Assembly: GCA_016840035.1 (NCBI GenBank)
Contig: JAEOTC010000038.1
Coordinates: forward strand, 1-64,000
Reading direction: 5' to 3'
DNA from: Candidatus Hodarchaeota archaeon
GTDB lineage: Archaea > Asgardarchaeota > Heimdallarchaeia > Hodarchaeales > Hodarchaeaceae
Length of the DNA: 64,000 nt
Shown piece by piece: positions 1-64,000 of the stretch. The notes under the pieces were generated by a model that was not told where the DNA came from, ran no database searches, and worked only from the letters and a program-made list of their open reading frames with translations. Both the position numbers and the translations under genes were made by a program. How positions within the stretch are numbered: position 1 is the first letter of the stretch; every line of letters starts with the position of its first letter.

Positions 1-145
1 TCGGGTTTAGAGAATATAAAACCACGAATGGACCCTCAAATTCAACATTAGAAATTTGTGCGTTAGGGGGTAAAGCATTAATTAGGTCAGCTTTCAAATG
101 ATCAATTGCTAATTCACGGCTATACTTCGGAAGTTTTTTGGCCAT
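1..145 (-). CDS. fttA: beta-CASP ribonuclease aCPSF1/FttA, N-terminal part (runs off the window)
   Basis: Manual translation from ATG at 145: MAKKLPKYSRELAIDHLKADLINALPPNAQISNVEFEGPFVVLYSLNP. The IS.VEFEGP..V.Y..NP pattern is the aCPSF1 KH N-terminus. Confidence 0.8.
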   Translation of the reverse strand, partial: MAKKLPKYSRELAIDHLKADLINALPPNAQISNVEFEGPFVVLYSLNP

Positions 146-650
146 TCATCTTTCGATCCTTTAGATTTAGTTTTCTTTTTTTTATATGTAAGAATTACCC
201 AATTCTGTGCATTTCTCTCAGTTAATCCACTTTTAGAACACTATCCGATTTTTTAAGAGTGAATCTCCTTTATTACCAAATTTTTAATTTGGATCTTTAA
301 CCAGAGAGGGTTAAATATTTCTTATAATCATGAATTCTTGTGATATTCTGATTGATTGGGAAAATCTTAATATAATGAGGTGAAGGGGAATTTCTGAACT
401 TCTTTTATTGCTTAATGTTAAGATCGAAAAGTATATTCCGATCTAGCTCTAATTTCGTACCTTATGAGTATGATACAAATTTAGGAAATATTAGAATGGA
501 TACAAAAAACCATTACAAGATTTAACATAATTCCCCGAAGAGAAATTTGATTCTTCGCTTTAAATTCCTCTATTCTCTCCCCCGCACACAGGAGTTTTTA
601 AGGATTGCGTCATTATTCTTATAAAGGCGAGGTTAAGGGTTAGATTCACA

Positions 651-1730
651 ATGCCGGGATCAGAAATTCTAGAATCGATCGTACCAAGATCAATAATAAT
701 TGGAAATTCTATTCTTGATAAAATCCCGCAAATAATTAAATCTCTAAGATTTAAACCAAAAGTAATGGTTTTTACAGGACCTAAAACTCGCCATATTATT
801 GGAAATGATGTATTTTCAATATTAGAAAAGGGAAACATTTCCTTCGATTCCTTAATCATCGAAGAAGCTTCCATTGAAGCAGCTAATACTTATCAAGACT
901 CAGTGAATGATAATGGGTCGAATTTGATAATTTGTGCTGGAGGGGGAAGAGTAATTGAAATAGGAAAATTCTGTTCTTTTAAAGCCAATCAAAAGACTGA
1001 ATTGATCTCTGTACCAACAACAGCATCACATGACGGAATAGCTTCTCCATTCATTTTTTTAAATGATCCTACGGAAAAATATATTGGAGAAAGTAGGCCT
1101 CCTGTCGCGATTATTGCAGATATTGATAAAATAATTCAACACCCCGATTTGCCTCGCTATCTGGCAGCAGGCGTAGGAGACACGGTTGGAAAGATGACCG
1201 CCATTTGGGATTGGAGATATGCTCATAGAATTAAATCAGTGAAATTCTCACGTTTTGTCGGGGGAGTATTACAAAGTGCGGATTCATTATTTCAGAACCA
1301 AGTATCAGAAGCACTGGTAGATCAAGAAAATGCAATTAAAGTCGTTTTAAAAGCTTTATTAATAGCAGGAGTTCTTATGGGAACTTCTAATGATATCAGA
1401 GTTGGATATGGATCAGAACATCTTTTTTCTCAAGCTTTACACTCAGAAACACCAAATAAAGATATACTTCATGGGGAACGAGTAGCCCTAGGGACAATTC
1501 TAATGGCCAAATTACAAGGCCAAGATTATCAACAAATCATAAAGATATTGGATTCCGCTGGTTGCCCTACCTGTATAGACGACCTTGAGGATGAAATTGA
1601 ACCAGAAGCAGTAATAAGAGCATTACAAAGAGCACATGAAGTGGATTCAATATATACAATTTTAGGTGAAACAGGTTTATCGAAAAAAGCAGCAGAAACA
1701 CTTGCAATACAAACAAATGTAATTTCCTGA
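651..1730 (+). CDS. egsA: sn-glycerol-1-phosphate dehydrogenase
   Basis: GGGRVIE, PTTASHDGIASP, GSEHLFS and HGERVALG motifs. Confidence 0.9.
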   Translation: MPGSEILESIVPRSIIIGNSILDKIPQIIKSLRFKPKVMVFTGPKTRHIIGNDVFSILEKGNISFDSLIIEEASIEAANTYQDSVNDNGSNLIICAGGGRVIEIGKFCSFKANQKTELISVPTTASHDGIASPFIFLNDPTEKYIGESRPPVAIIADIDKIIQHPDLPRYLAAGVGDTVGKMTAIWDWRYAHRIKSVKFSRFVGGVLQSADSLFQNQVSEALVDQENAIKVVLKALLIAGVLMGTSNDIRVGYGSEHLFSQALHSETPNKDILHGERVALGTILMAKLQGQDYQQIIKILDSAGCPTCIDDLEDEIEPEAVIRALQRAHEVDSIYTILGETGLSKKAAETLAIQTNVIS

Positions 1731-1818
1731 AATGAACATATATATCTCAAAGTTGAGGATATTGTCTAGTTGTATTTTTTAAGTCAAATTCCCAATAATC
1801 AATTAATGGAGATTAAGG

Positions 1819-2550
1819 ATGAACACAAAAACTGAGAGCCCAGTTGTTGGTATAATAATAAGTTTATTTACCGATACAGGGCCTCAAGTAGTTTTGAACT
1901 CCGCTGAAACTCATGTATCAGAAGATCAAGCATTTAATCTTTCAATTCGCATAATGACGCTTATAGGTGAAGGGATCAGTGAGGATATTTTTGGTCCATT
2001 ACCAATTCCTTCAAATGAAGAATTCCTATGTTTAGCATATGCCTTTTTTGTCAAATCGACGTTTACAACTGATCCTCGTCTAAAGAAAAGACCTTCTGTT
2101 ATTTGCATCGTTTTCAAAAGACAACTCAAACGAATTGTGTCACACGCTCATGGACTCATCTTTTCCTATTTATCAAATGTTACCCCAGAATTATTTAGAA
2201 CCGAAGACGATTTTAAAACTGTGAAGATGAGAGAAATCGATACTCGTTTGACTGCTTTAATAAGTACAAATCCCATAAGAATATATCGAGTTTCCAGGGA
2301 CACACTTGTTGAACATATTGACCCAATTATGATTCCATCCGATGCCTATGTTGTCGCAGATCTTGAGAAAAAGACTCTTTTCGTTTTGTATGATCAACAT
2401 CTATCTCCTGTCCAGAAAAGAAATGTAAGTATAATGATTGACGGGTTGAATGGGAAAGAATATCGACGTGGTTTTAATAAGAGAATAGTCGATTCTGAAG
2501 AAGAAAAAGAACAATTACTGAACTTCTTCGGATTAGCAAAAAATTTGTAA
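1819..2550 (+). CDS. hypothetical protein, possible uDENN/longin-like N-terminus plus gelsolin-like C-terminus
   Basis: 243 aa. N-terminal IIISLFTDTGPQVV; C-terminal RIYRV..SDAYVVAD..TLFVLY..SPVQKR..EEEKEQLLNFFG. Confidence 0.5.
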   Translation: MNTKTESPVVGIIISLFTDTGPQVVLNSAETHVSEDQAFNLSIRIMTLIGEGISEDIFGPLPIPSNEEFLCLAYAFFVKSTFTTDPRLKKRPSVICIVFKRQLKRIVSHAHGLIFSYLSNVTPELFRTEDDFKTVKMREIDTRLTALISTNPIRIYRVSRDTLVEHIDPIMIPSDAYVVADLEKKTLFVLYDQHLSPVQKRNVSIMIDGLNGKEYRRGFNKRIVDSEEEKEQLLNFFGLAKNL

Positions 2551-2563
2551 CGAGGTATTATTT

Positions 2564-2950
2564 TTGGAACTACCAAGTGCTTATGGGATAGAGCTATCGA
2601 GCTTTATAGATTTGGTTCGCTTAATCACGAGTTCAAGTCCAGATAGACCATCTACCATTTTTAAATGGAAAACAACTGATGATACTTACAATTATGGTTC
2701 TTTTGCCATTTTTCCTGGATACTTTGATTATCGTGCTTTACCAGTACTTTTCTATATAACAGTTGAATCTGAACTTGAAAATGAAGGACAAGGATTAGTA
2801 CGCTATGATTTACAAAAATCTGATGACCAGATCACGTTTTTAAAATTTCTAAAAGAGCAAGATTTAGAAAATGCTCATACGGGGTTAATCCGTTTTATTC
2901 CAATAATAAATCTCAAATCAGCCCCCACGATCTTTACTGACCTAGCTTGA
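2564..2950 (+). CDS. hypothetical protein
   Basis: 128 aa ORF tightly packed between co-oriented genes. Confidence 0.65.
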   Translation: MELPSAYGIELSSFIDLVRLITSSSPDRPSTIFKWKTTDDTYNYGSFAIFPGYFDYRALPVLFYITVESELENEGQGLVRYDLQKSDDQITFLKFLKEQDLENAHTGLIRFIPIINLKSAPTIFTDLA

Positions 2951-2960
2951 GGAAACTCGA

Positions 2961-3740
2961 ATGCTTATTGAAGGGAGTATTGTTAGGGCTGTTGAAATAT
3001 CTGACAAAAACCCCAAAGCTTGGATATTCAGGCTAAATAATGGAGGAGAATATTCAACTCATCTAGGAAGAATTGACCATGACAGGATCATCGGATCAAA
3101 ATATGGAAGCATAATCAATCTCACCAAAGGGAAAATAATCATTCTGAAACCTACTCCTAGGGAATTCATTCGTTCTTTTTCGCTTAAAACGCAGATAATG
3201 TACGAAGATGATTGTGCAATAGCCTGTAGTGTGGCTGGAATCGGAAATGGTATGAGAGTTGGGGAAGCAGGAACTGGTTCAGGTGCTTTAACAACTTTTC
3301 TTGCTTGGGCAGTCGCTCCTGATGGACATGTCTATTCTTTCGATAATAATGAAAAGCATCTGAACAATGCGAGGCAGAATCTCCAATTGACCGGGTTACA
3401 AGATAATATTACCTTGAAACTCCACGACATTAGAGAATCAGTCGATATTCCTGAACTTGATGCGTTTTTTTTGGATTTTTCCACCCCTTATGAAGCTATT
3501 AACTCAGTTACTAGAAATCTTAAAAGTGGGGGTCATTTAGTATGTTTTGTGCCTAATTGGGGTCAAGTAGAACAGATTATTGAAGTAATAAATCTGAACC
3601 CCGAACTAATTTTACAAAGAGTCTTCGAAATAAATAAACGAGATTTCAATGTCAACCCAAAAAAACATATAATGCGACCCAAATTCAGGTCTATTGTGTA
3701 TTCGGGAATACTGATTCACGCCATAAAGATTCTTTCCTAG
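2961..3740 (+). CDS. trmI: tRNA (adenine-N1)-methyltransferase TrmI/GCD14
   Basis: THLGRIDH, QIMYEDD, EAGTGSGALT and FFLD motifs. Confidence 0.9.
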   Translation: MLIEGSIVRAVEISDKNPKAWIFRLNNGGEYSTHLGRIDHDRIIGSKYGSIINLTKGKIIILKPTPREFIRSFSLKTQIMYEDDCAIACSVAGIGNGMRVGEAGTGSGALTTFLAWAVAPDGHVYSFDNNEKHLNNARQNLQLTGLQDNITLKLHDIRESVDIPELDAFFLDFSTPYEAINSVTRNLKSGGHLVCFVPNWGQVEQIIEVINLNPELILQRVFEINKRDFNVNPKKHIMRPKFRSIVYSGILIHAIKILS

Positions 3741-3755
3741 CTTTGAGATGCCATT

Positions 3756-4664
3756 ATGATCTATATTCCAAAGGAAGTATATCGAAATTTTCTCCAATTT
3801 GCACTCGAAAATGCAAATCCTTTAGATAGGTCACGAAATTGGAGAGAATGTATAGGTTTAATTCTTGGTCGAATTAAAGGGGAGGAAGTGATTGTGACAG
3901 ATATTATACCAATAGGCTCGGGTTCATCAGTTTTTGTGGATATAAGTGATTATGAAAAAGTTTTTTCTTTGATTTCATTTGATCGAATTGATCAGGGAGA
4001 AGTAATTGTAGGTTGGGCACATACACACCCAGGATTGGGATTATTTTTCTCAGGAACAGATATTGGAACTCAAATAACGTATCAAAGTATGCATTCTTTA
4101 TCCTTTGGATTAGTTCTTGATCCAACTAAAGTAAACTCTAGATCACCTGGATTCAATATTTATAGAGTAGACTCAGTTTCTTCACAACCTTATACAATTG
4201 ACTATCAATTTACAGAAGAATTTAGCTTTCTTTCAGTATATAATCAACTTGCACACGAATTATATGATATTGCAATTCCATTTATTGAAATAAAACCCGA
4301 GTTAACAGCAGTTAATGTGTTAACCTGGAAAAATATTACTCTTACATTAGAAGAATCTTCTAATATTGAACAAAATCAATTGTTTACAGTTAAACTTATT
4401 TTAAATATGCCCCGTTCCCAGTTCTTTCGAGTTACTTATAAAACGAAGGTCTACAACGCGACAACAAATTATATGTTGAATAATGAGGAATCTCAGGAAT
4501 ACTTCCATGAATCGTTTGATTCAGGCACATTAGCTACATTTTCTTTCGGTTTTAACAGCCCCAATCGGGCTATAGTACAATTAGTTGATATGAAAATTAC
4601 TGATTATAACCAAAAGTATTTTGATGCTCCAGCTATGGGAATTGAAGTATCCCCTGAAGATTAG
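3756..4664 (+). CDS. JAMM/MPN+ metalloprotease with C-terminal extension
   Basis: ECIGLILG...GWAHTHPGLGLFFSGTD (E-HxH-S-D JAMM motif). Confidence 0.85.
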   Translation: MIYIPKEVYRNFLQFALENANPLDRSRNWRECIGLILGRIKGEEVIVTDIIPIGSGSSVFVDISDYEKVFSLISFDRIDQGEVIVGWAHTHPGLGLFFSGTDIGTQITYQSMHSLSFGLVLDPTKVNSRSPGFNIYRVDSVSSQPYTIDYQFTEEFSFLSVYNQLAHELYDIAIPFIEIKPELTAVNVLTWKNITLTLEESSNIEQNQLFTVKLILNMPRSQFFRVTYKTKVYNATTNYMLNNEESQEYFHESFDSGTLATFSFGFNSPNRAIVQLVDMKITDYNQKYFDAPAMGIEVSPED

Positions 4665-4668
4665 AACC

Positions 4669-5472
4669 TTAATCTTCTAAGTTTTTATACTTTCGATTAC
4701 CATATATGCCTAGCAACACAAAAGCACAAAAAATAAAGAATACACCATAGAATAACACAAATAGAATGTATGGGGGTTCTGGTAAACTCTCTACAAATTC
4801 GAAGGACATATTTTGGGAAAAGAACACGTTCTTTACTGTCTTATCCCCATCAAAAATATGGTAATGGAGTCTAAAAGCAAATTTGTAATTCCCATATGTA
4901 GGTAAAGGTAACTGATCAATGATTAGAAGTTCAGACTTTGAGGAATTTGGAGGTAGAACTAACTCTTCTGGGATGTCTGATTGATAATCGCGCCGCACGG
5001 CTGTTGTTAGATTGTCGGTTTCACCTGTGAGTACTTCATATACTTCTACAGCAAAGCTATGGATCACAATCGATTCATCGTTCCCGATAATGGTAGTATA
5101 CGAAGCATTTACACGTAGCTTAGAGTTATTGACAAGTTGTGGAGTCAACGTAGTCTGGCCAGTTGTAGGCTCATCCAAAATTAATTCTTCCAATGTAACA
5201 AACTCTCCATCCTTTTCCACCTCAAGATTTACTTGTTGGATTTTAATCAGATGAGGTTCGGTTTGCGCTCTTGCACCATCAACCTGAATCATCTTAGGCT
5301 GAGTAAATGGCATTATTCCTAAAGAAAGTACTGTTACAAATACGATGAGACTTGGTTGGATGATTTTACGTATCATGGGGCGCACCGATCTATATACTCT
5401 TTGAAGAGAATCTTTTTTTGTCGTTAAGACTGAAAGGTTCTTTTTTTGATTCCGACTATATCTTTTATGCAC
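4669..5472 (-). CDS. membrane-anchored hypothetical protein
   Basis: N-terminal hydrophobic segment and C-terminal TM helix with basic tail; start uncertain. Confidence 0.65.
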   Translation of the reverse strand: MHKRYSRNQKKNLSVLTTKKDSLQRVYRSVRPMIRKIIQPSLIVFVTVLSLGIMPFTQPKMIQVDGARAQTEPHLIKIQQVNLEVEKDGEFVTLEELILDEPTTGQTTLTPQLVNNSKLRVNASYTTIIGNDESIVIHSFAVEVYEVLTGETDNLTTAVRRDYQSDIPEELVLPPNSSKSELLIIDQLPLPTYGNYKFAFRLHYHIFDGDKTVKNVFFSQNMSFEFVESLPEPPYILFVLFYGVFFIFCAFVLLGIYGNRKYKNLED

Positions 5473-5484
5473 TTTTGTTGGTAC

Positions 5485-6108
5485 TTAGCTCTCTTCATCA
5501 AAGATTATGGAACTCAATCTATTTCTTATTGCCTCTTTTCTACGGTCAAAAATCGCGTTAAAGGTGTTATTAACCATTAAAGGACCCTTTTGAACAATAA
5601 CCCCTCCATTTGTAAGATCATGTTCAGAAGAAGTGACATTGAGTTTAGTAGATGTTCCCGTTTTCTTTGCTATTTCTGATTCTAGGGAATTCGTATTAAT
5701 AGATTGTACATCACTAGGGTGTAAGGAAATCGTCATTTCTCCGCCCTCTAAAATCGAACAACTTACTACTATTAAATCAGTAAGAGAATTTGAATACCTC
5801 TGGTCTTTTTGTTCTCGCATTTCTTTTATTCTGTAAATACTGTTCTCAAATATCTCTTGAACCAAGGATTCTTTGAGATTTTCGAGGTCAATCTTATTCT
5901 TAATCCGTATTCGCGATAATTCTCTTTGAACCTCGATTTCTTGTCTTGAGATTTTTTCTTGTTCTATTTTTTCTTTTAATTCCGAATTCTTACTTCTTGC
6001 TTGATTTAAAATCTCATCGGCTTCTTTCTTTGCTTCTTTCAGGATGGTTTCTGCACTGTTTTGTGCATCCTGTAGTATCTCTTGCTCCAACTGTTGAATA
6101 TCTGACAT
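5485..6108 (-). CDS. A/V-type ATP synthase subunit E family
   Basis: Coiled-coil N-terminus; GGVIV...VNNTFNAIF C-terminal motif. Confidence 0.8.
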   Translation of the reverse strand: MSDIQQLEQEILQDAQNSAETILKEAKKEADEILNQARSKNSELKEKIEQEKISRQEIEVQRELSRIRIKNKIDLENLKESLVQEIFENSIYRIKEMREQKDQRYSNSLTDLIVVSCSILEGGEMTISLHPSDVQSINTNSLESEIAKKTGTSTKLNVTSSEHDLTNGGVIVQKGPLMVNNTFNAIFDRRKEAIRNRLSSIIFDEES

Positions 6109-6145
6109 GTTTCTCTATCCTCTAAATATCCACACCATTTAGACA

Positions 6146-7177
6146 TCAATCAAGTCTCATAATCGGATAATTCTCTTCTAGAAGATCCTCTATTGTCTGC
6201 TTAATTGCATTTTGAGCATTTGAAATTTCTTCCTCTGAAAAGAATTTATTCAACTCCTTTATTATCATATAATTTGGGTCTTTTTGATTCCCATTCGATA
6301 AAATCTGGTAAATTTCTCTCTCAATTAAGCCTCTTGAGAATTTATCCTTTAAGATGTCGAATATAATTTCGTGAGCTATCAATATTTTTAATTCGTTTTG
6401 GTCAATCCTATTTATTACTTCCGTAGTAAATACTAAGACTGAAAAATCATCTTTAACTTGACTAGTAGCATCTAATGAAAAAACAGAGATGTAAGATGGT
6501 TCAAACCGATTTTCTAGGGCTGTTCGAAATATATATGGTTTAACTGAAATACGATATCGATTGGAAATTCGTGCAGAAAATTCTCTGAGATTGGATTGTA
6601 TTGTAACTAAAGCCGCCTTTGCTTTCCTTAACTCATTCAGGTATTGCATAGATTCTTTCGAAATATCTTCAATTACCTTAATTACTGGAAAGATTTGAAT
6701 CCCTGTTCGAACTTTCATTCTCATCTGGACCTCGATCTTCTCTGTGAAGTCTTCATACGGAATAATATCCTGATCTCTTTGTCTTAGAAGAGGGAGATTT
6801 TTAATGTCATTAAATGCTAATACCTCTGATTCAGATACTGAATTGTCTTCACAATAGATATACTTCAGAACAGCAGAAAAGTATTCCATCCCAGTCGATA
6901 ATGCGCTTGAATCTAAGGCTTTAAAAACTGGAATCGAGAAAACAATAATTAAAAATTTCTCTTCATTTTCTTCAGTTAAATGAAAATAAAACGGACTTAC
7001 TTTCTGGTTTTCTAACTGGATTAATCCATTAATACCATAAAATCGAACTTGTTCGATAACATCAAGTAAATTAGAATATTGTAGTGTTACTCTCTCAAAC
7101 TCGATTGCCATCCATTCTTCAATAGTTAAACGAAGTTGAAATTGTTGGGTCGGTGGAATCTTCTGGTGAGTGCTCAT
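6146..7177 (-). CDS. hypothetical protein
   Basis: 343 aa ORF; ELKILIAHEII resembles an incomplete zincin motif. Confidence 0.7.
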   Translation of the reverse strand: MSTHQKIPPTQQFQLRLTIEEWMAIEFERVTLQYSNLLDVIEQVRFYGINGLIQLENQKVSPFYFHLTEENEEKFLIIVFSIPVFKALDSSALSTGMEYFSAVLKYIYCEDNSVSESEVLAFNDIKNLPLLRQRDQDIIPYEDFTEKIEVQMRMKVRTGIQIFPVIKVIEDISKESMQYLNELRKAKAALVTIQSNLREFSARISNRYRISVKPYIFRTALENRFEPSYISVFSLDATSQVKDDFSVLVFTTEVINRIDQNELKILIAHEIIFDILKDKFSRGLIEREIYQILSNGNQKDPNYMIIKELNKFFSEEEISNAQNAIKQTIEDLLEENYPIMRLD

Positions 7178-7223
7178 TCTATTAGAAAAGAGGTTGAGGA
7201 GCTAATAAAAAAATTACTCCCCA

Positions 7224-8246
7224 TCAATATCGTTGACTTGCTCGTTGATATGCTACCCAAAAAAGGAACATAAAAATAGCGAATGCCATAAAAATGGCAC
7301 TAGATCGACTTATGGTTTCCAGAGCACCAGAAGCAAAATTCACAAGCTGAAAAAGGACCAATGTCAACCATCCAACAATACTCGTGTCACGACTTGTTAG
7401 TAATCCTTTCCAGTACCGGATGATAAGTAATAAAACTCCTAGAATTACCACCGCAATATGTATCCAACCCAAAAATCCTTCAAAACTCTCAGTGAAGAAT
7501 AAAAATAAGGTTTCAAAAATGATAAAGCAGCCTAAAGAAATTAAGGTTATTAGTAGTTCTGGAATGTTCACATCACGGTCAACCTGTTGCGCTCCCTCAT
7601 ATACTAAATATATAGCTCCTCCAATTGTAGCCGAATCCGCTAGAATAAGAGCAGATGTATATAACACATCAATTCGAGATGTCCAGTACTCAATAAGCTG
7701 CACGAAAAAGGAAAAAATTCCTGACTGGGAACCTAAAGGATCATATCCAAAATAGAAACCGATTACAACCATTAATGGTAAGGGAAGATAAATTAAAGTC
7801 AATAGTCTAGTTTTCCGTTGATTAGAGAATATTTTCCCTTCTTCCTTCCATCCAAAAAGGTAGACTGCTATAAAATACCCACCAAAAAGTGATAAAATTG
7901 GTGCTAGAATTGGAAATAGGAAAACAATTCCGAGGATGAAATTAAATCCATAAAAAGCTTTGATTGTAGTAGGTAATCGCCAAACTTCACGGCCAAATGT
8001 TTCATAAGCATCACCTATTTGATATCTTTTACCGTAGGTCCAAAAAAATAAGGGAACAGCCATGACAAGGGGTCCAATTCCGTAAACAATGAAATCGGAA
8101 ATAAAGATCAATTCAGGGTCATTTAAAAACCAAATTACACCTCCTACAAATATGAAAGATAATAAATAGAAGTAAACTGGTATTAAAATGAACTGTAGTA
8201 GGACTACTAACCGTCCATAATGAATATAGCTTTCGTACTCACTCAA
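7224..8246 (-). CDS. polytopic membrane protein
   Basis: About 9 hydrophobic segments. Confidence 0.75.
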   Translation of the reverse strand: MSEYESYIHYGRLVVLLQFILIPVYFYLLSFIFVGGVIWFLNDPELIFISDFIVYGIGPLVMAVPLFFWTYGKRYQIGDAYETFGREVWRLPTTIKAFYGFNFILGIVFLFPILAPILSLFGGYFIAVYLFGWKEEGKIFSNQRKTRLLTLIYLPLPLMVVIGFYFGYDPLGSQSGIFSFFVQLIEYWTSRIDVLYTSALILADSATIGGAIYLVYEGAQQVDRDVNIPELLITLISLGCFIIFETLFLFFTESFEGFLGWIHIAVVILGVLLLIIRYWKGLLTSRDTSIVGWLTLVLFQLVNFASGALETISRSSAIFMAFAIFMFLFWVAYQRASQRY

Positions 8247-8404
8247 AAAAACATCAACTCTAAAATACTGACACTCTTGCTAGATTGAGTGGATGACACC
8301 TCTTAAAAATGTATCTTAAGAGCTATTTTGAATCCTATCCTATCAACCAGTTTTTTATTTCAGTTCCAAATGCGCTCAAAATAGTCTAAATGGGAGTTTG
8401 ACTA

Positions 8405-8716
8405 ATGGTAGATGAAAAAGCAAAAGAAAATTTTCCTTATCATTCCGATTATTATCACTTAATAAAAGGTAAAACCATTTCAAGACGTGGTCGTTGGTGG
8501 ACAGCGGTTTTACTCGTTCAATCCGTTGATGACGCTGAAAAAAGGATAGTCGTCATTCAAAGGTGGCAAAAAAGGAATAAAGCAGATCCTGATGCCGAGG
8601 GTAAAATGTCAAGTTATTGGGCTCAAGCGAAATCGTTTAATCTGAATTCAAGTAAACCATGGGAGGTTCTAAGGGAGACAGTTGAAGAATGGTTATCAAA
8701 GAATGATTGGAAATAA
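8405..8716 (+). CDS. small Trp-rich hypothetical protein
   Basis: 103 aa ORF with an SD-like GGGAG upstream. Confidence 0.65.
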   Translation: MVDEKAKENFPYHSDYYHLIKGKTISRRGRWWTAVLLVQSVDDAEKRIVVIQRWQKRNKADPDAEGKMSSYWAQAKSFNLNSSKPWEVLRETVEEWLSKNDWK

Positions 8717-8744
8717 TGAAAAGAGGAAAATTCGGTATTCCTCA

Positions 8745-10076
8745 TTATACAATTTTGATATATTCATAGGCTTTAATCTTTGACTCAAAACCATAATGGA
8801 TATTTTGGAATTCAGTTCTGAAACCTGATACCTCCTTGGCTACTACAAGTGGATCTTTCTTATCTACAAGAACAGCTTTAAAAAATTCTGCAATAGTGAC
8901 CATATCTGATTCTTTCATACCCAATCGAGTAATTTCCTGGGTTCCGATTCGAATTCCTCCTGGATTCAAATAATTACGCTTTTCTAAAATATCCCAAGGT
9001 AATAAATTTCGGTTTGCTACAATATGTGCTTTCTCGAGTCTTTGTTCAACATCAGCACCTAATCCAATTGTATCTTGGAAGTTAGTAATATCGACTAACA
9101 ATGTATGAGATTCGGTAAAACCTTTATCTGGACAAACAACTTGAAATCCTCTTTCATATAATGCTTGACCTAATGCCTTTGCATTAAGAATTATTTGTTT
9201 AGAGTATGCTTCTCCAAATCTTATGAATTCTGCAGCTGCTACAGCAAGACCTGCAACATGCATCAAATGATGATTTGAAGTCATCCCAGGAAAAGCTGCT
9301 GCTTTAATTTGATCCGCTAGTTCTTCTTGAGAAGCTATCACTATTCCTTTCTGAGGTCCGGGGAAAGTTTTATGTGTAGACATAGTCATTGTATCTGTTC
9401 CTTCCTTTATGGGATCTTGAAATTGTTTTCCAGCAATTAATCCTGCTACATGTGCAGCATCATAATTTACATGCGCACCAACCTCATGAGAGATTGGGAT
9501 TAGCTCCTTGAGAGGATGGGGAAAAAGAAAAACACTTGCACCAAATTGAACGAGTCTCGGTTTTTTCTCACGAATTGCTTTTATTGCGGCATCAACATCG
9601 ATATTTAGCCCATAACGATCAAAAGGAATGTAATCAACATCTAATCGTGAAACAGCACCTGCTGTTCCTCCAATAAACGAACCGGATTTTGCAGAAAGAG
9701 GTCCAGAGCTAATATGTCCTCCTACCGGAATCGAAATAGCCATCATCTTATCATGAGCTTTCGTAAAAGCAGTATAGACAGTAAGATTTGCAACAACCCC
9801 AGATATCGGACGAGCATCAATAAAAGGTGCTTTATAGAGCTCCTTCAAGAGCTTCAAAGTAAGCTCTTCCATATCATCAAAATACTCATTCCCTGGATAG
9901 ACCCGTTCTCCTATCCACCCCTCTGCATATCTATGTGCTAAATCAGAAATCGCAGCTTCTCTTACTGCAGGGCTTGTTAGGTTTTCTGAAGCAATTAAAG
10001 GAATGGCATTATTCCAATAATTATGGTGAGCCTCGAGTATACTCCGAATTTTCTTAAAAGTTGGATCATCAGTCAA
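8745..10076 (-). CDS. glyA: serine hydroxymethyltransferase
   Basis: LIASEN, RYAEG, YDAAH, STHKTFPGPQ (PLP lysine), GIRIGT. Confidence 0.97.
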   Translation of the reverse strand: MTDDPTFKKIRSILEAHHNYWNNAIPLIASENLTSPAVREAAISDLAHRYAEGWIGERVYPGNEYFDDMEELTLKLLKELYKAPFIDARPISGVVANLTVYTAFTKAHDKMMAISIPVGGHISSGPLSAKSGSFIGGTAGAVSRLDVDYIPFDRYGLNIDVDAAIKAIREKKPRLVQFGASVFLFPHPLKELIPISHEVGAHVNYDAAHVAGLIAGKQFQDPIKEGTDTMTMSTHKTFPGPQKGIVIASQEELADQIKAAAFPGMTSNHHLMHVAGLAVAAAEFIRFGEAYSKQIILNAKALGQALYERGFQVVCPDKGFTESHTLLVDITNFQDTIGLGADVEQRLEKAHIVANRNLLPWDILEKRNYLNPGGIRIGTQEITRLGMKESDMVTIAEFFKAVLVDKKDPLVVAKEVSGFRTEFQNIHYGFESKIKAYEYIKIV

Positions 10077-10270
10077 TTTTATTCCACACGTATTCTACTA
10101 TTTGTAAAAGTAATTAATAATAATTCTAAAAAAAATTTCTTAATAATTATACTTACCTCCGAAGGCCATTAATTGAAAAAGATTGTTCCTTAATAGCAAG
10201 TTAAACCCAAGTTTTTACAAGAATCTTGCTGGTAGGATTAAAACAATACAATAATAAGTTGTGAGAATCA

Positions 10271-11419
10271 ATGAAAACACAATTATATGATTGGCATGTA
10301 GAAAATGGAGACATTGTTGACTTCGCAGGCTTCAAGATGCCTATAATGTACACTTCCATAATTGAGGAGCATCTAGCAGTTAGAAATACAGTTGGTATCT
10401 TTGATGTTTCTCATATGGGTCGAATGTGGATTCAAGGTGAAGATTCCGAGAAATTCCTTAACGTTCTAGTACCACGTGACCTCTCGAAAACCGCTGTAGG
10501 TAGAGCTTCCTACACCTTCATGCTTAATGAACAGGGGGGCTTTCGGGACGATTTAGTATTCGAGAGGGTTGATGAAAATAAATGGTTGCTTGTATGGAAT
10601 GCTGGAAACTATAGTAAAATAATACATTGGATCAATTCAAATTCAAAATTGATTCAAAATTTTCATAAACTTGATGTTTTATTTGAAAATATCTCTCAAT
10701 CCTCTGCAATGTATGCTTTACAAGGTCCTAAGGCAGAAACTCTCTTAAAGCGCGTTTTACCGGAAGATTTATCTCCACCCAAATCTTGGAGCATTTTACA
10801 AACGATGATTGACGGCTGTGATGTAATCATTTCCGGAACTGGGTATTCAGGAGAATCTGGATACGAAATAATTATTCTGAATACAACCAAAGCAGATAAT
10901 CAAAAAGCAGTCAAAGTATGGATGAAACTACTTCAAGAAGGCGCTGAATTTGCTATCAAACCATGTGGATTAGGGGCGCGTGATTCACTTAGATTAGAGG
11001 CAGGATATCATCTCTATGGAAATGATATCTCAGAAGATATTAATCCACACGAAGCAGAGTTATTTTTTCCCCCATTTATACATATGAACAAACCATACTT
11101 TGTAGGAAAATCTCAACTAGAAAATTTGAAGGATAAACCTCTTAAAAAAATACGTGTAGGTTTGATTTCTTTGAAAAAGGGTCCTAATCCCCGTCCCGGT
11201 TTGAAACTATATAAAGATGGAACGGAAATAGGTATTATTTCTTCTGGGGGCTTTTCTCCACTCTTGAATATCGGAATCGGAATGGGATACATCCTTCCAG
11301 AGCATAACACCGAGGGCACACTAATTCAGTTCCAAGTCAGAGAGAAAATGCATGATTTGAAAATTAAGAAATATCCTTTGTACGACCCAGATAAGTTTGG
11401 AAAATCACGGAAAGTATGA
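10271..11419 (+). CDS. gcvT: glycine cleavage aminomethyltransferase T
   Basis: FDVSHMG, ALQGP, TGYSGESGYE, GLGARDSLRLEAG. Confidence 0.96.
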   Translation: MKTQLYDWHVENGDIVDFAGFKMPIMYTSIIEEHLAVRNTVGIFDVSHMGRMWIQGEDSEKFLNVLVPRDLSKTAVGRASYTFMLNEQGGFRDDLVFERVDENKWLLVWNAGNYSKIIHWINSNSKLIQNFHKLDVLFENISQSSAMYALQGPKAETLLKRVLPEDLSPPKSWSILQTMIDGCDVIISGTGYSGESGYEIIILNTTKADNQKAVKVWMKLLQEGAEFAIKPCGLGARDSLRLEAGYHLYGNDISEDINPHEAELFFPPFIHMNKPYFVGKSQLENLKDKPLKKIRVGLISLKKGPNPRPGLKLYKDGTEIGIISSGGFSPLLNIGIGMGYILPEHNTEGTLIQFQVREKMHDLKIKKYPLYDPDKFGKSRKV

Positions 11420-11422
11420 AAA

Positions 11423-14400
11423 TTACTTCTTTTTCTTCTTTGCTTTAGTCTTCTTACCCGATTCCCCAGATATTGATCCAAGTTCAGATAAGGCATCTGA
11501 AAATAAGTCAATCAAGTCTGGGGGTTTAACCTCGGCCGGTTTAGAAGATTCTGATTCGGGTATTTCTTCATAAGCAACTTCAGGAATGCCAAAAATCTCA
11601 TTAGTATCACTTGATTCATCTTCTGCTAAGGAATCTACCACAGAATCAAAGGTACTAGTGACATCCTTATCAAAAAGACTTTTAGTCTCTTCAAACGGTT
11701 TAGTTTCCTGTCTGGGAGGGATAATGCTTTCTGTATCAACTAAGGCCTTTTCCAATTCCTGTAGACCAGGGAGCTGTTGTTTTTGTAAACTCTCTGCATC
11801 AGGTTCCAGCTGAAGGGACTTGAGTTGAGTTGGTTTTACAACTTCCTCTTTTTTAGGTTGAAAAGTTGACTCCAAGTCGCTTAGATCTGGTGTACCTGTT
11901 GTCTCCTCAACAAAACTGGGTGAAATTGCAGGTTTCGGTTCAGAAATTATGTCTGGGGTGGAGGTTGTAGCATCTTTCTTTAATAAACGCCCGAAAGCAT
12001 CTACTTCCCATTCTTCCTCACTTGTAGATGTATCTTTTTGCGATAATGAACGAAGGACATCAGCTCCTCTTACCTTGGTATCCCCACGAGAGCTAAAAAG
12101 TGTAGTAACCTCATCATCTGATAGAGTAATCCCCTCTTTAGTTATCTGAGTCTGGTCAGGAAGAATCTCATCTTCCATCGTGGGAGAGGTTAATGTTGAT
12201 TCTTCAGGAGTCGGATCTCGGGAAAATAGACTTGAAAGTTCCGCATCACTAAGGGTAGTAGAGGTAATTTCTCCATCTTTTTTGAGAGGAATTTCTAAAA
12301 CTTCGTCACTAATTTGCGGTTGTGCGGTTAAAGCTGGTTCTTCCTGCACTGTATCTCTGGATTGAGGCTCTGGTTCGTGTGTCAGAGGTGGAGCCCCAAA
12401 AGGATCTGGTAATGGGGATTCAGGTTTAATACCTTTTATAACATCTATAATCTCATCTTCTTCTATAACTTCAGGAGCAGTAGGTTGTTCTATTTGTGGT
12501 TCTTCGGCATGAGTAATTATTTCAGATGTATCAACCAATGTAGGCGTCGGTAGTTTCTCGGTTTCAATTTCAATTTGATCTTTCAAAGGTTGAGATTTCA
12601 AGAAACTGCTCCGTGCTTCTGTTAACCGTTTAAATTCCTTTTTGAACTTCTTAGGTTGAATTCTTAGATCATCAATATGTTGTTGTATCTTATCAACTTT
12701 TTCTGAATCTTTTTGATCAGAAACATAGTTTAACATGAATACAAGTGAACCACCTATTTCATCAGAGCGATTAATCATATTTGCTAATTTACTAGTATAT
12801 TCCAAATATCTAAAGACTAGATCCAAATTATCGGTTGAGATTGCTGTATCGATGACATCACAGCTAGTTGTGAAGAGTGCATCCAAATCCTCTAATTCTT
12901 CTAGTTTCTCTATTGTCTGTTGAAAAGCAGTTAAAACAGAATCATCGGAGATGCTGCAAAGATGTTTTGTAAGGAGTGCTAACAGCTTTGCTTCGTGTTT
13001 TTTTGCCTTAAACTTGTTACATATATAAATTCCCCTCTCAAATGTACGAATAGCTCTTTTGGGGGTAGAAGATTGAGTAGCTAGGTTGTAATAAATATCA
13101 ACCACCCCATCAAAGTCATTAGCTCCCCTGAGATAATCAGCTGCAAGGTATGCATATTCAGAAGCTAGGTCAGGATTCTCTTCAGCAACCATCTGAGCGA
13201 ATCTCTGGCAAACATGGGCACCAAGTTGATTCTTTTCCGCAACAAGTTCAGGATTTGTAACAATTTGCTGGATTAAACTATCTAAATACTCTCTTGCTTT
13301 TTCAATATTAGCTTTATTAACCAGGTTCTGAATAAAGGTGAGTGAATGCTCAACAATATCAGAAAAGGGGAGACTTGACCTCTCAGACATTATGGACATT
13401 AATTTAATGGCTTCAGCAGCGAAACCAAACTCTACAAGCTTACCTGTGTATTTGAATACAAGTTTATCGCCAGGATCAACGAGAGCACTGCCATATACAA
13501 GATTAACCAGGGAAATGATGCCATCAGAGGCCTCATAAGTTAAAGCAGACGAAGATATCAAATTATCATAGAATTTTTCAGAATACTTAATGTATTCATC
13601 GAGTGGAGGTGATAGAACTTCATTTACAACAATGAGTAAGGAGACATCGGGAAATTTTGATAAGAGAGGATCTACTACCTTCTTTGTTATTTTCTTAAAA
13701 TCATCTTTTACAGAATGGATTTGTATGATCTTACGGAATATCTTAAGGGACGGTTCTTTTACTTGAATAAAAGTAATGCTAAAAATCATGTGAAGAAATT
13801 CAAGGGCTTTTTCTGGTTTGGTGTCATCCTCAAATAAAGCAGCTACATCAAGTGCAAATTTTATTGCGGAATTGTAGTCTTCATTATCAAGAGAAATCTT
13901 TGCATATTCTTTTATCGATTGGATTGCGATTTTATATTGTTGGTGAGTTTTACCAAATCTAAAAATCAGATCGGTCATTTTAGCTGCATCTTCAAATTGA
14001 TCAAATTCCAAAAATCGATTTCGCATTTTTCCAAGATATTTGATGACATCAGGGATGCTCCCAGAACTTTCTATATATCGAGCATTTTGTACACTGAAAA
14101 TATAAGCATCTTGAAACATTCCTTGATCTAACTGTCTATCGATAATACTCGAAACAATTGAAATGCACTTCTTATATTCCTCTTTCTCCTCGTATTCTTT
14201 TAGAATAATGTCTGTAATTTTCTGTGATAACTCCACTGAATAATCAAGGAGCTCTTCTTGATATTTCACTAACACTTGAAGTGCGCCTTGCTCATCTCCC
14301 ATTCGTTTATAGGCCTCTGAGGTTTCAAAAACATACTTTTGTACAAGATCAACTCTTTGAGTGTGTTCTAATAAATGATCAAGAAAACGACCAATTGAGT

Positions 14401-17014
14401 CAATAGCTCTTGTAAAATCGTTTTGTTTACCTTGGAGAACTACTAGTTGATCCAGAATATGGGCAGCTCTATCAATTTCATTGTTACCCAAAAGCTCATT
14501 AATGAATTTTTGCAGCAGTTCATAATCAATTTGATCTGATTGGAGCATTAAACTCGCAATATAACGGATATATTCAAAAATCATATCACGATGGTCATAC
14601 TCTCTGAGTTTGTCAATAAATTGGCAACAGAACTTCACTACATCTTTTATCTTCTTTGTTTCTAACAAACGAGATAATTCTAGGTTGATCATTTCTTGAG
14701 CAGTAAGAACAGCCTGACTCACAAGCATTTCATCAACATATTTCAAAACAATTTTTTCTCTCTTCTTTGGATCCTCAATAGTTTGAAGAGCAGTCTGTAT
14801 AAATGATTTTGATCGATCTTTCATTCCTAATTTGCCTAATAAATCACCCATCGCTAATTGTTTTTCTATCCGACGAGAATCGTCATCTTTGTAGGCCTTC
14901 CCGATTAGATTTTCGACAAATTGGAGATAATTCTTTGCTGCTTCACTTTCATTTAAGTCTGCAAGACCTCTTACGACACCAAGACTAAAATCAACAGCTT
15001 CTTCAACTTTATTCAATTCATAGTACAATTTAATAGCTTGATTACTAAGTTCACATGCTTTTACATATGTTTCAGTGTCCATAAGTGCATCTGCAGCTTC
15101 TAAAGTAATTTCTAATGCTTTCTCCTTCTTCCCTTGGGTTTCAAGTGTCAGAATTAGGCGATTAATATAGCGTTGGTAATGGGTTTTCTCCTTCGCAGCC
15201 TTAAGTAAATTTGTTGTTTCCTCTAATGTACTCATTATTTCGAAATTAGCCTTTCTTTCTTCTTGAACACCAAGCGCAATATCGATTAAGAAAATAATGT
15301 CATCCATGAACCCATCCTTTTGCCCTGCTGCAAACGAATCCTCACTAGCGCTAATCTCTTTAATAGCAAAGTGTGCATATCGAAGAGCATTTTCCCACAT
15401 AACTACGGGTAATCGAGCATGTTTATAGAATTCTGCTTGTTTCTTTGCTAAAAGTAAGATAGTTGATATTGAATCTGGTGAAATTTTTTCCGATAAATAG
15501 TGATCTAACACTAAATCACATAAATTGGCCGCATTTAGGTGTTTATTTTGATCAGCAAGCATTTCTATGGATTCGAAAACAAATTCAACGGAAGTATCTA
15601 AATCAATGGCTAGTAAATCCGATGTGATTTCAGATTGAATCTTAACTACTTTAGAGTCTTTATTTTGATCAACGAAAAATTGGATAAGCTTTCTTCCAAA
15701 TCGCAAAATACCTTTAGAGTTCTTTTCTTTGCGGAAGCGTCTTAATAAAACCTCTGTGATTTTTGATGCAGCTTTGAGATTTCCCTCTTTCTCTTTCTGT
15801 TCAATAATTTGTAAGAAATGGCCAACTGCTACATTAATTATAATCTGATCCATTGGTTTCTTTGAGAGAGCCCCAATAGTTTGAAAGATTAGTTCTGAAG
15901 CATCATACAAATAGCTGAATGATATCTGAGGGATTTCTTGATTAATTAATCGTGCGATTTCATCCTGATCTATAGTAATCTCTGTGGGAGTGGATATAGT
16001 ACCATCAGACTTTCGGAAACGTAAAAACCAAGAATCAAATTTTCTAAGGATTATACATTCTACTCCTCCAGAATGGGAAATTTCCACTTCCTTGACTGGT
16101 AAGGGTTGTCCGACTTCTACAACTTCTTTCACTTTTACTATAAATTTATCAAAATCTTCAGCTTTACTGAATTCAGACATGTCAAATTCAGACAAATCAA
16201 CAAGTGTGACTTCATCTTGTTCTACTGAAGGGGTTTCTTGCGATGAAGAGAATATTTTAGGATCATCAACATCAACTATACTATCCATTTGAGGTATGGA
16301 AACAGAATCTTCTGATTCAAGTCTTTCTGGTTTTAGTACTAACGATTCAATTCGTTCTGCAGAATCATAAATTGCTGAAAATGATAGAAAATCGATTCCA
16401 GATTCACTAATCAATTCTACAAGCTTATCTTGGTTTACTTCCTCTTTTGAGTAGACTTTTCGTATGAGTAATTCTTCACCTCTAGACAATACAACTGCGT
16501 ATTTTCCCTCTGGAGTGTAATAGATTGAAGCAAAACCTGATTTCGAGTGTAACATCTCGATTCGTGTAAGCTGCTTATCACCAGGAGGAATTGTCAATAT
16601 TTTACTTGTTATTTTTGTTGTTTTTTCATGAATAACTTCCTCCTCTTCTTCAGATGTTGAGTCAGTAATGATTCCAAACTTTTCAGTCATTTCGTTAACA
16701 GGTTGGGTCACAGGAGTCGAATCAGCAGTATCTTCTATCGAGAAAGCCTGAAATTCATCTTTAATAGTTGTAACTAGTAGATCGGCTATATCAAAAATAG
16801 CAGAGAAACTAAAAAATTCCACTCCGGCTTCACTAAGGAGATCTACCATTCGGTCCTGGTCGAGTTTGGCTGGAGAGAGAGAAGAAGAGTTAATTTGTCT
16901 ATCATTTTGGAAAAAATTTAATACATATCGTTCTCCACTTTCTCTAATCTCGACTTCAACCCCAGAAGTAGAAGGAAGCTCTAACCGAATCAGTTTTTCG
17001 TCTCGGGTTGCCAT
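11423..17014 (-). CDS. giant 1863 aa protein: three N-terminal repeats, alpha-solenoid core, acidic disordered tail
   Basis: Long uninterrupted ORF; SFSAIFD/SFSAIYD/SFSYLYD repeats; helical TPR/SNAP-like periodicity. Confidence 0.8.
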   Translation of the reverse strand: MATRDEKLIRLELPSTSGVEVEIRESGERYVLNFFQNDRQINSSSLSPAKLDQDRMVDLLSEAGVEFFSFSAIFDIADLLVTTIKDEFQAFSIEDTADSTPVTQPVNEMTEKFGIITDSTSEEEEEVIHEKTTKITSKILTIPPGDKQLTRIEMLHSKSGFASIYYTPEGKYAVVLSRGEELLIRKVYSKEEVNQDKLVELISESGIDFLSFSAIYDSAERIESLVLKPERLESEDSVSIPQMDSIVDVDDPKIFSSSQETPSVEQDEVTLVDLSEFDMSEFSKAEDFDKFIVKVKEVVEVGQPLPVKEVEISHSGGVECIILRKFDSWFLRFRKSDGTISTPTEITIDQDEIARLINQEIPQISFSYLYDASELIFQTIGALSKKPMDQIIINVAVGHFLQIIEQKEKEGNLKAASKITEVLLRRFRKEKNSKGILRFGRKLIQFFVDQNKDSKVVKIQSEITSDLLAIDLDTSVEFVFESIEMLADQNKHLNAANLCDLVLDHYLSEKISPDSISTILLLAKKQAEFYKHARLPVVMWENALRYAHFAIKEISASEDSFAAGQKDGFMDDIIFLIDIALGVQEERKANFEIMSTLEETTNLLKAAKEKTHYQRYINRLILTLETQGKKEKALEITLEAADALMDTETYVKACELSNQAIKLYYELNKVEEAVDFSLGVVRGLADLNESEAAKNYLQFVENLIGKAYKDDDSRRIEKQLAMGDLLGKLGMKDRSKSFIQTALQTIEDPKKREKIVLKYVDEMLVSQAVLTAQEMINLELSRLLETKKIKDVVKFCCQFIDKLREYDHRDMIFEYIRYIASLMLQSDQIDYELLQKFINELLGNNEIDRAAHILDQLVVLQGKQNDFTRAIDSIGRFLDHLLEHTQRVDLVQKYVFETSEAYKRMGDEQGALQVLVKYQEELLDYSVELSQKITDIILKEYEEKEEYKKCISIVSSIIDRQLDQGMFQDAYIFSVQNARYIESSGSIPDVIKYLGKMRNRFLEFDQFEDAAKMTDLIFRFGKTHQQYKIAIQSIKEYAKISLDNEDYNSAIKFALDVAALFEDDTKPEKALEFLHMIFSITFIQVKEPSLKIFRKIIQIHSVKDDFKKITKKVVDPLLSKFPDVSLLIVVNEVLSPPLDEYIKYSEKFYDNLISSSALTYEASDGIISLVNLVYGSALVDPGDKLVFKYTGKLVEFGFAAEAIKLMSIMSERSSLPFSDIVEHSLTFIQNLVNKANIEKAREYLDSLIQQIVTNPELVAEKNQLGAHVCQRFAQMVAEENPDLASEYAYLAADYLRGANDFDGVVDIYYNLATQSSTPKRAIRTFERGIYICNKFKAKKHEAKLLALLTKHLCSISDDSVLTAFQQTIEKLEELEDLDALFTTSCDVIDTAISTDNLDLVFRYLEYTSKLANMINRSDEIGGSLVFMLNYVSDQKDSEKVDKIQQHIDDLRIQPKKFKKEFKRLTEARSSFLKSQPLKDQIEIETEKLPTPTLVDTSEIITHAEEPQIEQPTAPEVIEEDEIIDVIKGIKPESPLPDPFGAPPLTHEPEPQSRDTVQEEPALTAQPQISDEVLEIPLKKDGEITSTTLSDAELSSLFSRDPTPEESTLTSPTMEDEILPDQTQITKEGITLSDDEVTTLFSSRGDTKVRGADVLRSLSQKDTSTSEEEWEVDAFGRLLKKDATTSTPDIISEPKPAISPSFVEETTGTPDLSDLESTFQPKKEEVVKPTQLKSLQLEPDAESLQKQQLPGLQELEKALVDTESIIPPRQETKPFEETKSLFDKDVTSTFDSVVDSLAEDESSDTNEIFGIPEVAYEEIPESESSKPAEVKPPDLIDLFSDALSELGSISGESGKKTKAKKKKK

Positions 17015-17312
17015 AAGTAATCGTTCATCCTATGAGATTTATCATATAATGTCTCTTCTAAAAGATTTTCTAATTCTCAAGAATGTTATTATATGTATAG
17101 AGTTGTTTTCTGATAAGTAAGTGTTTAATTTAAGAAAATGATCAGAACTCTTAATTTCTTTCCTTACTCTATGTGTGTCCTAGATTTATGTACCTAGGGT
17201 TTCAGTACTATTCATTAAAATACGATTTAAGAAATATAATGACTGATAATGAGGTTAAGAACTAGATAATACGTAAATTACTTTCCAAAGTGAGTAAGAC
17301 CTCGAAATCAAT

Positions 17313-18575
17313 TTATTCTATTGATTTCTCAACGAAGATTTGAATTAAATTGATGATGGTCTCAACTGACTTTTCCAAAGCAATAACAGGTACAAATTCT
17401 TTCTTGCTATGAAAATTCATTGCTCCAGAGAAAATATTTGGAGTTGGTAAACCCTGATAACTCAAACGAGCTCCGTCAGTTCCTCCACGAATTACTTTTT
17501 TGATAACAGGAATACCTGAACGCTTAATCGCTTCCTCTGCATACTCCATCAGCTCGGGCACCTCATCGATTTTATACTTCATATTCTTGTAAGATTCTTT
17601 TATTGTCAATTTAATTTTAGCAGAGGGATATTTTTTCTGGATTTCATCTGTAAAATCCTTTACTTCTTGAATTTTCTCTTGAAGAATTGTATAATCGAAA
17701 TCACGAATAATAAACTTTATTTTTGCTTCGTTCACGGAGCCACTAATTACATAGGGGTGATAGTATCCCTCATATCCTTCTGTCATCTCAGGAGATTCAT
17801 TAACAGGGAATAACTGTATAAGATCTGACAGAATTCTAATTGCATTTACCATTTTATCTTTTGCATATCCAGGGTGACAATTAAAGCCAGAAATTAAAAT
17901 ATCACCACCTGCGGCATTGAAAGTTTCTGATTCCAGTACTCCCATCTCATCCCCATCAATCGTATACCCGTAATCCGCATTTAAAGATTCTACATCAAGG
18001 CCATCAACTCCACGACCGACCTCTTCATCTGGAGTAAAAACAATCTTAATTGTTCCATGTTTAATTTCGGGATTAGATTTCAATTTGGAGATTGAGGCCA
18101 TAATTGCAGCAATTCCAGCTTTGTCATCTCCACCCAATAATGTTGTACCATCAGAAGTCACAATATCACTTCCAATAAACTTTAGCAATGCAGGTGTTTC
18201 TTGGGGAGAGATTACAAGATCAGGATTATTTAAAAGTTGGATATCTCCTCCCTGATAATTTTTCACGATTTGTGGCTTAACATTTTCGCCAGATTCTTCG
18301 GGAGAAGTGTCTAAATGACCCAAAAAACAGATTATTGGAATCTTTTGGGCTTCTTCATCTGAGAGATTTGAAGGAATTGTTGCTATAACATAGCAGTTCT
18401 CTGTTAAGACAGTATCAGCTATACCTAAATCTTTTAGCTCTTGGACGAGAATTTTCGCTAGATTAAATTGATGTTTTGTACTCGGAATAGATTTCTCATC
18501 TTCCTTACTTGTTGTATGGATTTTAACATACTTTAAAAATCGATCTAAGACATCTGAAGTCATTAATACCACCAT
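17313..18575 (-). CDS. pepT: peptidase T (M20B)
   Basis: HLDTS, DGTTLLGGDDKAG, FTPDEEVG, IRGGTDG, NFHS. Confidence 0.95.
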   Translation of the reverse strand: MVVLMTSDVLDRFLKYVKIHTTSKEDEKSIPSTKHQFNLAKILVQELKDLGIADTVLTENCYVIATIPSNLSDEEAQKIPIICFLGHLDTSPEESGENVKPQIVKNYQGGDIQLLNNPDLVISPQETPALLKFIGSDIVTSDGTTLLGGDDKAGIAAIMASISKLKSNPEIKHGTIKIVFTPDEEVGRGVDGLDVESLNADYGYTIDGDEMGVLESETFNAAGGDILISGFNCHPGYAKDKMVNAIRILSDLIQLFPVNESPEMTEGYEGYYHPYVISGSVNEAKIKFIIRDFDYTILQEKIQEVKDFTDEIQKKYPSAKIKLTIKESYKNMKYKIDEVPELMEYAEEAIKRSGIPVIKKVIRGGTDGARLSYQGLPTPNIFSGAMNFHSKKEFVPVIALEKSVETIINLIQIFVEKSIE

Positions 18576-18650
18576 TGAGAAATGAGAAAATAGAGAATTT
18601 AATTCTTATAGATGAGGTAAAAAAGAAAAAAAGGGAGGAAAACTTTGATT

Positions 18651-19373
18651 CTAACTTCCACGAGTTACGGGGAGGTGTGGAAGAAGTAAGGCGGCCAATA
18701 AGCCAATTTCACGGTTTTGAGTGTACACAACGCCAGGGCCTGTATATCTGATCACGACACCCTCTCCACCAAGCATGAAACTCTTTCGACCACCTACTTT
18801 TGAAACTTTATGCTCAATTCCTGCTTGATAAGCCATCATCACGCCATTATCTACAACAAACTCTTGACCTGGTTCTAATTCGTGACGTTCAACGTATCCA
18901 TAACCCCCAATCCAAACATCACCATCAGCTTCCGCCATGATTTTGGTTAACATGAGTCCTTCACCTCCTAAAACTCCTTTAAAACCCCCAAATTTAGAGG
19001 TTACCCCAATACTCGTAGTCCCACAAATATAAGCATCGCGACTGAGAACCCATTCTTCACCTTGCTTTAAATGAAGATGAACTATATCACCTGGTGCACC
19101 ATGTGCGAATGCAACAACTCCAGGTGGAGAACCATCAGAAATTGAGAAGAAATTCTGAAACATCGATTCACCGGAGAATTTTCGCTTTAAACCTCTCATA
19201 ACTCCGCCAGCTGATTTAGTTTCCATGTTCACATGGCCATCCATGTATACCATTGCTCCTCCTTCAGCACGAACCTTTTGACCTGGATTGTCAATCGTAA
19301 TTTTAACTACTGCAAAAGCAGGATCCCCAACTACCTCATATTTTAAAAAAGATGTGTCTTTATTGATTGTCAT
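18651..19373 (-). CDS. AIM24/TIGR00266 family protein
   Basis: AEGGAM, SGESMF, GGEGL, VVDNG, GPGVVYTQ. Confidence 0.9.
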   Translation of the reverse strand: MTINKDTSFLKYEVVGDPAFAVVKITIDNPGQKVRAEGGAMVYMDGHVNMETKSAGGVMRGLKRKFSGESMFQNFFSISDGSPPGVVAFAHGAPGDIVHLHLKQGEEWVLSRDAYICGTTSIGVTSKFGGFKGVLGGEGLMLTKIMAEADGDVWIGGYGYVERHELEPGQEFVVDNGVMMAYQAGIEHKVSKVGGRKSFMLGGEGVVIRYTGPGVVYTQNREIGLLAALLLPHLPVTRGS

Positions 19374-19480
19374 TATTTTTCACTTAATATTTCCTTGAAT
19401 TTTTATTTTAATGAACAAATCTATTCATTCAATTTCCGTTCTATTCTGATTAAAAGCTGTACTAAAACGGAAAACGAAAA

Positions 19481-20149
19481 TTACGTTAAAATTTGGAAAC
19501 GCATGCTTAAATCGTTTAAAATTGTATTAAAATCTGAGAAGATATAAAATTGCATCTTGTTCTTCATACAAAGTCTCGATAACTCGGAATCCTTTACAGA
19601 ATAAACTATATCCGCTTTCTTTGCCGCATAAAAATCCCCACTCCCGTCTCCTATATAGAGAACATTATATCCTTTCTCTTGATAGTCAAGAACAAGATCC
19701 TCTTTAAAATTCCGAGAAATTTCATGCTTTTTTGTTGGGAACTCAAATGAGATCCCCGTTGAAGTATATTTGCTAATACCAGAAACAATTGGAATATGAT
19801 TTTTCGTTTCTATTTTATTCAGAAAGAACTCAATTATAAAATCCAATCCAGCTGATACAATCATTAAAGGAATGCTAAATTCTTCGCAGAATAATGCGAG
19901 TTTATTAAAGGATGGTCGAAAAACTATCTTTGAATCAAGTACCTTCAATATGGTTTCACGAGGAACTTTTAGTGTAGAAAATTGTTTTGTTAAACACTCC
20001 TCAAGAGTTATTTCTCCCTTTAGGAGTTGATTGTCATATTTCCTCCAATTTCCTGAACCATATAGATTCAGGATAAGAAGTGCAGTATCTTCTATTACAA
20101 TTGTTCCATCGAAGTCAGAAAGTATAACATATTTTGGCATCGGCAACAA
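19481..20149 (-). CDS. MtnX-like HAD-IB phosphatase
   Basis: DFDGTI, IVSAG, YIGDGSGD. Confidence 0.88.
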   Translation of the reverse strand: MLPMPKYVILSDFDGTIVIEDTALLILNLYGSGNWRKYDNQLLKGEITLEECLTKQFSTLKVPRETILKVLDSKIVFRPSFNKLALFCEEFSIPLMIVSAGLDFIIEFFLNKIETKNHIPIVSGISKYTSTGISFEFPTKKHEISRNFKEDLVLDYQEKGYNVLYIGDGSGDFYAAKKADIVYSVKDSELSRLCMKNKMQFYIFSDFNTILNDLSMRFQILT

Positions 20150-20175
20150 ATTTCAATCGTGATTTTAAATTGGCC

Positions 20176-21600
20176 TCAATCATAAGGCATTCGTTTGCCA
20201 GCTAGATACTCCTTATGATGGTCTTTAACTAACATCAGAAAGAATAATCCGATTATGTATATTATTCCCAGTACTACAAAGCCAACTCGGTAAGAGGTAG
20301 GTATGCTTCCAGTAATTTCTTGAGTAATAGATAATACTGCAGCAAAAATTGACATACCAATGGCACTTCCACCTTTATTCACCAATTTACTAAAGCCGAA
20401 ATATTGGCCAACCTTATCTTCCGGGGCTAGTTCAATAACCATTTGACGATTTGCTACCCAAGTAGAGCCTTGTGCTCCTCCAATAATTAATGCTGCTAGA
20501 AATAGTAGTATAAGCCAAACAGTCCCCATATTCGGATCATTCGTATCTGCAAGTATGGCAATAATAAGTGCAAATAAATATCCAATTCCTACGACAAGAA
20601 ACGCCATTTTTGGGCCTCTTTTATCTGATACAGGCCCGATAGCAAGTGTTAAGACACTCGCTCCAATGACTCCAACAAAAATCAACACGAGGGGCATCTC
20701 CCCTGAAAGTCCCCAGGCATCCTCGGCAGCTGGTAGCATATACGTGATTATTGTATTAACAACATCAACCGTTAGTATCCATCCGATCATAAATAACAGC
20801 ATATCTCGATAGGTGACAACTTCTTTAGCGGTGGATTTTAATTCATTAAAGGCGCTTTTGAATACACCAAGAGTGGATTGAGACTCTTTTTTTGTTCTTT
20901 CAGTTACCCAAAGAAAGGGAATTGCCGTAATCAAAAATGCTAAAGCGCATATCAGCCACATCCATTGAAAGTCTCCGAGTACGATCTGGTCAAATGGGAT
21001 TACTTCTCCTCCCTTATCAAGTGGTGCACTTAATGGGACTCCGTCTTCGCTTAAAGGGGTATGTGCTGATATTCCGACAATTGGGAGAAGAAACAAGATT
21101 GCTATGGCAATGAATGATCCTACATATCCAATAGCTATCCCAATTGCTGATACATTCCCGATTTCATCCTCTGCACAGATATGGGGAATCATAGCGTCAT
21201 AAAAAAGGTTCCCCCACTGGTAGGTAATATTTGCTAGGATAAATAGGAAAAAAGCAATCCAAAAATTCGTGAAGAAAAAAACAATACCTGAAGTTAGGAT
21301 ACAGAGAGTTCCTAATAAGACAACTTTGCTCTTCCTTTCCCCGCTTTTGTCACTTAAAGCTCCCATAAACGGTATTGTAATGGCTACAAATATTGTTGAA
21401 ATCGATCCTGCTAGTCCAGCAAGAAAATTCGACTCACTCCAGCTTAAACCTTGTTGCATACCGAGTAAAGTAAAAAATTTAATCACTGTTAATGAAACAA
21501 TACCCATAGAGAAGATAGTATTTGCTAAATCATACATAGACCATAGTAATACATTCCCACGGGTAGAACGTTTATTTATTAGAGCTGTACTTGTAGACAT
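20176..21600 (-). CDS. MFS transporter (UMF1/Atg22-like)
   Basis: WSMYDLAN, GALSDK, FYDAMIP, GYVGS; about 12 TM helices. Confidence 0.88.
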   Translation of the reverse strand: MSTSTALINKRSTRGNVLLWSMYDLANTIFSMGIVSLTVIKFFTLLGMQQGLSWSESNFLAGLAGSISTIFVAITIPFMGALSDKSGERKSKVVLLGTLCILTSGIVFFFTNFWIAFFLFILANITYQWGNLFYDAMIPHICAEDEIGNVSAIGIAIGYVGSFIAIAILFLLPIVGISAHTPLSEDGVPLSAPLDKGGEVIPFDQIVLGDFQWMWLICALAFLITAIPFLWVTERTKKESQSTLGVFKSAFNELKSTAKEVVTYRDMLLFMIGWILTVDVVNTIITYMLPAAEDAWGLSGEMPLVLIFVGVIGASVLTLAIGPVSDKRGPKMAFLVVGIGYLFALIIAILADTNDPNMGTVWLILLFLAALIIGGAQGSTWVANRQMVIELAPEDKVGQYFGFSKLVNKGGSAIGMSIFAAVLSITQEITGSIPTSYRVGFVVLGIIYIIGLFFLMLVKDHHKEYLAGKRMPYD

Positions 21601-21673
21601 GATTCAATCTTCCAGTTTGAGTATCGGCACTTGGTTTTGTTATAAAGTTTTTTAGAATAAAATCTAAAGATGG

Positions 21674-23443
21674 ATGAGAGAAATAGTTAAAAAATTTCCC
21701 CAAAGGATGGACGCACGAATGAACGAATATCCAGCCACTGTGAACGTCTCCCCTCCACACGGACACTCACCCATGTATGTTATGCACAAATTTTTTGGGA
21801 GAAAACAAGAAAGACTGATCAATCATTATATAAGGACATTTACACAAGACGAGGGAGAAATTGTCTTAGATCCATTTTGTGGGAGCGGAGTTACCTTAGG
21901 TGAAACCCTAAGACTAAAAAGGAAGGCTATAGGAGTAGATATTAATCCTATTTCCGTATTTGTTACAAGAAATACACTCACCTTTATTTCTGGAAAAAAA
22001 ATCTTAGAGGAATTTAAAGCAATAGAAAATGACTTAAAAAATGAAATTTCCAATTTATATAAAACTACATGCTCTAAATGTGGAAAAAAAGTTACAGCAA
22101 TTTGTTTTTCTTGGCAAGATTCTAACCTATACGATAAACGCTACTTCTGCTCTCAAGATGGTAAGAGAGTAGAAAAAACAGACTTTAAAGATATTGAACA
22201 GTACAATGGAATTAGAAGTTATTTTGAAAACGAGTTTAATAATCTTAATGAATCCAGTACTTATTGGTTTCCTAAAAATCCTCTCTATTACTCTAATGGG
22301 AGGGCTTTTCTTAAGAAGGAGAGGTATAATCATATACATGAACTTTTCACGAAAAGGAACATAGCAAGTCTTGCCTTACTTCTTCATAGAATTAACCAGA
22401 TATCTCCACAAGACCTTCGGAGTTCCTTTCTCTTTGCTTTTTCTAGTATGGTCCACCTAGCTTCGAAGATGACCCCAGTCAGGCCAACAAGACCTTTTAG
22501 TTCTTCTTGGATTCAACCGAGTTACTGGTATTGCCCTCATAATATGGAATCAAATGTTTGGGAGCTATTTGAGCGTGCCATCATCGGTAAACAGGGATTA
22601 TTAAAGGCAAAACGGGATTTAAATAGAAAAATACAGAATATTAAAAAAGTAAACACTTTTTCTGAGCTAGAAACATCCCCTAATCCAACCTATTTTCTGA
22701 TCAATACTGATATTACAAGATTAACTCAAATTCCTGAGAATTCAGTCGATTACGTAATTACTGATCCTCCTTATGGACATTCCATTCAATATGGTGAGCT
22801 ACTATATCTATGGGGATCATGGTTGAATGTTGTGAACGATTACAATGAGACTTTTCAGGATGAAATTATAATTAACCATAGACAAGACAAGAGTATTTCT
22901 GAATATGAATCACTGTTGAAACTGGCTTTAAATAAGATATATCTGACTCTGAAACCAGATAAATTCTGTACAATCACATTTCATAGTCCAAATCTCACAA
23001 TTCGAAATCTATTATATCGTTCAGCAATTCAGACTGGATTTATTTTTGATGAACTTGTCTTTCATGCCCCAGCACGAGCATCAGCTAAAAGTCTTCTTCA
23101 ACCTGCAGGATCTCAACAAGGAGATTTCTTCTTTCACTTTAAAAAGCCATTAAAGAAATTAAAACAAGTATTCCAACCTATTACAGGAGAAGAGCTAGAA
23201 AAATGGATAGTGGAAATCGTTAAAGATATCATAGTTAAGGAAGAAAATCCCTTGCCTTATAATCAAATACAAAATAAATTAGATCCGTTTTTATATGAAA
23301 AATTGTATAAATCCAAACTTCTGTTGAATTTCAATCCTAAGGAAGTTAAAAAAACTTTAAAGAAATACATTGGTATAGAATTTTCACTTTTCGAGAACCC
23401 AGATGGTAAATCTAAGAATGATATTCTTTGGGGGCTTGTTTGA
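21674..23443 (+). CDS. DNA amino-methyltransferase (N6A/N4C)
   Basis: LDPFCGSG (motif I), TDPPY (motif IV), CxxC insert. Confidence 0.88.
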   Translation: MREIVKKFPQRMDARMNEYPATVNVSPPHGHSPMYVMHKFFGRKQERLINHYIRTFTQDEGEIVLDPFCGSGVTLGETLRLKRKAIGVDINPISVFVTRNTLTFISGKKILEEFKAIENDLKNEISNLYKTTCSKCGKKVTAICFSWQDSNLYDKRYFCSQDGKRVEKTDFKDIEQYNGIRSYFENEFNNLNESSTYWFPKNPLYYSNGRAFLKKERYNHIHELFTKRNIASLALLLHRINQISPQDLRSSFLFAFSSMVHLASKMTPVRPTRPFSSSWIQPSYWYCPHNMESNVWELFERAIIGKQGLLKAKRDLNRKIQNIKKVNTFSELETSPNPTYFLINTDITRLTQIPENSVDYVITDPPYGHSIQYGELLYLWGSWLNVVNDYNETFQDEIIINHRQDKSISEYESLLKLALNKIYLTLKPDKFCTITFHSPNLTIRNLLYRSAIQTGFIFDELVFHAPARASAKSLLQPAGSQQGDFFFHFKKPLKKLKQVFQPITGEELEKWIVEIVKDIIVKEENPLPYNQIQNKLDPFLYEKLYKSKLLLNFNPKEVKKTLKKYIGIEFSLFENPDGKSKNDILWGLV

Positions 23444-23548
23444 TGAGGGTTCAAGCTCGAAGATTACAGTTTTGTTCAGAAACTAATTAATAAAATATCA
23501 ACGATACATATTTTTATCAACAAAATTGCCTTCTATTTTGATATTCTA

Positions 23549-24127
23549 TTGAAGGTTATGATATGGAATGGAAATAATATGTCACTGGACCTTAACCACG
23601 TCATAGATGATTTTAATAAGTCTGGATTAGACAAATTGATAGAAAAATTAGATCACGTAGCTTACAGAGTGAAAAGGGGAGAACGATTAACCACTATGCA
23701 AGCTATGATGAATTTACTACCTTATCGCGAGTTCAAGAACTTCAAAATCATCAAAGCAGATGCAATTACTACATGTATTAAGCTTCATGAGACCCTCCCT
23801 GTAATAGTAATTTCTGAAGGACTCAGTGAAGATTCCATTGTGGAAAAATATTGTCAAAAATATGGATCGCGTGTCCATCATTTAGCCTACTTGGTCAAAG
23901 ATATAGAAAAAGTCGTAGAAATTCAAAAATCCCGAGGAGTGGAGTTTACAAGCGATCAGGTTATTGGTAGCGTATCAGAAGGCATAAAGCAAATTTTTAC
24001 AATGCCAACAGAGACCACAAATCACATCGTTGAATATATCCAACGTTTTGGAGATTTTGATGGATTTTTCACTCCAAGTAATGTGGAAAACTTGATGATC
24101 TCTACTGCTAAGCTTGGAGAAGCATGA
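23549..24127 (+). CDS. VOC/glyoxalase family (HPPD-like) protein
   Basis: LDHVA, VHHLAY, KQIFT, EYIQR metal-ligand motifs. Confidence 0.8.
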   Translation: MKVMIWNGNNMSLDLNHVIDDFNKSGLDKLIEKLDHVAYRVKRGERLTTMQAMMNLLPYREFKNFKIIKADAITTCIKLHETLPVIVISEGLSEDSIVEKYCQKYGSRVHHLAYLVKDIEKVVEIQKSRGVEFTSDQVIGSVSEGIKQIFTMPTETTNHIVEYIQRFGDFDGFFTPSNVENLMISTAKLGEA

Positions 24128-24151
24128 TCACGTCTGAATGAAAATAATGGA

Positions 24152-25255
24152 TTGACATATCTTATGGTAGAGCACGAACACTGGGCAATCTTTGTTGAAG
24201 GAGAGGAGGTAAAATGGACATTTGGGGATCCTAAAGAGGATTTTCAACAAATTGTTGTCGATTTTTTAAAAGGTCTTAGGTCGTTCGGGGAAGAACTCTT
24301 CGGCGAAGGGATTGCTAGTATCACCTTTGATCTTCCTCAATATTCAGGTACGAAAACAGCCGAAATATTCATTGTTTCACTTCATAATCATTTTTATTTT
24401 ATTATCAGCAATCCCGCAACTACTCTGATGTTAATATCTTCAAAAGAAGGTATTCCTTTCAATATCAAGGAAGTAATGACTGCAGTTCTGGTGGGACAGC
24501 TCTCAATTTTATATGCTACCAGTATTGAAGATGTGAACGAGAAAGACAAATATAGAATTACGAAGCAATTCCAAAACATAATCCTTGATATCAACCCAAT
24601 TTATATTGAGAATAACAAGGTAGAAACCATAGTCGGGAAATCTGGAACAAATTTTGGTATTCTATCATTAGAAGAATGTATGCTATTCCATTATTTCTTA
24701 AGAAAGAAAGCAGAACAGGCTGATTATATTTCTCCGACGAGTTGGTGTTTAATCTCTCATCAAGATGGAGGAGACATTCCCTTTTCCTATAATGTTGAAG
24801 ATGATGTGCTACTCGGTGGATATTTTGCCGCAATCATTGGCCTATTATCAACATTATTTAACTCCAAACCACGATTCCTTGCTTTTGGGAGTTCTAGTAT
24901 AAGAAAACTACGTTTCATTTATGGAAACGAATTTTTTATGGCGATTGATAAGAGATTCATGCTTGATCTCCTTCTAACTCGCAAATTCCAGAAACAATTC
25001 TTTGAATCAAGCTATTCAGTGATTAAAGATATCGCGATTGGAATAAAAGATCTAATTATAGAGGAAATATTACAGCTAAGCGAGGAAAAACTTAGGGTGT
25101 TTTCAGCAGAAGATTTACTAGATTTGTACATTGGAGAAACAACAGAAACTATGACCTTCGCATTTGGGGATGATGAGGAAGATTCAGAACTACTTCGAGA
25201 AGAACAAATTAATCAATTACTAAGAGTTTGGGGAAGACTCTTGACAGAATTATGA
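24152..25255 (+). CDS. hypothetical protein with putative tandem longin-like domains
   Basis: DFLKGLRSFGEELFG and LLGGYFAAIIGLLSTLF helices, each flanked by beta strands. Confidence 0.55.
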   Translation: MTYLMVEHEHWAIFVEGEEVKWTFGDPKEDFQQIVVDFLKGLRSFGEELFGEGIASITFDLPQYSGTKTAEIFIVSLHNHFYFIISNPATTLMLISSKEGIPFNIKEVMTAVLVGQLSILYATSIEDVNEKDKYRITKQFQNIILDINPIYIENNKVETIVGKSGTNFGILSLEECMLFHYFLRKKAEQADYISPTSWCLISHQDGGDIPFSYNVEDDVLLGGYFAAIIGLLSTLFNSKPRFLAFGSSSIRKLRFIYGNEFFMAIDKRFMLDLLLTRKFQKQFFESSYSVIKDIAIGIKDLIIEEILQLSEEKLRVFSAEDLLDLYIGETTETMTFAFGDDEEDSELLREEQINQLLRVWGRLLTEL

Positions 25256-25290
25256 GATCAGCCTTTCTATTACTAGGGAGAAAAAATGGA

Positions 25291-25839
25291 TTAGTCTAAT
25301 TCTACATCACATGAACCTTGAGTTGTAGATATAAAGGATTTTGACTTGGAAATTAGAGACTGTAAAAACTGAGTTAATTTTTCCCTATTGAGAGTCTTAA
25401 ATTCATGAAGGGAGAGATTCAGATTGGCTAGATCGTCATTGATAGCACTTTGTGTCTCGGAATCAATTTTACCTATACTAATGAAAACTGGTTGTACGTC
25501 TACAGTGTCATAAAGATGTTTAAATAGTGCATAATCTCTTTTTACTTCATTGAAGTATTTTATATCCATTTTGTCGAAGATGTAGATCATACCAATTGAA
25601 CCATGGAAATCTCTCAAACGAGAATTATTGATTTGGCTTTCCAAGTGCAATCTTTTAAGATGAAGTCGAACTAAAACGCTATTAATTTCAATTCGTCTCT
25701 CGGTGAGGGAATTCGATTGAAGTGAATTTACCTCAATGTCTCCTAACTCTAACATGAAATTCCTAACTAATTCGGGAGGAGAGCCAGCTATTGAAATCTT
25801 AAAAGGAAATTCTCTTCTAAGCATAAGAAGAACAACCAA
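25291..25839 (-). CDS. degenerate Ras-like small GTPase fold protein
   Basis: FKISIAG, HGSIGMIYIFD, SIGKID; lacks the GKS/T P-loop. Confidence 0.55.
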   Translation of the reverse strand: MVVLLMLRREFPFKISIAGSPPELVRNFMLELGDIEVNSLQSNSLTERRIEINSVLVRLHLKRLHLESQINNSRLRDFHGSIGMIYIFDKMDIKYFNEVKRDYALFKHLYDTVDVQPVFISIGKIDSETQSAINDDLANLNLSLHEFKTLNREKLTQFLQSLISKSKSFISTTQGSCDVELD

Positions 25840-25900
25840 TTAGTTATCTTAAGAAGAATTTCTTTGGAATTCCGAATTAATTTCTTATTGAATCGTAAAG

Positions 25901-26176
25901 TTAACAACATTGGCTAGACTTCTCAGGTAAATGGAGAATCTTACGAATTTTTTTACGAACCACGCTTGACACACACCCACATCCGTGAGGGTGAGCTAGT
26001 ATTGCATCTTGGGGACATTGTAGTGCGCATGCTCCACATTCAATACACTTCTTCTCCTCGATTATTTCTGCTTTATTATCTTTATTTAAAGTAATAATTT
26101 GATGTGGACAAACATCTAAGCACCAAGAACATCCATTACATCGCTCTACAAATATGACTGCAACCATTTCTATCAC
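25901..26176 (-). CDS. 2x[4Fe-4S] ferredoxin, HgcB-like
   Basis: CNGCSWCLDVCP, CIECGACALQCP, GCGC and terminal CC. Confidence 0.85.
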   Translation of the reverse strand: MIEMVAVIFVERCNGCSWCLDVCPHQIITLNKDNKAEIIEEKKCIECGACALQCPQDAILAHPHGCGCVSSVVRKKIRKILHLPEKSSQCC

Positions 26177-26179
26177 ATC

Positions 26180-27850
26180 TCAAACTAATAGGTGTTTAAT
26201 ATCATTTTCAATTAGTGGTATGATTATTGCTATAAGACAAAGTATCACTGCGGGTATCATAAATAATGTGAGGTCACTTTCAACATCTAGATGATTTGTA
26301 TAAGGTGTATTTCCAGCAAGATCTAGAACTATGAATATACTTACCACAGATGTCAGAGCTATCCAAAATATTACCGTGAACAATGAATCAGTTTTTCCTT
26401 GTGTAATTAGGAGGAGAATCGTCCCAAAGATATTAAGTGTTGCCATCACAAGGCCCTTCTTAAAGAAAGAGGATGTGAAATCGAAAAATGGATAAAACCA
26501 GATAAATGCAAAATTTGTCACCAATCCAATAATTAAGAGCTGTAAAACAACAACAACCCAAAATGAGGTCAAAGGAATTTGTATAACCGCTAAAATTCCA
26601 AGAATCAATAATAAGGGTAAGAAAAGAACACAACCGACGAAAAAAGCGTGTTGAATTCCCATAAGAGTTCTAAAGGGAACATTAAATGTGATTCTGGAGC
26701 TTTCAGGTTCTTTAGTGTATAATTTCAAGAAGGAATTTATATCTCCGATATCTACAGGCCCAAAATTAGGTTTCCATCCAGCTTTAGCCAATACTTTGCG
26801 ATCTACTCCCGTTGCTGACAGTTGGGGTAAAATAAGTGAAGAATGATCAATATGATCTCTGAGATTAAATAATCTAATTGCTTCTAATATTTGTGTATGC
26901 GTAAAATGGCCTCCGCCTGCGGCACACCAGACATTGATACCATCAGAATCAATGATCAACAAAAAACAATCAATTTTTTCTTTACAAAGTGTATTATAGA
27001 CCGAATTCACAGTCCAATAGTAATTCGCGGTTACAATTACTGGTGAAGATCTTTGAGGAGTCCCAATTCGATATAATCCAGGTATGATACTTTTTCGTGT
27101 GAATATTCCATTGATAATGCAGTATCCCGTCTTAAGTCGTGGAAACTGGCCAAGAAGAGATTCCAAGGAAGAATATTCTGTAGTTATTGCGGAGGTATCT
27201 TTCAGTTTTGTTACTTCAAACAATTTCACGGTATTCTTTTTATACAACAGAGTGTATTCAAAAAGGTGAGAAAGCTTTCTTTCTAGGTTCTTAACCGGAG
27301 ATGTTGAAGATATGTCTTTGAAGATGGATATCTGATCACGTACGAAATTAGAAGTGGAAAACTTAAGTTTAGAGAATCTAGATACCGGAGTAGTGTCAGC
27401 TGCAAGATAAAATATTCCTTCATCTTTAAGAAATTGATCGATTTGTTTTAAGAATAACTTTTGTTGTAAAGATGAAAATTCAGAGAGTGCAAATGTAGAA
27501 ATTATAAAATCAAACTTTCCAGAGCTCCCTAAACGCTCAATAATTGAACTTGAGAGAAAATTACCTTGAAGAAATTCAACCCTAGTACTTTCTTGCCTTG
27601 CTGTCTCTTTTGCGAAGTCTATCATTTCCTCTGAGATGTCAATAGCAATAACCTCATGGCCTTGCTGCGCAAGATCAAGTGATAAACGTCCAGTTCCAGA
27701 ACCAATCTCAAGCACACGTCCCTGCTTACTAATTCTAGATTTTATCACGTCGTATATTAATTCGGCCTCTGGAAATTTCTTTTTAAACTCCAGATCATAA
27801 GTTTGAGGATCTTTTTCCAAAGCTTTCATATAAACAAGAGACATGGTCAA
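26180..27850 (-). CDS. class I SAM methyltransferase fused to HgcA-like corrinoid and TM domain
   Basis: LEIGSGTG; PGLYRIG, PVIVTANY, GINVWCAAGGG, LILPQLSATGV, FGPV; about 5 C-terminal TM helices. Confidence 0.85.
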   Translation of the reverse strand: MTMSLVYMKALEKDPQTYDLEFKKKFPEAELIYDVIKSRISKQGRVLEIGSGTGRLSLDLAQQGHEVIAIDISEEMIDFAKETARQESTRVEFLQGNFLSSSIIERLGSSGKFDFIISTFALSEFSSLQQKLFLKQIDQFLKDEGIFYLAADTTPVSRFSKLKFSTSNFVRDQISIFKDISSTSPVKNLERKLSHLFEYTLLYKKNTVKLFEVTKLKDTSAITTEYSSLESLLGQFPRLKTGYCIINGIFTRKSIIPGLYRIGTPQRSSPVIVTANYYWTVNSVYNTLCKEKIDCFLLIIDSDGINVWCAAGGGHFTHTQILEAIRLFNLRDHIDHSSLILPQLSATGVDRKVLAKAGWKPNFGPVDIGDINSFLKLYTKEPESSRITFNVPFRTLMGIQHAFFVGCVLFLPLLLILGILAVIQIPLTSFWVVVVLQLLIIGLVTNFAFIWFYPFFDFTSSFFKKGLVMATLNIFGTILLLITQGKTDSLFTVIFWIALTSVVSIFIVLDLAGNTPYTNHLDVESDLTLFMIPAVILCLIAIIIPLIENDIKHLLV

Positions 27851-27953
27851 ACAAGAGGAGAAATGCCTCCATAGTTAAATAATTGTAGTTAGATAAAAAC
27901 AATCTAGACATTACTTCAGTACATCTCTAAAGGGATTTATCAATATTTTTTTT

Positions 27954-28535
27954 CTAATCTAATTCCTTAATCGCATTATACCGGTAACAATTTGTTACAT
28001 GATCATTAACCATACCTATCGACTGCATATAGGCATAACAAATAGTAGGCCCTACAAAATTAAACCCACGCTTCTTTAGATCTTTACTAATTTCTTCTGA
28101 AAGGGGAGTCGATGCAGGAAGCTCAGAAAGTGATTTGAAACGATTATGAATCGGTTTAAATTTCACAAAGGACCAAATATATTCGTTAAAAGAATTAAAC
28201 TCTTTTTGTACTTCAATGAACATCTGTGCATTATTAATTGCACTCTTTACTTTCAGTTTATTTCGTATGATTCCTTTGTCTTCTATTAGGCGGGAGAAAT
28301 CCTGATCTGTAAATTGAGCTACCTTTAGAACGTCAAAATTAGCGAATGCTTTACGGTACCCATTCCGACGTTTTAAGATGGTTGCCCAACTTAACCCAGC
28401 TTGTGCTCCTTCCAATATCAATAATTCAAATAATTCCAGGTCATCATGTACAGGTACTCCCCATTCTTTATCATGATAATCACGCATTAGCTTATCCTCT
28501 CCGGCCCATTCACATCGTTCTACCTTCTTACCCAC
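27954..28535 (-). CDS. tag: DNA-3-methyladenine glycosylase I
   Basis: RCEWA, YHDKEWG, LEGAQAGLSW, FVGPT, GMVNDH..C. Confidence 0.95.
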   Translation of the reverse strand: MGKKVERCEWAGEDKLMRDYHDKEWGVPVHDDLELFELLILEGAQAGLSWATILKRRNGYRKAFANFDVLKVAQFTDQDFSRLIEDKGIIRNKLKVKSAINNAQMFIEVQKEFNSFNEYIWSFVKFKPIHNRFKSLSELPASTPLSEEISKDLKKRGFNFVGPTICYAYMQSIGMVNDHVTNCYRYNAIKELD

Positions 28536-28704
28536 TTTTAGTCACCTAAATCTCTGATATCTGTTCTTTCCTCTTGGTTATAATCGTATCCAAGCAACAA
28601 AGCATACAGACAACAGCTAGAGTTAAATAAAAAGTATCAAAGGATCATTCATATCGTCCCCCATAACAATATCAGAAACCATCAATTATAGAGCGGTTGT
28701 AGCA

Positions 28705-29574
28705 ATGAGTGATTTCTTTAATTTGGTAAATAACAAGCAAGAAAATGCAAAAAACATTTTCGTCCTCGGAATATCATGGGATAAATCATCCTCTTATCGG
28801 CTAGGTGCTCTCAAAGGTCCTAATTATATTAGAAACTCTACATCATCACAAATTTACAATAGTTTTACTGAAACAGGGATTGACTTATCTCAACGATGGA
28901 ATGTGATCGATCTAGGAAATATCAATACAGCGTTTGAGGACCTTGATAAACTTATAACTAACATTCGTGACCGAATTGTTGAACATAGGAGTAAAGAACC
29001 AATTTTCTTTTTAGGAGGGGATCATTTAGTTACATACCTCTGTCTACATGCACTAAATCCTAAAAATACGGGTATAATCTATTTTGACGCTCACCCAGAT
29101 CTTTATGAAAACTATGAAGGTGACAAATTTTCGCACGCTTGTGTATTACAGCGAGTGTTCGAGTATACGGACATTATGCCTCATAACCTTGTTCAAATTG
29201 GGATTAGGGCATCCACAAAACCTCAAAGGGATTTTTCCGAAGAAAATGGAATTCTTGTTTATTCTAGAAAGGAAGCACAAAAACTAGAGTTAGAGAAAAT
29301 TAAGAATCAGATCAAAGAAAAACTTGGACATCTGGAACAGATATATGTATCATTTGATATGGATGTTTTAGATCCAGCTTTTGCACCTGGAGTTGGAAAT
29401 CCCGAACCAGCAGGACTTTCAACGTCTAATATTATAGATTTGATTCATGAACTAAGAGGATTGCCAATCAAATTCTTTGATATAGTCGAAGTAAATCCAA
29501 CTCATGATTATTCTAATATTACCGCGTGTGCTGCAGCTAAAATAATTAAAGAAATGTTAGGAGTAATTCCTTAA
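28705..29574 (+). CDS. speB: agmatinase (ureohydrolase)
   Basis: GGDH, DAHPD, SHA, DMDVLDP. Confidence 0.88.
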   Translation: MSDFFNLVNNKQENAKNIFVLGISWDKSSSYRLGALKGPNYIRNSTSSQIYNSFTETGIDLSQRWNVIDLGNINTAFEDLDKLITNIRDRIVEHRSKEPIFFLGGDHLVTYLCLHALNPKNTGIIYFDAHPDLYENYEGDKFSHACVLQRVFEYTDIMPHNLVQIGIRASTKPQRDFSEENGILVYSRKEAQKLELEKIKNQIKEKLGHLEQIYVSFDMDVLDPAFAPGVGNPEPAGLSTSNIIDLIHELRGLPIKFFDIVEVNPTHDYSNITACAAAKIIKEMLGVIP

Positions 29575-29622
29575 CTCATTAAGGGTTTAGATTTTAAACA
29601 GAACTGTTCAAGTGTAATTGAA

Positions 29623-30201
29623 TTGTCAATCCCGTTGAAAATCAAAGTAAAGGTAATTTATTTTCTGAATGAAGAGTTTTCATCCCAAGAAACAGTCATT
29701 GTAGAAAAAAAACGATCAGAATCTATGTTGCACATAGTTCTCAAGCTCTTCGCATTATTATATTTCTTTAAAAGCACCCATCAGTTAATTTTAGAGCCAA
29801 AAGTGCGAGTTCGGGGTTTTAGACCTGATTTAGTCTCATATAGACCTTCAGAAATTCCCAGTGAGGTCGAACCTGAAGTTGACCTTTGGATTGAATGTAA
29901 GAAAGTTAAAATCTCGAAACTAAAGACCCTTGCACAATATTTGCCTTTTTCACAGATATATTGGTTCCACTTAGATCATATGTTGAGAAAGAAAAGAATT
30001 GACCTTGAAGGATTATCAGAGATAGAAATAATTGGTGTTAATATTACTAAAAGAGATCTTGCAATTCTTGAGAATAGTTTAATTACTCAATCCCCAATTT
30101 GGAACGTAAAACAAGATGGAGGTTCAAATATTACTATTACCACGCTGAATTCAGAAATCTGTATAGAATTTATAAATATCAAGACGAAAAGTGATCACTG
30201 A
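29623..30201 (+). CDS. YaeQ-like PD-(D/E)XK fold protein
   Basis: SESMLHIVLK, RPDL, LWIECK. Confidence 0.6.
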   Translation: MSIPLKIKVKVIYFLNEEFSSQETVIVEKKRSESMLHIVLKLFALLYFFKSTHQLILEPKVRVRGFRPDLVSYRPSEIPSEVEPEVDLWIECKKVKISKLKTLAQYLPFSQIYWFHLDHMLRKKRIDLEGLSEIEIIGVNITKRDLAILENSLITQSPIWNVKQDGGSNITITTLNSEICIEFINIKTKSDH

Positions 30202-30208
30202 TATAATT

Positions 30209-31309
30209 TTACATAGTTTTTGAGTAAAGACCTCTGGTTGCTTGGAGAATCTGTGCATCTGTTAGGATATGAGTATCAACAATGAATTGATCAACAGACC
30301 CTATTGGATATCTAACTCCATCTAGTGGAGGTATAATCAGTTTTCTAAGCTCATTTTTGATTTTTTGAGTATTTATGATCATTTGATCCCGTGAAAAGAA
30401 TTGAGTGGCATTTACGCTAATTTTTGGTGTAATTTGCAGGGAATTTTGGTAATCAAGAAGAACAAGATAAGCTTCGGTTAATAAATTCTCACGTTTTCTC
30501 CAATTGTCTTGGGTTAAAATTTCAAGAAGTATAGGTTGAAGATCAGTGGCAATTGGGAGAAAAGAAAAGGCAAATCCAAACCATTTTGAATATGGAACAT
30601 AGGTTTTACATAAAATAAATGCTAATCTAATTATATATCTTACAAGTCTAGTAGCAACCAGCCTAGACCCCAAATCGTCTCCTTTAGGAGCAGAACGGCC
30701 AACAAACGCCATTTCTTCCGAAATATGGTCCCACTCCGAGAGTATCTTGAAGTACCATACATTCTCAGGATAATAAGAAAAATACTTTCTGACCTTAGGA
30801 AGTTCTCCAAGAGATTGGTGAAATATTTTTCCAGCTGTTAATTCAAGTAGTCTTTGTTCTGGCAGAATTAACCAATCTATATCAGTTAAGTTGGTAGAAT
30901 CAATGCAAAGTACCTTTCGTAGGTATGAATTGACAGTAAAAATATCCACACGATGATTTACAAGACCCTCAGATGTTGGTTCGAGAAACTGGTTCATATT
31001 ATCATTTGGATCAGGTTTACTCCAGTGAGTTGAATATCCTTGAATACTATATGGGAGTTTCTGCCGTAGAAGTAAATCTATCTTCTGATGAAGACTATGA
31101 TAGTCGGTTTCTGAAAGGAATAACTGTAATCGCGGACCCCAGTGATGATCTGATGATATATGATCATCAAATCCTAGAACTTCAGACCCTGGGCCGATTA
31201 ATGATGCATCATATTGTAATAACGGATAGTATTTTTCTAAAAGGGGTTTAAGGGCGTCTTCAAAGAAAATCTGGCTCAATTTTAAACCTTGGATAAAAGA
31301 GGGACTCAT
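30209..31309 (-). CDS. DUF4037 nucleotidyltransferase-like protein
   Basis: GPGSEVLGFDDHISSDHHWGPR, YYPENVW, PYSKW. Confidence 0.85.
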   Translation of the reverse strand: MSPSFIQGLKLSQIFFEDALKPLLEKYYPLLQYDASLIGPGSEVLGFDDHISSDHHWGPRLQLFLSETDYHSLHQKIDLLLRQKLPYSIQGYSTHWSKPDPNDNMNQFLEPTSEGLVNHRVDIFTVNSYLRKVLCIDSTNLTDIDWLILPEQRLLELTAGKIFHQSLGELPKVRKYFSYYPENVWYFKILSEWDHISEEMAFVGRSAPKGDDLGSRLVATRLVRYIIRLAFILCKTYVPYSKWFGFAFSFLPIATDLQPILLEILTQDNWRKRENLLTEAYLVLLDYQNSLQITPKISVNATQFFSRDQMIINTQKIKNELRKLIIPPLDGVRYPIGSVDQFIVDTHILTDAQILQATRGLYSKTM

Positions 31310-31788
31310 AAATTAGCATTTCACTTCAGAGAGAAAAACTTTCAGATGAGAGAAAACTAAAGGTGGTGATTGAAAGTAAAAGTATATAGTCTATAACGCA
31401 GCTAAAACCTGTAAAACACAATTTTCTATTTGAAAACGACATAATTTTATGTTAAAGGGCTTACATCTTTAACAAATTTGGATTCATTTAGTATTCGTGA
31501 CTTTCAGTCTTCTTATACTGATTATATTATATAAATACCCAAGTATTTTGGAGTCTTTGCATGAAAAATGGGGATTTTCCGAAAATGAACTTCTCAAATT
31601 CGGTTTGACGCTCCTTCACTTATAAAACCCTATTATCAAAATAACTACACTTACTTTCTACCGAACACGACCATGGGAACTCTTCTCTGACAGAATCACG
31701 ATCAAGAAGAGATGATTGTTGAAATACTTTGGAAAATTTCTTTTATTAAATTGGTCGTCTCAGTACTTATCATTAATCTTTCAGAGTA

Positions 31789-32049
31789 TTAGAATTCTAT
31801 ATTATCTACCCTTTTACGAATCAATGTCTGAAGATCTTTCAAAGATTGACTACTCTCAGAAGTTTTTGAGGGTTGAATTTGACGAAATTTTTCTATCAAC
31901 AGTTTCTCTTCAGTGGTCACTCTCATGATGATATTCTTTGGATTTTCTGAGGTAAATCTACCTTTATTGTCTCTTTTCTGACTGTTCATTCTAGATAGCC
32001 TTCTTTGAATCCTCGTTACACGGATATTTCTGACAATCAAGTGAATCAT
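31789..32049 (-). CDS. small hypothetical protein with KRDNKGRF motif
   Basis: Short ORF divergent from the DUF1257 operon; start uncertain. Confidence 0.4.
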   Translation of the reverse strand: MIHLIVRNIRVTRIQRRLSRMNSQKRDNKGRFTSENPKNIIMRVTTEEKLLIEKFRQIQPSKTSESSQSLKDLQTLIRKRVDNIEF

Positions 32050-32408
32050 GTAATTATTTTTCGTTTATTTATATACTTCTTAGAAGATACCGTGGGGTGT
32101 CCCCATGGGGGGGAATCTGGGCCCAAGATGCGCTTTGAATGGGAGAGGTTAGTGAAAATGACAAACTTGTTCAAGAAAAAGAAAAAAATCATCTTAACAT
32201 TTTATTTTTCCGTGTTACACGGAGTAATAATCATCAGAAAATTTACTATCAGGTATCATATCAGATTTATGTTCTGAGTGCTCAATCAGTTCATTTGAAA
32301 CATATACTTTGCTTGAAAAATTGTTCATACTACTAACTTGGGGGGTCTGTGGACTTATCAACACTTTCTCACTTCTTTTTGAGTGTAACAATTTGAGGAG
32401 AAATAAAT

Positions 32409-32810
32409 ATGTCTCATTTTACAAGAATAAAAACGAAAATCACAGATCGAAGTTGTTTATTGAAGACTCTAAAAAATCTACAATATACCGTAGAAGAAGA
32501 TTCTACAATACGAGGATATAATCGAAGAACCCGAAAGGGGGATATTGTTATTAAAACGAATGGAGAATTCGATGTAGGATTTATTAAAGGTAAAGACTCG
32601 TCCTACCAAATTCTCGCTGATTGGTATGGAGCTACCGCCGCAATAGGGAAAAATCGAAGAGAATTTGCGAACGAAGTTCAGAAGGAGTATGCAGTTACTA
32701 AAGTATTAAGTGAGCTTCGCAAAAAGGGTTATCGAATCAGATCCCGATATATTAATGAGATTGGTGAAATAAAACTTCTAGTTGTCAAACGAGGGTGGGT
32801 AGGCCGATGA
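32409..32810 (+). CDS. DUF1257 (Ycf35-like) protein
   Basis: MSHFTRIKT, DVGF, LADW, QKEYA. Confidence 0.88.
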   Translation: MSHFTRIKTKITDRSCLLKTLKNLQYTVEEDSTIRGYNRRTRKGDIVIKTNGEFDVGFIKGKDSSYQILADWYGATAAIGKNRREFANEVQKEYAVTKVLSELRKKGYRIRSRYINEIGEIKLLVVKRGWVGR

Positions 32811-33013
32811 GTGCAGAAAACATTGAACTAGAAATCACTATTGATGAGAAGGGTAATATCAGTTATACTGTGAATGGAGTAAAGGGTAATTCTTGCACTG
32901 AAACTACAAAATTTCTTGATGAAGCTCTTGGGGAAGTAGCAAAAAGAGACTTCAAACGAGAATACTACGAACATCCTGTCGACGTCACTAATCGAGTTAC
33001 AACAAGAAAGTAA
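32807..33013 (+). CDS. DUF2997 protein
   Basis: ITIDEKGNI..VNGVKGNSC..T..L..ALG..EYY; ATGA overlap with the upstream stop. Confidence 0.85.
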   Translation: MSAENIELEITIDEKGNISYTVNGVKGNSCTETTKFLDEALGEVAKRDFKREYYEHPVDVTNRVTTRK

Positions 33014-33032
33014 CCTCCTCACGACACAGGCG

Positions 33033-34571
33033 ATGATTATGACTGACTTAAGTGAGGATCAACAGAAGAAAGTTGATATTCTAATTCGAGCACGTTATCC
33101 TCTCATCTATATTACCTCTTGGGAAGAAGAAAGGGTAGCTGTTATGTTAAACACACTTGCCATGAAAGCTGAAAAGCAATTAATTATTTGGAGTACGACG
33201 GAGGGATTTTCTGACTTCTCTGGTAGAAAAATGGATGGTGAATCAGTCGATCCCTTTGCAGCACTAACTTACATTACTGATTATCAAAGGCCAGCAATAT
33301 TTATGTTGAAAGACTTTCATCCGTTTATGAAAGATCCAGTAGTTATTCGGAAACTCCGGGATCTAAAAGTTCATCTTAATGCTTTGAAAAAAACGTGTGT
33401 ACTTGTATCTCCAGTTTTAGAAGTGCCTATTGAACTAGAAAAATTAATAAATGTCGTAGATTTTGATTTTCCATCCTTAGAATTGCTTGATACCGTTTTA
33501 GAAGGAATAATTGAACCATTAAGAACGAATTTCCTAGTGGATGTAAGTTTGACCGAGGAAGAGAGGGAAACTGTTTTAAAATCTGCCCTAGGACTCACCG
33601 TTGATGAAGCAGAAAATGTATTTGCTAAATCACTTGTTGAAGTAAAACGATTTGATCCAGCAATAATTATTCAAGAAAAGGAGCAAATAATCCGTAAATC
33701 GGGAATATTAGAATATTATCACTCAAATGAACACTTTGATAATATTGGAGGATTAGAATACTTAAAAGAGTGGTTAACCATTCGTAATCGGGGGTTTACT
33801 GAAAAGGCAAGAGAATATGGTCTTCCCTTTCCCTCTGGTTTGATGTTGATAGGTATTCCTGGGACAGGAAAATCGCTTACTGCACAGGCGGTTGCTTCCT
33901 TATGGAAGTTACCCCTATTAAGATTTGATGTCGGAAAGGTTTTTGGTGGTATTGTAGGTGAGAGTGAGCGAAACGTTCGCAATGCAATTAAGACAGCTGA
34001 GTCTGTATCTCCTTCAATACTCTGGATTGATGAAATTGAGAAGGGGTTTGCTGGGGTACAATCAAGTAACCAAACAGATGCCGGAACAACGAGTCGAGTC
34101 TTTGGTACGTTTATTACCTGGTTACAGGAAAAGAAGAAACCAGTTTTTGTTATAGCTACAGCCAATAATGTCAGTCAACTACCACCAGAACTTATGAGAA
34201 AAGGACGTTTTGATGAAATCTTCTTTCTAGATCTTCCCTCTCCAAAAGAACGTGAGGATATATTTTCTATTCACATCAGAAAAAGAAATCGTCAAATTGA
34301 GAATTTTGATATGAAAACACTTGTTGGCTTGAGCAAAGGGTACTCTGGAGCAGAGATCGAACAGACAATCGTTACTGCAATGTTTGAGGCTTTTTCTGAA
34401 GATCGGGAGGTCGAAACAACGGACATGATGAATGCGTTAGAAGATATGGTACCTTTATCACGTTTTATGAAGGAAGAAATTACTTCCTTACGTACTTGGG
34501 CTCAAGCACGCGCACGATTGGCTTCAAAAGCGGAACAACAGAAAAAATCCACCATAAAAATCGAGATTTGA
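33033..34571 (+). CDS. Ycf46-like AAA+ ATPase
   Basis: [43 protein letters not shown]. Confidence 0.92.
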
Positions 34572-34799
34572 GATTAATGTTATATGATTGATTTATCAAA
34601 TCAACCAGGTAGAAAATTCTCAGATTGGTAAGGTTTTTTCTGCAGAATAGTCCTTCGACTTAAGGATTGATGGATTAATTATTCGAACTGGCTTTTAAAT
34701 GGAGGAATTTCGCCACATTCTCAATTTTTAAATAAGTCTAAAAAATTAGTATTCATTGAAGCAACCTGAGTCAAAGATCCTTGAAGGTTGGAATGAACT

Positions 34800-35363
34800 A
34801 TGTCTAAAAATATTTGTCAAAATTGTGGAGCAATAGGAGCAATAGATGATTTATTTTGCCAAGAATGTGGATCAAAATTTGTAATTCAAGATAAATCAGT
34901 CTATTATGATTCTAATTCTCGTGTTAGGGAGTATAAAGGTTACATTCAAATTATTGGAATTATAGAAGCAATATTCGGAGTATTCGCAATGTTTATTGCA
35001 GGTCTTCTCATATTAGTTGCAGCATTACTACCTGTTATTGCCACCTCAGAGACCTTTATGTCAGAAAATGAAGCGATGACATGGCATCCGATATTACCTG
35101 GTTCAGAAGGGCAAATCGGAAACTCATCTGGGATTTTTCTGTTTGTGTTACTTGTTCTAGGTTTTGTAGCCCTATTTATACTAGCATATGGTATTCTCGC
35201 TATTATTAACGGTCGTAGATTAATGAGTTATCGAAGAAGTGGACATTCAGGTTCAATGGTGATCAGCGTACTAAGTTTGCTGGCCATGCCCATGGGAACC
35301 ATTTTCGGAATTTTTAGTCTGTATATCCTAACCCGTCCAGAAGTTGATCAGATTCTCTCTTGA
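34800..35363 (+). CDS. zinc-ribbon membrane protein
   Basis: CQNCG..FCQECG plus TM helices; PMGTIFGI. Confidence 0.8.
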   Translation: MSKNICQNCGAIGAIDDLFCQECGSKFVIQDKSVYYDSNSRVREYKGYIQIIGIIEAIFGVFAMFIAGLLILVAALLPVIATSETFMSENEAMTWHPILPGSEGQIGNSSGIFLFVLLVLGFVALFILAYGILAIINGRRLMSYRRSGHSGSMVISVLSLLAMPMGTIFGIFSLYILTRPEVDQILS

Positions 35364-35423
35364 ACAGTGAACAGAGATTCTTTCTCTTCACCATTTTCTT
35401 TATAATAAAAAATATACTCAGGT

Positions 35424-35610
35424 TTAGAGCTTGATCCTCATCCTTCTCATAAATTCCTTTCCTCCCATTTTATTCCAAAACCCTATTGATTGAGGATTAT
35501 TACTGGCTACTGTTAATTCGACATGATTCACTTGAAAGGTCTTAAACCAGGTGCAAATTGAGTCAAAAAGTTTTGTTCCGATTCCTTGTCTTTTATAACC
35601 CGAATCCACA
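35424..35610 (-). pseudogene. C-terminal fragment of a GNAT acetyltransferase
   Basis: VDSGYKRQGIGTKL..LTVASNN..FWNKMG; the N-terminal half is missing and replaced by palindrome-rich DNA. Confidence 0.7.
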
Positions 35611-35779
35611 TTCTTCTTCATTGGGGTACCCCTCGGAGTATACTTAATCCTTCGAAGGTCCCCCTGGAAGGGAACACAGGTAGTCATTAATGATTCGGAT
35701 AATGTTGAATAATCACTTATGAGAAAAAAAGAAAAGAGTGAAAGAGTAGGCCTTGATGATGCTAACGGAGCTGAATAGG

Positions 35780-36748
35780 CTAGCTAATATTATTAGCAAG
35801 TTTAAAGCCAAGTACTTGCCAAGCAAGGACATCTTTAATCATGATATTCGCCGTTGATATAGGATCTTTCCTGATAAGACGTCTAAGACCATTCATGACT
35901 CCTAGCATTATACGTATCTCAGGTTTGAGTAATTTAAATTCAGGAATAATCGGATTAATTTCTCGCATTGCTGTAGTATAGATGAAATCTTGATCATCGA
36001 GTTTCCCTTCCGAGTGTGCTTTACTAAATATCTCCCACATCTGGTTAAAAACATGTTCAGCCTCATCTAAAACAGTTTTTGCTTCATTGTCTATGATACA
36101 ACCAAAATGACATAAACTAATGGTATTATAATCAATATTTTTAAGTTTTTGAATTGTAGAATGGAAATCTTTCTTATTACAAAACGGAGGTAAAATCGGA
36201 GGTAAATATGCGTTATCGCCAGCTTTCATACCGATTGCATCCCCGACAAAGATGTTTTTATTCCTTTCATCGAGGATGGAGATGTGATCGGAAATATGTC
36301 CAGGTGTGTGATAAATCTTTAGAGAGATCCCACCAAGATCAACAGTGTTTCCCTCACTCAAGGGGGTTACATCCTTGATATTCTGAAAACTCCCCTTTTG
36401 ATCAAAAACGTTGTTAAATGACTGATCTTCAAGCAAAGGAATAGCCTCAGTATGGGCAAAAACCTCAATTGCTTTCTGTTCTTTTAACGCTCTTTGTCTT
36501 AATATGGGAACTCCCTGACAATGGTCCCAATGAGAGTGTGTCAGGATAATATAATCTGGGGGAAAGGCGTCTAGCTGCTTTAATGCTTTAATAATCCGTG
36601 GTGCGCCTGATCGTGTCCCACTATCAATTAAACAAGACTTCTCTGCTTGAACTAAATATACTCCTCCCGCGCCTGCAACATCAACATAGCCAAAATCAAT
36701 TAGAGTGGTATTGGAATTTATAGGTCCTGGTATCCTCATTCCAGTCAA
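35780..36748 (-). CDS. metallo-beta-lactamase fold hydrolase
   Basis: THSHWDH, TPGH, GD, HFG. Confidence 0.9.
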   Translation of the reverse strand: MTGMRIPGPINSNTTLIDFGYVDVAGAGGVYLVQAEKSCLIDSGTRSGAPRIIKALKQLDAFPPDYIILTHSHWDHCQGVPILRQRALKEQKAIEVFAHTEAIPLLEDQSFNNVFDQKGSFQNIKDVTPLSEGNTVDLGGISLKIYHTPGHISDHISILDERNKNIFVGDAIGMKAGDNAYLPPILPPFCNKKDFHSTIQKLKNIDYNTISLCHFGCIIDNEAKTVLDEAEHVFNQMWEIFSKAHSEGKLDDQDFIYTTAMREINPIIPEFKLLKPEIRIMLGVMNGLRRLIRKDPISTANIMIKDVLAWQVLGFKLANNIS

Positions 36749-37015
36749 AATTTCTCCTCCTTAAACATAAAACATTAGAAATTTGGTTATCAAAATCCAC
36801 TCATGGAATTTAACCTATATAAAACTTGGGAACAAATTGCTTTTCATGGGATCAGAGATAATCTTGACACATTTTCTTACCCAAAAAGCTATACTCATGG
36901 GTGGGGTAATTCTTGACCAGAGACTCCCCAAATGATTGTAACGGAACAAAAAAGAGAATAAAAGCAGCTGCACCTGCTACTAGCCCACGAAGAAAATCCA
37001 TCTTAACCAAAGCAT

Positions 37016-38479
37016 CTATTTCCTGTGATCTGAATAGAGAGATTTAATATACTCAATAGGGGGTTTCCAATCATCAGGAAGAGGACTTTTATAGGGGGTC
37101 CGAGTGATCTTTTTGTTAAATTCGCTTTTTGCTTGTAATACTAGCTCAGGATTGGTAAATAATTCAAAACTAGCTAGAGCTAATACTTTTGCTGCATATA
37201 ACATCCCTTTATGTCCAATACTCATTCCTGCTTGGGCAACAAGTTGCCAAGAATGGCCAGGTGTCCCTAATATCGTACAAGTGGTTGCAAATTGGGCTAA
37301 AGGTGTAACCCAGCTTACATCCCCTACATCTGTAGAACCAGGTAGCGTTACACCCCTACTTACAAGAGGTATAACTGTCTTATGTAATTTAACTCCTCTT
37401 AATTTCTCTAACTCTTTCTGCATATCGATAGGGTAAGTTGCAAGAATTCTGTCGAAATAACCTTTCTCAAAAGTTTTGATAATACTATCAGCATAATCCT
37501 GATCACTTTGATCGTACGTTGGTGATCCGATCTGGTTCATCTTTTCATAAAGCAAGTCTTCTAGCGTAAGATTTGGGAGAAGGTTCGCTGATCCTCCCTG
37601 AAAGTCAATTTCAACTTCTGTTTCTGTCATAAGAGCGGCTCCCTTTGCTACTTTGACAACACGAGGATAGATCTCTGCCAATTGGTCAAGCTTAGCAGCT
37701 CTTACGAAATACCATACTGCAGCTTCATCTGGTACAATATTGGGAGCTTGTCCACCTTTTGTGATGATATAGTGTAGTCTTGCATCTGGTATAAGATGTT
37801 CCCTTAAATAATTACACCCCACATTCATTAATTCTACTGCATCAAGAGCTGATCTTCCATGATATGGATCAGCAGCTGCATGAGCAGTTTTTCCTTTGAA
37901 ATTAAAGACGACAGAGTAAATTGCCTGAAAATTGGTTGTTACTACCATGTTAAAATCCCATGGATGCCAAGTCAAAGATATATCAACATCAGAAAACGCT
38001 CCAGCTTTCACCATCCCCCCTTTTGCATCCACATTCTCTTCTGCCGGACAGCCATAATATCGAATAGTTCCTTGAAAATCACCATTATCAAATGACTCTT
38101 TCAATGCTAAACACGCTGTAAGTCCTGCAACTCCTAATAAATTATGACCACAACCATGTCCAGGTGCACCTTCTTCAAAGGGCTTTTTTATTGGATCAGA
38201 CGTTTGACTAAGCCCAGGCAGTGCATCAAATTCTCCTAATATTGCTACAACAGGTTTACTTGTTCCATGACTTGCTATAAAAGCAGTAGGCATACCTGCT
38301 ATGCCTTGTTCAATCGTAAAGCCAGCTTCTTTTAATGTCTCTATTAAGAGATGGGAGGATTTTTCTTCTAATAATCCAATCTCTGCAAATCTCCATATAC
38401 TATCACTAATTTCAATGAATTTCTCTTTATTCTTTTCAATCCAATCTAGAAAATCCAAAGGCAAACCAATGACCTCCAA
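37016..38479 (-). CDS. M20 amidohydrolase, AbgB-like
   Basis: EFDALPG, GHGCGHN, GCPAEE, WHP, GSTDVGDVSW, GHSWQ. Confidence 0.92.
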   Translation of the reverse strand: MEVIGLPLDFLDWIEKNKEKFIEISDSIWRFAEIGLLEEKSSHLLIETLKEAGFTIEQGIAGMPTAFIASHGTSKPVVAILGEFDALPGLSQTSDPIKKPFEEGAPGHGCGHNLLGVAGLTACLALKESFDNGDFQGTIRYYGCPAEENVDAKGGMVKAGAFSDVDISLTWHPWDFNMVVTTNFQAIYSVVFNFKGKTAHAAADPYHGRSALDAVELMNVGCNYLREHLIPDARLHYIITKGGQAPNIVPDEAAVWYFVRAAKLDQLAEIYPRVVKVAKGAALMTETEVEIDFQGGSANLLPNLTLEDLLYEKMNQIGSPTYDQSDQDYADSIIKTFEKGYFDRILATYPIDMQKELEKLRGVKLHKTVIPLVSRGVTLPGSTDVGDVSWVTPLAQFATTCTILGTPGHSWQLVAQAGMSIGHKGMLYAAKVLALASFELFTNPELVLQAKSEFNKKITRTPYKSPLPDDWKPPIEYIKSLYSDHRK

Positions 38480-38653
38480 TTATGCTAATACAACAATTCA
38501 ATTGCAACGATATCACAATTTATCTTTGTTATTATATTCGAAATTGAAAGTACAGGTTTAAGATGAGAGAATATAGAAAAAAAGGAAAAGATGGTTGCTA
38601 GCTCTAAATACGAAAGTAGAATCCAGATCAAACCAAGAATGTATAAAGAAAAT

Positions 38654-39028
38654 TTAGTGGACGACTAAACTAGTTCCACAATTAGGACAAAATTTGGCTT
38701 GGGCAGTATTTTGGGTACCACATTTGATACAAAAGTTAGCGATTTGTCCAACTGGAGCTTGAGGAACGGGTTGAGCACCTGCGTAATATTGTTGACGAGG
38801 TTTGTTCTGGTAACGGATCGGTTCAATAATCCAATAGTATAAAGGACCACCAACCATAATGATAAAACCTACAAAGACCATCAACATCCAGATAGGATTA
38901 AGTAACGAGGAATCATAGCTTTGACCATATTCTTGTTTTCCAATAAAACTTAAAGCAGCAAAAATCGAAGCAACTAACCAAAAACCAAAACCAAAAATCC
39001 CAACACCAAATCCGCGTAAAAAACGCAT
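38654..39028 (-). CDS. small membrane protein with C-terminal zinc ribbon
   Basis: Probable start MRFLRG; two TM helices; FCIKCG..FCPNCG. Confidence 0.75.
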   Translation of the reverse strand: MRFLRGFGVGIFGFGFWLVASIFAALSFIGKQEYGQSYDSSLLNPIWMLMVFVGFIIMVGGPLYYWIIEPIRYQNKPRQQYYAGAQPVPQAPVGQIANFCIKCGTQNTAQAKFCPNCGTSLVVH

Positions 39029-39210
39029 TTCCTCATCATCCTCAAGTTTAGGTTTGTAACAAGTGGGGCTTATAAAAAGGTTTGGAGGGAAGGGGAAAAA
39101 AACCAAAAAAATATGTTGACCTTCGACTTCAAATTGTGAGTATAAATGGTGAAAAAGGAATCCAATTTGGATAAAATCTGTAAAATACCAACCAAACTCC
39201 CCAAAACAGA

Positions 39211-39286
39211 AAAAATGAAAAGAGATGCCGTTTAAACGGTAATCTCAATGCTTAGCTCACGTACCAGCTCTTTGTAGTGATATCTC
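39211..39286 (-). repeat. displaced tfb 3'-end copy 1
   Basis: Encodes RYHYKELVRELSIEITV* plus T-tract; 45/55 nt match to tfb 53991-54045. Confidence 0.9.
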
Positions 39287-39392
39287 CCTAGTAGGGTGAG
39301 GAATACGAAAACAAGAAGGAATTGAAGACTTCGTTTCCTCCCAAAGTATTTTGAATGATTACATAACTGATTCCAGTATTATCCGCTGACTG

Positions 39393-40253
39393 GTGAATGA
39401 TATGTGTAAATACTGCTATCAACACACTCGGAAAATGTGGTATCTCGAAAAAGAATCCTTTGATATTAGATCAGGTAGATTCATGAAAATATTGCCAGGT
39501 AGATTCAGAGAACTGTGGTATAATTTTTACGCTCCTAAGTTACAATCGTTTGTTGATGGAACTACTGGTGACATTGGAGCGAATCCTGATCGTGAACCGT
39601 ACAAGGGTTTACAAAAGATGTTTTACAATTATTTCGCAAAGAACTTTTTAGGTGGTCAGGTCGTTAGCTCCCTCGATGAAATGATGCAAGTCCTTGATCA
39701 AGCAGAAGATATTTTTGTTTCATATTGTTCTTGTAAAAAAACCGCTGGCGGGGGAGAAGATTATCGATGCCTTTTTCTTAATCACAACGCCCGATTTACT
39801 AGAAAACGGCAACTCCAAGGGAAAACAAACAATGAAGGACGTTTCATCGACAAAGATGAAGCAAAAGAAGTAATTCAAGAAAAACGTCGTTTAGGTCATT
39901 ATGGCACAGTTCTGTGGGGATTACGACCGAAAGTAGATTGCATTTGTAATTGTGACCAATATTGTGCGGGTTTATACACTCCCGAAATACGATGGGGATT
40001 ACTACCCTCCTTCACTATTTCTGTAATCGTCGATTCTGATAAATGTGATTCTGATTGTACAGTATGCCTTGATCTTTGTTACCCAAAAGCCATTACAAAA
40101 AATGAGGACGGATTAGTGACTTCAATAGATAATTATCTATGTATAGGCTGTAATCTGTGTGTTGAGAATTGTCCAAATGGAGTTTATGATTCTCAACCAC
40201 GTAAGATATATTATGACGCTTCTATTGGTAAAAAACGCGTATTAGAATATTGA
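39393..40253 (+). CDS. 4Fe-4S dicluster domain protein
   Basis: CSCKK, CICNC, CTVCLDLC, CIGCNLCVENCP. Confidence 0.85.
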   Translation: MNDMCKYCYQHTRKMWYLEKESFDIRSGRFMKILPGRFRELWYNFYAPKLQSFVDGTTGDIGANPDREPYKGLQKMFYNYFAKNFLGGQVVSSLDEMMQVLDQAEDIFVSYCSCKKTAGGGEDYRCLFLNHNARFTRKRQLQGKTNNEGRFIDKDEAKEVIQEKRRLGHYGTVLWGLRPKVDCICNCDQYCAGLYTPEIRWGLLPSFTISVIVDSDKCDSDCTVCLDLCYPKAITKNEDGLVTSIDNYLCIGCNLCVENCPNGVYDSQPRKIYYDASIGKKRVLEY

Positions 40254-40290
40254 TGAAACTATAACAGAATGAGATAAAAACAACAAGATG

Positions 40291-40378
40291 AAAAAGAAAG
40301 GAGATACCGCCTAGACGGTAATCTCAATGTTTAGCTTGCGTACGAGTTCTTTATAGCGATTTCTCACGGTTACTTCGG
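40291..40378 (-). repeat. displaced tfb 3'-end copy 2
   Basis: 79/88 nt identical to 53971-54058; encodes EVTVRNRYKELVRKLNIEITV*. Confidence 0.95.
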
Positions 40379-40469
40379 AAAATCCGAACAGCTATGCAAG
40401 TATCTCAAGGGTAGAGAGATGAGAAGATAAAGTTTATAAGATCTGAAGACTCCTAGAAATAGGATAAGT

Positions 40470-41063
40470 ATGAAAAAAAATAACCGATGTCTTCTTCAGC
40501 TTGTCATTCTAATAGTACTTATCTTGAATCTAATGACAGGGTTAAAACTAATCCGAGGAGGAGAGATGAAAAGGGATCAACTCGTCCAAGTCGAATTATT
40601 ACTATTTCTAAAGGCTGTTCCCATGGAAGATTATCCTACAGCGGTTTTCAGTGGAATTGAAGACTATCAGGTTTGGACTGGAAATGTAACGGTCAATGGC
40701 TCAGTCGCTACAAATAATGACCTCAAAGAAGCAGTTGTGACCCTCAAAAATCGAACGTCAACATTTCTTCACACGAATTTAACGCTAACTAAAGATACGG
40801 ACTACTTAGGTCCGAAAAATCTAGCCTACTTATTCGAAGTAACACTTAATAGTAATGAATATCCAAATGGGTCGTATACATTGTTTTTTCATTTTCTAGA
40901 TACCAAAGGTGCCGGAATGATTTATCATTGGGACATCAGGATAGCTAATGCTTCAGATCATCTCTCTCCAGCAATAGGCCTCCCTCTGAGTTTCCTCACA
41001 CTGTTTTCTATTATTACCATTCGTCGAAAAGTTCCACGACTATTCAAGGAAGAGAAAAAATAA
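40470..41063 (+). CDS. secreted, C-terminally anchored hypothetical protein
   Basis: Signal peptide-like N-terminus, beta-rich core, TM helix with RRK tail. Confidence 0.75.
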   Translation: MKKNNRCLLQLVILIVLILNLMTGLKLIRGGEMKRDQLVQVELLLFLKAVPMEDYPTAVFSGIEDYQVWTGNVTVNGSVATNNDLKEAVVTLKNRTSTFLHTNLTLTKDTDYLGPKNLAYLFEVTLNSNEYPNGSYTLFFHFLDTKGAGMIYHWDIRIANASDHLSPAIGLPLSFLTLFSIITIRRKVPRLFKEEKK

Positions 41064-41120
41064 AGGAGAGAATACCTAGACGGTTATCTCAATACTAAGC
41101 TTACGTACAAGCTCTTTATA
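41055..41120 (-). repeat. displaced tfb 3'-end copy 3
   Basis: Encodes YKELVRKLSIEITV*, identical in protein, with 7 synonymous differences in 45 nt. Confidence 0.92.
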
Positions 41121-41244
41121 AATGGAGTTCTCAATCTTTTATTATGTACTTGCACTTCGGCATGATTTCAGTCAGTTTTGAATGAGAATCCTGAAAAGGA
41201 TATAGTGAGGAAATTTTTCAAATCACGAAATACTCCATTCTTAT

Positions 41245-41451
41245 ATGCGTGAAGGAGGGATAATTGAACATTTGTACTATTCTCCAATATATATAGGAAA
41301 TTATCCTGATGGGGACTGGAATGAATCATATGAGCTTCACGATTATATAGGGGGTTATATTATGGGTGGAATGAACCCCACATGGTATTTGCATCCTGAT
41401 ACAGAGAACAGAGTTTATAAAAATCTAGATCAATGGGATGGACCTATTTAA
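41245..41451 (+). pseudogene. short gene fragment
   Basis: 68 aa ORF directly after a tfb repeat; looks 5'-truncated. Confidence 0.35.
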
Positions 41452-41698
41452 TGATCTTTAAAAGAGAGCTCATTTAAATTTAAAAAAAGAGAATAATAAC
41501 TATAATTTGTAGGGTTAATTAACCATATGTTCACATTTCAAATACAAAATAGTTCTCGTGGAAATCGTAAAAATGTGTGATTAATGCATTATATGATAAG
41601 TATAAAAGCAAATAAAGGACTAGAAATTACTAGTTTTTTTCAGTTAACTGAAAAAAATAAGAATTCAGTAAAAAAGACTTGAATGAGCTGAAAACAAG

Positions 41699-42763
41699 AT
41701 GAAAAGGGGAAAAAGAGGATATTATCTATTATTAGTGAATCTGAGTCTGGGGTTATTACTATTACTAAGTGGATGCACGCTATTACCAACGAGTGAACCA
41801 GAGGAGATATTATCATTTGATCCAAATACTGCAACCATATATAATCCGAAAACAAACATTTCAGAGAGTTTTTATGTCAGGAACATGAACAGGAGTGGTA
41901 GTACTTTCTACCATGAAGATCAAATGAAAATTATAGTCGGAGTAAGAGATTCTAAAGGACTTCCAGGAGTAGCTGTGAATTTACATTTGAGAGTTATCTT
42001 TGACTGGTATGGAAATACAGATATTGTAAATTTAACAGAAGAATTCGGCCTCAAAATGACCACTAATCAATCAGGAGCGGTGTGTTTGATTTGTACATAT
42101 AATCAATATACATGGCCTCAAGGGTCTTATACCACTGAAGGAATACTTGAGATTTCTTCTTCTCAGCTAAATAATACAAGAGGATCCTCTGGAAAGCTAG
42201 ATTTTACCTATTATCATAAAGAAATCACACGAAATTCAACAGTAGAGGGGGGGATAGCAGTTATAAATGCTTTAGAAAAAATGAATCTGATAGAAGAAGC
42301 CAGTTTACTCGGTGGGGAAGACAACCTATACCCAAACTGGAATAGTCAATATTATGAATACTACGATATTAATCAAGTAATATTAAACCAATCTACCATT
42401 GAATTCTATACTAATTATCGCCAGCAACCAAGAGTTGAAGTCTACTATGTAGCATGGACAATCCTGTACGAAGAAACGAATTTAACATACAATATCATCA
42501 GAAATAACTGGAGTACATATATTGGGGAAGATTATGGATCTTTACTGATCAGTGATGAATATCTTGGAGAGAATTGGCTAATAACTGAACCAATCACAAA
42601 AGTAAATCTTACAACAGGTTGGTTAGTCATGCAAATTTTATATATTGATTCATTCCAAGAACCACTAAACGGTTGGACAAGAGTAGTTTATCAAGTTAGC
42701 CTTGTAACCATAGATATGCAACTTCGATGGTTATTATCTAGTTCCTTTACAGCAATAGCCTAA
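41699..42763 (+). CDS. putative lipoprotein / surface glycoprotein
   Basis: Basic and hydrophobic N-terminus ending LLSGC; many NxS/T sequons. Confidence 0.75.
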   Translation: MKRGKRGYYLLLVNLSLGLLLLLSGCTLLPTSEPEEILSFDPNTATIYNPKTNISESFYVRNMNRSGSTFYHEDQMKIIVGVRDSKGLPGVAVNLHLRVIFDWYGNTDIVNLTEEFGLKMTTNQSGAVCLICTYNQYTWPQGSYTTEGILEISSSQLNNTRGSSGKLDFTYYHKEITRNSTVEGGIAVINALEKMNLIEEASLLGGEDNLYPNWNSQYYEYYDINQVILNQSTIEFYTNYRQQPRVEVYYVAWTILYEETNLTYNIIRNNWSTYIGEDYGSLLISDEYLGENWLITEPITKVNLTTGWLVMQILYIDSFQEPLNGWTRVVYQVSLVTIDMQLRWLLSSSFTAIA

Positions 42764-42945
42764 AAATTCGGAATTAACTGAAGATACTTGAACTAAACAT
42801 TAATATGCGTGTTAACCGAGAGGACTGAAAAATTCCACATTTCTAGTAAGAAATCTTTTTTTTCCTTTATAGACTCGGGAGAATTGTTGAAACTGAAGAA
42901 TGAAACCTTGGATATGTGATTTAATCCCTTCCACCCAAAACGAGA

Positions 42946-43018
42946 AAAAAGAAAGGAAATCCCGTCTAGGCGGTAATTTCGACACTAAGTTTGCGTACGA
43001 GCTCTTTGTAGCGATTTC
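42946..43018 (-). repeat. displaced tfb 3'-end copy 4
   Basis: 66/73 nt identical to 53971-54043; encodes NRYKELVRKLSVEITA*. Confidence 0.95.
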
Positions 43019-43170
43019 ACAAAGTAAGTTCATGTTTAGAATAAGAATACAACAATTAAGATATTTAATTGTTGAAAATCAAATCCTTCATTAATTCACT
43101 ATCGAATAGAAAATCACAAATAGGAGAGAGTAGATGTGAAATACGCTTCCTTTTGAGGGATGAGATAAAC

Positions 43171-44142
43171 ATGAATGATATAGAATTGCTGCTAGTTTTT
43201 GGTATTACAATACTCATTTCGTCAGGAATTACCTTTTTTATCCTCAGGTATTTCTTTGCTACACGACTGAAAGGTATAGAAAAATCATCTGATACAATCT
43301 CTAAAATATCTGAGGGAATGGTTCAACAATCTAATAGCTTCATTGATCTAATGAAAAACAGTCTTAATACGCTACAGACGGACGTAATGGGACAATTAAA
43401 AGAATTACGGGAAATGTCTCGGGATCTTCAGACTACTCAAAAAGATACTCAGAGCTCTTTCGAAAAATTTGTCAGTTTAGTACGTATGCGTCCCCAAACA
43501 AAAGGCGAAGTAGGAGAAGGTATCGTACGTTGGGTATTAAGTTCATTACCAGCAAATTCATGGAAAGAGCAAGTAACAATCTCCGGAGGACGGGTAGATT
43601 TTATAGTATATTTACCACCAGATCAAGAAAAAGTTCTCATTGATTCAAAATTTAGCTTTCCAACAGAATTATTAGAATCCGATAATCTAGTTGCTGCTGA
43701 CCAACAAACCATCAACAAAATTAATCGAGGGATAATCAAGAGAAGTAAAGAACTCGAGAAATATTTAGTCCCAGAGAATACAAATATCGGTTTTTTACTC
43801 ATGTACATTCCAGATATACTATTTTCCTACCTATCTGATACCACATTTAAAGAATTGACAGGGAAGAAAATTATTCCAGTTAATGTGTCAGGTCTTTTAT
43901 CAACTTTATTGATAATTTCCCGTCAAATTCAAGTATTTCGAATTGGCGAGGCTATTTCGCGTTTAGAATCAATCAAAACAACTTTCGACAGTGAAATTGA
44001 TGCTATTCAGAAGATAACTAAAACAAGTAAAGGTCAACTTCAGAAAGCACTCACAAACGTCGAAAAAATCGATGTTCAACTTGATTCCACTCGACGGAAG
44101 ATTTTTAGAGAGTTTGGATTAATTGAAGAAGAGAGTACTTAG
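43171..44142 (+). CDS. RmuC family protein
   Basis: TM helix, coiled coil, KGEVGE, RVDFIVYLP, IDSKF, LMYIP; start moved to ATG 43171. Confidence 0.82.
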   Translation: MNDIELLLVFGITILISSGITFFILRYFFATRLKGIEKSSDTISKISEGMVQQSNSFIDLMKNSLNTLQTDVMGQLKELREMSRDLQTTQKDTQSSFEKFVSLVRMRPQTKGEVGEGIVRWVLSSLPANSWKEQVTISGGRVDFIVYLPPDQEKVLIDSKFSFPTELLESDNLVAADQQTINKINRGIIKRSKELEKYLVPENTNIGFLLMYIPDILFSYLSDTTFKELTGKKIIPVNVSGLLSTLLIISRQIQVFRIGEAISRLESIKTTFDSEIDAIQKITKTSKGQLQKALTNVEKIDVQLDSTRRKIFREFGLIEEEST

Positions 44143-44159
44143 GATTAAAGAGAAGGCTG

Positions 44160-44957
44160 GTGAATTTAATGAGTAATTTGAAAGATAAATCAAAAATTTG
44201 TCCATATTATCAAAAACCATGCTTATTAGAGAAGTGTCTTGCCTACAGTGGTGAGACTTGCCTAATTATTCCTTTGGGGAGATTAGAAAGGGAAACTACT
44301 ACAAAAGTGCCTGTAATCCTCAAGACTAAATCCATAAAAGAATTAGCAGAAAAACTTGCTGATTATTATTTGGAAAAATATCCCGATGGAGAAAATTATC
44401 GATATACTGACACTTCCCTTTTCTGGAGCAATAGAATTGGAGTGAAAGAAATCTATAACCTCCCTTCGGACATCCAAGAAAAGATTCAAGATGTGGAAAG
44501 ACTTGCAGAGGACATAACAGAAGATAGGAAAATCCCCGAAGAATTAAAGAGCCAAAAACCTGAGAAGATAGCAGAAAACATGGTCAAATGGGCAGAAAAA
44601 AATTTTGATATCACTAGATATGTATATTTTAGAAAATACTGGGGATCCAAAGGATTGCCCGAATCTTATTATTTTTCAGATAGATATCGGCCGAAAGCTG
44701 AAAAATGTGAGTTACTGGCTGAACAAAAATTAGAGGAAATTCGTGAAAAGAGAAAGAAGGAGAAAAAAGAGAAAGAGAAACAGCAAGCATTAGCTGAAAT
44801 CGATAATATCATTAAATGGTTAAAAGAGAAACGGTTGGTGAAGCTCTCAAAAGCGAATTTAAAGCTTTATTTTTCTGAAATAGGTATGAAGGTCTCTCCC
44901 ACTAATCGTCAGAATGTATACATAAGGGTAAATGAAATTTTAAAACAAGAAAAATAG
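44160..44957 (+). CDS. hypothetical protein with Cys-rich N-terminus
   Basis: CPY..PCL.EKC..Y...C; internal repeat LAEKLADY..FWS / IAENMVKW..YWG. Confidence 0.7.
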   Translation: MNLMSNLKDKSKICPYYQKPCLLEKCLAYSGETCLIIPLGRLERETTTKVPVILKTKSIKELAEKLADYYLEKYPDGENYRYTDTSLFWSNRIGVKEIYNLPSDIQEKIQDVERLAEDITEDRKIPEELKSQKPEKIAENMVKWAEKNFDITRYVYFRKYWGSKGLPESYYFSDRYRPKAEKCELLAEQKLEEIREKRKKEKKEKEKQQALAEIDNIIKWLKEKRLVKLSKANLKLYFSEIGMKVSPTNRQNVYIRVNEILKQEK

Positions 44958-45013
44958 GGGGCTAAGTGATAAAAGTGATAGACCTAGAAATTTATAGCGA
45001 TGGAGGGTATTAA

Positions 45014-45874
45014 TTGAGGAAAACTCGAAATAAGAGAAGTACAAGTTTACTATTAATTTATATTGCCATCAATCTTGGTTTAATTCTCCCAATGGGAGTA
45101 TCAAACGCACTAACCACGAATAGAACACAGAATGAATATACACGAACATTTACTTGTAATAAAGACGCGTATGTAGACTCTTCGAACCCAACTTCAAACT
45201 ATGCTAATGCAGATTTAGAGGTTTCAAACTCATCATATCGAGCAAGACGTTCTTATCTATCCTTCGAAATTCAAGACCTACCTTCAGATGCTGATATAAA
45301 AGAGGTAACATTCGGATTAAGCGTGAAATTCTTGCCTTATGATGACCATACCGTTCCATTAGATATTTGGAAAACAACTTACTTTGATGAAGATATCGTT
45401 ACTTGGGAAAATTGTCCTCAAAGAACTGTTCTCATGATACAAGTCGATATTGCTGAAAATAAACGCTGGAGCATTCCACTGGAAAACCATGGCATTACTG
45501 GAAATTTAAATCTCTATATTTGCTTATCCACCGATCTCGACAACTCTGCACCCATTACATTCGATTCTAGAGATGATATGTGGAATCCACCAAGAGTAGC
45601 AGTTACTTTCGAAGCATTATCCATCGATGAAAGTCCAAATGGAACAGTAGACTTAGTGATATTCCTAATTTTACTTGGTCCAATTGGAGGAATTGGATTA
45701 GCAATATTTCTAATGGTGAGAAAATCAAATAAGAGAAAAACAAGTTTTAGTATTGTATATCAAGAACCGAGAATTTCTCAAAAATCCGTAACTATAGACC
45801 AATTTTGTGGCCAATGCGGTGCTCCTCTGGATTCGACGAATGTTTTCTGTCCGTCCTGTGGGAAGAAACAGTGA
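45014..45874 (+). CDS. DNRLRE-like domain, TM helix and zinc ribbon protein
   Basis: DAYVDSSNPTSNY, RRSYLSF, VTWENCP, FDSRD..PRV; FCGQCG..FCPSCG. Confidence 0.8.
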   Translation: MRKTRNKRSTSLLLIYIAINLGLILPMGVSNALTTNRTQNEYTRTFTCNKDAYVDSSNPTSNYANADLEVSNSSYRARRSYLSFEIQDLPSDADIKEVTFGLSVKFLPYDDHTVPLDIWKTTYFDEDIVTWENCPQRTVLMIQVDIAENKRWSIPLENHGITGNLNLYICLSTDLDNSAPITFDSRDDMWNPPRVAVTFEALSIDESPNGTVDLVIFLILLGPIGGIGLAIFLMVRKSNKRKTSFSIVYQEPRISQKSVTIDQFCGQCGAPLDSTNVFCPSCGKKQ

Positions 45875-45914
45875 GGATATACTTCTTCGTGAGAAGTTAA
45901 AACTGGGTGAAATT

Positions 45915-47036
45915 TTGAATAGAACTAATCTCATGAAACTATTTCAGCTCGAGGATAACCAGGAAATTTTTGATTTAGCCCTTACTCCAAAATCGTGTGG
46001 TGGAGGTGACGAATTCAAACTTTTAGCCCTTTATGGGGATAAAATCATTGACTTAGCTCTGATCATTGATTTTTCAAATCAAGGATTCACAAATACGGGA
46101 GTAATCTCACCTGCTATTGATAGCTTTCATAATGAAGATGCTCTCAACGCACTAGGAAGATATCTAGAAATCGATCATTTGATGAATCCACTTGATAAAT
46201 CCAAACCGATCTCAGATGGTGATGTGAAAGAAGGAGTAGAAGCTCTTATAGGAGCAGCATATCAAAAACATGGATTAACCACATGTATCAAAATTGTTCA
46301 ACGTCTATACGAACAATCGGAATCTTTTTCTACAAAACCGGGAGAGGAAAAAGCTACTATCCTGACGGAAAACTTGGTAGGGATGTTACAAGAGTGGTTA
46401 GCAAGCCAAGGCCTTGGAATACCTGTTTATGAAGGGATACGAGTTGGAGGAACTAATGACAATCCATTATGGAGATGTCAAGTTTCATTTGAATATCATG
46501 GAGAAAAAGTCAAGGAGAAAAGTGATATTTTTTCCAATAAAAGACTCGCTAAGAAGAATGCAGCCCAGAAAGCATTGGTTGCATTAGGAATAAGGAAAGA
46601 TAATGTAAGCAGAGTTTTTGGGTCGATTCAGGAGGTGAAAATTCCTGAAACAGCAACTCAATCTCTCCAAGAACGAGAAATTCTCTTTACCAAAGGAGGG
46701 AGGGGAGGGCATTTTATCACAGGAGAGATACAACTAACAACTCAAACGGGTGAAACTGTCTTAGAATGGGCAGAAAAGAAGATAAAAAAGAATCCTTATG
46801 GAAGCTTGATTCTCCTAAGTGCACGTTTAGAGGAAATAAGTGGATCTTCTTGGTCAACTTCCTTGGAGGATCAGGAGCTAATTCTACTAAATATTGTTAT
46901 TGAAGACATGCCCTATTTTGAAATAGGAAAAGGAAAGTCAAAAACAAAAGCTAGAAAAGATGCTGCGCAAAAAATAATAAGATCATCTAATCTTATCAAA
47001 TGGATTGCTCAAAAATATTCAACCATACTAATCTGA
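45915..47036 (+). CDS. RNase III-like nuclease with two dsRNA-binding domains
   Basis: LALYGD, EGVEALIGA; dsRBD motifs LQEW..NKRLAKKNAAQKAL and GKGKSKTKARKDAAQK; start inferred from GGTGA SD. Confidence 0.8.
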   Translation: MNRTNLMKLFQLEDNQEIFDLALTPKSCGGGDEFKLLALYGDKIIDLALIIDFSNQGFTNTGVISPAIDSFHNEDALNALGRYLEIDHLMNPLDKSKPISDGDVKEGVEALIGAAYQKHGLTTCIKIVQRLYEQSESFSTKPGEEKATILTENLVGMLQEWLASQGLGIPVYEGIRVGGTNDNPLWRCQVSFEYHGEKVKEKSDIFSNKRLAKKNAAQKALVALGIRKDNVSRVFGSIQEVKIPETATQSLQEREILFTKGGRGGHFITGEIQLTTQTGETVLEWAEKKIKKNPYGSLILLSARLEEISGSSWSTSLEDQELILLNIVIEDMPYFEIGKGKSKTKARKDAAQKIIRSSNLIKWIAQKYSTILI

Positions 47037-47042
47037 AAATGT

Positions 47043-47114
47043 AAAAATTAAGGAGATACCATTTGATTGGTAATTTTCATACTAAACTTATGTATGAGCC
47101 CTTTGTAGCGATTT
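47043..47114 (-). repeat. displaced tfb 3'-end copy 5 (most decayed)
   Basis: AAGGAGATACC..GGTAAT..GAGCCCTTTGTAGCGATTT aligns without gaps to the tfb end; the stop codon is lost. Confidence 0.8.
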
Positions 47115-47374
47115 ACCAAGTAACTCCAATCACTGTTACTCGTTTAAGTCAGAAGGGTACAATATTTTCTTCCTGTGTGGAGAAACAATGGAAGATAAAA
47201 AAGTAAATAGCAATTAGCAAAAAAGGGAGAATTCTGTTGAGAATGTGGAAATTATGTTTTAAGATGGAGTTGAAGTAATCGCAAACAGAGAAGACCAGTT
47301 TAAGGGAGAAATATATTGATCCGTTTCCCGTACTCTTAGCATTAAGCATTCTACTAATTGTTATATATATAATA

Positions 47375-48115
47375 ATGCTAATTAATCCTTCAATTTATGA
47401 TCTACTAGAAATGAACAGATCAAATCCCTTTAGTATATTAACTAGTCTATTAATCCATGATCTAGATAATTCAGCACATTTAAGCGTGAATTTGGGGGCA
47501 TTATGGATTTTTGGTTATATTGTAAATATCCAGACAAATCGATTTCGAATGCTAATAACTTTCTTCGTATGTGGTGTATTAGCAAATATATCTACGGTGA
47601 TTTTTTCAGATTTAATAAACCACCTATTTTCTACTACATTCACAAATTGGGCTGTTTCTTCTAGACATTGGATCGGAGAGAATTTACGTGTTGTTCCATC
47701 ACCAAACGGAGGAGGAGCTTCAGACGGATTGATGGGGCTAGGAGGATTTGCTCTCGCTTTAGCTATTGACTTTTTAATTATTAATTTACATGAAGCTTAT
47801 AGAATCAGCCGTAATTCAACCAATAAATACCTAATAATACTAATTGATCGTCTGAATCAGTCAATTGTGGATACCTGTGTAAATTGTGTTGGGATTCTAG
47901 GAATTTTAGTTCTTTGGGCAGGATTAATTATGGATCTTGAAATGTTTTATTATGTTTTAACTTTTAATTACGCAGCAGCAAACGGAGAACTGTTATCTTA
48001 CCCGACATCAGACGGGCATCCGTTACTAGCCCATGCTTTTGGAGGATTGATAGGATTTATCATCGGGATCTATTATACTCGGTTCTTTCAAAAGGGGATA
48101 AGAAACTCCAATTGA
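47375..48115 (+). CDS. rhomboid family intramembrane serine protease
   Basis: H....HLSVN, GASDG, AHAFGGLIG. Confidence 0.82.
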   Translation: MLINPSIYDLLEMNRSNPFSILTSLLIHDLDNSAHLSVNLGALWIFGYIVNIQTNRFRMLITFFVCGVLANISTVIFSDLINHLFSTTFTNWAVSSRHWIGENLRVVPSPNGGGASDGLMGLGGFALALAIDFLIINLHEAYRISRNSTNKYLIILIDRLNQSIVDTCVNCVGILGILVLWAGLIMDLEMFYYVLTFNYAAANGELLSYPTSDGHPLLAHAFGGLIGFIIGIYYTRFFQKGIRNSN

Positions 48116-48185
48116 CATGAGAGTGAAATACAAACAAGAAAAAGATGAGGGGAATACTTTACTTTGGAAAGACTTCCAATCAAAC

Positions 48186-50042
48186 TCAGAAGGATTGGAA
48201 TCGGTTCCTTAAGACTGCACGAAGGTTTCTGAAAGAGCGAAACAGCTGCAAATTCGGAAGATGATGTTGATTGAACATGGCACGATTATCAAGAATTAAC
48301 CCTGTGGCTTGATCTACTTCAGAGCGAATAGCACGCCCCAAACACTGGCGGACCTGTGTGAAGAGATAGCGTTCTATTAACGTCCATTTAACAAAATGGA
48401 GATGACGATAACGGTTAAAATAGAGTCTATAAAGCAAATTGTACACCGGAGTGGGTGCTGGAAAGGGTAAGCCTATTAAAATCACCATTCGTACACGACT
48501 TCGGCCAGTTTGAGGATCTCGAACTTCGACTCCTTCACTAAACTTCCCGCCATAAACTGCAAGCACCACACTTGGGTCCCCATTCATTAATTCAGAGAGG
48601 AATGTAATCTGACCCTTTCTAGGTTCACGATAGAGAGACAGTTTTTCATTCAAATGCTCTTCTAAAAGTGGAAATAAGTCATCAAGAAACTCATAGGACG
48701 GGACAAAAACCCAGGTATGATCAGGAATTTCAAGTGCGACCTCCTTCACAGTTTTTGCACACCAACGCAGGAACTTCTTTGTACGATTACGATGAGAACT
48801 ACTCACCTGCGGATGAATAAATGCAGCCACAAGTAATTGCTGAATACGCGATTTAGGAGTAGGAACGTGGTGCAAATGGTACATATTCCACGGTTTTTTT
48901 TTTAATCCATAATAATGCGAGTAATATTTGAGATATTGAAAAGTGGCAGAAAACAGCACTGTCCGGGAGAACTGCCGATTCACATATTCAAAGATTTTCG
49001 ATGGATAGGGATCGAGTTGAACTAATCCTTCCTCCGTGTTCACCCAATATCGGCCTTGACGCTCAACAAAAGAGCGCACAGCCAGTAAAGCTTCTAGATC
49101 GAGAGGAGAAAGAGAATATCGAATACCTTTCTGATGAAGGAACGAATCGATTTGAGCTAGATAAGAACGATCAAGAGTTGGGGGACGTTTAACATACCCA
49201 TACTTTCGCTGGCATAGATTTTGCAGAATTTGCACAACAGGAAAAGCTCCGATTGACTCAACCAACGAAAGTTGTTTCCGAGTGACTGTAGCCTCTATTG
49301 TTGGCCCAAAATTGTGAGCTTCATCAATAATAGCGAATCTATGACTCCAACGAAAACCATAATCATGCGCTTTCCAGGTGAATCGAGACAGGGAGCGCTG
49401 GAGAGAGTGAGATTCCAAATATCCCTGCGGGAGTAATATAATATTAGCCTGAGGAAGCAAACGTCGGATGACTTGAGCAGGACAGCCATAGGGAGTGAGA
49501 AGCTCCTGAAAACCGGCAAATGATGAAGGACAGTGCTGGAGGGATATTTGAGGAAGAATCTCTCTTAGAGAGGATAACGGTAAAAAACGAGTTTTTTTCT
49601 TTCGAGGACAATGAAAACAGTCATTTTCAGGAGGTAAAGGACAGAGATCTTTGCTAGCGATCAAAGGAAGTAAGGTTAACTTGTCTGCCGGAGGGTTAGA
49701 GTAATATTCTTTCAGAGTTTTGAGAAACACTGATCTAAGTTGTGCTTTGGTTTTAGAAAAACACCAGAGTTGATATTCACCGGTCTTCATCAGATCCCAG
49801 AAGGCAGAAAACGCGGTGACGGATTTACCAAACCCAGTGTAGGCATTAATCGCAATTCGGGGATAAGCAGCAATTAAAGCTAGGACCTGTGCCTGACCAC
49901 GACGAAAGGAGGGAAAAGGAAAATGCTGGCGAATTTCAGGGGGCAATTCTTCATCCTTGAAAGACGAATGAGCCGCACCTGCTTTAAAAGCATCTGAATA
50001 ATAGATAAAAATTCCCTCAAGAAGGTTTTCCCGTATACACAT
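48186..50042 (-). CDS. Rad3/XPD/DinG family Fe-S helicase
   Basis: FRRGQ, AYTGFGKS, Cys cluster, IIDEAHN, SAT, GKFSEGV, GLPFP, QCLGRAIR. Confidence 0.9.
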   Translation of the reverse strand: MCIRENLLEGIFIYYSDAFKAGAAHSSFKDEELPPEIRQHFPFPSFRRGQAQVLALIAAYPRIAINAYTGFGKSVTAFSAFWDLMKTGEYQLWCFSKTKAQLRSVFLKTLKEYYSNPPADKLTLLPLIASKDLCPLPPENDCFHCPRKKKTRFLPLSSLREILPQISLQHCPSSFAGFQELLTPYGCPAQVIRRLLPQANIILLPQGYLESHSLQRSLSRFTWKAHDYGFRWSHRFAIIDEAHNFGPTIEATVTRKQLSLVESIGAFPVVQILQNLCQRKYGYVKRPPTLDRSYLAQIDSFLHQKGIRYSLSPLDLEALLAVRSFVERQGRYWVNTEEGLVQLDPYPSKIFEYVNRQFSRTVLFSATFQYLKYYSHYYGLKKKPWNMYHLHHVPTPKSRIQQLLVAAFIHPQVSSSHRNRTKKFLRWCAKTVKEVALEIPDHTWVFVPSYEFLDDLFPLLEEHLNEKLSLYREPRKGQITFLSELMNGDPSVVLAVYGGKFSEGVEVRDPQTGRSRVRMVILIGLPFPAPTPVYNLLYRLYFNRYRHLHFVKWTLIERYLFTQVRQCLGRAIRSEVDQATGLILDNRAMFNQHHLPNLQLFRSFRNLRAVLRNRFQSF

Positions 50043-50817
50043 GAGGAGTCAAAGGTTTGGAAGCTTTTTTCTTCCTCTTTTTTGACCGAAATTCTCGAAA
50101 ATAACCCCTGAATTCTACCACTTGATCATAGATCTTGTGTGTCCACGAATTTTGCCAGAAACGAATCCGATGTTCTTTGTGTTTTAATTTCGTAATATAA
50201 CAGAAATAGGGAAAGGCCTCCCAGGGGTGGGTTTGAAGCAACTTATCGAGATCCCCACGAAGAGTAACGAGAAAACCCATCTGTTTAAAGGAAGCGAGGG
50301 TAGCAAAACCCCTCAATCCACTCGGGGGAAGAAAACAGGTATCATATCCGTCAAAAACTAAAGCTGTAAGCATAGGATGTCTAAGAATAGGTTTGAAAAA
50401 TTCACGGTCGAAACTCTTGGCAAATAAAGTGTGTTTATCAATTCGACTTAGATAAGAGGTGGGAAGTTGCTTTTGAGATCGGAAATTAAGGACACGAAGA
50501 ATACGTTGAACCTGATAATCCTCATTGAAATCGTAATACAAAATTTGCCATGGTTTTGGACTGCTCAAGAGGCAGGAGGCAACGAGTTGAGCAAGAAACA
50601 GGCTTTTTCCAGCGTTTTCCGGACCAGCAATGATAATGGGCCATTGCCAGAACCAGCCACCTCGCCATGTTCGATCCAAAGACTGTAAGTACGTAGGGAT
50701 CGGTTTACGTGGAGGAAGGGAACTATCGCACGGAACAGCATGTTTAATAACTTGGGATAACAAATCATCTAAAGACTCGGAGTCATTCCTAGATGAGAGA
50801 GGTTTTTGAGAAACCAA
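50017..50817 (-). CDS. divergent RecA/RadB-like ATPase
   Basis: IPTYLQSLDRTWRGG, GPENAGKS, LYYDFNE, LVFDG. Confidence 0.75.
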   Translation of the reverse strand: MVSQKPLSSRNDSESLDDLLSQVIKHAVPCDSSLPPRKPIPTYLQSLDRTWRGGWFWQWPIIIAGPENAGKSLFLAQLVASCLLSSPKPWQILYYDFNEDYQVQRILRVLNFRSQKQLPTSYLSRIDKHTLFAKSFDREFFKPILRHPMLTALVFDGYDTCFLPPSGLRGFATLASFKQMGFLVTLRGDLDKLLQTHPWEAFPYFCYITKLKHKEHRIRFWQNSWTHKIYDQVVEFRGYFREFRSKKRKKKASKPLTPHVYTGKPS

Positions 50818-50916
50818 AAATATACACCTTCCATTTACTAGATATCGGGTTGTCCCCTTTTATATCTGAAAAGATCTAGAAAATTGGAAGAGGACCCAAG
50901 CTCAAGTACTTTTGAA

Positions 50917-50923
50917 TATATAA
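50917..50923 (+). promoter_or_regulatory. putative TATA box for the structured RNA / LAGLIDADG transcript
   Basis: TATATAA just upstream of the hairpin-dense region; a divergent TATAAAA lies at 50858-50864 on the minus strand. Confidence 0.45.
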
Positions 50924-50944
50924 GGGAGGGGCAGAATCTAGTAC

Positions 50945-51815
50945 GGTTCTCTCTTTAGTACCATTCAGGCAGCTATAGTAGGTGAGAATTGTGAATGACC
51001 ACTCACAATGATCTTCACATACGTAGCGAAAAAGTGCTAGTCGCTAGCATTTGCCTTGCACTTGCTTAAAGAGGCAGGTGGATAAACAAACACGGTTGAA
51101 AACCGATGTTGGCAAGTGAAACACGAGAAAGTAAGAGGAAAACTATCCAGTTATGGCAAACTGGAAAATTTAGTCATATTTTGTTCGTGAATGAACTGGC
51201 CCTGTTTCCTCAGAAGAATCAGGTAGATAAGGTTCAAGAATCAGATCAATTAAACCTGGTTCAAGGTACGGATACGAAAACACAAAGAACGCGGAATCCG
51301 CAAAGACAAACAATAACCCCAATCCAATACCCACCAGTATACCCTCTTCAACTGGGAAATACTGGCCTTGTCGACTCTCCAAGGTGGATCGAGTCACACG
51401 ACAAGCAATTCTTTACGAAGGAAACGAAAACCCCACACGAAGGGAAAATGGAACAATACCCAAAAGAACAACACCAGCGTTTAATAACAAAACAACCATA
51501 TTCGACTTACACTCACGGTCAGGAAGAGACGCGGAAGTGTGTGTCAGTCAAGCGGAGTGTATCCACTCAAAACCATATCCAACTACCACGGGAAAGCATC
51601 CCTCCCAAGGGTGCTAGGCCTCAGAAGAGATGTGTCGTAAGACAGGTCTCTTCTGAGGATCCCACGAATATGGGCCCTTGTCATGGTGACATGACCAGGG
51701 TAGGTAGATACTCTACCCAAGGTGAACTGACGATGTCACAAACCAACCCTCTTCCTACGGAAGGAGGGGCGCAGGCCCCACTTCCTGACCGTGTCATCAC
51801 GGGGCAAAACGCCCC
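50945..51815 (+). ncRNA. candidate large structured RNA
   Basis: More than 15 consecutive hairpins with G-U pairs on the + strand, GUAA and GUGA tetraloops, A-rich linkers. Confidence 0.6.
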
Positions 51816-53214
51816 ATGGCCGGTCGTCCCCGAAGAGTACACCTTCCAGGAGGTGTCTCTTTGGGAGTTTACCAATCTCTATGTCCTGTTGGGCAAAGAC
51901 GATTGGATTACCCTGTCAACATTGTTGCAGGGAATCAATCTCTCGGCAATAAGTCGAGAGATTGGGATAGGCGTATCCGTCCTATCCAACATTCGAGAAT
52001 CCCCCGATCAAACGATCGCGGTGGCGAATCTCGAACATCTCTGCCACTATGCAGGGATGGATCTTTCACAGGTCGAGCGAAACGCGCGAGCGGTTCGTTT
52101 TTCTAAACGAGGTGACCTGGAGTACCTCAAATTTCCATTCGTCATGGATATTTATGCCTGGCGAGTCCTTTGTCACATTGCTGGAGATGGTAATGTGCAT
52201 TTTCGCAAGTATCCTGATCTCCGGTGGATTCAACTCCCCGAGCATCAGGATCCAATGCGGACTCTTCTATCCAATCTGAGTCGTGATCCAACAATTGATT
52301 ACGAACGGATGATATATCCTAAGACATTAGCTTATGCTATCTTGGGAACCATTCGAGGGATCACATTCCGTGACCTTCGGACCCCTTCATTCATACAATT
52401 TGTACTTGATTTACCCAGTCGCTATCGTGATTGGAAAGTACAATTCCTTGCCGCTTTCATCGTAGATGATGGATGTATTGGTGAGGACATATCTATTTCT
52501 CAGAAGGATGAACGAGTCCTTCGCCTCATCATGCAACTATGTGATCAGTTGGGATATGATCATTCCCCGCTATATCCAAGTAAGCGTGATGGAGTAAATA
52601 ACTTTCAGTTACGTCAGGAAGGAATTCAAGCCTTCTTATATGATGTAGCGCCCCTTTATGCACGTGATCCACTTCTAGGTCTCTGGCATAAGCATACACA
52701 ACTCTTAACTGTTGCTAGTTCTTTTTCTTCAGAAAGAAAACTAGATCAAAAGTTATCTGTTCATGTGTGCACCACTATCCTTCAGATTTTGGAGGATGGA
52801 ACTATCTATTCCACGGATGAACTGCGTGTTCATCCAGCTCTTCAAGTTTATCTTGAAGGGTACCCATCCTATGTTTTAAACAGAAGATTGGGAATTCTCC
52901 ATCGTTCTATGAATCTCATTCATGAGGACATCAAGAACAATGGAACCTCTTACCGGCCTAAACGCTGGTATGTTCCTCGTTGTACTACTTCAGAACACTT
53001 GATTCAAGTGTTTCATGCGAAGTACAACAATCGTGCTCATCCACAATCCTACAAACGTAGGAACATTACTTCTCAGATGGTAGAGGACGCCATTGAGGAA
53101 CTTAGTGCGCAGGGGGTCAAACCTAGTGCACTAAATGTCTCTCGTTTCATAGGGTGCTCGAAAAAGCAGCTCTATAAACGAAAAGACTTACGGGTGTACT
53201 TCATTGGTAAATGA
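51733..53214 (+). CDS. freestanding double-motif LAGLIDADG endonuclease-like protein with HTH domains
   Basis: VLCHIAGDG and FLAAFIVDDG; N-terminal XRE-like HTH (LSAISREIGIGVSVLSNIRE); C-terminal HTH; GGTGA SD at 51721 (frame open from 51106). Confidence 0.75.
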   Translation: MSQTNPLPTEGGAQAPLPDRVITGQNAPWPVVPEEYTFQEVSLWEFTNLYVLLGKDDWITLSTLLQGINLSAISREIGIGVSVLSNIRESPDQTIAVANLEHLCHYAGMDLSQVERNARAVRFSKRGDLEYLKFPFVMDIYAWRVLCHIAGDGNVHFRKYPDLRWIQLPEHQDPMRTLLSNLSRDPTIDYERMIYPKTLAYAILGTIRGITFRDLRTPSFIQFVLDLPSRYRDWKVQFLAAFIVDDGCIGEDISISQKDERVLRLIMQLCDQLGYDHSPLYPSKRDGVNNFQLRQEGIQAFLYDVAPLYARDPLLGLWHKHTQLLTVASSFSSERKLDQKLSVHVCTTILQILEDGTIYSTDELRVHPALQVYLEGYPSYVLNRRLGILHRSMNLIHEDIKNNGTSYRPKRWYVPRCTTSEHLIQVFHAKYNNRAHPQSYKRRNITSQMVEDAIEELSAQGVKPSALNVSRFIGCSKKQLYKRKDLRVYFIGK

Positions 53215-53250
53215 AGTCACTCCCATTCCCTTCTCTTTTTTTTTCATAAC

Positions 53251-53838
53251 TCAAACTTGATACGGAAGACTAGTTTCATCAAGTTTTACGATCTCATTTC
53301 CACTAATTGACCATGAGAACCTCTCACATGCTTCTTTGAAAACAACATCTGTTACTAGAAAATCCAGAATTCCTGAATCTTTACTAGAATCAAGGATTTT
53401 AACTTTTTTCCTTCGGGTCCACTCACGAAGTATTTTGATATCCTCAGTTAACTCCATAAGTTTTTGGAGAATCTCATCAAGAGGACGACATACATCAATT
53501 GCATATTTAAACGAGATGTAAAAGTGAATTGGTGTGCGAAACAAAGAGACTGGAGATTCTTGAGTAAAATGGTTTTTAATGGAATTTTCCACAAATCTCG
53601 CATCTTGAAGAGAGAGGGGGTTTTTTAGAGATCGAGATCCGTCATTATTCTTTTTGATTTGCACAATTACTTCTTGAACGAAGTCCTGGTTATTTATTGA
53701 AGGAAATCCATCAAAAATTAGTCTTTTACTTGTAAAATCAGTATAGTTTATTTGTGTGTATCTATCCTTGATTGCAAGAGGTGTATCTGAATAATTTTGA
53801 TTTTTAATCTCATTAGGGTTTTGTTCATCTTCTTCCAC
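53251..53838 (-). CDS. hypothetical protein
   Basis: 195 aa ORF with GGAGG SD. Confidence 0.7.
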   Translation of the reverse strand: MEEDEQNPNEIKNQNYSDTPLAIKDRYTQINYTDFTSKRLIFDGFPSINNQDFVQEVIVQIKKNNDGSRSLKNPLSLQDARFVENSIKNHFTQESPVSLFRTPIHFYISFKYAIDVCRPLDEILQKLMELTEDIKILREWTRRKKVKILDSSKDSGILDFLVTDVVFKEACERFSWSISGNEIVKLDETSLPYQV

Positions 53839-53969
53839 ATATTTACCTCCTTAGAGTCAATAAACGTGAAGGATTTTTAGAAACCCAAGTTCATTAGATT
53901 GTTAAATCCTAACAAAAAAGAAGAACATAATGAAATTAAGAAAAAAAGAATCCAAGCAATTATTATAAT

Positions 53970-53981
53970 AAAAAAGAAAGG
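53970..53981 (-). terminator. T-rich terminator of tfb
   Basis: CCTTTCTTTTTT just after the tfb stop; a similar tract is kept in each repeat copy. Confidence 0.55.
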
Positions 53982-53990
53982 AGATCCCGT

Positions 53991-55004
53991 CTAGACGGTA
54001 ATCTCGATACTTAGCTTGCGCACGAGCTCTTTGTAGCGATTTCTCACGGTAACTTCGGTAACGTGAGCGACCTCTGATATTTCCCGCTGTGTCCGTCGTT
54101 CTCCGTTGATTATCCCGCTGATATAGATTGCTGCGGCTGCTAGGCCGGTTGGGTCTTTTCCTGCTGTCAATCCTCCGGCTTTTGCGCGTTTTAGGATTTC
54201 TGCGGCTTTTCGTTGACAGACTCCTGATAATCGTAATTCTGTCCCAAACCGTACCAGATAATCTATGGGGCTTGCGAGGGGGATATTCAGGTATAATTCC
54301 CTGAGTAATAAGCGGTAACATCTGCCCAGTTCTTTTTTTGTGATTCGTGATTCTTTTGCGATCTCATCGAGTGTTCTGGGTACCCGGCGTACGCGTGCGG
54401 ATGCATAGATGGTTGCTGCGACCATCGCTTCTATGGAGCGTCCTCGTACTAAGCGTTTTTCTATGGCTTTTCGATAGATTATTGCTGAGGTTTCTTTTAC
54501 ATTGCGTGGTATTCCGAGTTGTGAGGCTAATCGATCCATTTCTGACATGGCGAATGCCAGATTTCTATCCATTGAGCTATGGACTCTTGTTCGTATTTGC
54601 CATTTTCGTAATCGATAGATTTGTGCTCGTCGTGAGGCTGTGAGTTTGTTGCCAAACGTATCTCGGTTTTCATATCCTATAATTGTTGATAAGCCTTTAT
54701 CATGTACTGAAAATGTGCTAGGTGATCCTACACGACTGCGTTTATCGCGTTCTTCGCTATTGAACGCACGCCATTCGGGTCCTTCATCTATTAATCGTGT
54801 TTCCAGTACGTAACCACATTTTTCACAGATTAGTTCGCCTCGATTTTCGTCGGCGACGATATCTGTGGATCCACAGTTTTTACATTCGAGGATTTCTTCC
54901 TCATCATCTACCTGGCCTTTTTTCTGTGGTTTTGCTTTTGCTTCTTTCATAAGTGCCATTCCTGAGCGTTCCTTCTCAAACTTGTGATTGCCTGGTCGGG
55001 GCAT
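53991..55004 (-). CDS. tfb: transcription initiation factor B
   Basis: Zn ribbon, GPEWRAF, RLRKWQ, GRSIE, GKDPTGLAAA, TQREISEVAHVTEVTVRNRYKEL. Confidence 0.98.
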   Translation of the reverse strand: MPRPGNHKFEKERSGMALMKEAKAKPQKKGQVDDEEEILECKNCGSTDIVADENRGELICEKCGYVLETRLIDEGPEWRAFNSEERDKRSRVGSPSTFSVHDKGLSTIIGYENRDTFGNKLTASRRAQIYRLRKWQIRTRVHSSMDRNLAFAMSEMDRLASQLGIPRNVKETSAIIYRKAIEKRLVRGRSIEAMVAATIYASARVRRVPRTLDEIAKESRITKKELGRCYRLLLRELYLNIPLASPIDYLVRFGTELRLSGVCQRKAAEILKRAKAGGLTAGKDPTGLAAAAIYISGIINGERRTQREISEVAHVTEVTVRNRYKELVRKLSIEITV

Positions 55005-55174
55005 TAGCGTTCCTTATTGGGAATCTATTCTCGTTTCGATAGCGCGCTCTCACTTCTGTGCGACAAATAACTGCGAGAGTGTGTTCTTTCTTACTAAAAG
55101 ACTGGGGAAAATTAATTGCCACCTAGGGTGAGCGCCTGACCTCAATCACCACTAATCTCAAAGGCTTTTTCCTC

Positions 55175-55191
55175 CTTTATAAGCCTTTTCG
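55175..55191 (-). promoter_or_regulatory. putative BRE-TATA for tfb
   Basis: Minus strand reads CGAAAAGGCTTATAAAG. Confidence 0.4.
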
Positions 55192-55450
55192 CAAGACTTA
55201 TATATGATTTCCCTTATGCCGGGGGCCCCATTTTCCCTGTCCCTCCTTGTTTGCACTTCTTCTGTTGACTTTTTTAAGCAATTCGTTTTTCCCTGTATTT
55301 TCTTGTTATTTTTGTAATTTATTACTTGTTTAACTAGAGAAATCCTTCGTTAAACGAGTGAGTATCTTGAATTATACCTCGAATGAAAAAACCTCAATAC
55401 ATACCTTCTAACTTCAACATCTTCAAGCAATAATAAATTATTTCCTTTCA

Positions 55451-56782
55451 ATGCATTTCCCTTTAATTGAGAAGACCGTGACAAAACCAAGCGTTAATCC
55501 TCCTATTACCCTAATTCCGGAGGAAGCTTCATCAATCCAAAATAGAAAACCAACTATTTATGGAGTAGCTATCGGGAAGGATACAGGACATTTTATTGTC
55601 GCCACTTACTCACAAATCTACGCTGTATTTGTTGCTGCATCTCCTCTTCTCCTTTCAATCATCACAAGCATCAGAAATCTTATTCAACTTACTGTTCAAA
55701 TGCCTTTTGGTAGATTAAGTGACAGATATGGTAGAAAACCATTCTTGACCATGGGTCTATTTATTTCAGCCCTAACGAGCTTTATAATTCCAATGATTTC
55801 GAATCCTCTTATCCTACTTATCGCTATAATCATTTATTCCCTAGCTTTTAGTATATTTTCACCTTCTTGGATTGCCCTCTTAGGTGATTCGTCTCATGAA
55901 ACAACTAGAGGTTCTTATATTGGACGTATTACAACAATAACGGTTATTTTCACGATGTTCGTCTTTCTGATCTCAGGTTGGGTAATACCCTTTCTTACAC
56001 AAGATGAAGCCTCTCAATATTCTATCATTTATTCTATCGCAGGATTTGGCTTTCTCTTCGCAGGTATTATTACATTCTTCTTCCTGCACGAAACACATGC
56101 TGGAAATAAATCAGAAAGTGAAATCCATACTCTCCCCACAAATGGGACTACTAATAAATTTTTGGCAAAGTTCTCCATTCATAACATCTTTGCTCCTTTT
56201 CGAGAAAATCCAACGTTCACTCGCTTTGTGATCATTAGTGCATTGATGGATTTTAGTATGTCCACAGGATGGCCTCTCTTCAGCTTTATTCGTCAACGCT
56301 ATGCAACACCCAGTCAATTCAGTTTTCTCTGGGCTGTTCATATGGCATGCCAGATCTTTTCTTTATCCATCGGAGGCAAAGTAATTGACAAATATGGAAA
56401 GAAAATTGGATTTAATGGACGAAGAATTATGTTCTTGATCCCATTGGTACTTTTCTTTGCCCGAGATTGGGTACAACTGGCAATTGGGAATTTTATTGGA
56501 GGAATTGGATATGGGCTATACTTTATCACAGCCACTGCTTACATCATTGATTCCGCTCCAGAGGAATCCAAAGGAAGATATATTGGTATATACCAGCTTG
56601 TCATGGGACTTTCAACCTTTCTCGGTTCCTTTGCTATGGGCGTGGTTGCTGAAATCCTTATCCCAATTTTAGGAAAATGGTCTGCGATCTATTCACTTGT
56701 ATTAGTTGTTGTGATTTTACGATTTTTGGGAGGAATTGCCTTTTATTTTGTTGATGAACCATCTAAACCAACTTCCAATTAG
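55451..56782 (+). CDS. MFS transporter
   Basis: GRLSDRYGRK; about 12 TM helices. Confidence 0.9.
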   Translation: MHFPLIEKTVTKPSVNPPITLIPEEASSIQNRKPTIYGVAIGKDTGHFIVATYSQIYAVFVAASPLLLSIITSIRNLIQLTVQMPFGRLSDRYGRKPFLTMGLFISALTSFIIPMISNPLILLIAIIIYSLAFSIFSPSWIALLGDSSHETTRGSYIGRITTITVIFTMFVFLISGWVIPFLTQDEASQYSIIYSIAGFGFLFAGIITFFFLHETHAGNKSESEIHTLPTNGTTNKFLAKFSIHNIFAPFRENPTFTRFVIISALMDFSMSTGWPLFSFIRQRYATPSQFSFLWAVHMACQIFSLSIGGKVIDKYGKKIGFNGRRIMFLIPLVLFFARDWVQLAIGNFIGGIGYGLYFITATAYIIDSAPEESKGRYIGIYQLVMGLSTFLGSFAMGVVAEILIPILGKWSAIYSLVLVVVILRFLGGIAFYFVDEPSKPTSN

Positions 56783-56884
56783 TTTCATACAAAATCAAAG
56801 AAATCGATTATACCCATCCAAAGTTTAAAATATCGATCAAATCTACTTTGGGGGTATATTCAGAAAATTTCTAGGTGATCACGT

Positions 56885-57490
56885 TTGGAGTCAGAAGAGG
56901 ACAGAAAGAGAGCTTATGATGAAAGGTTGATTGTTAAAGAGTCAGCTTTGGATTTATTAGGCCATTTTTCAACAGCTGCTGCTATCTTAGCAGGATTTTT
57001 CTTAACAGCGGCAATTTTCTTGGTTTCAGTAAATGCTGAACGACTTGGTTCCGCTCAATACAGTTTCCTAGATGAACCGATTGGGGATCAATTTGGTCTT
57101 ACTGAAATCCTACGTCAATGGTTACCAGATTCTTTTGTTACGAATTATTGGCCTAATCATTATTCTTATATGTTAATAATCTTTATCATTCTATTCTTAC
57201 TCGCTATGTTTTCTTATGCCTGTTATATTCAGGCTGGGTTATCTCATATGAAAGTTCTCGAAGGAAAAAGCAGTTCCCTTAATCGTGTTTGGTTTTGGCA
57301 AAAATGGGGGTTGCGTATCTTAATCTTAGGCTTGATCGCTGCATTCATCAGTCTACCTTGGGCTATTCTTCGCTTTGCTTTTGAACATGCCTTTTCTTGG
57401 ACTATCGTTCTCCTTTCTATTGTACTCATCTGTGGCTTGATTCTTGGAATTGGTATCAAGCTGATAAATATCCGAAGGATGAGCCACTGA
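56885..57490 (+). CDS. membrane protein
   Basis: Four TM helices. Confidence 0.7.
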   Translation: MESEEDRKRAYDERLIVKESALDLLGHFSTAAAILAGFFLTAAIFLVSVNAERLGSAQYSFLDEPIGDQFGLTEILRQWLPDSFVTNYWPNHYSYMLIIFIILFLLAMFSYACYIQAGLSHMKVLEGKSSSLNRVWFWQKWGLRILILGLIAAFISLPWAILRFAFEHAFSWTIVLLSIVLICGLILGIGIKLINIRRMSH

Positions 57491-57537
57491 TCAGTTGAAT
57501 AACCAGATTTATCTATACAGTTCAAGAGATTACGGTA

Positions 57538-58815
57538 ATGGCACCAAATATCCGTCACCAATTATTAGCCTTTATGTCAATATCTCATTTTATTCATCAT
57601 GTGCTATTGTATGCGTTCCCTGCTTTAATTATCCTTATCATTAATGACATTCCTCTCACTTATCTCGAAATGGGAATATTAGGTTCTCTTCCGTCTTTGA
57701 TTATGGCCTTTACCTCTCCCGCAATCGGTTATTTAGGAAAAAAGGCACGAAAAGGATTTTTCATTGTTCTCATCGGTGTCTTTTTCTTTGCTGTGTCTAG
57801 TTTTTGTATCTCGATTGCTAATGACTTCTTAGGATTGTTTTTAGGGAATATTATTCTTGGATTTGGTTGCACTACATATCATCCCGTAGGTTTGGGTGTT
57901 TCGGCGAATTCTTTTTCAGATCGTAACCGTGGTAAGGCCATGGCTATAAACCATGCCGCTGGAGTGATTGGAACTGCAGTCAGCCCATTTAGTACGCTAT
58001 CATTGGCATTGTTTGTTTTGACTTGGCGATGGACTTTCTTTTTATTAGGTTTGGTCTGTATATTTCTTGCCATTGTTCTTCTTATATGGATGTTTTTCCA
58101 GAAATTAATAACTCGTTTTGAAACCTTAGTATCACTAAAGGAGAAACAGAATTCCCAAAGTGAAACAATGAAGAACTCTTCGATTCGGCATTCACCTCAT
58201 AGAAACTGGATTTTAACGAGTTTAGCTCTTATAATCATAATTAGTGCAATGCGAGGGGGAGTCTATCGATCTGTTAGTTATTTTACCACTACTTTACTCC
58301 GAAACTTCTATGATTTTGATGCTTTCATGGCTGGAGGAATAACCAGTTTTATTCTTTTATTAGGATCTATGTCTGATATTTATGGCGCTGTCAATTCAGA
58401 TAGAATGGGGCCACGCGGAAGAATTAGAATTATCCTTATTTCTGCATTAATCTCAAGTTTGGCTATTACTAGCCTTATTGTATTTACAGTTAGCTTTACG
58501 GATGTTTTAATGATTATCCTCGGATTCTCCGTATTTGCTATAGGATTTTATCTTGCAGGAGGAACATTGCAAGCATTACAAGTTGATCTCGTTCCTGTGG
58601 GAGATAGAACGTTTTTCTACTCGCTCGTTTTTTCCCTAGGTCTCGTTGTTAGTTCCTTTTCCCCTACAATCTTTGGAGCACTACTGGATGAATTTAATTC
58701 TCCTGTGGGTGGATTACTCTTTATGTTAAGTTTAATGGTAATATCTTTTATTATAACAGAGATGTTTCGTCGACGAATTCCGTTTGCGGAGAAGAACCAA
58801 TTATTTTCTAATTAA
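57538..58815 (+). CDS. MFS transporter (Fsr-like)
   Basis: SHFIHH, YHPVG, RGKAMAIN. Confidence 0.88.
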   Translation: MAPNIRHQLLAFMSISHFIHHVLLYAFPALIILIINDIPLTYLEMGILGSLPSLIMAFTSPAIGYLGKKARKGFFIVLIGVFFFAVSSFCISIANDFLGLFLGNIILGFGCTTYHPVGLGVSANSFSDRNRGKAMAINHAAGVIGTAVSPFSTLSLALFVLTWRWTFFLLGLVCIFLAIVLLIWMFFQKLITRFETLVSLKEKQNSQSETMKNSSIRHSPHRNWILTSLALIIIISAMRGGVYRSVSYFTTTLLRNFYDFDAFMAGGITSFILLLGSMSDIYGAVNSDRMGPRGRIRIILISALISSLAITSLIVFTVSFTDVLMIILGFSVFAIGFYLAGGTLQALQVDLVPVGDRTFFYSLVFSLGLVVSSFSPTIFGALLDEFNSPVGGLLFMLSLMVISFIITEMFRRRIPFAEKNQLFSN

Positions 58816-59586
58816 TTATATATAATAACTGGGTCCTCGTGAGGATTCATCATCTGAACCACCCTCTGCTTCCTCTGCTTGATGTAATAAATCATTTTTC
58901 TGAACAGCTTCCTCAATAATTCCATCAAGGTCTTCATATTTATAATCAAGAGAGAAAAGTTTTGCTAATCGTTTAAGGAGATTTTTGCTAGCTAATGGAT
59001 CTGTACCGACTAGAGTTAATTTCCCAAGTAATCCAAAACTCCGTAATCCCTTCTCCGCAGCTAAAGCTGAGAAGACTCCTACTGCTCCTGTTATTTCTCC
59101 TCCCTTTAAAGGTGTGATTTCAAACCCTTCTAACCACTTCATGGTTTCTTCGTTATAACCAAATGCAGCGACTTCTGGTCCTTCTTCTAATGCCCTGAGT
59201 CCTCCCAAACACACAACAGTCTTTGCTTTCAACTCAATGACAAAATCTAGAACTTCATTCAAGACCTGTATAATTCCGATATCATGGGGTTGCGCATCAC
59301 CTGTTAATATCAATAGATTCGGAGTTGTTTTTGTGATTGCGTAGATTTCCATTCGTGCCAGTTGCCCTACTCCCTGGTCATTATCAATCTGCACCACAGG
59401 TGGGAAGAATGAACTGTATACACGGGCAATTTCGACGCCATTAAATTGATCGATTAAAAAATTGGCTGCGATCTTTCCTATTAACCCCATACCGGGTAAT
59501 CCTTGAATAACAACTGTATCAGGCTTTAGATCTACTTCGGTAAGTTTATGGAAGTAGCTGAAAGAATTTCCATTCGATTGACTCAA
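58816..59586 (-). CDS. proteasome assembly chaperone, PAC2 family
   Basis: GLPGMGLIGKIA, TGDAQP, LGG, DP.AS; C-terminal YYI (HbYX-like). Confidence 0.9.
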   Translation of the reverse strand: MSQSNGNSFSYFHKLTEVDLKPDTVVIQGLPGMGLIGKIAANFLIDQFNGVEIARVYSSFFPPVVQIDNDQGVGQLARMEIYAITKTTPNLLILTGDAQPHDIGIIQVLNEVLDFVIELKAKTVVCLGGLRALEEGPEVAAFGYNEETMKWLEGFEITPLKGGEITGAVGVFSALAAEKGLRSFGLLGKLTLVGTDPLASKNLLKRLAKLFSLDYKYEDLDGIIEEAVQKNDLLHQAEEAEGGSDDESSRGPSYYI

Positions 59587-59718
59587 TATAGTACCTCAAT
59601 TACTAATTCGTTCTCAACATTTTATTGACTAGGTTGCGGAAAAACGAGTGAATCCCACACAGAAAAGGGAATGATAAAGAGATTGAGTCGTTTTCCAAGA
59701 AATATTGATTTTTATCTC

Positions 59719-60684
59719 CTAATAATCGAGGGGAGGACCATCACGAATACCTTGAGGAGTGATATGATAGACTGCTTCTCTTTCAGCTAATTCGGGTGAA
59801 TCAAATATACGAGCAATACGTGCAGTTCCCCTTGATTTACGTAATAGGATTCTATGAGTAGGTCTATGACCCCATGCAAATCCCAATGCAGGTTCCAAAT
59901 TTTGTGCTCCTGAGAATAGATTATCAGGGTTACTAAGAATTTGATTTGTAGTTATAATAGCTAGTTTGTAGCTATCTGCTAATCGTTGAAGAGTTTCCGC
60001 ATGAGCCATAAGCGTCTGTTGACGTCTTGGAAGGTTCTCTTTCCCAGGAAATTCGGCGCGGAAATGTGATGCCATAGAGTCGATGACTACTAATCGAATA
60101 TTGTTTTCCTCAATGATTTTGTCTGCATTCTTGATCAACTGAATCTGGTGATCTGAATTATAAGCACGACTCACAAAGATATTGTTTAAGAATATTTTTG
60201 GATCATCTGTAAACGAATATGCCATTTCGGCTACCCTTGCGGGAGCAAATGTATTTTCTGTGTCAACAAAGAGAGCTTTTCCTTCTAATCCTCCTTCTTC
60301 TACGCTTCGTTGAACATTTAGACATAATTGAAATGATATTTGTGTTTTTCCGGTTGCAAATGCTCCACTAAATTCTGTAATGGATCCAACAGTAATTCCT
60401 CCTCCCAAGATGTCATCAAGTGATTGTGAAGAGGTGGTAATTCTAGGTTTTGTTAACTCTTGCTTCAATAGTGATGCTGCTGTTGTTGGTTGGTTCATTC
60501 CAATGACTTTTCTTGCTTGATTCACTGCTCGTTCTGCAGATGACTTACTTACTTCGCAGCGTTCCATTACTTCACTTGGAGGAGTCGCAGCTAGCGCCAT
60601 TAGACTAGGAAACTCTTCCTCAAGTCGGCCTCGAAGCTCTTTTGCTACATTTAACTGAGTGAAATCATTTGTCTTGCTCATCAT
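59719..60684 (-). CDS. radA: RadA/Rad51 family recombinase
   Basis: N-terminal HhH, LDDILGGG, GAFATGKTQ, DTENTF, HFRAEF, TNQ, DSPEL. Confidence 0.82.
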   Translation of the reverse strand: MMSKTNDFTQLNVAKELRGRLEEEFPSLMALAATPPSEVMERCEVSKSSAERAVNQARKVIGMNQPTTAASLLKQELTKPRITTSSQSLDDILGGGITVGSITEFSGAFATGKTQISFQLCLNVQRSVEEGGLEGKALFVDTENTFAPARVAEMAYSFTDDPKIFLNNIFVSRAYNSDHQIQLIKNADKIIEENNIRLVVIDSMASHFRAEFPGKENLPRRQQTLMAHAETLQRLADSYKLAIITTNQILSNPDNLFSGAQNLEPALGFAWGHRPTHRILLRKSRGTARIARIFDSPELAEREAVYHITPQGIRDGPPLDY

Positions 60685-60782
60685 TCATCCTTTCAATGGA
60701 ACCAGTTATTATTTCCAAAATATGAGTATTAAGTCTCCTTAGGTTGAGGAAATTTCTTCTTACGCTATATTAGGTTTTCTCT

Positions 60783-61694
60783 CTACCGACGTATTTTTGT
60801 CATCAGGTAGTCAACTATTTTTTCAGCGACATTAATATTGGGATTCGCTATTTCAAACGCTTTCCACCCAGGACAGGCATTTACTTCAAGAACATACATC
60901 CCATTTGGTGTAGGAAATAGGTCGATTCCAGCCACTTCAATCTTTATTCTTTCGACTATTTGATGAACTAATTCTTCATCTTCCGTTGATAATGTATATG
61001 CTTCACAATTTGCTCCAAGGGCAAAATTTGTTCTCCATTCTCCTGTTAAAGCAGTTCGTTTCATACTCCCAATTATTTCGTTTCCTATGGAAAATACTCG
61101 TATATCGGCGGAGGGGGGAGCTTTATGCGGAGGCCCAGTTTGAAGATATTCTTGAATCATAATTGGTTCAGAGGATCGCATGAACAATGATTCAATTATT
61201 TCCTCAGCAGCTTTTGAATTGTAAGCCAACAGTGTTCCACTTCCCTGTGTTGCATCAGGTAGTTTGATTACCAATGGGAATTTGAAAGCTTTTAACAGTT
61301 GGTCTATCTGGAATGCGTTATTTATCAAGATCGTTTTTGGCAATTGGACCCCTTTAATCTTTGAGATGGTTTGATAGCACCGAAATTTATCCCGAGAAAG
61401 GAATAGCGCTTCTGCGGAGAGAGTACTTGGTATATCCATCAGTTCGAAGTGCTTCAGGCATAATACACCTAAATTTGTTTGTGATCTGCCTATACGTGGA
61501 ATAACCCCCAAAAGAGGGTGTAGTGATTGGTTTGCGAACCTAGCATCAGCTCCAGTAGAGCTAATTAGGGGAAAAACATATTGTGTAGAAAGGAAAACAC
61601 CAGAAACATCGTTTCTTTTATTTATGTCCTTTAGTAATTCGGTTGTCGGGAAATAATCCTTATTTCGACTTAGGACACCTATTTGTCTTGCCAG
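60783..61694 (-). CDS. RimK family ATP-grasp ligase
   Basis: VIPRIG, RDKF, IQEYL, WRTNF, LEVNACPG; the frame extends to a CTG at 61694, giving IGVLSRN. Confidence 0.85.
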   Translation of the reverse strand: MARQIGVLSRNKDYFPTTELLKDINKRNDVSGVFLSTQYVFPLISSTGADARFANQSLHPLLGVIPRIGRSQTNLGVLCLKHFELMDIPSTLSAEALFLSRDKFRCYQTISKIKGVQLPKTILINNAFQIDQLLKAFKFPLVIKLPDATQGSGTLLAYNSKAAEEIIESLFMRSSEPIMIQEYLQTGPPHKAPPSADIRVFSIGNEIIGSMKRTALTGEWRTNFALGANCEAYTLSTEDEELVHQIVERIKIEVAGIDLFPTPNGMYVLEVNACPGWKAFEIANPNINVAEKIVDYLMTKIRR

Positions 61695-61713
61695 ACTTGA
61701 ATGCCTCCTTAGA

Positions 61714-61821
61714 TAGCCCCGCTCAGATTCGAACTGAGGTCAGAGAGAATTTCCACATAGCTTATACCGAATAAACTGATGTCATAGAACTCTCTATGAT
61801 GGACCACTACACTACGGGGCT
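61714..61821 (-). tRNA. tRNA with Gln-type body and 35-nt BHB intron; predicted spliced anticodon CUA
   Basis: AGCCCCG/CGGGGCU acceptor, CUCAG-UUCGAAU-CUGAG T arm, GAGAG/CUCUC anticodon stem, canonical BHB. Confidence 0.85.
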
Positions 61822-61825
61822 GAAA

Positions 61826-62029
61826 TTAACGAATTGGGCTTGAAAAAGTCAGAATATCGTCAATAAGTTCCACGTGTGTTATTAACATCCTTCTGCAGCA
61901 GTATCGTTTCAATTCAAAAGAATCGAGTAACTCTGATGCTTCTTTACCTGCTTTCAAACCATCTAAAAAATCATCATAATACTGAGCAATAACTTTACCG
62001 CAGGTATAACATCGGATTGGAATCATCAT
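61826..62029 (-). CDS. rpoN: RNA polymerase subunit Rpo10 (N)
   Basis: IPIRCYTCGK, RYCCRRM. Confidence 0.97.
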   Translation of the reverse strand: MMIPIRCYTCGKVIAQYYDDFLDGLKAGKEASELLDSFELKRYCCRRMLITHVELIDDILTFSSPIR

Positions 62030-62045
62030 GGTTATTGATCACCCT

Positions 62046-62699
62046 TTAGAATCCATCATCACTCATGGGACGGCGGCCGCGTGGAGCTCTAAACAATTCT
62101 ACTCGCATTTGAGCATCTTTCTCGGGTGTTAATTCTCCACGTTCACGGAGTATCTCCTTAGTTAATAACCAAAAGATCATTGCTAATGAATTGCGTCCTT
62201 TGTTGTTGCATGGAATTGCTAGATCGATATTCTTTATTGTATTATCAGTATCGACCAACGATATCACTGGTATTCCCATTCGATATGCTTCTTTAAGCGC
62301 TTGATGATCAAAATGAGGATCAGTGATCAAAATGCTTGTTGGTTCAACGAAATTATAGCGTCCTTTAATATTTGGATTTGTAAAAATTCCTGGAATGAAT
62401 CTTCCAGTAATCGGAACGGCACCGGTCACTTTGCAGAACATTTCTACAGGATAAATTCCGTACGCTCTAACGCTGCATGCTGCTACTCGTGACATATCTT
62501 GACGAGCAAGGAATTTTGCTGCTGTACGGATTCGATCATCAGTTTTATGGACATCTAATACATATAGACCATCACTTCGTGTCCGATAAATTGCCCAATC
62601 CATGCTTTTCATTCCGCTGGAGGTTCCTATATGGACACCAGCCTTCAGATAATCTTCTAGAGGGGTGAGCAACTCTTCTTCTTGTGTAGGGGTTGTCAT
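62046..62699 (-). CDS. rps2: 30S ribosomal protein uS2
   Basis: AGVHIG, GRFIPG.FTN, TDP..DHQA, DTDN, PCNNKG. Confidence 0.97.
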   Translation of the reverse strand: MTTPTQEEELLTPLEDYLKAGVHIGTSSGMKSMDWAIYRTRSDGLYVLDVHKTDDRIRTAAKFLARQDMSRVAACSVRAYGIYPVEMFCKVTGAVPITGRFIPGIFTNPNIKGRYNFVEPTSILITDPHFDHQALKEAYRMGIPVISLVDTDNTIKNIDLAIPCNNKGRNSLAMIFWLLTKEILRERGELTPEKDAQMRVELFRAPRGRRPMSDDGF

Positions 62700-62806
62700 T
62701 TGAAGAAATTCCTTATTTTATCAATCCTTTCTGCGTTTAAGTGACAGTTACCCTAGTAAAAAACGATGTTAAGAAGTTTTGTAGATGTCTTTTTGAGGTG
62801 GAACTA

Positions 62807-63598
62807 TCAAGAAAAGAAATTGAATTCAATCGTTTTTTGCTCTGAATCAGCCCAAGAGGCTTTCTTTGACTTCACCATTAATTTCATTATTATTTGTAAA
62901 TCCTTAGGGGGTAGTGATGACCAAGTTTGGTTCATTTTGACCATGTCGTATAGAGTTACCATCTCAAATCCATTTTGGAAGCTGTAATTAAATATTTCTT
63001 CTGCAAAAGAATTTAGGGTCTTCCAATATACTCGAAGGCGCGTTTCGTCTGTGTCCCACCATGTGGCTTTTTCCTGTTCAATCAAATATTCGGAAATGGC
63101 TTTGAGTTGCGGGATCGAGAGTTTTTTATGGAGAATTCCATTTTGAAAGGGATAGACCAAACTAATTTCTTGAAGGTCAAGAATATGCTGATTCAAAACT
63201 CTTGCGAATGCAAGTAAAAAGTCTCCCCATGTGATTAGCCATTGTTGTTTTAACTCTGGATCTTCTGGGATCATCCAACGCCAAGGTTTCGATACCCAGC
63301 CTGGTAATATTGGCTTAACATTTGGATGAACAGTTCCAGGTTTTAACTCTGAGATGGATATTCTCTCTACTGGCTTGGTTACCACTTTTTCGACTGTTAA
63401 TGTTCTAGATGGAACTTGAATTTGTGGTAAAGTATGGGTTATTGTTTCTTTCTCAAACTTTGGTGTTTCAACCTTAGATGGGGCGGAAGAATCCGTAGTT
63501 ACATCTTGAAGGACTTCTTCAAGGACATCAATATTACTTTTTTTCTTCTCGACCTTTTCCTTCTTTCGTTGTAATTCTGCCATCCAAGAACAACTCAA
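62807..63598 (-). CDS. ESCRT-II Vps25-like protein with N-terminal extension
   Basis: WGDFLL, PFQNG..KKL, ATWWD..VYWK..FAEEI, VTLYDM winged-helix pattern. Confidence 0.8.
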   Translation of the reverse strand: MSCSWMAELQRKKEKVEKKKSNIDVLEEVLQDVTTDSSAPSKVETPKFEKETITHTLPQIQVPSRTLTVEKVVTKPVERISISELKPGTVHPNVKPILPGWVSKPWRWMIPEDPELKQQWLITWGDFLLAFARVLNQHILDLQEISLVYPFQNGILHKKLSIPQLKAISEYLIEQEKATWWDTDETRLRVYWKTLNSFAEEIFNYSFQNGFEMVTLYDMVKMNQTWSSLPPKDLQIIMKLMVKSKKASWADSEQKTIEFNFFS

Positions 63599-63625
63599 AA
63601 TCCGATAAATGTAGAAGGACTCTCT

Positions 63626-64000
63626 TTATCCACCAAATTTATCTCGCCAATCATCATATCGTGCAAGTTCACTAGGAGCTACAGAAGGCCGAATATGTAT
63701 CATTGCATTATGAAAGTCTGTTGCTGTTGGAGCTCGTACTTGAACACTCATGTCTGTTAGTGCTCCCTCTGCATCTAATTCTCTAATTGGCTGCATTAAC
63801 GATTCACGACATAATAGTGCAATATCTGCCGCAGTATATCCTCCAGTGATTTCAGCTAATGCTCTGAAATCCACATCCGTATCTACTGGTACTCCTTTGG
63901 TATGGATTGAAAACATCACTTCCCTAGCCTCCTTGGTTGGAAGTGTCACATAAACACGCCGCTCAAATCTTCTTCGCATTGCAGCATCAATATCCCAAGG
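63626..64000 (-). CDS. Vps4/CdvC-like AAA ATPase, C-terminal part
   Basis: PWDIDAAMRRRFERRVYVTLP, MQPIRE, RPSV..YDDW..KFG; adjacent to Vps25. Confidence 0.85.
   Translation of the reverse strand, partial: PWDIDAAMRRRFERRVYVTLPTKEAREVMFSIHTKGVPVDTDVDFRALAEITGGYTAADIALLCRESLMQPIRELDAEGALTDMSVQVRAPTATDFHNAMIHIRPSVAPSELARYDDWRDKFGG

Follow-up and report, generated by a model that had tools for sequence, protein, structure and literature searches.

Displaced 3' ends of tfb close foreign gene cassettes beside a candidate LAGLIDADG endonuclease gene in a Hodarchaeota genome

Five displaced copies of the 3' end of tfb, the gene for the TFIIB-type transcription factor B, recur in a 64,000-nucleotide stretch of DNA from a Candidatus Hodarchaeota archaeon (GCA_016840035.1, JAEOTC010000038.1:1–64000; hereafter the window), each closing one block of foreign genes. 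These copies are former working tfb 3' ends, and the gene behind their pile-up is most likely F16, a LAGLIDADG endonuclease gene beside tfb, rather than an integrase. The reading we favour, with modest confidence, is that an endonuclease drove replacement of the tfb 3' end and cargo came with it, an F16-based mobile unit having invaded repeatedly. Hodarchaeales count among the known archaea most closely related to eukaryotes, and little is understood of how they acquire genes. The tfb locus offers one concrete and recurrent route: cargo kilobases in length, defence-type genes among it, seems to be drawn by a selfish nuclease at the terminus of the main TFB gene into a fixed chromosomal site, with a dated trail of cast-off tfb ends left behind.

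The tfb gene (53991–55004, minus strand) encodes a 337-aa protein with Pfam matches to TFIIB (4.8e-43) and Zn_Ribbon_TF (7.4e-20). Its working tail (53969–54058, minus strand) comprises the last 21–22 codons, the stop codon at 53991–53993 and a T-tract, with a 14-bp perfect palindrome across the stop that has symmetric variants in some copies. A repeat search placed six direct copies of a single family at 39212, 40291, 41056, 42946, 47043 and 53971, five displaced and one working, which are spaced 1079, 765, 1890, 4097 and 6928 bp apart and bound five gene cassettes at 39211–54058; this bears out the original prediction of same-orientation tfb 3' copies at these spacings. The displaced tails are copies of the final ~65 coding bases of tfb. 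Tail copies are 64–88% identical in nucleotides to the reference copy, and each scores E 1e-19 to 1e-27 against a profile built from all six. When each copy was searched by word-7 BLASTN against the complete 4.3-Mb assembly, only this contig gave matches, which places the copies at this locus rather than scattered through the genome.

All five displaced tails lie on the minus strand, and copies 1–4 read in the tfb frame as YKELVRKLSIEITV followed by a stop, or as near variants. Tail 1 (39211–39295), the most distal, has its TAA at 39232–39234 and retains on its far side the GGGGAG flank motif found at the empty site of a relative, G002. Tail 2 (40290–40378) is the longest, with 22 codons kept, five synonymous changes and one non-synonymous; tail 3 (41054–41139) keeps 14 codons, and seven of its seven changes are synonymous; tail 4 (42944–43033) was recognised by repeat, translation and profile; and tail 5 (47041–47126), the most decayed, has seven non-synonymous changes. 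The stop-codon palindrome has reciprocal half-site variants in copies 2 and 4. One of the stop positions predicted for the displaced copies needs correction: 47063 reads CAA because copy 5 has lost its stop codon. Four plus-strand cargo genes had likewise been predicted to end shortly before tails: three do so within 40 nt (stops at 40253, 41063 and 47036), and the fourth, with its stop at 42763, lies 180 nt from the copy.

Substitutions in 21 displaced tails from eight arrays, each compared with the working tail of its own array, comprise 116 synonymous and 39 non-synonymous differences, a non-synonymous share of 25% against the 63% expected for decay in place (p 4e-22). Because the differences are mostly synonymous, each tail formerly ended a working tfb allele. 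The displaced tail of G014 matches the close relative G002 at the single site where the working tail of G014 differs. Averaged over species, tail divergence equals that of the gene body; a general recoding signal is therefore absent, which we count against a role of F16.

The same site varies among relatives. In G002 it is empty, with the flank gene F6 (35780–36748 in the window) directly beside tfb; G014 has one cassette there, G020 two, G004 three and the window five, and G001 has five to six tails. Some cassettes are common to relatives but stand in other positions, and comparable tail arrays occur in at least ten other assemblies, including independent ones from other studies. Gene content downstream of tfb thus differs among relatives of the same genus, one of them with an empty site. 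Together with the copies themselves, this variation supports the serial accretion anchored on the tfb 3' end that had been proposed from the window.

The array had been called integrase-free, and the absence of an integrase holds, but the LAGLIDADG endonuclease gene within it went unmentioned. F16 is a free-standing double-motif gene on the plus strand, converging on tfb; its ORF (51106–53214) spans 702 aa, its conserved core begins at 51781, and the likely true start is an ATG at 51733 (gene 51733–53214). A hairpin-dense, GC-rich stretch (50900–51740) lies upstream of the core and overlaps the ORF's first 210 codons, which are poorly conserved. The motifs HIxGDG (residues 357–362) and FLAAFxxDDG (447–456) are invariant in 19 homologues and retained in 17–18 six-frame copies. 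In an AlphaFold2 model (core pLDDT 82–96) each motif sits at the end of a helix and is followed by a strand, and a Foldseek search of the PDB matched the model to I-DmoI (probability 1.0, target-normalised TM-score 0.57–0.65, ~188 aligned columns) as well as to I-SceI and the intein endonucleases PI-PfuI and PI-SceI. The modelled structure, with two helices each ending in an acidic residue and a glycine and a pseudo-dimeric alpha-beta-beta-alpha-beta-beta-alpha fold, shows F16 to be a protein of predicted LAGLIDADG fold with intact motifs. Counting against this reading, the window protein matched nothing in Pfam or NCBIfam; one homologue has a faint PF14528 match only.

Intact F16 converges on the working tfb tail in 14 loci, always on the opposite strand and usually 120–200 nt away (up to 1.6 kb), and these loci include six of six informative metagenome contigs that were found by the tail pattern alone. 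C-terminal stumps of F16 stand directly before nine more tails, five working and four displaced. Among ten tfb loci from the genus, F16 is intact in four, a stump in four and missing from two, a patchy occurrence at one homologous site, with decay and loss, that matches the homing cycle. F16 relationships fit those of tfb poorly (Spearman 0.29), and hosts with 9% tfb divergence hold F16 copies that are 53% apart. Two observations weigh against the F16 reading: tail distances show no correlation with the distances between adjacent F16 genes (Mantel rho 0.07, p 0.25), and F16 relatives of ~420 aa with intact motifs occur in stable non-tfb synteny, so the family is not exclusively tfb-linked. One 493-aa copy (in G003) adjoins a methionine-synthase-like gene. 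A search for stumps found none in the four distal cassettes of the window, nor in the distal cassettes of G004 or of contig C137 of G020, and the capture of these cassettes by F16 is therefore extrapolated.

Where the tfb ends would have been broken can be read from their limits. Across 50 displaced tails, agreement with the positions that are invariant in tfb is ~0.7 at −63 nt and has dropped to background by −72 nt; the tails end sharply ~63–66 nt short of the stop codon. The foreign tract in near-identical tfb genes starts 82–103 nt before the end, which is 16–40 nt upstream of the limit of the displaced copies; between G002 and G014 the tfb body differs by 2.3%, and eight third-codon positions differ between −82 and −55. 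The replaced tract therefore overshoots the limit of the displaced copies, as co-conversion after a break would, and this geometry appears to fit break repair with co-conversion, not conservative site-specific recombination. The displaced tails end at a boundary corresponding to 54056/54057 in the window, within 2 nt of the centre of a 21-bp pseudo-palindrome (54045–54065, minus strand) that would be the break point and is the candidate endonuclease target. The tfb alleles around it show no clean immune/sensitive split by F16 status, which again counts against the F16 reading, and the empty G002 allele differs from the F16-linked allele of the window at only 2 of the 24 positions surrounding this boundary.

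From these patterns we infer cleavage of tfb by F16, the position of the cut, and construction of the array by repair and not by some other enzyme. F16 would cut a tfb allele ~63–66 nt before its stop codon, near 54056/54057, and the cut gene would be repaired from a donor locus where, read in the tfb sense, a tfb tail of the donor's own comes first, then a spacer, the convergent endonuclease gene and any cargo that follows. The resident tail, from the break onward, would be displaced downstream as a dead copy. A dead copy in the donor would act as the far homology arm, so that whole cassettes or runs of cassettes could be copied into a new genome. Old endonuclease genes would in time decay to C-terminal stumps or disappear, while cargo and tails would remain. 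More tentatively, the locus may be an integrase-free gene-capture platform, at which the endonuclease opens the 3' end of tfb, a gene that is essential and hardly varies, any DNA between two tails is copied by break repair and cassettes are shuffled among Hodarchaeales; that such shuffling would proceed much as an integron does it, by different chemistry, is an equally tentative suggestion.

Within the literature searched, the original remark that no such description is known for tfb stands, and no paper was found that combines LAGLIDADG with Asgard; the same architecture is known in fungal mitochondrial genes. There, in the mORFs of Allomyces atp6 and Glomus atp6, atp9, cox2 and nad3, an endonuclease ORF comes with a carried C-terminal duplication, and the resulting hybrids consist of the inserted C-terminus, the endonuclease ORF and the native C-terminus, at 64–81% nucleotide and 94–100% amino acid identity (PMC3630166). 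In both systems the 3' segment in use by a conserved gene is the incoming one, an endonuclease gene comes next, and the native 3' segment lies displaced beyond it; the two segments differ widely in nucleotides and are nearly identical in protein, the displaced copy resembles a close relative's gene, and an integrase is not involved. The window shows this layout as tail 5, cargo, F16 and tail 6/tfb, and so do G020, G014 (with a stump) and G001 (with stumps). The tfb array differs in that it lies on an archaeal chromosome, in a transcription factor gene, and piles up to 5–6 displaced copies, with kilobases of unrelated cargo between the tails and most old endonuclease genes gone; moreover, F16 is convergent with tfb, whereas the mORF endonuclease shares the orientation or phase of its host gene. 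It would extend the fungal mitochondrial mechanism to an archaeal chromosome and add cassette build-up.

T4-like phages also have free-standing homing endonucleases, the seg and mob genes, which spread by "intronless homing". Terms for intronless homing by T4-like phage endonucleases occur in PMC6083498. These genes, as proposed for F16, sit beside rather than inside a conserved target and spread by break repair with co-conversion; unlike F16, they belong to other nuclease families (GIY-YIG, HNH), and they replace sequence without tandem displaced gene ends or cassette arrays. As a meganuclease candidate, F16 has a predicted target of 21 bp that lies in a conserved gene, and the displaced tails form a natural record of past tfb alleles that is useful for tracing gene flow between species.

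Direct repeats of a gene 3' end around inserted DNA, which is what the array presents, are a classic sign of integrase-mediated insertion. An alternative, which we judge unlikely, is that the cassettes are small integrative elements or integron-like cassettes moved in trans by a site-specific recombinase, with the tail and its palindrome as att and F16 as a frequent passenger. The perfect palindrome and its symmetric variants speak for it, the reciprocal variants in copies 2 and 4 have the pattern of a crossover at the palindrome centre, and the distal cassettes of the window bear no endonuclease trace. A tyrosine recombinase is present somewhere in every genome searched: the two PF00589 matches of the window's genome lie outside the window on contigs C174, which scores as XerA, and C244, a second Xer-like gene, and G001 and G004 have one match each (E ~1e-47), like this XerA; the single Resolvase fragment of the window's genome is on contig C169. 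The candidates are host XerA (as in Xer-exploiting elements), the C244 gene and an enzyme that the assembly, 87% complete, may lack.

The arrays themselves argue otherwise. Pfam scans detected no tyrosine or serine recombinase or transposase among the window ORFs, so the original statement to that effect holds for every ORF scanned; they found no integrase or remnant in the window cargo and 20 ORFs from relatives' arrays. In or beside ~25 arrays or array fragments there is no integrase or integrase fragment, array contigs in six genomes (that of the window and five relatives) lack a tyrosine recombinase, and a search of viral contigs for the tail pattern had no match. Conservative recombination predicts that the foreign tract starts within the repeat, at or after the displaced limit, but it starts before it (−82 to −103 versus −63 to −66). 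Some cargo ORFs, namely F21 in two genomes and a solute-binding protein in G004, run into tails, which fits imprecise junctions better than exact att cores, and in the palindrome a Thr codon and a non-coding base co-vary, as they would in a tfb terminator hairpin.

The array is integron-like in layout only. As in integrons, a fixed chromosomal platform gathers short cassettes, each closed by a repeat, with repeats in one orientation and cassette content varying among relatives. The integron-like mechanism first proposed for it does not survive: IntI is absent, the place of attC hairpins is taken by coding ends of tfb, which have a short palindrome at the stop codon, genes lie on both strands, a LAGLIDADG endonuclease is tied to the tails, and the junctions look imprecise, with breakpoints that resemble double-strand-break repair rather than conservative recombination. 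Tandem integrative elements at the 3' ends of tRNA or protein genes are known in archaea, for instance those of a Thaumarchaeota survey (PMC6563490). With such elements insertion likewise restores the gene 3' end and leaves a displaced partial copy, and tandem arrays occur, but the elements carry, or visibly carried, an integrase beside att, and the tfb arrays have none.

It is quite improbable that the array formed without a dedicated enzyme, through exchange of a variable island between relatives by homologous recombination anchored in the extremely conserved tfb, with tail copies left now and then by illegitimate joins and F16 as a neighbour, selfish or domesticated, that had no part in building the array. 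TFB proteins are 95–100% identical across the genus, which would make the gene an ideal homology anchor; identities between the window and G020 are alike for cassettes and flanks (64–80%), as for old, mostly vertical inheritance; and tail distances do not follow F16 distances. Random crossovers in tfb, however, would neither give the sharp limit at −63 to −66 nt in ~70% of the 50 displaced tails nor cluster breakpoints at −82 to −103, and would not repeatedly put the F16 3' end directly before displaced tails.

That the array is an assembly artefact stitching strains at a conserved repeat has negligible probability: the assembly comes from a metagenome bin (293 contigs, 4% contamination), and many Logan contigs end or diverge near tails as loose ends, but exact Logan contigs from three runs (X1–X3) bridge copies 1, 2, 4, 5 and 6 (five of six junctions) and run into unique sequence on either side, arrays of this type appear in independent assemblies from other studies, and the tail copies differ by 12–36%, so that collapse or mis-joining is not expected. 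Logan contigs of four runs also hold three skip joints (40938>53970, 41682>53303 and 47374>53924), from which we draw nothing, since their shorter side of 21–25 nt is below the reliability mark of the tool. The same four runs gave no evidence of excision or of the repeat-to-repeat circles suggested as a check on the original prediction.

The cassettes carry genes on both strands. Cassette 1 encodes a 286-aa protein with a C-terminal 4Fe-4S dicluster domain (39393–40253, plus strand). Cassette 2 encodes a 197-aa protein with no family match (40470–41063, plus) whose stop lies inside tail 3 and whose homologue in G020 likewise abuts a tail, and cassette 3 a 354-aa protein, also with no family match (41699–42763, plus). 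Cassette 4 (43069–47036, all plus) holds four proteins: an RmuC-family protein (43069–44142), a 265-aa protein of no named family (44160–44957), a zinc-ribbon protein (45014–45874) and an RNase III-like protein with a dsRNA-binding domain (45807–47036). In the proximal cassette, the cargo (47375–50817, both strands; GC 41–44% against 33–39% in the surroundings) consists of a rhomboid-like protein (47375–48115, plus), a DinG/XPD-like helicase (48186–50042, minus) and a RecA-like ATPase (50017–50817, minus), the latter two recurring beside the endonuclease in G020 and L051. Between the endonuclease gene and tfb lies a 195-aa ORF of no named family (53251–53838, minus), for which a protein atlas and a homologue search yielded no usable relative and which adjoins a tail in G020 and G004 also. 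A tRNA-type att site or known intron at the locus was ruled out, since Rfam at E 0.1 over 37–56 kb gave no match and the window has no tRNA; no Pfam scan of arrays found a Cas1-like ORF, as a casposon would have. With PADLOC defence profiles the rest of the window cargo was unmatched, the helicase matched (type IV DinG-like, 1e-44) and the ATPase matched weakly. Many cassettes are defence-like in content, with a DinG-type helicase accompanied by a RecA-like ATPase, a Piwi-domain gene (Argonaute family), PIN and RmuC.

A repeat search of the window identified six direct copies of a single family at 39212, 40291, 41056, 42946, 47043 and 53971, with successive spacings of 1079, 765, 1890, 4097 and 6928 bp. 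The sixth copy forms the genuine 3' end of tfb, a 337-aa gene on the minus strand (53991–55004) whose product has a zinc ribbon and two cyclin repeats of the TFIIB type, which confirms the repeated tfb 3' ends of the original prediction. Translated in the tfb frame, copies 1–4 read YKELVRKLSIEITV followed by a stop or differ by one or two residues, while copy 5 has lost its stop and is badly decayed. Rather than being scattered, the copies are confined to this contig, as sensitive BLASTN found none on the other contigs of the 4.3-Mb assembly, and the genome's three other tfb paralogues (39–46% identical) gave no match to the tail profile. The array is therefore not a mis-join, since short contigs from three sequencing runs match it exactly across copies 1, 2, 4, 5 and 6 and reach into unique sequence on either side.

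The array cargo comprises genes for a 4Fe-4S domain protein, two proteins without known family, an RmuC-family protein with three neighbors (including an RNase III-like protein with a dsRNA-binding domain), and a proximal block encoding a rhomboid-like protein, a DinG/XPD-like helicase, a RecA-like ATPase, a 702-aa ORF (51106–53214, plus strand) and a 195-aa ORF (53251–53838). The G+C content of the proximal cassette exceeds that of its surroundings. No tyrosine recombinase, serine recombinase or transposase was found among the cargo genes scanned between the copies, in line with the initial reading; the window contains no tRNA and the array region no Rfam match. ORFs 45014–45874 and 45807–47036 share 68 nt, and the true start of the RNase III-like gene (45807–47036) probably lies downstream of the GTG given for it.

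Gene content downstream of tfb is not fixed, and the orthologous site is unlike from genome to genome within the same genus. A conserved flank gene (window 35780–36748) directly adjoins tfb at an empty site in G002, and the site holds one cassette with a PIN-domain gene in G014, two cassettes in G020, three in G004 and five to six tails in G001. Further arrays occur in four more relatives (G013, G015, G017 and G021), and a degenerate tail pattern recovered 22 more stretches from metagenome contigs, four of them with two or three tails within 2–4 kb; the phenomenon is therefore general for the lineage. Some cassettes recur at other positions, for example an unknown 197-aa gene and the helicase-ATPase-702-aa-195-aa block. 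The relatives' cargo includes beta-helix surface proteins, an esterase, solute-binding proteins, a P-type ATPase, a thioredoxin-like protein and a PIN protein, with no integrase among the examples examined. Between the flank gene and tail 1 (window 37016–39106) lie genes for an M20 peptidase and for a zinc-ribbon membrane protein; both are missing at the G002 empty site, and the zinc-ribbon gene adjoins the outermost tail in G004 too. Both may be older cassettes with decayed tails.

The TFB protein is 95–100% identical across the genomes compared. A comparison of 21 displaced tails from eight arrays with the working tail of the same array, restricted to the 14 codons retained by nearly all copies, gave 116 synonymous differences and 39 non-synonymous ones. 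The non-synonymous share of 25% (p 4e-22) compares with an expected 78% under random mutation and ~63% for a dead copy decaying beside an evolving live one, indicating that most divergence predates displacement, when both sequences were working tfb ends. Each insertion united tails of different lineages.

Homologues of the 702-aa ORF all come from Hodarchaeales and share invariant HIxGDG and FLAAFxxDDG motifs ~95 residues apart. An AlphaFold2 model for which 19 sequences were used has high confidence from residue 226 on, and a Foldseek search with its core matched I-DmoI (probability 1.0, target-normalised TM-score 0.57–0.65) as well as intein endonucleases. Motifs and fold together mark the ORF as a predicted LAGLIDADG endonuclease, and its linkage ties it to tfb. 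Its first 210–225 codons are disordered in the model, and between the window and G020 this part differs at 24 synonymous and 112 non-synonymous codons (near-neutral change), as against 114 and 83 in the core, so the real start is probably the ATG at 51733. The sequence separating the RecA-like ATPase gene from the conserved core of the endonuclease (50900–51740) is GC-rich (~47%) and hairpin-dense, with folding z-scores of ~−6 on both strands and no Rfam match; as it overlaps 210 codons near-neutral in the same comparison, its role may be that of a structured leader or DNA-level repeat region and not coding.

Intact endonuclease ORFs converge on a working tfb tail at 14 loci (the window, two G020 contigs, G011, four contigs found via the protein and six found by the tail pattern alone), the last group representing six of six informative ones. 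Profile searches of six-frame translations also revealed C-terminal stumps, in every case on the same strand and immediately ahead of a tail; five precede working tails and four precede displaced tails, two of these in G001. Endonuclease relationships agree poorly with those of tfb, such that hosts with a 9% tfb difference carry endonucleases 53% apart. Taken together, linkage, stumps, incongruence and G+C are what a homing element passing through invasion, decay and replacement would leave.

We scored agreement with invariant tfb positions along 50 displaced tails and found that it was at least 0.86 from the stop to −48 nt, about 0.7–0.8 from −51 to −63 nt, 0.45 at −66 nt, and equal to background at −72 nt and beyond. 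Most displaced copies share an end at an ACC|GAA junction (window 54056/54057), with a minority shorter. Between close tfb gene pairs, dense third-position differences begin upstream of this junction, at −82 to −103 nt. In the clearest pair, G002/G014, the gene bodies differ by 2.3% and eight third-codon differences lie from −82 to −55, and the patch therefore straddles the junction. The 21 bp around the junction read as a 7-of-10 pseudo-palindrome, which suits a LAGLIDADG site but could arise by chance (roughly 0.03 allowing for nearby centers). The serine at codon 28 before the tfb stop (window 54075–54077) is encoded by TCN in some alleles and by AGY in others, in genes otherwise close; as no single synonymous step interchanges the two, the alleles may go back to two old haplotypes that conversion has spread immediately upstream of the inferred break.

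A 14-bp palindrome (53985–53998, consensus ACCGTCTAGACGGT) lies across the tfb stop codon, followed by the T-tract, and occupies the same place in relatives' tails. Copy 1 carries CCGTTTAAACGG, and G004 copies carry ACTG...CAGT, in which the third base of a Thr codon pairs with a non-coding base. G001 has another downstream hairpin, GACTAG...CTAGTC, with compensating changes among its copies. The structure is probably the tfb terminator hairpin. Copies 2 (40305–40316) and 4 (42960–42971) hold reciprocal single-base variants in the palindrome's two halves, CCGCCT.AGACGG and CCGTCT.AGGCGG (plus strand), a pattern that exchange at the palindrome center would also leave, though it involves two bases only.

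In the mechanism we propose, the endonuclease would cut tfb near −65, and repair would copy the donor's tail, spacer, endonuclease and cargo, displacing the resident tail. In later transfers the displaced tail could serve as the far homology arm, so that one or several cassettes would move at once. A displaced tail carried along in this way would predate its installation at the new site, which would account for decay that is not ordered by position. A double-strand break at the junction, with some resection and donor copying, predicts the observed overshoot. With moderate confidence, we consider such endonuclease-driven 3'-end replacement better supported than the integron-like mechanism first put forward; serial capture at tfb is supported, and the likeness to an integron is one of layout only. 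Weighing against our mechanism are the stable synteny of endonuclease relatives elsewhere and the half-site variants of copies 2 and 4, also expected from crossover there. The window's four distal cassettes hold no endonuclease trace, distances between tails show no correlation with those between endonucleases, and we saw neither a clear split into immune and sensitive tfb allele classes nor general excess divergence of the tail.

A recombinase acting in trans, either the host XerA, exploited as by Xer-exploiting elements, or a second Xer-like gene, is an unlikely builder of the array. G001 and G004 each have a single tyrosine-recombinase match, far from the arrays, and the breakpoint geometry speaks against conservative exchange, from which a foreign tract is expected at or after the start of the displaced copy; the observed tract begins upstream. 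Plain homologous exchange anchored in tfb seems more doubtful still, as it leaves unexplained both the sharp common tail limit and the repeated endonuclease stumps.

Among described cases the closest are the fungal mitochondrial endonuclease 'mORF' gene hybrids, in which an inserted C-terminus is followed by an endonuclease ORF and then the native C-terminus, the two C-termini being 64–81% identical in DNA and 94–100% identical in protein (PMC3630166). Here, in contrast, the setting is an archaeal chromosome, with tfb as the target and a convergent endonuclease, and the arrays have several copies and abundant cargo. Our literature search found no paper joining LAGLIDADG with Asgard archaea.

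Endonuclease relatives of ~420 aa with both catalytic motifs intact occur in G002 (C96, 9101–10330), G008 (C52, 9308–10588) and G015 (C411, 707–1966). The G002 and G008 genes lie away from tfb, where their synteny with a gene for an LPG_synthase_TM-type membrane protein is conserved. All these relatives may be domesticated or aimed at another gene. A 493-aa copy in G003 adjoins a methionine-synthase-like gene. Cargo next to the endonuclease is often defence-like. Among proximal cassettes of other Hodarchaeales (loci L049, 1082–7151, and L051, 1851–9801), one has a Piwi-domain (Argonaute-family) gene and a helicase, and another an ERCC4 nuclease, an 883-aa protein, a DinG-like helicase, a 268-aa partner and a Zc3h12a-type RNase.

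Follow-up and report, generated by a model that had tools for sequence, protein, structure and literature searches.

Mobile open reading frames (mORFs) of fungal mitochondria carry a foreign C-terminus of their host gene and are known from atp6 of Allomyces macrogynus and from atp6, atp9, cox2, and nad3 of Glomus (PMC3630166 and its reference 48). In these genes, a LAGLIDADG or GIY-YIG endonuclease gene is fused in frame at the 3' end of a conserved gene, such that a working C-terminal segment is followed by the insert and then by a displaced duplicate of variable length. The free-standing homing endonucleases of T4-like phages, Seg and Mob, spread by intronless homing with co-conversion of flanking markers, as described for mobE (PMC2790892). 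These phage enzymes belong to the GIY-YIG or HNH families, and their homing uses two-sided homology and leaves no duplicated target fragment. Direct repeats of a gene 3' end on either side of inserted DNA usually point to site-specific integration, as established for tRNA genes. Archaeal tandem integrative elements with integrases of the SSV or pNOB8 type use the 3' ends of tRNA or protein genes, and repeated 3' fragments border their successive insertions while the target gene stays intact. Finally, integrons, which have also been reported from archaeal metagenome genomes, accumulate short accessory-gene cassettes beside a fixed platform.

Here, we describe an array of displaced gene ends in a stretch of 64,000 nucleotides from a Candidatus Hodarchaeota archaeon (GCA_016840035.1, JAEOTC010000038.1:1-64000), referred to as the window. 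When the tfb 3' region was searched with BLASTN in the window and in the whole assembly, exactly five extra copies of this gene end were found, all on the strand of tfb and all within positions 39211-47114 (E = 2e-29 to 1e-6; Table 1). No comparable matches were found elsewhere in the 4.3-Mb assembly. The three tfb paralogues of the genome (39-46% amino acid identity to tfb), which the earlier note had named as a possible alternative source of the tails, likewise gave no match. The resident gene encodes a TFIIB zinc ribbon and two cyclin repeats, the domains of a TFB/TFIIB protein (Pfam TFIIB, E = 5e-43, two repeat matches; Zn_Ribbon_TF, E = 7e-20), and its orthologues in related genomes share 94-99% amino acid identity. 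Beside the Pfam TFIIB match, residues 301-331 of the product give a sub-threshold match resembling sigma-70 region 4.

Table 1. Features of the tfb locus in the window (positions counted from its first nucleotide).
Feature	Position	Strand	Remarks
Distal flank: zinc-ribbon protein, M20 peptidase, metallo-beta-lactamase-fold gene	35780..39106	-	
Copy 1, distal-most displaced tail	39211..39286	-	7 synonymous and 3 non-synonymous differences, including TAG>TAA
Cargo genes between tails	39393..47036	+	Ordinary accessory genes, all opposite to the tfb strand
4Fe-4S protein (cargo)	39393-40253	+	
Copy 2, longest displaced tail	40288..40381	-	Inner end ~71 nt before end of stop codon; five synonymous codons plus S>N; T>S at inner edge
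197-aa protein (cargo)	40470-41063	+	
Copy 3	41055..41120	-	7/7 differences synonymous; outer end overlaps 3' end of the convergent 197-aa cargo gene
354-aa protein (cargo)	41699-42763	+	
Copy 4	42945..43031	-	Core: 4 synonymous differences plus I>V and V>A; inner edge degraded, with extra changes and an in-frame stop
RmuC-like (cargo)	43069-44142	+	
265-aa protein (cargo)		+	Listed between the RmuC-like and zinc-ribbon genes
Zinc-ribbon protein (cargo)	45014-45874	+	
RNase III-like protein with dsRBD (cargo)	45807-47036	+	
Copy 5, nearest tfb, most decayed	47043..47114	-	15 differences in 52 nt, 8 amino acid changes, stop lost
XPD/DinG-like helicase (618 aa) and overlapping RecA/DnaB-like P-loop protein (266 aa)	48186..50817	-	
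u702, 702 aa, free-standing double-LAGLIDADG endonuclease-like gene	51106..53214	+	Convergent with tfb
u195, 195-aa protein	53251..53838	-	Between tfb tail and u702
Resident tfb, 337 aa	53991..55004	-	Last ~70 nt plus next ~21 nt are the repeated sequence

The copies begin at ragged inner ends, which the earlier note had placed about 45-68 nt from the stop and which we measured at 45-71 nt before the end of the stop codon. They fall inside or beside the codons for VTEVTVRNRYKEL, whose helix we take, from established TFIIB/TFB structures, to belong to the BRE-reading helix-turn-helix. Across 17 fragments, every inner end lies 28-72 nt before the stop and never deeper, with three starting at -71/-72. 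At their outer ends, the window copies stop matching resident tfb at +20 to +23; they share this end because the resident gene precedes a different cassette, and the seemingly fixed outer end at +21 holds only against the resident copy of this genome. Copy 1 matches the native downstream sequence of tfb in a genome without insert to +38 (about position 39195), and the repeated unit extends to +66, +92, or about +250 in related genomes. The stop codon itself lies in a hairpin with a 10-bp stem that is 90% paired and contains three compensatory pairs, and copy 5 retains the hairpin through a compensatory ACCA/TGGT change; this palindrome may simply be the tfb terminator.

Substitutions within the tails are mostly synonymous, as claimed earlier, and the codon counts could be reproduced. 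Pooled over copies 1-4, there are 25 synonymous and 10 non-synonymous differences from resident tfb, which departs from the synonymous share expected under neutrality (0.23; p = 1e-9) and from that expected with only one lineage under constraint (0.37; p = 4e-5). Compared with the resident consensus, ten displaced copies from four genomes show 50 synonymous and 8 non-synonymous differences, and the resident alleles themselves show 31 and 0. In two species, a displaced copy sits on the 3' side of one shared cargo gene, and this pair of copies differs at synonymous sites only (7/7); the TTTATTTTTT variant is common to copy 3 and the G020 copy at the same 197-aa cargo gene. All five copies carry T at position 54021, where the resident gene has C (plus strand), which confirms another earlier observation. 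The fragment state is found in most resident alleles of other species and the other state only in the window's genome (G000) and in G002, so the resident state looks derived. The G000 fragments fall within the diversity of the closest species, and copy 3 differs at 3 positions from the G002 resident and at 7 from its own, although the segments are short and resolution is low.

This pattern supports the view that the fragments behave as former functional tfb ends and not as neutrally decaying duplicates or pieces of paralogues. Ongoing gene conversion from resident tfb could also keep them coding-like. The earlier proposal that each tail evolved under selection in a separate tfb allele is supported as regards the former function of these ends; its further claim that every acquisition replaced the end of tfb may or may not hold.

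Similar arrays, with one to five displaced tails, recur in no fewer than eight further genomes of the same Hodarchaeales genus. They lie directly downstream of orthologous tfb in G020, G004, G014, G021, and G001, and at contig ends, with tfb unassembled on the same contig, in G015, G017, and G013. G002 has an empty site, in which an MFS gene, tfb, and the metallo-beta-lactamase-fold (MBL) gene of the distal flank follow each other without insert. The cargo at the tfb site differs between species, whereas tails within one genome share lineage-specific states (all four tails of G004 carry ACT...TAA...CAGT). A further trace of exchange may be seen in the sister genomes G002 and G014. Their tfb bodies are 97.5% identical, compared with 75-88% nucleotide identity between other species pairs, yet eight wobble differences, including seven consecutive codons, are concentrated within -84 to -57, where fragments begin. 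Third-position differences amount to 11/34 in the last 100 nt versus 16/306 in the body (p = 8e-6), which we read as a recombination patch at the junction zone, of ambiguous direction. The space between tfb and the MBL-fold gene is probably a recombination hotspot in this genus.

In G001, G004, and G020, tail decay tends to rise with distance from tfb; copy 5 of the window is anomalous in being the nearest and, as already noted earlier, the most decayed. The idea that copy 5 is an old unit in company with the RNase III gene did not hold up in a shuffle test, and the suggestion that nested blocks arrived together is a guess.

The candidate driver of these events is u702. Its HxxGDG and FxxDDG motifs are invariant in 23 homologues, the core of its AlphaFold model has a pLDDT above 90, and the best Foldseek match is I-DmoI (2vs8_A, E = 1.4e-5, TM 0.63). 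Pfam LAGLIDADG_3 was matched only in one homologue (P0009, E = 5.9e-6). On this basis, u702 is predicted to be a LAGLIDADG-like protein with an I-DmoI-like fold and acidic motifs. It is single-copy in the genome. A shorter paralogue occupies a conserved, unrelated locus. Members of the family converge on tfb in six contigs (G000, G020 twice, G011, L048, and L050) and adjoin it in G020, G011, L048, L050, and L054. C-terminal stubs come after the resident tail in G008, G014, and G021, occur in three of the six units of G001, where the repeat itself includes the 3' stub of the endonuclease gene, and lie beside the three-tail array of G013. In total, the gene or a stub abuts tails in 10 genomes or contigs. 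Matches to the family were found in 11 of 21 genomes of the genus, and 40 genomes searched from the rest of the class gave none. Broken copies are frequent, several of them being stubs or containing internal stops, and at tfb the gene is missing from G002 and G004. This patchy distribution among close relatives, in which one site holds the gene intact, broken, or not at all, is that of a homing-endonuclease life cycle. As with Seg and Mob, the gene is intergenic rather than housed in an intron or intein, some copies are defunct, and spread would be expected by break repair with conversion of neighboring sequence; the arrays differ from phage homing in their duplicated target fragments, their LAGLIDADG-type enzyme, and their cargo.

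Within the window, u702 is confined to the cassette nearest tfb, and cassettes 1-4 contain no endonuclease remnant. This nearest cassette has a GC content of 0.41-0.47 (genome, 0.36) and includes the helicase and P-loop pair (Pfam Helicase_C_2, E = 2e-25, and AAA_25; PADLOC DinG model, E = 1e-44). The pair also occurs beside u702 in G020 and L050, and in L048 only a Helicase_C_2 gene was found, at the edge of the locus; the recurrence of u702 with a helicase and an ATPase could reflect a conserved host module instead of a selfish element. Homologues of u195 are located after a resident tail in G020 and after a displaced one in G004, and u195 itself had no match in family searches or the atlas. 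In the proposed target zone, residents of genomes with and without the endonuclease are not consistently different, giving no sign of a protected site.

We consider the chances somewhat better than even that the tails are displaced former tfb 3' ends left by recombination at a hotspot, with a break made by u702 as the likely trigger. In each event, DNA from a related cell would have been recombined in, bringing its own tfb end, the stop-codon hairpin with a T-run, and the genes that followed in the donor. The tfb side would be joined by homology, and the far-side join would fall within the old gene end, at 28-72 nt from the stop, probably by one-sided homologous repair. The old end would therefore survive as a non-functional tail, and repeated events would line up tails and cargo in an array. 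Such events would most likely be triggered by a double-strand break from u702, whose cutting site may lie close to the HVTEVT codons, some 72 nt upstream of the stop. Decay of the endonuclease gene into a stub would follow, in keeping with the classic homing cycle, leaving the site open to re-invasion. Several observations count against this explanation. Under strict insertion next to tfb, copy 5 should be the youngest tail and yet is the most decayed, and no donor could be identified for any tail. To these are added the points given above: cassettes 1-4 without endonuclease remnant, no sign of a protected site, the ambiguous direction of the G002/G014 patch, the possible host module, and the shorter paralogue at an unrelated locus.

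The same joins could arise by homology alone, with u702 a passenger. Here, tfb would serve as one-sided anchor for homology-facilitated illegitimate recombination, or circles of tail and cargo, excised between tails, would re-insert in Campbell fashion at any tail. The conservation of tfb across the genus, at the protein and nucleotide levels given above, suffices for such an anchor, most cassettes lack an endonuclease remnant, and the cargo consists of ordinary accessory genes. In addition, the order of the window array is not chronological, which would follow if insertion could occur at any of the tails, and the states shared by the G004 tails fit this reading. However, random illegitimate junctions should sometimes fall hundreds of nucleotides inside tfb, whereas 17 of 17 lie in the narrow zone before the stop. 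The endonuclease gene or stub beside tails and the coincidence of the G002/G014 patch with the junction zone also count against this reading, and we regard capture without endonuclease as unlikely, at roughly a one-in-a-handful prospect.

Less credible still is a classical integrase array, in which elements with an attP mimicking the tfb 3' end would have left the tails as attL and attR, the integrases having since been lost or host Xer acting in trans on the stop-codon palindrome. Direct 3'-end repeats around the inserts, a palindrome with compensatory changes on the stop codon, and the one Xer-like tyrosine recombinase gene (PF00589) kept in each array genome are in line with it, but that gene lies on another contig. 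Among about 35 cargo ORFs scanned with Pfam, no recombinase was found, and about 30 cassettes from nine genomes contain no integrase, transposase, or other mobile-element hallmark. Searches of six genomes for PF00589 and PF00239 gave no match in the window or on the array contigs, all matches being on other contigs, nor does G001, with its six tail units, give a resolvase-family match. Unlike elements of the SSV/pNOB8 type, none of the arrays examined has plasmid or virus genes or a whole or split integrase gene. Nor is there a common core of defined extent, since inner ends span -28 to -72 and outer ends +20 to about +250, and the endonuclease stub within the G001 repeat and the cassettes of 0.7-7 kb of ordinary genes also speak against such elements. 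The earlier note had named a single invariant crossover with a trans-acting integrase as a finding that would refute its own reading; neither was found, and its preference for break and repair over an att crossover is favored by arrays without recombinases, the LAGLIDADG gene or stub beside tails, and the patch where fragments begin. The arrays do resemble integrons in their fixed platform, in repeated elements of about 60-100 nt that separate the cassettes, with an imperfect palindrome that may be no more than the tfb terminator, and in cassette content that differs between close relatives. They differ from them in lacking IntI, with no PF00589 match beside the array, and attI, in a repeat that is a piece of a protein-coding gene with variable boundaries and not attC, and in cassettes that can hold several genes in either orientation.

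A purely local history, in which tandem duplication within the lineage and repeated conversion by the resident gave the tails their coding look without foreign alleles, would account for the states shared within genomes and for G000 fragments lying within the diversity of the closest species, but is very improbable, since cargo differs between species at the same site, an empty site exists, copy 3 is nearer to the G002 resident than to its own, and conversion leaves the unrelated genes between tails unexplained.

Judged by analogy, the closest known parallel to the proposed displacement of tfb ends by an endonuclease-triggered exchange is provided by the fungal mORFs. Both combine an endonuclease gene at the 3' end of a conserved gene, a role that u702 would fill here, with a working C-terminal segment, an insert, and a displaced duplicate, present in five copies in the window and in one to five in relatives with arrays. 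In both, the copies differ mainly at synonymous sites (here 25:10 and 50:8), the displaced copy resembles alleles of relatives (copy 3, over short segments), a horizontal origin is inferred, and the duplicated length varies. The tfb arrays differ in that they lie in an archaeal chromosome at an essential transcription-factor gene, and in that u702 is convergent with and separate from tfb, with a 195-aa gene in between, instead of fused in frame. Moreover, the event has recurred and has left rows of one to five displaced tails (five both here and in G001); the tails are separated by one to five unrelated cargo genes, and the endonuclease has been lost from most units.

More tentatively, and with less than even confidence, the array may be the fossilized trace of a free-standing LAGLIDADG homing endonuclease that has repeatedly invaded an essential Asgard transcription-factor gene. 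Every such invasion would replace the DNA for the promoter-reading helix region and C-terminus with that of another allele and drag neighboring genes along, with the tails serving as portable homology arms. If this is true, the endonuclease would double as an integrase-free platform for gene capture.

Five displaced copies of the tfb 3' end, numbered from the farthest (copy 1) to the one nearest tfb (copy 5), lie downstream of the intact resident gene in the window (Table). No further copies were found in the whole assembly (4.3 Mb, 293 contigs, GC 36%). An origin from tfb paralogues, which would have spoken against the earlier note, was rejected, since the three paralogues (39-46% amino acid identity) gave no nucleotide match to the tails and differ in their C-termini. 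Scans of the window for tRNA genes and Rfam families were empty, which leaves no tRNA target for the insertions.

Table. Position and orientation of tfb, its displaced tails and the 702-aa ORF in the window
Feature	Position	Orientation	Basis
tfb (337-aa TFIIB-family protein)	53991-55004	-	translation, Pfam
copy 1	39211-39286	same strand as tfb	BLASTN with tfb 3' region
copy 2	40288-40381	same strand as tfb	BLASTN with tfb 3' region
copy 3	41055-41120	same strand as tfb	BLASTN with tfb 3' region
copy 4	42945-43031	same strand as tfb	BLASTN with tfb 3' region
copy 5	47043-47114	same strand as tfb	BLASTN with tfb 3' region
u702 (702-aa ORF)	51106-53214	converging on tfb	motifs, AlphaFold/Foldseek

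Differences between the tails and the resident tfb were counted by aligning the sequences in register and reading them by codon, which reproduced the counts listed for copies 1-4 in the earlier note. All seven differences are synonymous in copy 3; copy 2 has five synonymous codons and an S>N change, copy 1 has seven synonymous differences, including TAG>TAA, and three non-synonymous ones, and the core of copy 4 combines four synonymous differences with I>V and V>A. Pooled, copies 1-4 differ from the resident by 25 synonymous and 10 non-synonymous changes; the synonymous share expected is 0.23 under neutrality (p=1e-9) and 0.37 with constraint on the resident lineage only (p=4e-5). The copy nearest tfb is the most decayed, as had been claimed: 15 differences over 52 nt alter eight amino acids, and the stop codon is lost. 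All five copies indeed differ from the resident at position 54021, where they carry the state of most other species, the resident state being common only to the genome holding the window (G000) and its relative G002. Among related genomes, 10 displaced copies from four genomes show 50 synonymous and eight non-synonymous differences from the resident consensus, and seven resident alleles show 31 and none, respectively. A 197-aa cargo gene common to G000 and G020 has a tail at its 3' side in both, and the two tails are separated by seven differences, all of them synonymous. We consider it quite likely that recombination displaced the fragments, as former gene ends, and that they are not att sites.

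The number of amino-acid changes tends to grow with distance from tfb in G001, G004, and G020 (1, 1, 2, 3, and 6 in successive G001 tails), as is expected of insertion next to tfb; the window breaks this trend, its tfb-proximal copy 5 being the worst preserved. The gene of an RNase III-like cargo protein with a dsRNA-binding motif (window 45807-47036) ends 6 nt short of copy 5, and its G004 homologue lies outside the last tail, adjoining the MBL-fold gene. The idea that copy 5 is an old unit moving with the RNase III gene was dropped because the tail sought after the G004 gene gave an alignment score of 20, equal to the shuffle mean.

The names of u702 homologues place the organism among the Hodarchaeales, within the Asgard archaea. 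We searched 60 related genomes for the tfb 3' end and retrieved the DNA around it. Displaced tails were found downstream of the orthologous tfb in G020 (two), G004 (three), G014 and G021 (one each), and G001 (five, over 14.6 kb), while G015, G017, and G013 have two or three tails each on contigs without an assembled tfb. G002 shows the empty arrangement MFS-tfb-MBL, with 214 nt from tfb to the MBL-fold gene, compared with 17 kb in the window. Judged from these sequences, the genus has a hotspot downstream of tfb. The G020 bin contains another tfb-u702 array, with two tails (contig C49, L054). Its tfb end shares only 78-79% identity with that of the main array, so the bin may include a second organism; the array stems from a divergent lineage and was discarded as a close pair for comparison. 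An exact-protein look-up for closer relatives of G000 gave no match, and a metagenome scan with the MFS neighbour matched one contig (65% identical).

In agreement with the raggedness claimed before, the inner ends of the window copies are spread from 45 to 71 nt upstream of the stop codon's end. According to change-point estimates for 17 fragments, every inner end lies between 28 and 72 nt upstream of the stop, mostly at -51 to -72 and none deeper, and three fragments start, by eye, at the first valine codon of VTEVTV. The outer end varies between genomes from +20 to about +250: it lies at +20 to +30 in G000, G004, and G020, at +66 in G014, at +92 in G021, and at about +250 in G001, where the unit takes in two hairpins, a T-run and an endonuclease stub. 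In this G001 array (L046/L041, contig C11, 50042-64681), the tfb tail, the hairpin GACTAG...CTAGTC, a second, GC-rich hairpin with a T-run and compensatory changes, and the last ~30 endonuclease codons make up a repeat unit of up to about 320 nt. Copy 1 of the window tracks the native G002 sequence downstream of tfb to +38.

A trace at the same place was found in resident genes. The tfb bodies of G002 and G014 are 97.5% identical, with all 32 coding differences synonymous, and eight of these cluster at -84 to -57, where seven affect consecutive codons (third-position differences: 11/34 in the last 100 nt vs 16/306 upstream, p=8e-6). The codons of the patch form two haplotype classes that cut across the relationships of the tfb bodies. 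By its sequence, the patch marks a short conversion tract exactly at the zone where displaced tails start, with the converted lineage ambiguous. Replacement of the whole tail in G014 was rejected, given that the contrast with G002 comes down to this short patch, of ambiguous direction; past the stop, G014's resident copy is nearer to G002 than its displaced copy. A recoded, protected target in endonuclease-bearing genomes found no support, as the two classes do not follow whether a genome carries the endonuclease.

A hairpin, GAGAT(T)ACCGT-CTAG-ACGGTATCTC, followed by a T-run, encloses the stop codon of tfb in its loop. The hairpin, with a 10-bp stem, is seen at window 53967-54005 and in every tail; across 16 tails, 90% of positions are paired and three pairs show compensatory changes, such as ACCA/TGGT in copy 5 and ACTG/CAGT in all four G004 tails. 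Its conservation probably reflects the tfb terminator, and because of it the outer half of displaced tails may decay more slowly. A role of the tails as shared two-way terminators for convergent cargo genes was considered and dropped; the T-run is on the tfb strand only.

Cargo between the tails varies by species and includes a 4Fe-4S protein, RmuC-like, RNase III-like, solute-binding, PIN, and beta-lactamase-fold proteins, as well as an AhpC-like protein, a P-type ATPase, an esterase, and NosD-like proteins. A few cassettes are common to more than one genome: the helicase/ATPase/u702/u195 block and the 197-aa protein are common to G000 and G020, and a PIN gene cassette to G004 and G014. No usable family, defence or atlas match was obtained for u195, the 195-aa protein encoded between u702 and tfb, or for a 354-aa protein. 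The tfb-nearest cassette (window 48186-53214) has a GC content of 0.41-0.47 vs 0.36 for the genome and encodes both a DinG/XPD-like helicase and a RecA/DnaB-like ATPase. This pair also accompanies u702 in G020 and in the retrieved locus L050; in L048, a metagenome contig with the same tfb-u702 order, only a helicase gene was detected, at the edge of the locus. In L048, u702 and the helicase gene are separated by an Argonaute-like (Piwi) gene (2203-3639), whose place is taken in L050 by a Zc3h12a-type RNase gene; therefore, variable genes accumulate inside the u702-helicase cassette too.

Members of the u702 family have HxxGDG and FxxDDG as invariant motifs, spaced by about 95 residues, and Pfam LAGLIDADG_3 was detected in one homologue only. 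The AlphaFold model is confident from about residue 223 on, with residues 1-222 predicted disordered, and the best Foldseek match of the core is I-DmoI (E=1.4e-5, TM 0.63), a monomeric double-LAGLIDADG enzyme of archaea, followed by other meganucleases and intein endonucleases. The first ~222 residues (window 51106-51770) are poorly conserved in the family but can be aligned without frame breaks in G020, so this stretch looks coding rather than like an RNA gene. G000 has one copy of u702. A tfb-convergent u702 gene was also observed on two contigs of G020, in G011, and on two metagenome contigs, identity being only 40-49% for the metagenome copies. Short C-terminal u702 stubs lie just 3' of several tails: after the resident tail in G008, G014, and G021, after three of the six units in G001, and adjoining the three-tail array in G013. 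The family was detected in 11 of 21 genomes of the genus and in none of 40 others searched from the class, and several copies have internal stops. A shorter paralogue (~410-426 aa; L051:6101-7330, L052:6308-7588, L055:728-1969) sits in G002, G008, and G015 at a conserved locus unrelated to tfb, with the same two neighbour genes, and hence a link to tfb does not extend to the whole family; the paralogue may be a LAGLIDADG protein that has been domesticated or has another target.

Taken together, we lean towards endonuclease-triggered replacement of the tfb end, with u702 as the candidate enzyme. Capture by homology only appears rather unlikely. An array built by an integrase or Xer protein is improbable: roughly 35 array ORFs scanned for integrase, resolvase, and transposase families gave no match. 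PF00589 matched two genes in the G000 assembly, both off the window contig, and one gene, strongly and apparently orthologous, in each array-bearing relative searched, also off the array contig; PF00239 had no match in G001, G004, and G020. A single crossover point with an integrase had been named as evidence against the earlier note, and neither was found, the ends being variable and the scanned array ORFs free of integrase matches. Purely local duplication with conversion is the least credible explanation, and we give it very little weight.

Endonuclease-triggered replacement has a parallel in mobile ORFs of fungal mitochondria, in which the endonuclease gene brings along a foreign C-terminus for its host gene, the native one being left downstream and the two copies differing mostly synonymously (PMC3630166). 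The anatomy of the tfb arrays matches; unlike the fungal ORFs, however, they lie on an archaeal chromosome, have a convergent endonuclease gene, repeat the event and carry cargo genes between the tails. The papers checked on Asgard mobile elements mention neither tfb nor LAGLIDADG, and a further literature search turned up no account of such an array.

The tails flag a variable island that is usable for strain comparison in Hodarchaeales, and under the endonuclease model tfb should contain a defined cut site. If the model is true, Asgard archaea could gain genes without integrases or transposases: next to a near-invariant essential gene, a homing endonuclease would cut the chromosome open, and homology inside tfb would admit DNA of related species plus cargo. 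The chain of tails would then be a datable trace of the order of events and of once-used alleles, and a mechanism so far known from fungal mitochondria would extend to a cellular chromosome.

Follow-up and report, generated by a model that had tools for sequence, protein, structure and literature searches.

Behind the tfb gene of a Candidatus Hodarchaeota archaeon, from an order (Hodarchaeales) often placed nearest to eukaryotes, gene cassettes are set off from one another by repeated copies of the tfb 3' end. What brings such cassettes to the end of this gene? An earlier note on the 64,000-nt stretch analyzed here (the window) had pointed to the cassette nearest tfb, and proposed a LAGLIDADG endonuclease, a helicase, a RecA-like protein and an RNA as the engine of capture. 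We examined each of these parts and the company it keeps across genomes.

The basic layout was as the earlier note had described it. The helicase and ATPase genes overlap and point away from the nuclease ORF (702 aa) across a 288-nt spacer; the block is GC-richer than its surroundings (0.41-0.47 across 48-53 kb vs 0.32-0.37 in the flanks); and two tfb-tail copies border the cassette, which is the one nearest tfb (Table 1). Reading from tfb, the order is tail, orf195, nuclease and, further on, the displaced tail, as it also is in L001, L002, L046 and L051. The Rhomboid-like ORF has no counterpart in the homologous cassettes of L001 and L046, where the displaced tail follows within ~100 nt after the helicase. 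Homologues of orf195, for which neither a family nor an atlas neighbour matched, separate nuclease and tfb in L001, L002, L046 and L052; in L003, L050 and L053 they are placed upstream of the nuclease, and they also occur in the G053 array, which lacks a nuclease. ARAGORN, run for a possible tRNA target, found no tRNA in the window, and tblastn at E up to 1e-3 did not reveal a 5'-end duplicate of the LPG_synthase_TM-type gene next to the short paralogs.

Table 1. Features of the tfb-proximal cassette and its borders, in window coordinates.
Feature	Position	Strand	Basis or remark
First displaced tfb tail, distal cassette border, degraded, stop lost	47041..47134	-	repeat search, nhmmer
Rhomboid-like ORF, extra cargo	47375..48115	+	Pfam Rhomboid, E 4.5e-5
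XPD/Rad3/DinG-type Fe-S helicase, 618 aa, cassette-specific paralog	48186..50042	-	
RadA/Rad51-paralog-like P-loop ATPase, 266 aa	50017..50817	-	26-nt overlap with helicase start
Divergent spacer: nuclease promoter (TATA-like box ~50915-50924) and ~150-nt structured 5' leader	50818..51105	+	
N-terminal extension of nuclease ORF, 229 codons, translated, fast-evolving, conserved RNA hairpins	51106..51792	+	
Predicted nuclease core: Cro/C1-type HTH, double LAGLIDADG (D361, D454/D455), C-terminal winged-helix/HTH modules	51793..53214	+	
orf195, frequent nuclease companion	53251..53838	-	no family match
Resident tfb tail and repeated unit: ~23 final codons, stop, ~24 nt	53968..54063	-	repeat search, nhmmer
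tfb, TFIIB zinc ribbon and two cyclin repeats, presumed target gene	53991..55004	-	Pfam

A nuclease gene at the end of tfb

The 702-aa ORF is a predicted free-standing, I-DmoI-like double LAGLIDADG homing-type endonuclease. In an AF2 model of the core (pLDDT 91), the alpha-beta-beta-alpha-beta-beta-alpha topology is present twice, and the top Foldseek matches were I-DmoI, PI-PfuI and PI-TkoII (E 2e-5 to 2e-4). The active-site acids, which the earlier note had proposed to place on a structural model, appear there as an Asp at the end of both LAGLIDADG helices. They belong to the motifs HIAGDGN (D361) and FLAAFIVDDG (D454/D455), whose GDG and DDG are invariant or nearly so: across 38 sequences the first three positions do not vary, and D455 is kept in at least 90%. 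Pfam LAGLIDADG_3 matched 18 of the 38 family members (best E 5.9e-6); the window protein itself had no Pfam match, and no PDB chain gave a significant sequence match. HTH domains, three extra HTH-type modules in all, flank the LAGLIDADG core, and this free-standing architecture agrees with the earlier remark that the protein has neither Hint/intein ends nor a host exon. The core is under purifying selection (dN/dS 0.15, over saturated divergence). A viral origin was rejected, as no relative was found on IMG/VR contigs.

Across genomes, this gene is strongly linked to tfb: it converges on tfb, tail-to-tail, in 16 of 18 informative loci (the window, L001-L003, L024, L027, L042, L043, L044, L046, L048-L052 and the P0024 contig), and four further genomes (G064, G051, G054 and G061) retain only a 3' nuclease remnant beside tfb or a displaced tail, with such remnants beside three successive tails in G061. 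A nuclease or remnant occupies the tfb-proximal position in more than 20 loci; one tfb-type homologue, in G058, is not adjacent to tfb. These loci bear out both the proposed tie of the LAGLIDADG gene to the tfb 3' end and the proposal that displaced tails mark serial insertions. The related genome G049 has an empty site, and G054 corresponds to G049 plus ~1 kb in which a nuclease remnant and a second copy of a tail segment lie. 

The gene is patchily distributed, with matches in 10 of the 21 other species of the genus, four of them fragments only. Excess tail copies were seen only in this nuclease-bearing genus. The expected association of arrays with the nuclease held at that level and failed for the contiguous G053 array, which, like the window's four older cassettes, contains no nuclease remnant. 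The tfb protein is 92-99% identical in amino acids across loci. The nuclease tree mostly tracks the tfb tree, L048 being the one clear conflict, and the gene may therefore have resided there for long instead of homing often. The nuclease has a low synonymous divergence (pS 0.43 vs 0.65-0.74 for neighbouring genes), which would fit either recent exchange or RNA constraint. Unpaired positions of the leader and extension diverge by 0.30 vs a host pS of 0.65-0.71, and those positions may be constrained too.

The flanking direct repeats comprise 70-140 nt of the tfb 3' end. At their 5' ends, old tails cluster 60-69 nt ahead of the stop, with none clearly reaching past 69, and inner tail ends are ragged. 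Old tails keep the TFB reading, and most of their differences from the resident end are synonymous. In the window, tail decay follows no simple age gradient, with degradation strongest in the nearest displaced tail. Of the window tails, the resident one comes nearest to G049, at 92-93% nucleotide identity, and the displaced tail of L001 resembles the window/G049 type, as predicted for a replacement of the kind made by fungal mORFs (discussed below). The empty site, the mostly synonymous old tails and the mORF precedent favor the one-sided repair, leaving the old tail behind, that the earlier note had envisaged. The part of that scheme in which silent substitutions protect the donor fared worse: within the 21-bp candidate site, only 1 nt distinguishes the resident junction, CACGTTACCGAAGTTACCGTG, from the G049 empty-site allele, and such protection is therefore not evident.

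The helicase and ATPase pair

Both enzyme assignments in the earlier note stood. The Rad3/XPD-type helicase matches Pfam Helicase_C_2 (E 1.7e-25) and DEAD_2, and has a Walker A motif, a DEAH box and, between them, 4-5 invariant Cys, including Cys134/142/145/171. It is only 33-36% identical to the housekeeping XPD elsewhere in these genomes, and its cassette type turned up nowhere but at tfb-tail loci. The RecA-like protein matches Pfam AAA_25 (E 2e-4), with AGPENAGKS as Walker A and LVFDGYD as Walker B. Its AF2 model (pLDDT 63) has a RecA-core fold, with RAD51 paralogs and RadA as the best Foldseek matches (E ~1e-10, TM 0.5-0.64). It is not the ortholog of RadA, whose gene lies elsewhere, and its family is tiny, with ~11 clusters among 1.84e9 representatives. 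We also considered a defence-system identity for the pair and rejected it, since PADLOC returned only generic DinG (E 1.2e-44) and a weak mad8 match; the TIGR rad3 match fell below the curated cut-off.

ATPase and helicase are always mutual neighbours and occur only in tfb tail arrays. Of the 11 nuclease loci that have ~2.4 kb or more of upstream DNA, only four carry an intact pair, which marks the pair as an optional accessory and not the core engine. Nuclease, ATPase and helicase are immediate neighbours in the window, L001 and L046; in L042 they fall within 2.2 kb. L047, L049 and L003 retain traces, and both deep nuclease clades are represented. Six loci (L002, L024, L043, L044, L051 and the P0024 contig) lack it, and there an intact nuclease still abuts tfb. 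The pair also has a DUF8098 gene, and not the nuclease, as its neighbour elsewhere. The proposal of four parts as an obligatory unit thus did not survive the co-occurrence survey, the RNA moreover being no separate part (see below). Judged from these gene neighbourhoods, the pair is a recurrent and apparently dispensable companion of the nuclease: an element-specific two-gene operon, often next to it, that may raise the efficiency of repair or homing.

The structured nuclease messenger

The RNA of the earlier note is the nuclease mRNA. What had been taken for a discrete RNA is a GC-rich stretch made up of the 5' leader of the nuclease gene and its translated 229-codon N-terminal extension, preceded by a promoter. 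A box of the AGTATA(A/T)AAGG type is conserved in all nine homologous loci, and we infer the position of the transcription start site. The spacer/leader folds with a z of -5.1 and shares conserved blocks with L001. The extension frame is open (no stops in 600-690 nt vs 7-18 in the other frames) and has been kept so in 14 of 17 tfb-linked loci; it contains a conserved peptide block with synonymous variation as well as covarying helices, and evolves with substitutions spread evenly over codon positions (dN/dS 0.74). A separate ncRNA gene was rejected because of this open frame and because Rfam gave no match at the gathering threshold, nor any at E up to 10.

Strong, conserved RNA structure is nonetheless present and extends over the whole transcript: on the sense strand, the messenger shows an exceptional degree of structure (z -3 to -9), together with covarying positions. 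Dinucleotide shuffles, and z values near 0 for neighbouring genes of equal GC, led us to reject a composition artefact. A single conserved architecture is not supported, as the covariance model of the best domain (R1) finds only its training clade, the closest one, and one weak match. We also rejected a guide RNA: transcript and tfb tail share no identical or complementary word of at least 10 nt on either strand. Most likely, the structure is selected for expression control or for insulation of a convergent, potentially toxic gene, and not for targeting. A messenger folded end to end with covariation would make a clean case of selection on archaeal mRNA structure.

A proposed homing element, its rivals and its relatives

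On balance, we favor a selfish homing-type LAGLIDADG element seated on the 3' end of one conserved tfb gene in a Hodarchaeales genus, with mORF-like insertion, an optional pair of helper genes and a structured mRNA. Synteny, remnants and the empty site give indirect support to the proposed cleavage and homing, and the nuclease probably drives cassette insertion. It would cut element-free tfb alleles at a pseudo-palindromic site coding for HVTEVTV, ~60-70 nt ahead of the stop. In the ensuing recombinational repair, a donor bearing the element would serve as template, and a new tfb tail would arrive together with the convergently oriented nuclease gene and anything else that adjoins it. The old tail would be pushed downstream, and repeated invasion and decay would build the cassette array. 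The helicase/ATPase pair may aid repair or homing, with the nuclease able to persist at tfb when the pair is gone, and the nuclease mRNA would be under selection for dense secondary structure over its whole length.

We think it quite unlikely that nuclease, ATPase and helicase are jointly needed for capture, as a self-contained cut-and-repair machine. Their side-by-side or close placement in four loci, their traces in both deep clades, the tiny, array-restricted ATPase family and the plausibility of a RAD51-paralog fold and an Fe-S helicase as recombination mediators speak for it; yet the six pair-free loci, the pair beside DUF8098 and the RadA and XPD already encoded by the host speak against. 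A broader proposal, that the three proteins form a self-sufficient kit for an integrase-free, integron-like capture platform at tfb, with the folded messenger as a functional part (an RNP partner, or a shield against antisense or Argonaute action), is one we consider unlikely. Alternatively, in an integrase- or integron-like manner, circles could enter at the tfb tail through site-specific or Campbell-type recombination by an enzyme encoded elsewhere, with the nuclease as a passenger or a selfish hotspot rider. Islands flanked by direct repeats of a gene 3' end classically mark att sites, small cassettes of one gene and an array without nuclease (G053) would fit, and the pseudo-palindrome could be a recombinase core site. 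We nonetheless place little weight on this account: scanned array ORFs have no tyrosine or serine recombinase domain (nor any integrase-like Pfam domain, in window ORFs of roughly at least 150 aa from ~33 to ~57 kb or in the G053 array), nuclease genes or remnants hold the tfb-proximal position, three in series in G061, and the inner tail ends are ragged.

Could the protein instead be a domesticated, vertically inherited DNA-binding factor, a WhiA-like regulator of the tfb locus or a terminator/insulator, with no role in cassettes? Its low core dN/dS, partial co-divergence with tfb and extra HTH-type modules would suit one. Unlike in WhiA, however, both catalytic Asp are retained across the family; with the foreign composition, the patchy distribution and repeated decay to remnants, this makes such a role very unlikely. 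Least credible, to the point of being nearly dismissible, is targeting of the nuclease to tfb by its structured RNA as cofactor or guide. LAGLIDADG maturases do bind structured RNA, and the covarying structure lies on the sense strand, but the missing tfb match, the clade-limited covariance model, the translation of the region and the empty Rfam search all count against it.

We found no description of the nuclease-tfb system in the literature searched. The homing element that we favor comes closest to fungal mitochondrial mORFs, in which the 3' region of a conserved gene houses an endonuclease ORF, often of the LAGLIDADG type, that supplies a replacement C-terminal segment, the native C-terminus lying dead downstream (PMC3630166); the resulting hybrid genes include atp6 in Allomyces and atp6, atp9, cox2 and nad3 in Glomus (PMC3630166). 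Here, too, a putative replacement tfb end is paired with a displaced native 3' end beyond the nuclease. However, the setting is an archaeal chromosome with tfb as target, the nuclease is convergent with its own promoter rather than fused in frame, kilobases of cargo and stacked arrays of up to six or more tails are present, and the displaced tails are not clearly less foreign than the inserted one. The gene-end-replacement trick has so far been documented mainly in fungal mitochondria.

With integrons and integrase-borne islands, the locus shares a fixed platform that gathers unrelated cassettes between repeated sites next to a conserved one. It differs in having no IntI or other recombinase among the ORFs scanned, in repeats that are former tfb coding ends rather than attC hairpins, and in a LAGLIDADG nuclease as the platform enzyme. 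If the nuclease drives insertion, this would be a recombinase-free route for stacking foreign genes (defence-like, transport, nucleases) behind an essential Asgard gene. Phage T4 seg/mob-type homing endonucleases are likewise stand-alone genes beside the gene presumed to be cut, with co-conversion of neighbouring DNA, but are mostly GIY-YIG or HNH enzymes and show neither a duplicated gene end nor cassette stacks. Archaeal monomeric double-motif enzymes of the I-DmoI type share the predicted fold (TM ~0.6 to I-DmoI across ~187 columns) and likewise have an acidic residue where each LAGLIDADG helix ends. The protein described here differs in having no intron or intein host, in being ~2.5 times larger, and in its N-terminal Cro/C1 HTH, C-terminal HTH modules and fast-evolving 229-residue extension; if it does drive insertion, HTH, LAGLIDADG and HTH would together make a new long-site nuclease scaffold, whose natural target lies in a conserved gene. 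The companion proteins resemble RAD51/archaeal RadA paralogs (RecA-core fold, Walker motifs) and XPD-Rad3-DinG helicases (Fe-S Cys cluster, DEAH, Helicase_C_2), but form narrow, element-borne subfamilies known from sequence and models, and offer a testable case of a mobile element with its own RAD51-paralog and XPD-type helpers.

The nuclease and its linkage to tfb

As the earlier note had described, overlapping RecA-like and Rad3/XPD genes run divergently from a LAGLIDADG gene (see table). The block is richer in GC (0.41–0.47) than its flanks (0.32–0.37) and sits in the cassette nearest tfb, bordered by the resident tfb tail (the last ~23 codons, the stop and ~24 nt) and the first of five displaced copies of that tail.

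Features of the block and the neighboring tfb gene
Feature	Position (nt)	Strand	Remarks
XPD/Rad3/DinG-type helicase	48186–50042	-	Helicase_C_2, DEAD_2, Walker A, DEAH
RadA/Rad51-paralog-like ATPase	50017–50817	-	Walker A and B; 26-nt overlap with helicase start
Nuclease, 702 aa	51106–53214	+	Divergent from helicase and ATPase ORFs
tfb	53991–55004	-	

Residues 222–702 of the nuclease gave a high-confidence AlphaFold-type model (pLDDT 91) with a Cro/C1-type HTH, two alpha-beta-beta-alpha-beta-beta-alpha LAGLIDADG domains and C-terminal helical/HTH modules; its closest structures are I-DmoI and the intein endonucleases PI-PfuI and PI-TkoII. The active-site acids, singled out earlier for structural modeling, are in place in this predicted double LAGLIDADG fold: both catalytic aspartates are retained, in the motifs HIAGDGN and FLAAFIVDDG, and are invariant across the family. 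Neither a Hint domain nor a flanking exon was found, in keeping with the free-standing enzyme proposed earlier.

The family is small (~49 members among 5.8 billion proteins), and all taxon-named relatives come from Heimdallarchaeota/Hodarchaeales or Promethearchaeota assemblies. Within one GTDB genus its distribution is patchy, with a match in 10 of 21 other species, four of these being fragments only, while 61 genomes of the class from outside this genus gave none. Short paralogs (~410 aa; L029:9101-10330, L026:9308-10588 and L028:728-1969), which have neither the N-terminal extension nor the RNA structure described below, lie in three species directly upstream of an LPG_synthase_TM-type membrane gene in the same direction; a tblastn search (E up to 1e-3) turned up no duplicate of that gene's 5' end.

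Proximity to tfb was borne out across genomes. The nuclease gene is convergent on tfb in 16 loci (the window, L001, L002, L003, L024, L027, L042, L043, L044, L046, L048–L052 and a P0024 contig), with two exceptions among loci with enough downstream DNA: genome G058, where genes for MetE and SAM synthetase lie downstream of it, and a single 4-kb contig. Four further genomes keep just the last 26–70 codons of the nuclease, adjoining tfb or a displaced tail. One MAG, G052, carries two nuclease-tfb loci, C137 (L001) and C49 (L024), with nucleases from the family's two deep clades; either the bin mixes strains or there are two copies of the target. Five genomes of the same GTDB genus (G057, G062, G063, G066 and G048) have no ortholog of the nuclease-adjoining tfb; their best TFB match reaches 47%, and the target gene is thus itself patchily distributed within the genus. 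Its last 40 residues are 74–88% identical in other Heimdall families.

Displaced tails and a candidate cut site

The earlier note had proposed that the nuclease cuts foreign tfb alleles near the 3' end and that repair brings in a replacement tail with cargo. The 5' ends of displaced tails cluster (16 of 36) at 60–69 nt ahead of the stop codon, none clearly beyond 69, and fall within a 21-bp pseudo-palindrome encoding HVTEVTV, whose symmetry we read directly from the sequence. The candidate cut region would be CACGTTACCGAAGTTACCGTG, 60–70 nt before the tfb stop. Displaced tails can still be read as the end of a TFB, most of their differences being synonymous, and no recombinase domain was found in the array ORFs scanned. 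The mobile endonuclease ORFs found in fungal mitochondria share this layout: they bring a foreign C-terminus and leave the native one stranded (PMC3630166). We found no published description of a nuclease-tfb system in the literature searched.

Synteny, remnants and an empty site all favor tfb-targeted capture. In genome G061 a nuclease remnant follows each of three successive tails, the strongest sign that array units entered as nuclease-bearing elements. The empty site, in G049, consists of tfb, one tail and then a metallo-beta-lactamase gene, and G054 has a site of this type plus ~1 kb that contains a remnant of the nuclease and a duplicated segment of the tail. Tail copies above the usual paralog count were seen in the nuclease-bearing genus only. 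Against capture stand a near-identical candidate site and a nuclease-free array: within the candidate site only one base separates the resident junction from the empty G049 allele, which leaves nuclease self-protection unaccounted for by the model, and we found no nuclease trace in the contiguous G053 array or in the window's older cassettes. The most decayed displaced tail is the one nearest tfb, and the trees of nuclease and tfb mostly agree, one supported conflict apart. We consider tfb targeting by the nuclease well supported by the comparative evidence, with cleavage itself putative.

Outside the nuclease-bearing genus, a genome from another family of the class has a second match resembling a TFB tail (G012:C146:4576-5079), ~300 nt downstream of a tfb gene; this may be an independent tail duplication. 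The tfb stop codon lies within a perfect palindrome of 12 bp, CCGTCTAGACGG (53985–53996), which is also present in those displaced tails that are better preserved and may act as a terminator stem or a protein site. In the second cassette (43069–47036) lie genes for a member of the RmuC family, for two unknown proteins, one of which has a zinc ribbon, and for an RNase III-like protein that carries a dsRNA-binding motif; the RNase III-like gene ends 6 nt before a displaced tail.

A structured nuclease messenger

The RNA that had been counted as a separate part of the block does have conserved structure, but it is the nuclease's own messenger: the region has no Rfam match, and the frame through it is open. 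A TATA-like box lies ~190 nt upstream of the nuclease ATG in all nine aligned homologous loci, which places the probable transcription start near 50950. Upstream of the core (the part from the HTH onward), 229 codons form a reading frame that stays open at 14 of the 17 loci linked to tfb, other frames having 7–16 stops per 600 nt. This extension holds a conserved peptide block with synonymous variation, outside which it is near-neutral as protein (dN/dS 0.74, with substitutions even over codon positions; core 0.15). At the sister loci L049 and L051 the frame upstream of the core is closed and another is nearly stop-free, which suggests that their extension is frameshifted or differently read.

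The sense transcript (~51000–53300) folds far better than shuffled controls, with z of -3 to -9 in every 300-nt window, whereas the antisense strand gives a weaker signal and all neighboring genes have z near 0. In a separate run the nuclease mRNA reached z = -7.41 (0 of 200 shuffles reach it), against -0.63 for the helicase mRNA. The tfb-linked homologs L001, L002 and L003 share the property; short paralogs unlinked to tfb do not. Compensatory changes occur at 35 pairs across five sequences, compared with 8–11 in slid controls (0 of 500 shuffles reach 35), and nuclease pS is the lowest in the region (0.43, versus 0.65–0.74 for host and cassette genes). Because a covariance model of the best-supported domain matches the closest clade only, what selection favors seems to be dense pairing in itself, not any one architecture. 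The folding may serve to control how a toxic gene is expressed, to insulate the gene from antisense read-through coming from the convergent unit of tfb and orf195 (the gene between nuclease and tfb), or to let the nuclease protein bind its own mRNA. Guidance by the RNA to tfb is unlikely, since transcript and tail share no match of at least 10 nt.

An optional helicase-ATPase pair

The helicase has four to five invariant cysteines between Walker A and DEAH, as in its family's Fe-S domain, and is just 33–36% identical to the housekeeping XPD present in every genome. The moderate-confidence AlphaFold model of the ATPase (pLDDT 63) best matches RAD51 paralogs, RadA and DMC1 (E ~1e-10); "RecA-like" is therefore apt at the fold level, but the protein is not the host RadA. 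Its family is tiny, with ~11 clusters (50% identity, E < 1e-10) among 1.84 billion representatives. The gene downstream of the ATPase is a cassette-type helicase wherever identifiable; two short P0061 contigs have only an ORF of no assigned identity there. Within the genus, only the window's genome and G052 have the ATPase; the cassette-type helicase is present in these two and on a tail-bearing contig of G059.

Co-occurrence of the four proposed parts was only partial. In the window, L001 and L046 the pair lies right beside the nuclease, in L042 it is 2.2 kb away, and in L047, L049 and L003 it has left traces; these loci cover both deep nuclease clades. Yet an intact nuclease adjoins tfb without the pair in L002, L024, L043, L044, L051 and the P0024 contig, and at one ATPase locus a DUF8098 gene lies opposite in place of the nuclease. 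Varying position, occurrence in both clades and pair-free loci together indicate that the pair is array-specific, anciently associated and dispensable. The four-part engine of the earlier note thus reduces to a core, the nuclease, with its own mRNA as the RNA and the pair as an optional, element-borne accessory, plausibly a helper in repair. In the first cassette of L003 (1082–5136), a Piwi (prokaryotic Argonaute) gene adjoins a truncated cassette-type helicase and looks like defense-type cargo.

Follow-up and report, generated by a model that had tools for sequence, protein, structure and literature searches.

A conserved, structured RNA of no catalogued family at the 5' end of a predicted LAGLIDADG endonuclease transcription unit in Hodarchaeales

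The hairpin-dense interval at positions 50945-51815 of the window (the whole 64,000-nucleotide stretch analysed here, from a Hodarchaeales (Asgard) genome of ~35% G+C) is a real, conserved and folded RNA that belongs to no catalogued family. Genes of this locus have homologues annotated as Hodarchaeales or Heimdallarchaeota MAGs. It is best explained as the 5' third of a single promoter-to-terminator transcription unit of ~2.3 kb that would run from a TATA box at 50917 to a T-tract ending at 53244, and folding was predicted along almost the entire length of this transcript. The 5' RNA, which makes up the first 550-860 nt of the unit among loci and ~800 nt here, is a new multi-domain family with long-range helices that probably functions in cis, and it is restricted to one genus-level clade of Hodarchaeales. 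The downstream remainder is best explained as encoding an I-DmoI-like homing endonuclease with a double-LAGLIDADG fold, and it lies beside the 3' end of tfb, a general transcription factor gene. Neither the 5' RNA nor any tfb-linked LAGLIDADG element in Asgard archaea was found described in a literature search. The features of the unit are listed in Table 1.

Table 1. Features of the RNA-endonuclease unit, in window coordinates.
Feature	Position	Strand	Details
TATA box	50917..50925	+	TATATAAGG (TATAAAAGG-like); TAT[AT][AT]AAG[GT]
5' leader	50945..51105	+	Hairpins 50974-51025, 51032-51052, 51058-51081 and 51089-51110; RNAalifold (window, L001 and L029), compensatory pairs
Translated-through RNA domain ('N-extension', 209 codons; predicted)	51106..51732	+	Opens at conserved AUG 51106-51108
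Central multi-branch domain	51203..51426	+	Closing long-range helix 51203-51210 / 51419-51426, several hairpins enclosed
Block B, most conserved element	51362..51450	+	Hairpin 51367-51405 and 3' strand of the long-range helix
3' domain, nested helices	51513..51794	+	Closing 13-bp helix 51513-51525 / 51782-51794
Internal Shine-Dalgarno and AUG	51720..51735	+	AGGUGA 51720-51725, 7-nt spacer, AUG 51733-51735
Double-LAGLIDADG endonuclease ORF	51733..53214	+	Motifs LCHIAGDGNV and FLAAFIVDDGCIG
Likely archaeal terminator	53215..53244	+	C/T-rich tract, then T9

An earlier sequence-only reading of the interval had proposed a + strand structured RNA from its stems and had suggested folding against dinucleotide shuffles and covariation among homologous loci as checks; both came out in favour of the RNA. 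The + strand of 50945-51815 gave a folding energy of -292 kcal/mol compared to -225 ± 8 kcal/mol for dinucleotide shuffles (z = -8.1), with z = -6.7 on the opposite (-) strand. The promoter, the terminator and U-G pairing within conserved helices were further indications of the + strand. All of the listed stems were recovered at their positions, including ATTGTGA/TCACAAT, AAGTGCTAG/CTAGCATTT (51032-51052), CACTTGC/GCAGGTG (51059-51080), CCAGTAT/ATACTGG, CTTGTCG/CGACAAG (51367-51405), AGCATCC/GGGTGCT, a 12-bp stem with a GTAA loop (51619-51658) and GTCATG-GTGA-CATGAC. RNAalifold returned 245 pairs for the three closest loci (the window, L001 and L029), 35 of them doubly compensated, and 137 consensus pairs with 15 compensated for a second group of four loci. 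The central domain was compared over 12 loci, giving a 24-pair consensus in which 94.8% of cells were paired compared to 27-46% when partners were slid by 1-3 columns. Both sides had changed in 15 of these 24 pairs (0-7 in the slid controls), and the covariation score was 0.55 compared to 0.15 or less in the controls. The 5' RNA varied in length from ~555 to 860 nt among loci, with peripheral hairpins gained or lost around a common core.

Each part of the RNA displayed its own pattern of conservation. The leader hairpin 51089-51110 contains the upstream AUG, which is preceded by an in-frame stop (51097-51099), and hairpin 51058-51081 covaries in all four groups of loci (CACUUGC/GCAGGUG versus CCCCCUGC/GGUAGGGG). 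The helix closing the central domain has 8 bp, is 97.9% paired over 12 loci and contains four pairs changed on both sides (AU:7/GC:5, CG:9/UA:3 and others). The block B hairpin has a loop that is near-invariant across loci, and 8 of its 11 stem pairs have changed on both sides. A covariance model of block B (R1; 89 positions) scored 78-91 bits in 12/12 loci with the RNA, and three additional copies scored 40-56 bits. Block B also recurs ahead of a different, small ORF ('mini units'), a position that fits a role in cis and would equally fit a protein- or ligand-binding module. By eye this small ORF resembles the helix-turn-helix region of the nuclease (W-x-F, IR-x-N-P, L-x-x-LC, LD), a relationship that we do not claim (BLASTP E = 6.6). 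The 3' domain includes a 20-bp hairpin (51617-51660) and hairpins at 51596-51614 and 51675-51700, with three to four doubly compensated pairs each. The 3' strand of its closing 13-bp helix consists of the invariant L-P-D-R codons of the nuclease. Covariation support for this helix is absent, its sole change among the three closest loci being a one-sided one in a single locus.

The upstream TATA box noted in the sequence-only reading was confirmed (TATATAAGG). In each of the 11 loci for which upstream sequence was available, the spacing between this box and the conserved RNA that follows it is the same. Transcription is predicted to start at ~50945-50948, where conservation of the RNA begins. 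At the other end, a TCCC...T8-10 tract is located 20-35 nt past the stop codon in 11/11 loci. Beyond 53245, z returned to about 0 and no conserved structured 3' RNA was detected among the loci compared.

Rfam searches gave no match at the gathering score for the whole window, none at E ≤ 10 for 50700-53400 and none at E ≤ 1 for five other loci, and a tRNA/tmRNA scan of the window found none. The view that the RNA lacks group I or II intron, RNase P, SRP and rRNA signatures was upheld by this result, and the proposal of a new large structured RNA was borne out by covariation over 12 loci outside any Rfam family. The 901-nt region is present as a single copy in the 4.3-Mb assembly, and a dispersed palindromic repeat in frame (RPE/MITE-like) was rejected on this basis. 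GOLLD, ROOL and OLE are large bacterial or phage-borne non-coding RNAs of unknown function on mobile elements. The RNA described here is similar to these in its size (>500 nt), complex covarying architecture, narrow phylogeny and association with mobile DNA, but differs from them in being archaeal, inside an mRNA and within an open frame, with no match to Rfam in sequence or structure.

Mitochondrial group I and group II intron ORFs are read in frame through the ribozyme (e.g., yeast cob/cox1 maturases); their LAGLIDADG (or RT) ORF is likewise open through structured RNA and carries an N-terminal 'junk' extension. The present unit could by analogy be an intron of group I, group II or the archaeal rRNA type that has diverged or decayed and whose ribozyme domains are translated in frame with the ORF; we regard such an origin as extremely unlikely. 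The 600-800 nt of structured RNA read in frame before a LAGLIDADG ORF does resemble the yeast mitochondrial intron ORFs, the nearest structure (I-DmoI) is an rRNA-intron enzyme, and group I introns bearing LAGLIDADG genes occur in archaea (PMC6125680). However, no Rfam intron model matched at E ≤ 10 here or at E ≤ 1 in the five other loci, the unit is intergenic and bounded by a TATA box and terminator of its own, flanking exons are absent, and no RNA domain follows the ORF, so that there is no 3' core and there are no domains V/VI. A group I intron was rejected because models of the catalytic core (P3-P9) were unmatched and no host gene, exons or 3' intron RNA were present, and a group II intron because there was no match to RF00029 or elsewhere in Rfam and no conserved hairpin after the ORF that could represent domains V and VI.

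Most of the candidate RNA is covered by an ORF of 702 codons on the + strand (51106-53214). The interval had been described as a non-coding RNA ahead of the gene and distinct from it; instead it forms the 5' third of what is best explained as the same transcript, stop-free in the frame of the nuclease from the upstream AUG. We compared 13 loci over the 645 nt preceding the LPPLPxRAI core motif (core start 51781). In eight loci, frame 0 contained no stops over ~215 codons, with 8-16 stops in each of frames 1 and 2 (in the window, 0 compared to 10 and 8). The upstream AUG (51106 here) aligns across loci, with the frame opening 1-15 codons earlier in most of them and reaching ~50 codons further upstream in L001 and L005.

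Substitutions in the extension were spread evenly over the three codon positions (68/71/70 between the window and L001; 48/48/51 and 33/32/32 in other pairs), compared to 60/32/137 in the core, where third positions dominate. The dN/dS of the extension was 0.6-0.95 compared to 0.16-0.25 for the core (the latter from the pairs L001/L029 and L003/L030). Synonymous divergence was lower in the extension than in the core, and nucleotide conservation was higher in two pairs (85 vs 70% and 84 vs 62%). In an AlphaFold2 model built from the family alignment, residues 1-221 had a pLDDT of 27-35 and no secondary structure, while most of the rest reached 70-95, and Pfam gave no hit on the extension. A folded N-terminal protein domain was rejected on the basis of the dN/dS, the even spread over codon positions, the low pLDDT and the lack of a Pfam hit. 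The combination of a stop-free frame with neither codon-position bias nor a peptide fold indicates that the stretch was kept readable by ribosomes and that the nucleic acid, not the peptide, was conserved. These substitution patterns suggest that ribosomes read through 51106-51732 and that selection there acts on the RNA.

We consider it very unlikely that the 209 N-terminal residues form a genuine, functional disordered basic region to which the RNA structure is secondary. The AUG is conserved and the frame strictly open, the peptide is hydrophilic and, in 6/8 loci, basic (pI 8.9-10.1), and short peptide motifs recur (SPRIG..EQ..PRE). However, in addition to the high dN/dS and the lack of codon-position bias, constraint was equal at synonymous and non-synonymous sites, the 'motifs' coincide with conserved RNA loops, compensatory stem pairs alter amino acids, the pI in group 3 is 6.5-6.7, and the pLDDT is about 30.

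The earlier estimate of ~0.85 kb for the extent of the RNA was too short, as exceptional folding continues to ~53245. In 200-nt sliding windows on the + strand, z ranged from -2 to -9.7 over ~50950-53245 and was ~0 on both strands of neighbouring genes. Folding across the whole ORF was also found in L001, L002 and L003 and was weaker in group 4 (L005, L016). Five homologues without the 5' RNA had z near 0 over the same ORF, indicating that ORF folding does not follow simply from coding for this family of proteins. Aligned ORFs from five loci gave 421 mostly local consensus pairs, 91.8% paired compared to 38-44% when slid, of which 40 were doubly compensated compared to 6-14 in slid controls, most often joining two third codon positions. 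The hairpins of the nuclease ORF thus appear, from these alignments, to be maintained through compensatory synonymous changes. Single-stranded RNA phage genomes are also folded throughout their coding RNA, with hairpins that control ribosome access to internal starts. The conserved hairpins throughout the coding RNA are shared with these genomes, but here they belong to a gene in chromosomal DNA and not to a replicating RNA.

Structure over the entire transcript, retained by synonymous compensatory changes, could be armour or a decoy in RNA-level conflict, with hairpin density resisting single-strand-specific RNases or guide-directed silencing, or alternatively a dsRNA-processing substrate for small RNAs. 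RNA-metabolism genes recur in the cassettes: L005 and L023 have an NYN/Zc3h12a RNase directly upstream, L003 carries a Piwi-domain Argonaute, and the next cassette of the window encodes an RNase III-like protein with a dsRBD. We judge this improbable, as the neighbours differ between loci, as the case for it is one of context, and as neither the specific architecture of the 5' domain nor the open frame would be explained.

Two starts are conserved in the unit. The codon at 51733, which the sequence-only reading had taken as the start of the nuclease, has a genuine conserved Shine-Dalgarno and AUG but is not the sole start, given the upstream AUG at 51106. The internal Shine-Dalgarno (GGUGA/GAGGU) is located 7-8 nt before an AUG lying 13-17 codons ahead of the core in 9/11 loci; in the remaining two, read by eye, GUG is apparently used as the internal start. 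The internal AUG is the start held in common with short homologues that lack the RNA. In nine loci the predicted pairing probability of the internal Shine-Dalgarno was 0.58-1.0, and in group 4 it was predicted to pair with a local anti-Shine-Dalgarno (CACCUCA/UGAGGUG). The Shine-Dalgarno is thus predicted to be paired within a conserved helix, as in an operator that sequesters the ribosome-binding site. The upstream AUG is preceded by a Shine-Dalgarno in groups 3 and 4. In group 1, the group of the window, no clear Shine-Dalgarno was found and the AUG is predicted to be paired (P about 0.8).

The explanation that we prefer, and to which we would assign about half of our credence, is that a cis-acting RNA domain gates the translation, and contributes to the stability, of a selfish endonuclease mRNA. 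The nuclease's own ribosome-binding site (AGGUGA and AUG 51733), derived from RNA-less ancestors, would be buried in the 3' domain, and productive translation would come mostly from ribosomes that enter at the upstream AUG 51106 and open up the fold as they translate. The fold would in this way throttle and time, in cis, the production of a potentially genome-cutting enzyme, and would probably stabilise its mRNA as well. The proposed need for ribosomes to enter at 51106 would be the reason why the frame stays free of stops while the 209-residue peptide drifts.

Several homing-endonuclease genes are documented to be controlled by hairpins that mask the ribosome-binding site (I-TevI, I-TevII/III and segB of phage T4, mobE of Aeh1; PMC3014915); these hairpins likewise pair the Shine-Dalgarno or start, limiting translation of a potentially harmful enzyme. 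Those operators are single hairpins of tens of nucleotides before GIY-YIG or HNH enzymes, whereas the present case involves an archaeal host, a LAGLIDADG enzyme, a covarying multi-domain RNA of 550-860 nt with a second, upstream start, apparent in-frame read-through without amino-acid selection and hairpins over the whole ORF. Several observations weigh against gating. An architecture of 550-860 nt with conserved loops and long-range helices far exceeds what is needed to mask one Shine-Dalgarno. The conserved hairpins over the whole ORF make control of initiation alone insufficient as an explanation. Finally, because the upstream AUG of group 1 lacks a clear Shine-Dalgarno and is predicted to be paired, the idea of an accessible entry point is weaker for the window itself.

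The nuclease (~490 residues) is predicted to contain an HTH-like N-terminal domain and C-terminal helical domains in addition to the LAGLIDADG core. Pfam gave no model reaching threshold on this protein. The AlphaFold2 model of the core (pLDDT 87) displayed two packed LAGLIDADG helices in an alpha-beta-beta-alpha-beta-beta-alpha double domain, and Foldseek matched it to I-DmoI (TM about 0.6, E about 1e-4), PI-TkoII and PI-PfuI. The acidic residues that end the two motifs, G360-D361-G362 and D454-D455, are both invariant, in sets of 20 and of 29 homologues. I-DmoI and PI-TkoII / PI-PfuI have the same monomeric double-LAGLIDADG fold with acidic residues at both motif ends, but the protein described here is free-standing and not intron- or intein-borne, has extra N- and C-terminal domains and reaches ~490 residues. 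For the last 490 residues there are ~30 homologues, each from a Hodarchaeales/Heimdall-type MAG or a sediment metagenome. Many of these are ~700 residues long and others are 470-530, starting just before the conserved LPPLPxRAI motif.

The nuclease protein was present in 7/21 other genomes of one GTDB genus-level group and in 0/61 others of the class. The RNA, searched for with R1, was present in 3/22 genomes of the group (the window's own included) and in 0/61 others. In a maximum-likelihood tree all RNA-bearing genes fell in one clade (support 98/96) with an RNA-less outgroup; under the midpoint root, used for drawing only, the other six genes are all short. Short forms also occur within the RNA clade, some of them truncated by contig ends, and L020 retains only a decayed 17-bit remnant of the RNA, with stops in frame 0. 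The single RNA-bearing clade, the short outgroup genes and the L020 remnant suggest that an endonuclease gene already present in free-standing form probably acquired the RNA on a single occasion and that the RNA can be lost again, the count of one gain depending on the root.

The endonuclease gene is almost always a neighbour of the 3' end of tfb. In seven loci the two are convergent and separated by 0-1 genes, and the opposite flank often carries an XPD-like helicase and a RecA-like ATPase. Copies of the tfb 3' end are located in the window at 39211, 40291, 41076, 42945 and 47096, consistent with serial insertion at that site. Site-specific cleavage and homing are putative activities of the enzyme, for which the context consists of the linkage to tfb, the occurrence in 7/21 related genomes and the tfb 3'-end copies. 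A co-opted homing-endonuclease homologue has been reported from a Heimdallarchaeum mobile element (PMC8813620).

The physical tie between the RNA and the LAGLIDADG gene, part of the original reading, was confirmed, and it raises a rival to gating in which the transcript as a whole, or a 5' domain processed from it, would attach to the LAGLIDADG protein (via the HTH-like domain, for instance) as a cofactor, scaffold, inhibitor or specificity factor, in a maturase-like or omegaRNA-like manner. We regard such a ribonucleoprotein as unlikely. The near-invariant loop of block B, the long-range helices, and a size and covariation as in functional large RNAs argue for it, as do inheritance of the RNA strictly with the protein in one clade and greater conservation of the RNA than of the protein in two pairs. 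LAGLIDADG proteins that act as group I intron maturases are, in addition, known RNA binders. Against it, no guide-like match to tfb or another site in the window was found, the 5' end of the RNA lies at a promoter and not at an element boundary, the RNA-less homologues retain all catalytic residues, which indicates an enzyme independent of the RNA, no sign of processing was seen, and the stop-free frame is left unexplained. The fuller version, in which the 2.3-kb RNA is both the messenger of the endonuclease and its structural partner and a ribonucleoprotein of the 5' domain controls the place or time of cutting and spread of the tfb-linked element, likewise appears unlikely.

A looser analogy to HEARO/omegaRNA, drawn in the sequence-only reading, gained no positive evidence, and neither did a guide RNA. 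In HEARO/omegaRNA-IscB and TnpB reRNA a large structured RNA likewise lies beside or overlaps a mobile-element nuclease gene, and TnpB reRNA also overlaps coding sequence as the RNA does here. Compared to HEARO/omegaRNA, however, the present RNA has no Rfam HEARO match and appears to be translated through, its partner has a LAGLIDADG fold in place of the RuvC/HNH of IscB and would recognise DNA through the protein itself, neither a guide segment nor an element-end position was found, and related endonucleases exist without any RNA. The RNA displayed no complementarity to the tfb 3' end or its copies, and comparison with the tfb 3' region and the other DNA of the window gave no match of at least 14 nt beyond chance. 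The sole internal 13-nt complement within the RNA is the helix at 51514-51526 / 51781-51793.

Large covarying RNAs, above 500 nt in length, are rarely encountered, and hardly any are known from Asgard archaea. The RNA described here combines three traits: an open frame without selection on the peptide, hairpins over the whole ORF that appear to be kept through synonymous compensation, and strict linkage to a predicted homing endonuclease at the tfb 3' end. A practical warning follows for annotation, in that gene callers report 'proteins' of ~700 residues of which the first 200 residues are RNA structure translated as codons. If the RNA does partner the enzyme, it would represent a new mode of coupling between RNA and a LAGLIDADG enzyme; the 5' domain would bind the protein or a cellular factor, and a protein/RNA homing system of an undescribed kind would sit in the archaeal lineage closest to eukaryotes. 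The locus also bears on how selfish nucleases are restrained, and it offers a natural test case in archaea for ribosomes and RNA folding acting against each other on the same molecule.

Direct copies of the 3′ end of the general transcription factor gene tfb and its terminator were detected in the window (19–88 nt, 83–95% identity; see table) and are spaced through the 15 kb downstream of tfb, a sequence pattern resembling that of cassettes inserted one after another at this end of the gene. A related endonuclease gene lacking the 5′ RNA (L007:2470-3951) is not located beside tfb and is flanked by separate Meth_synt_1 and Meth_synt_2 genes; the endonuclease family therefore has at least two insertion sites.

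The helicase and ATPase gene pair of the window is divergently transcribed relative to the RNA-endonuclease unit and is also present in the homologous loci L001, L005 and L033. The G+C content of these genes is raised to 41–44%, yet their RNA shows no unusual folding (z near 0). At the homologous locus L003, a Piwi-domain (Argonaute) gene (L003:2203-3639) separates the helicase from the RNA-endonuclease unit. The window also encodes a dsRBD-containing RNase III-like protein, which is unusual in an archaeon. Its RNase III domains score below the Pfam threshold, and the gene belongs to a neighbouring cassette, 4 kb from the hairpin-dense transcript, to which the protein is possibly relevant.

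Positions of mini units, tfb 3′-end copies and neighbouring genes
Feature	Sequence	Position	Strand	Pfam match
Mini unit	L005	4732-5256		
Mini unit	L023	1365-1745		
Mini unit	L038	1297-1755	-	
tfb 3′-end copy	window	39211-39286		
tfb 3′-end copy	window	40291-40378		
tfb 3′-end copy	window	41076-41117		
tfb 3′-end copy	window	42945-43018		
tfb 3′-end copy	window	47096-47114		
Resident copy of tfb 3′ end	window	53971-54058		
RNase III-like protein with dsRBD	window	45807-47036	+	dsrm 1.4e-11
XPD/Rad3-like helicase and RecA/KaiC-like ATPase, overlapping genes	window	48186-50817	-	Helicase_C_2, DEAD_2 (helicase)

Mini units carry a second, diverged copy of block B, the most conserved RNA element (40–56 bits with its covariance model R1), followed by a conserved small ORF with an SD and an AUGUCA start; this block B copy is also read in an open frame. 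The small ORFs of the L005 and L023 mini units share 57% identity (E 1e-39), and nucleotide identity between these two mini units is far higher than between the adjoining endonuclease genes. In L005 and L023, the mini unit is followed on the opposite strand by an NYN/Zc3h12a-type RNase gene, which lies immediately 5′ of the full RNA-endonuclease unit.

Several of the family proteins (P0002, P0006, P0008, P0026 and others) are publicly annotated as 600–750-residue ‘hypothetical proteins’, the first 120–230 residues of which are structured RNA translated as codons by gene callers. P0009 is annotated short (499 aa) despite a frame open up to the contig edge.

Two full RNA-endonuclease units were found in one genome, G052 (L009/L001 and L016/L023), with proteins 81% and 53% identical to that of the window, and paralogous units therefore coexist. 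Between L003 and L030, and between L005 and L032, the 5′ RNA is 84–85% similar compared to 62–70% for the endonuclease ORF, whereas the window and L001 display the opposite pattern (5′ RNA 68%, ORF 84%). These contrasting similarities suggest mosaic evolution or exchange of the RNA module.
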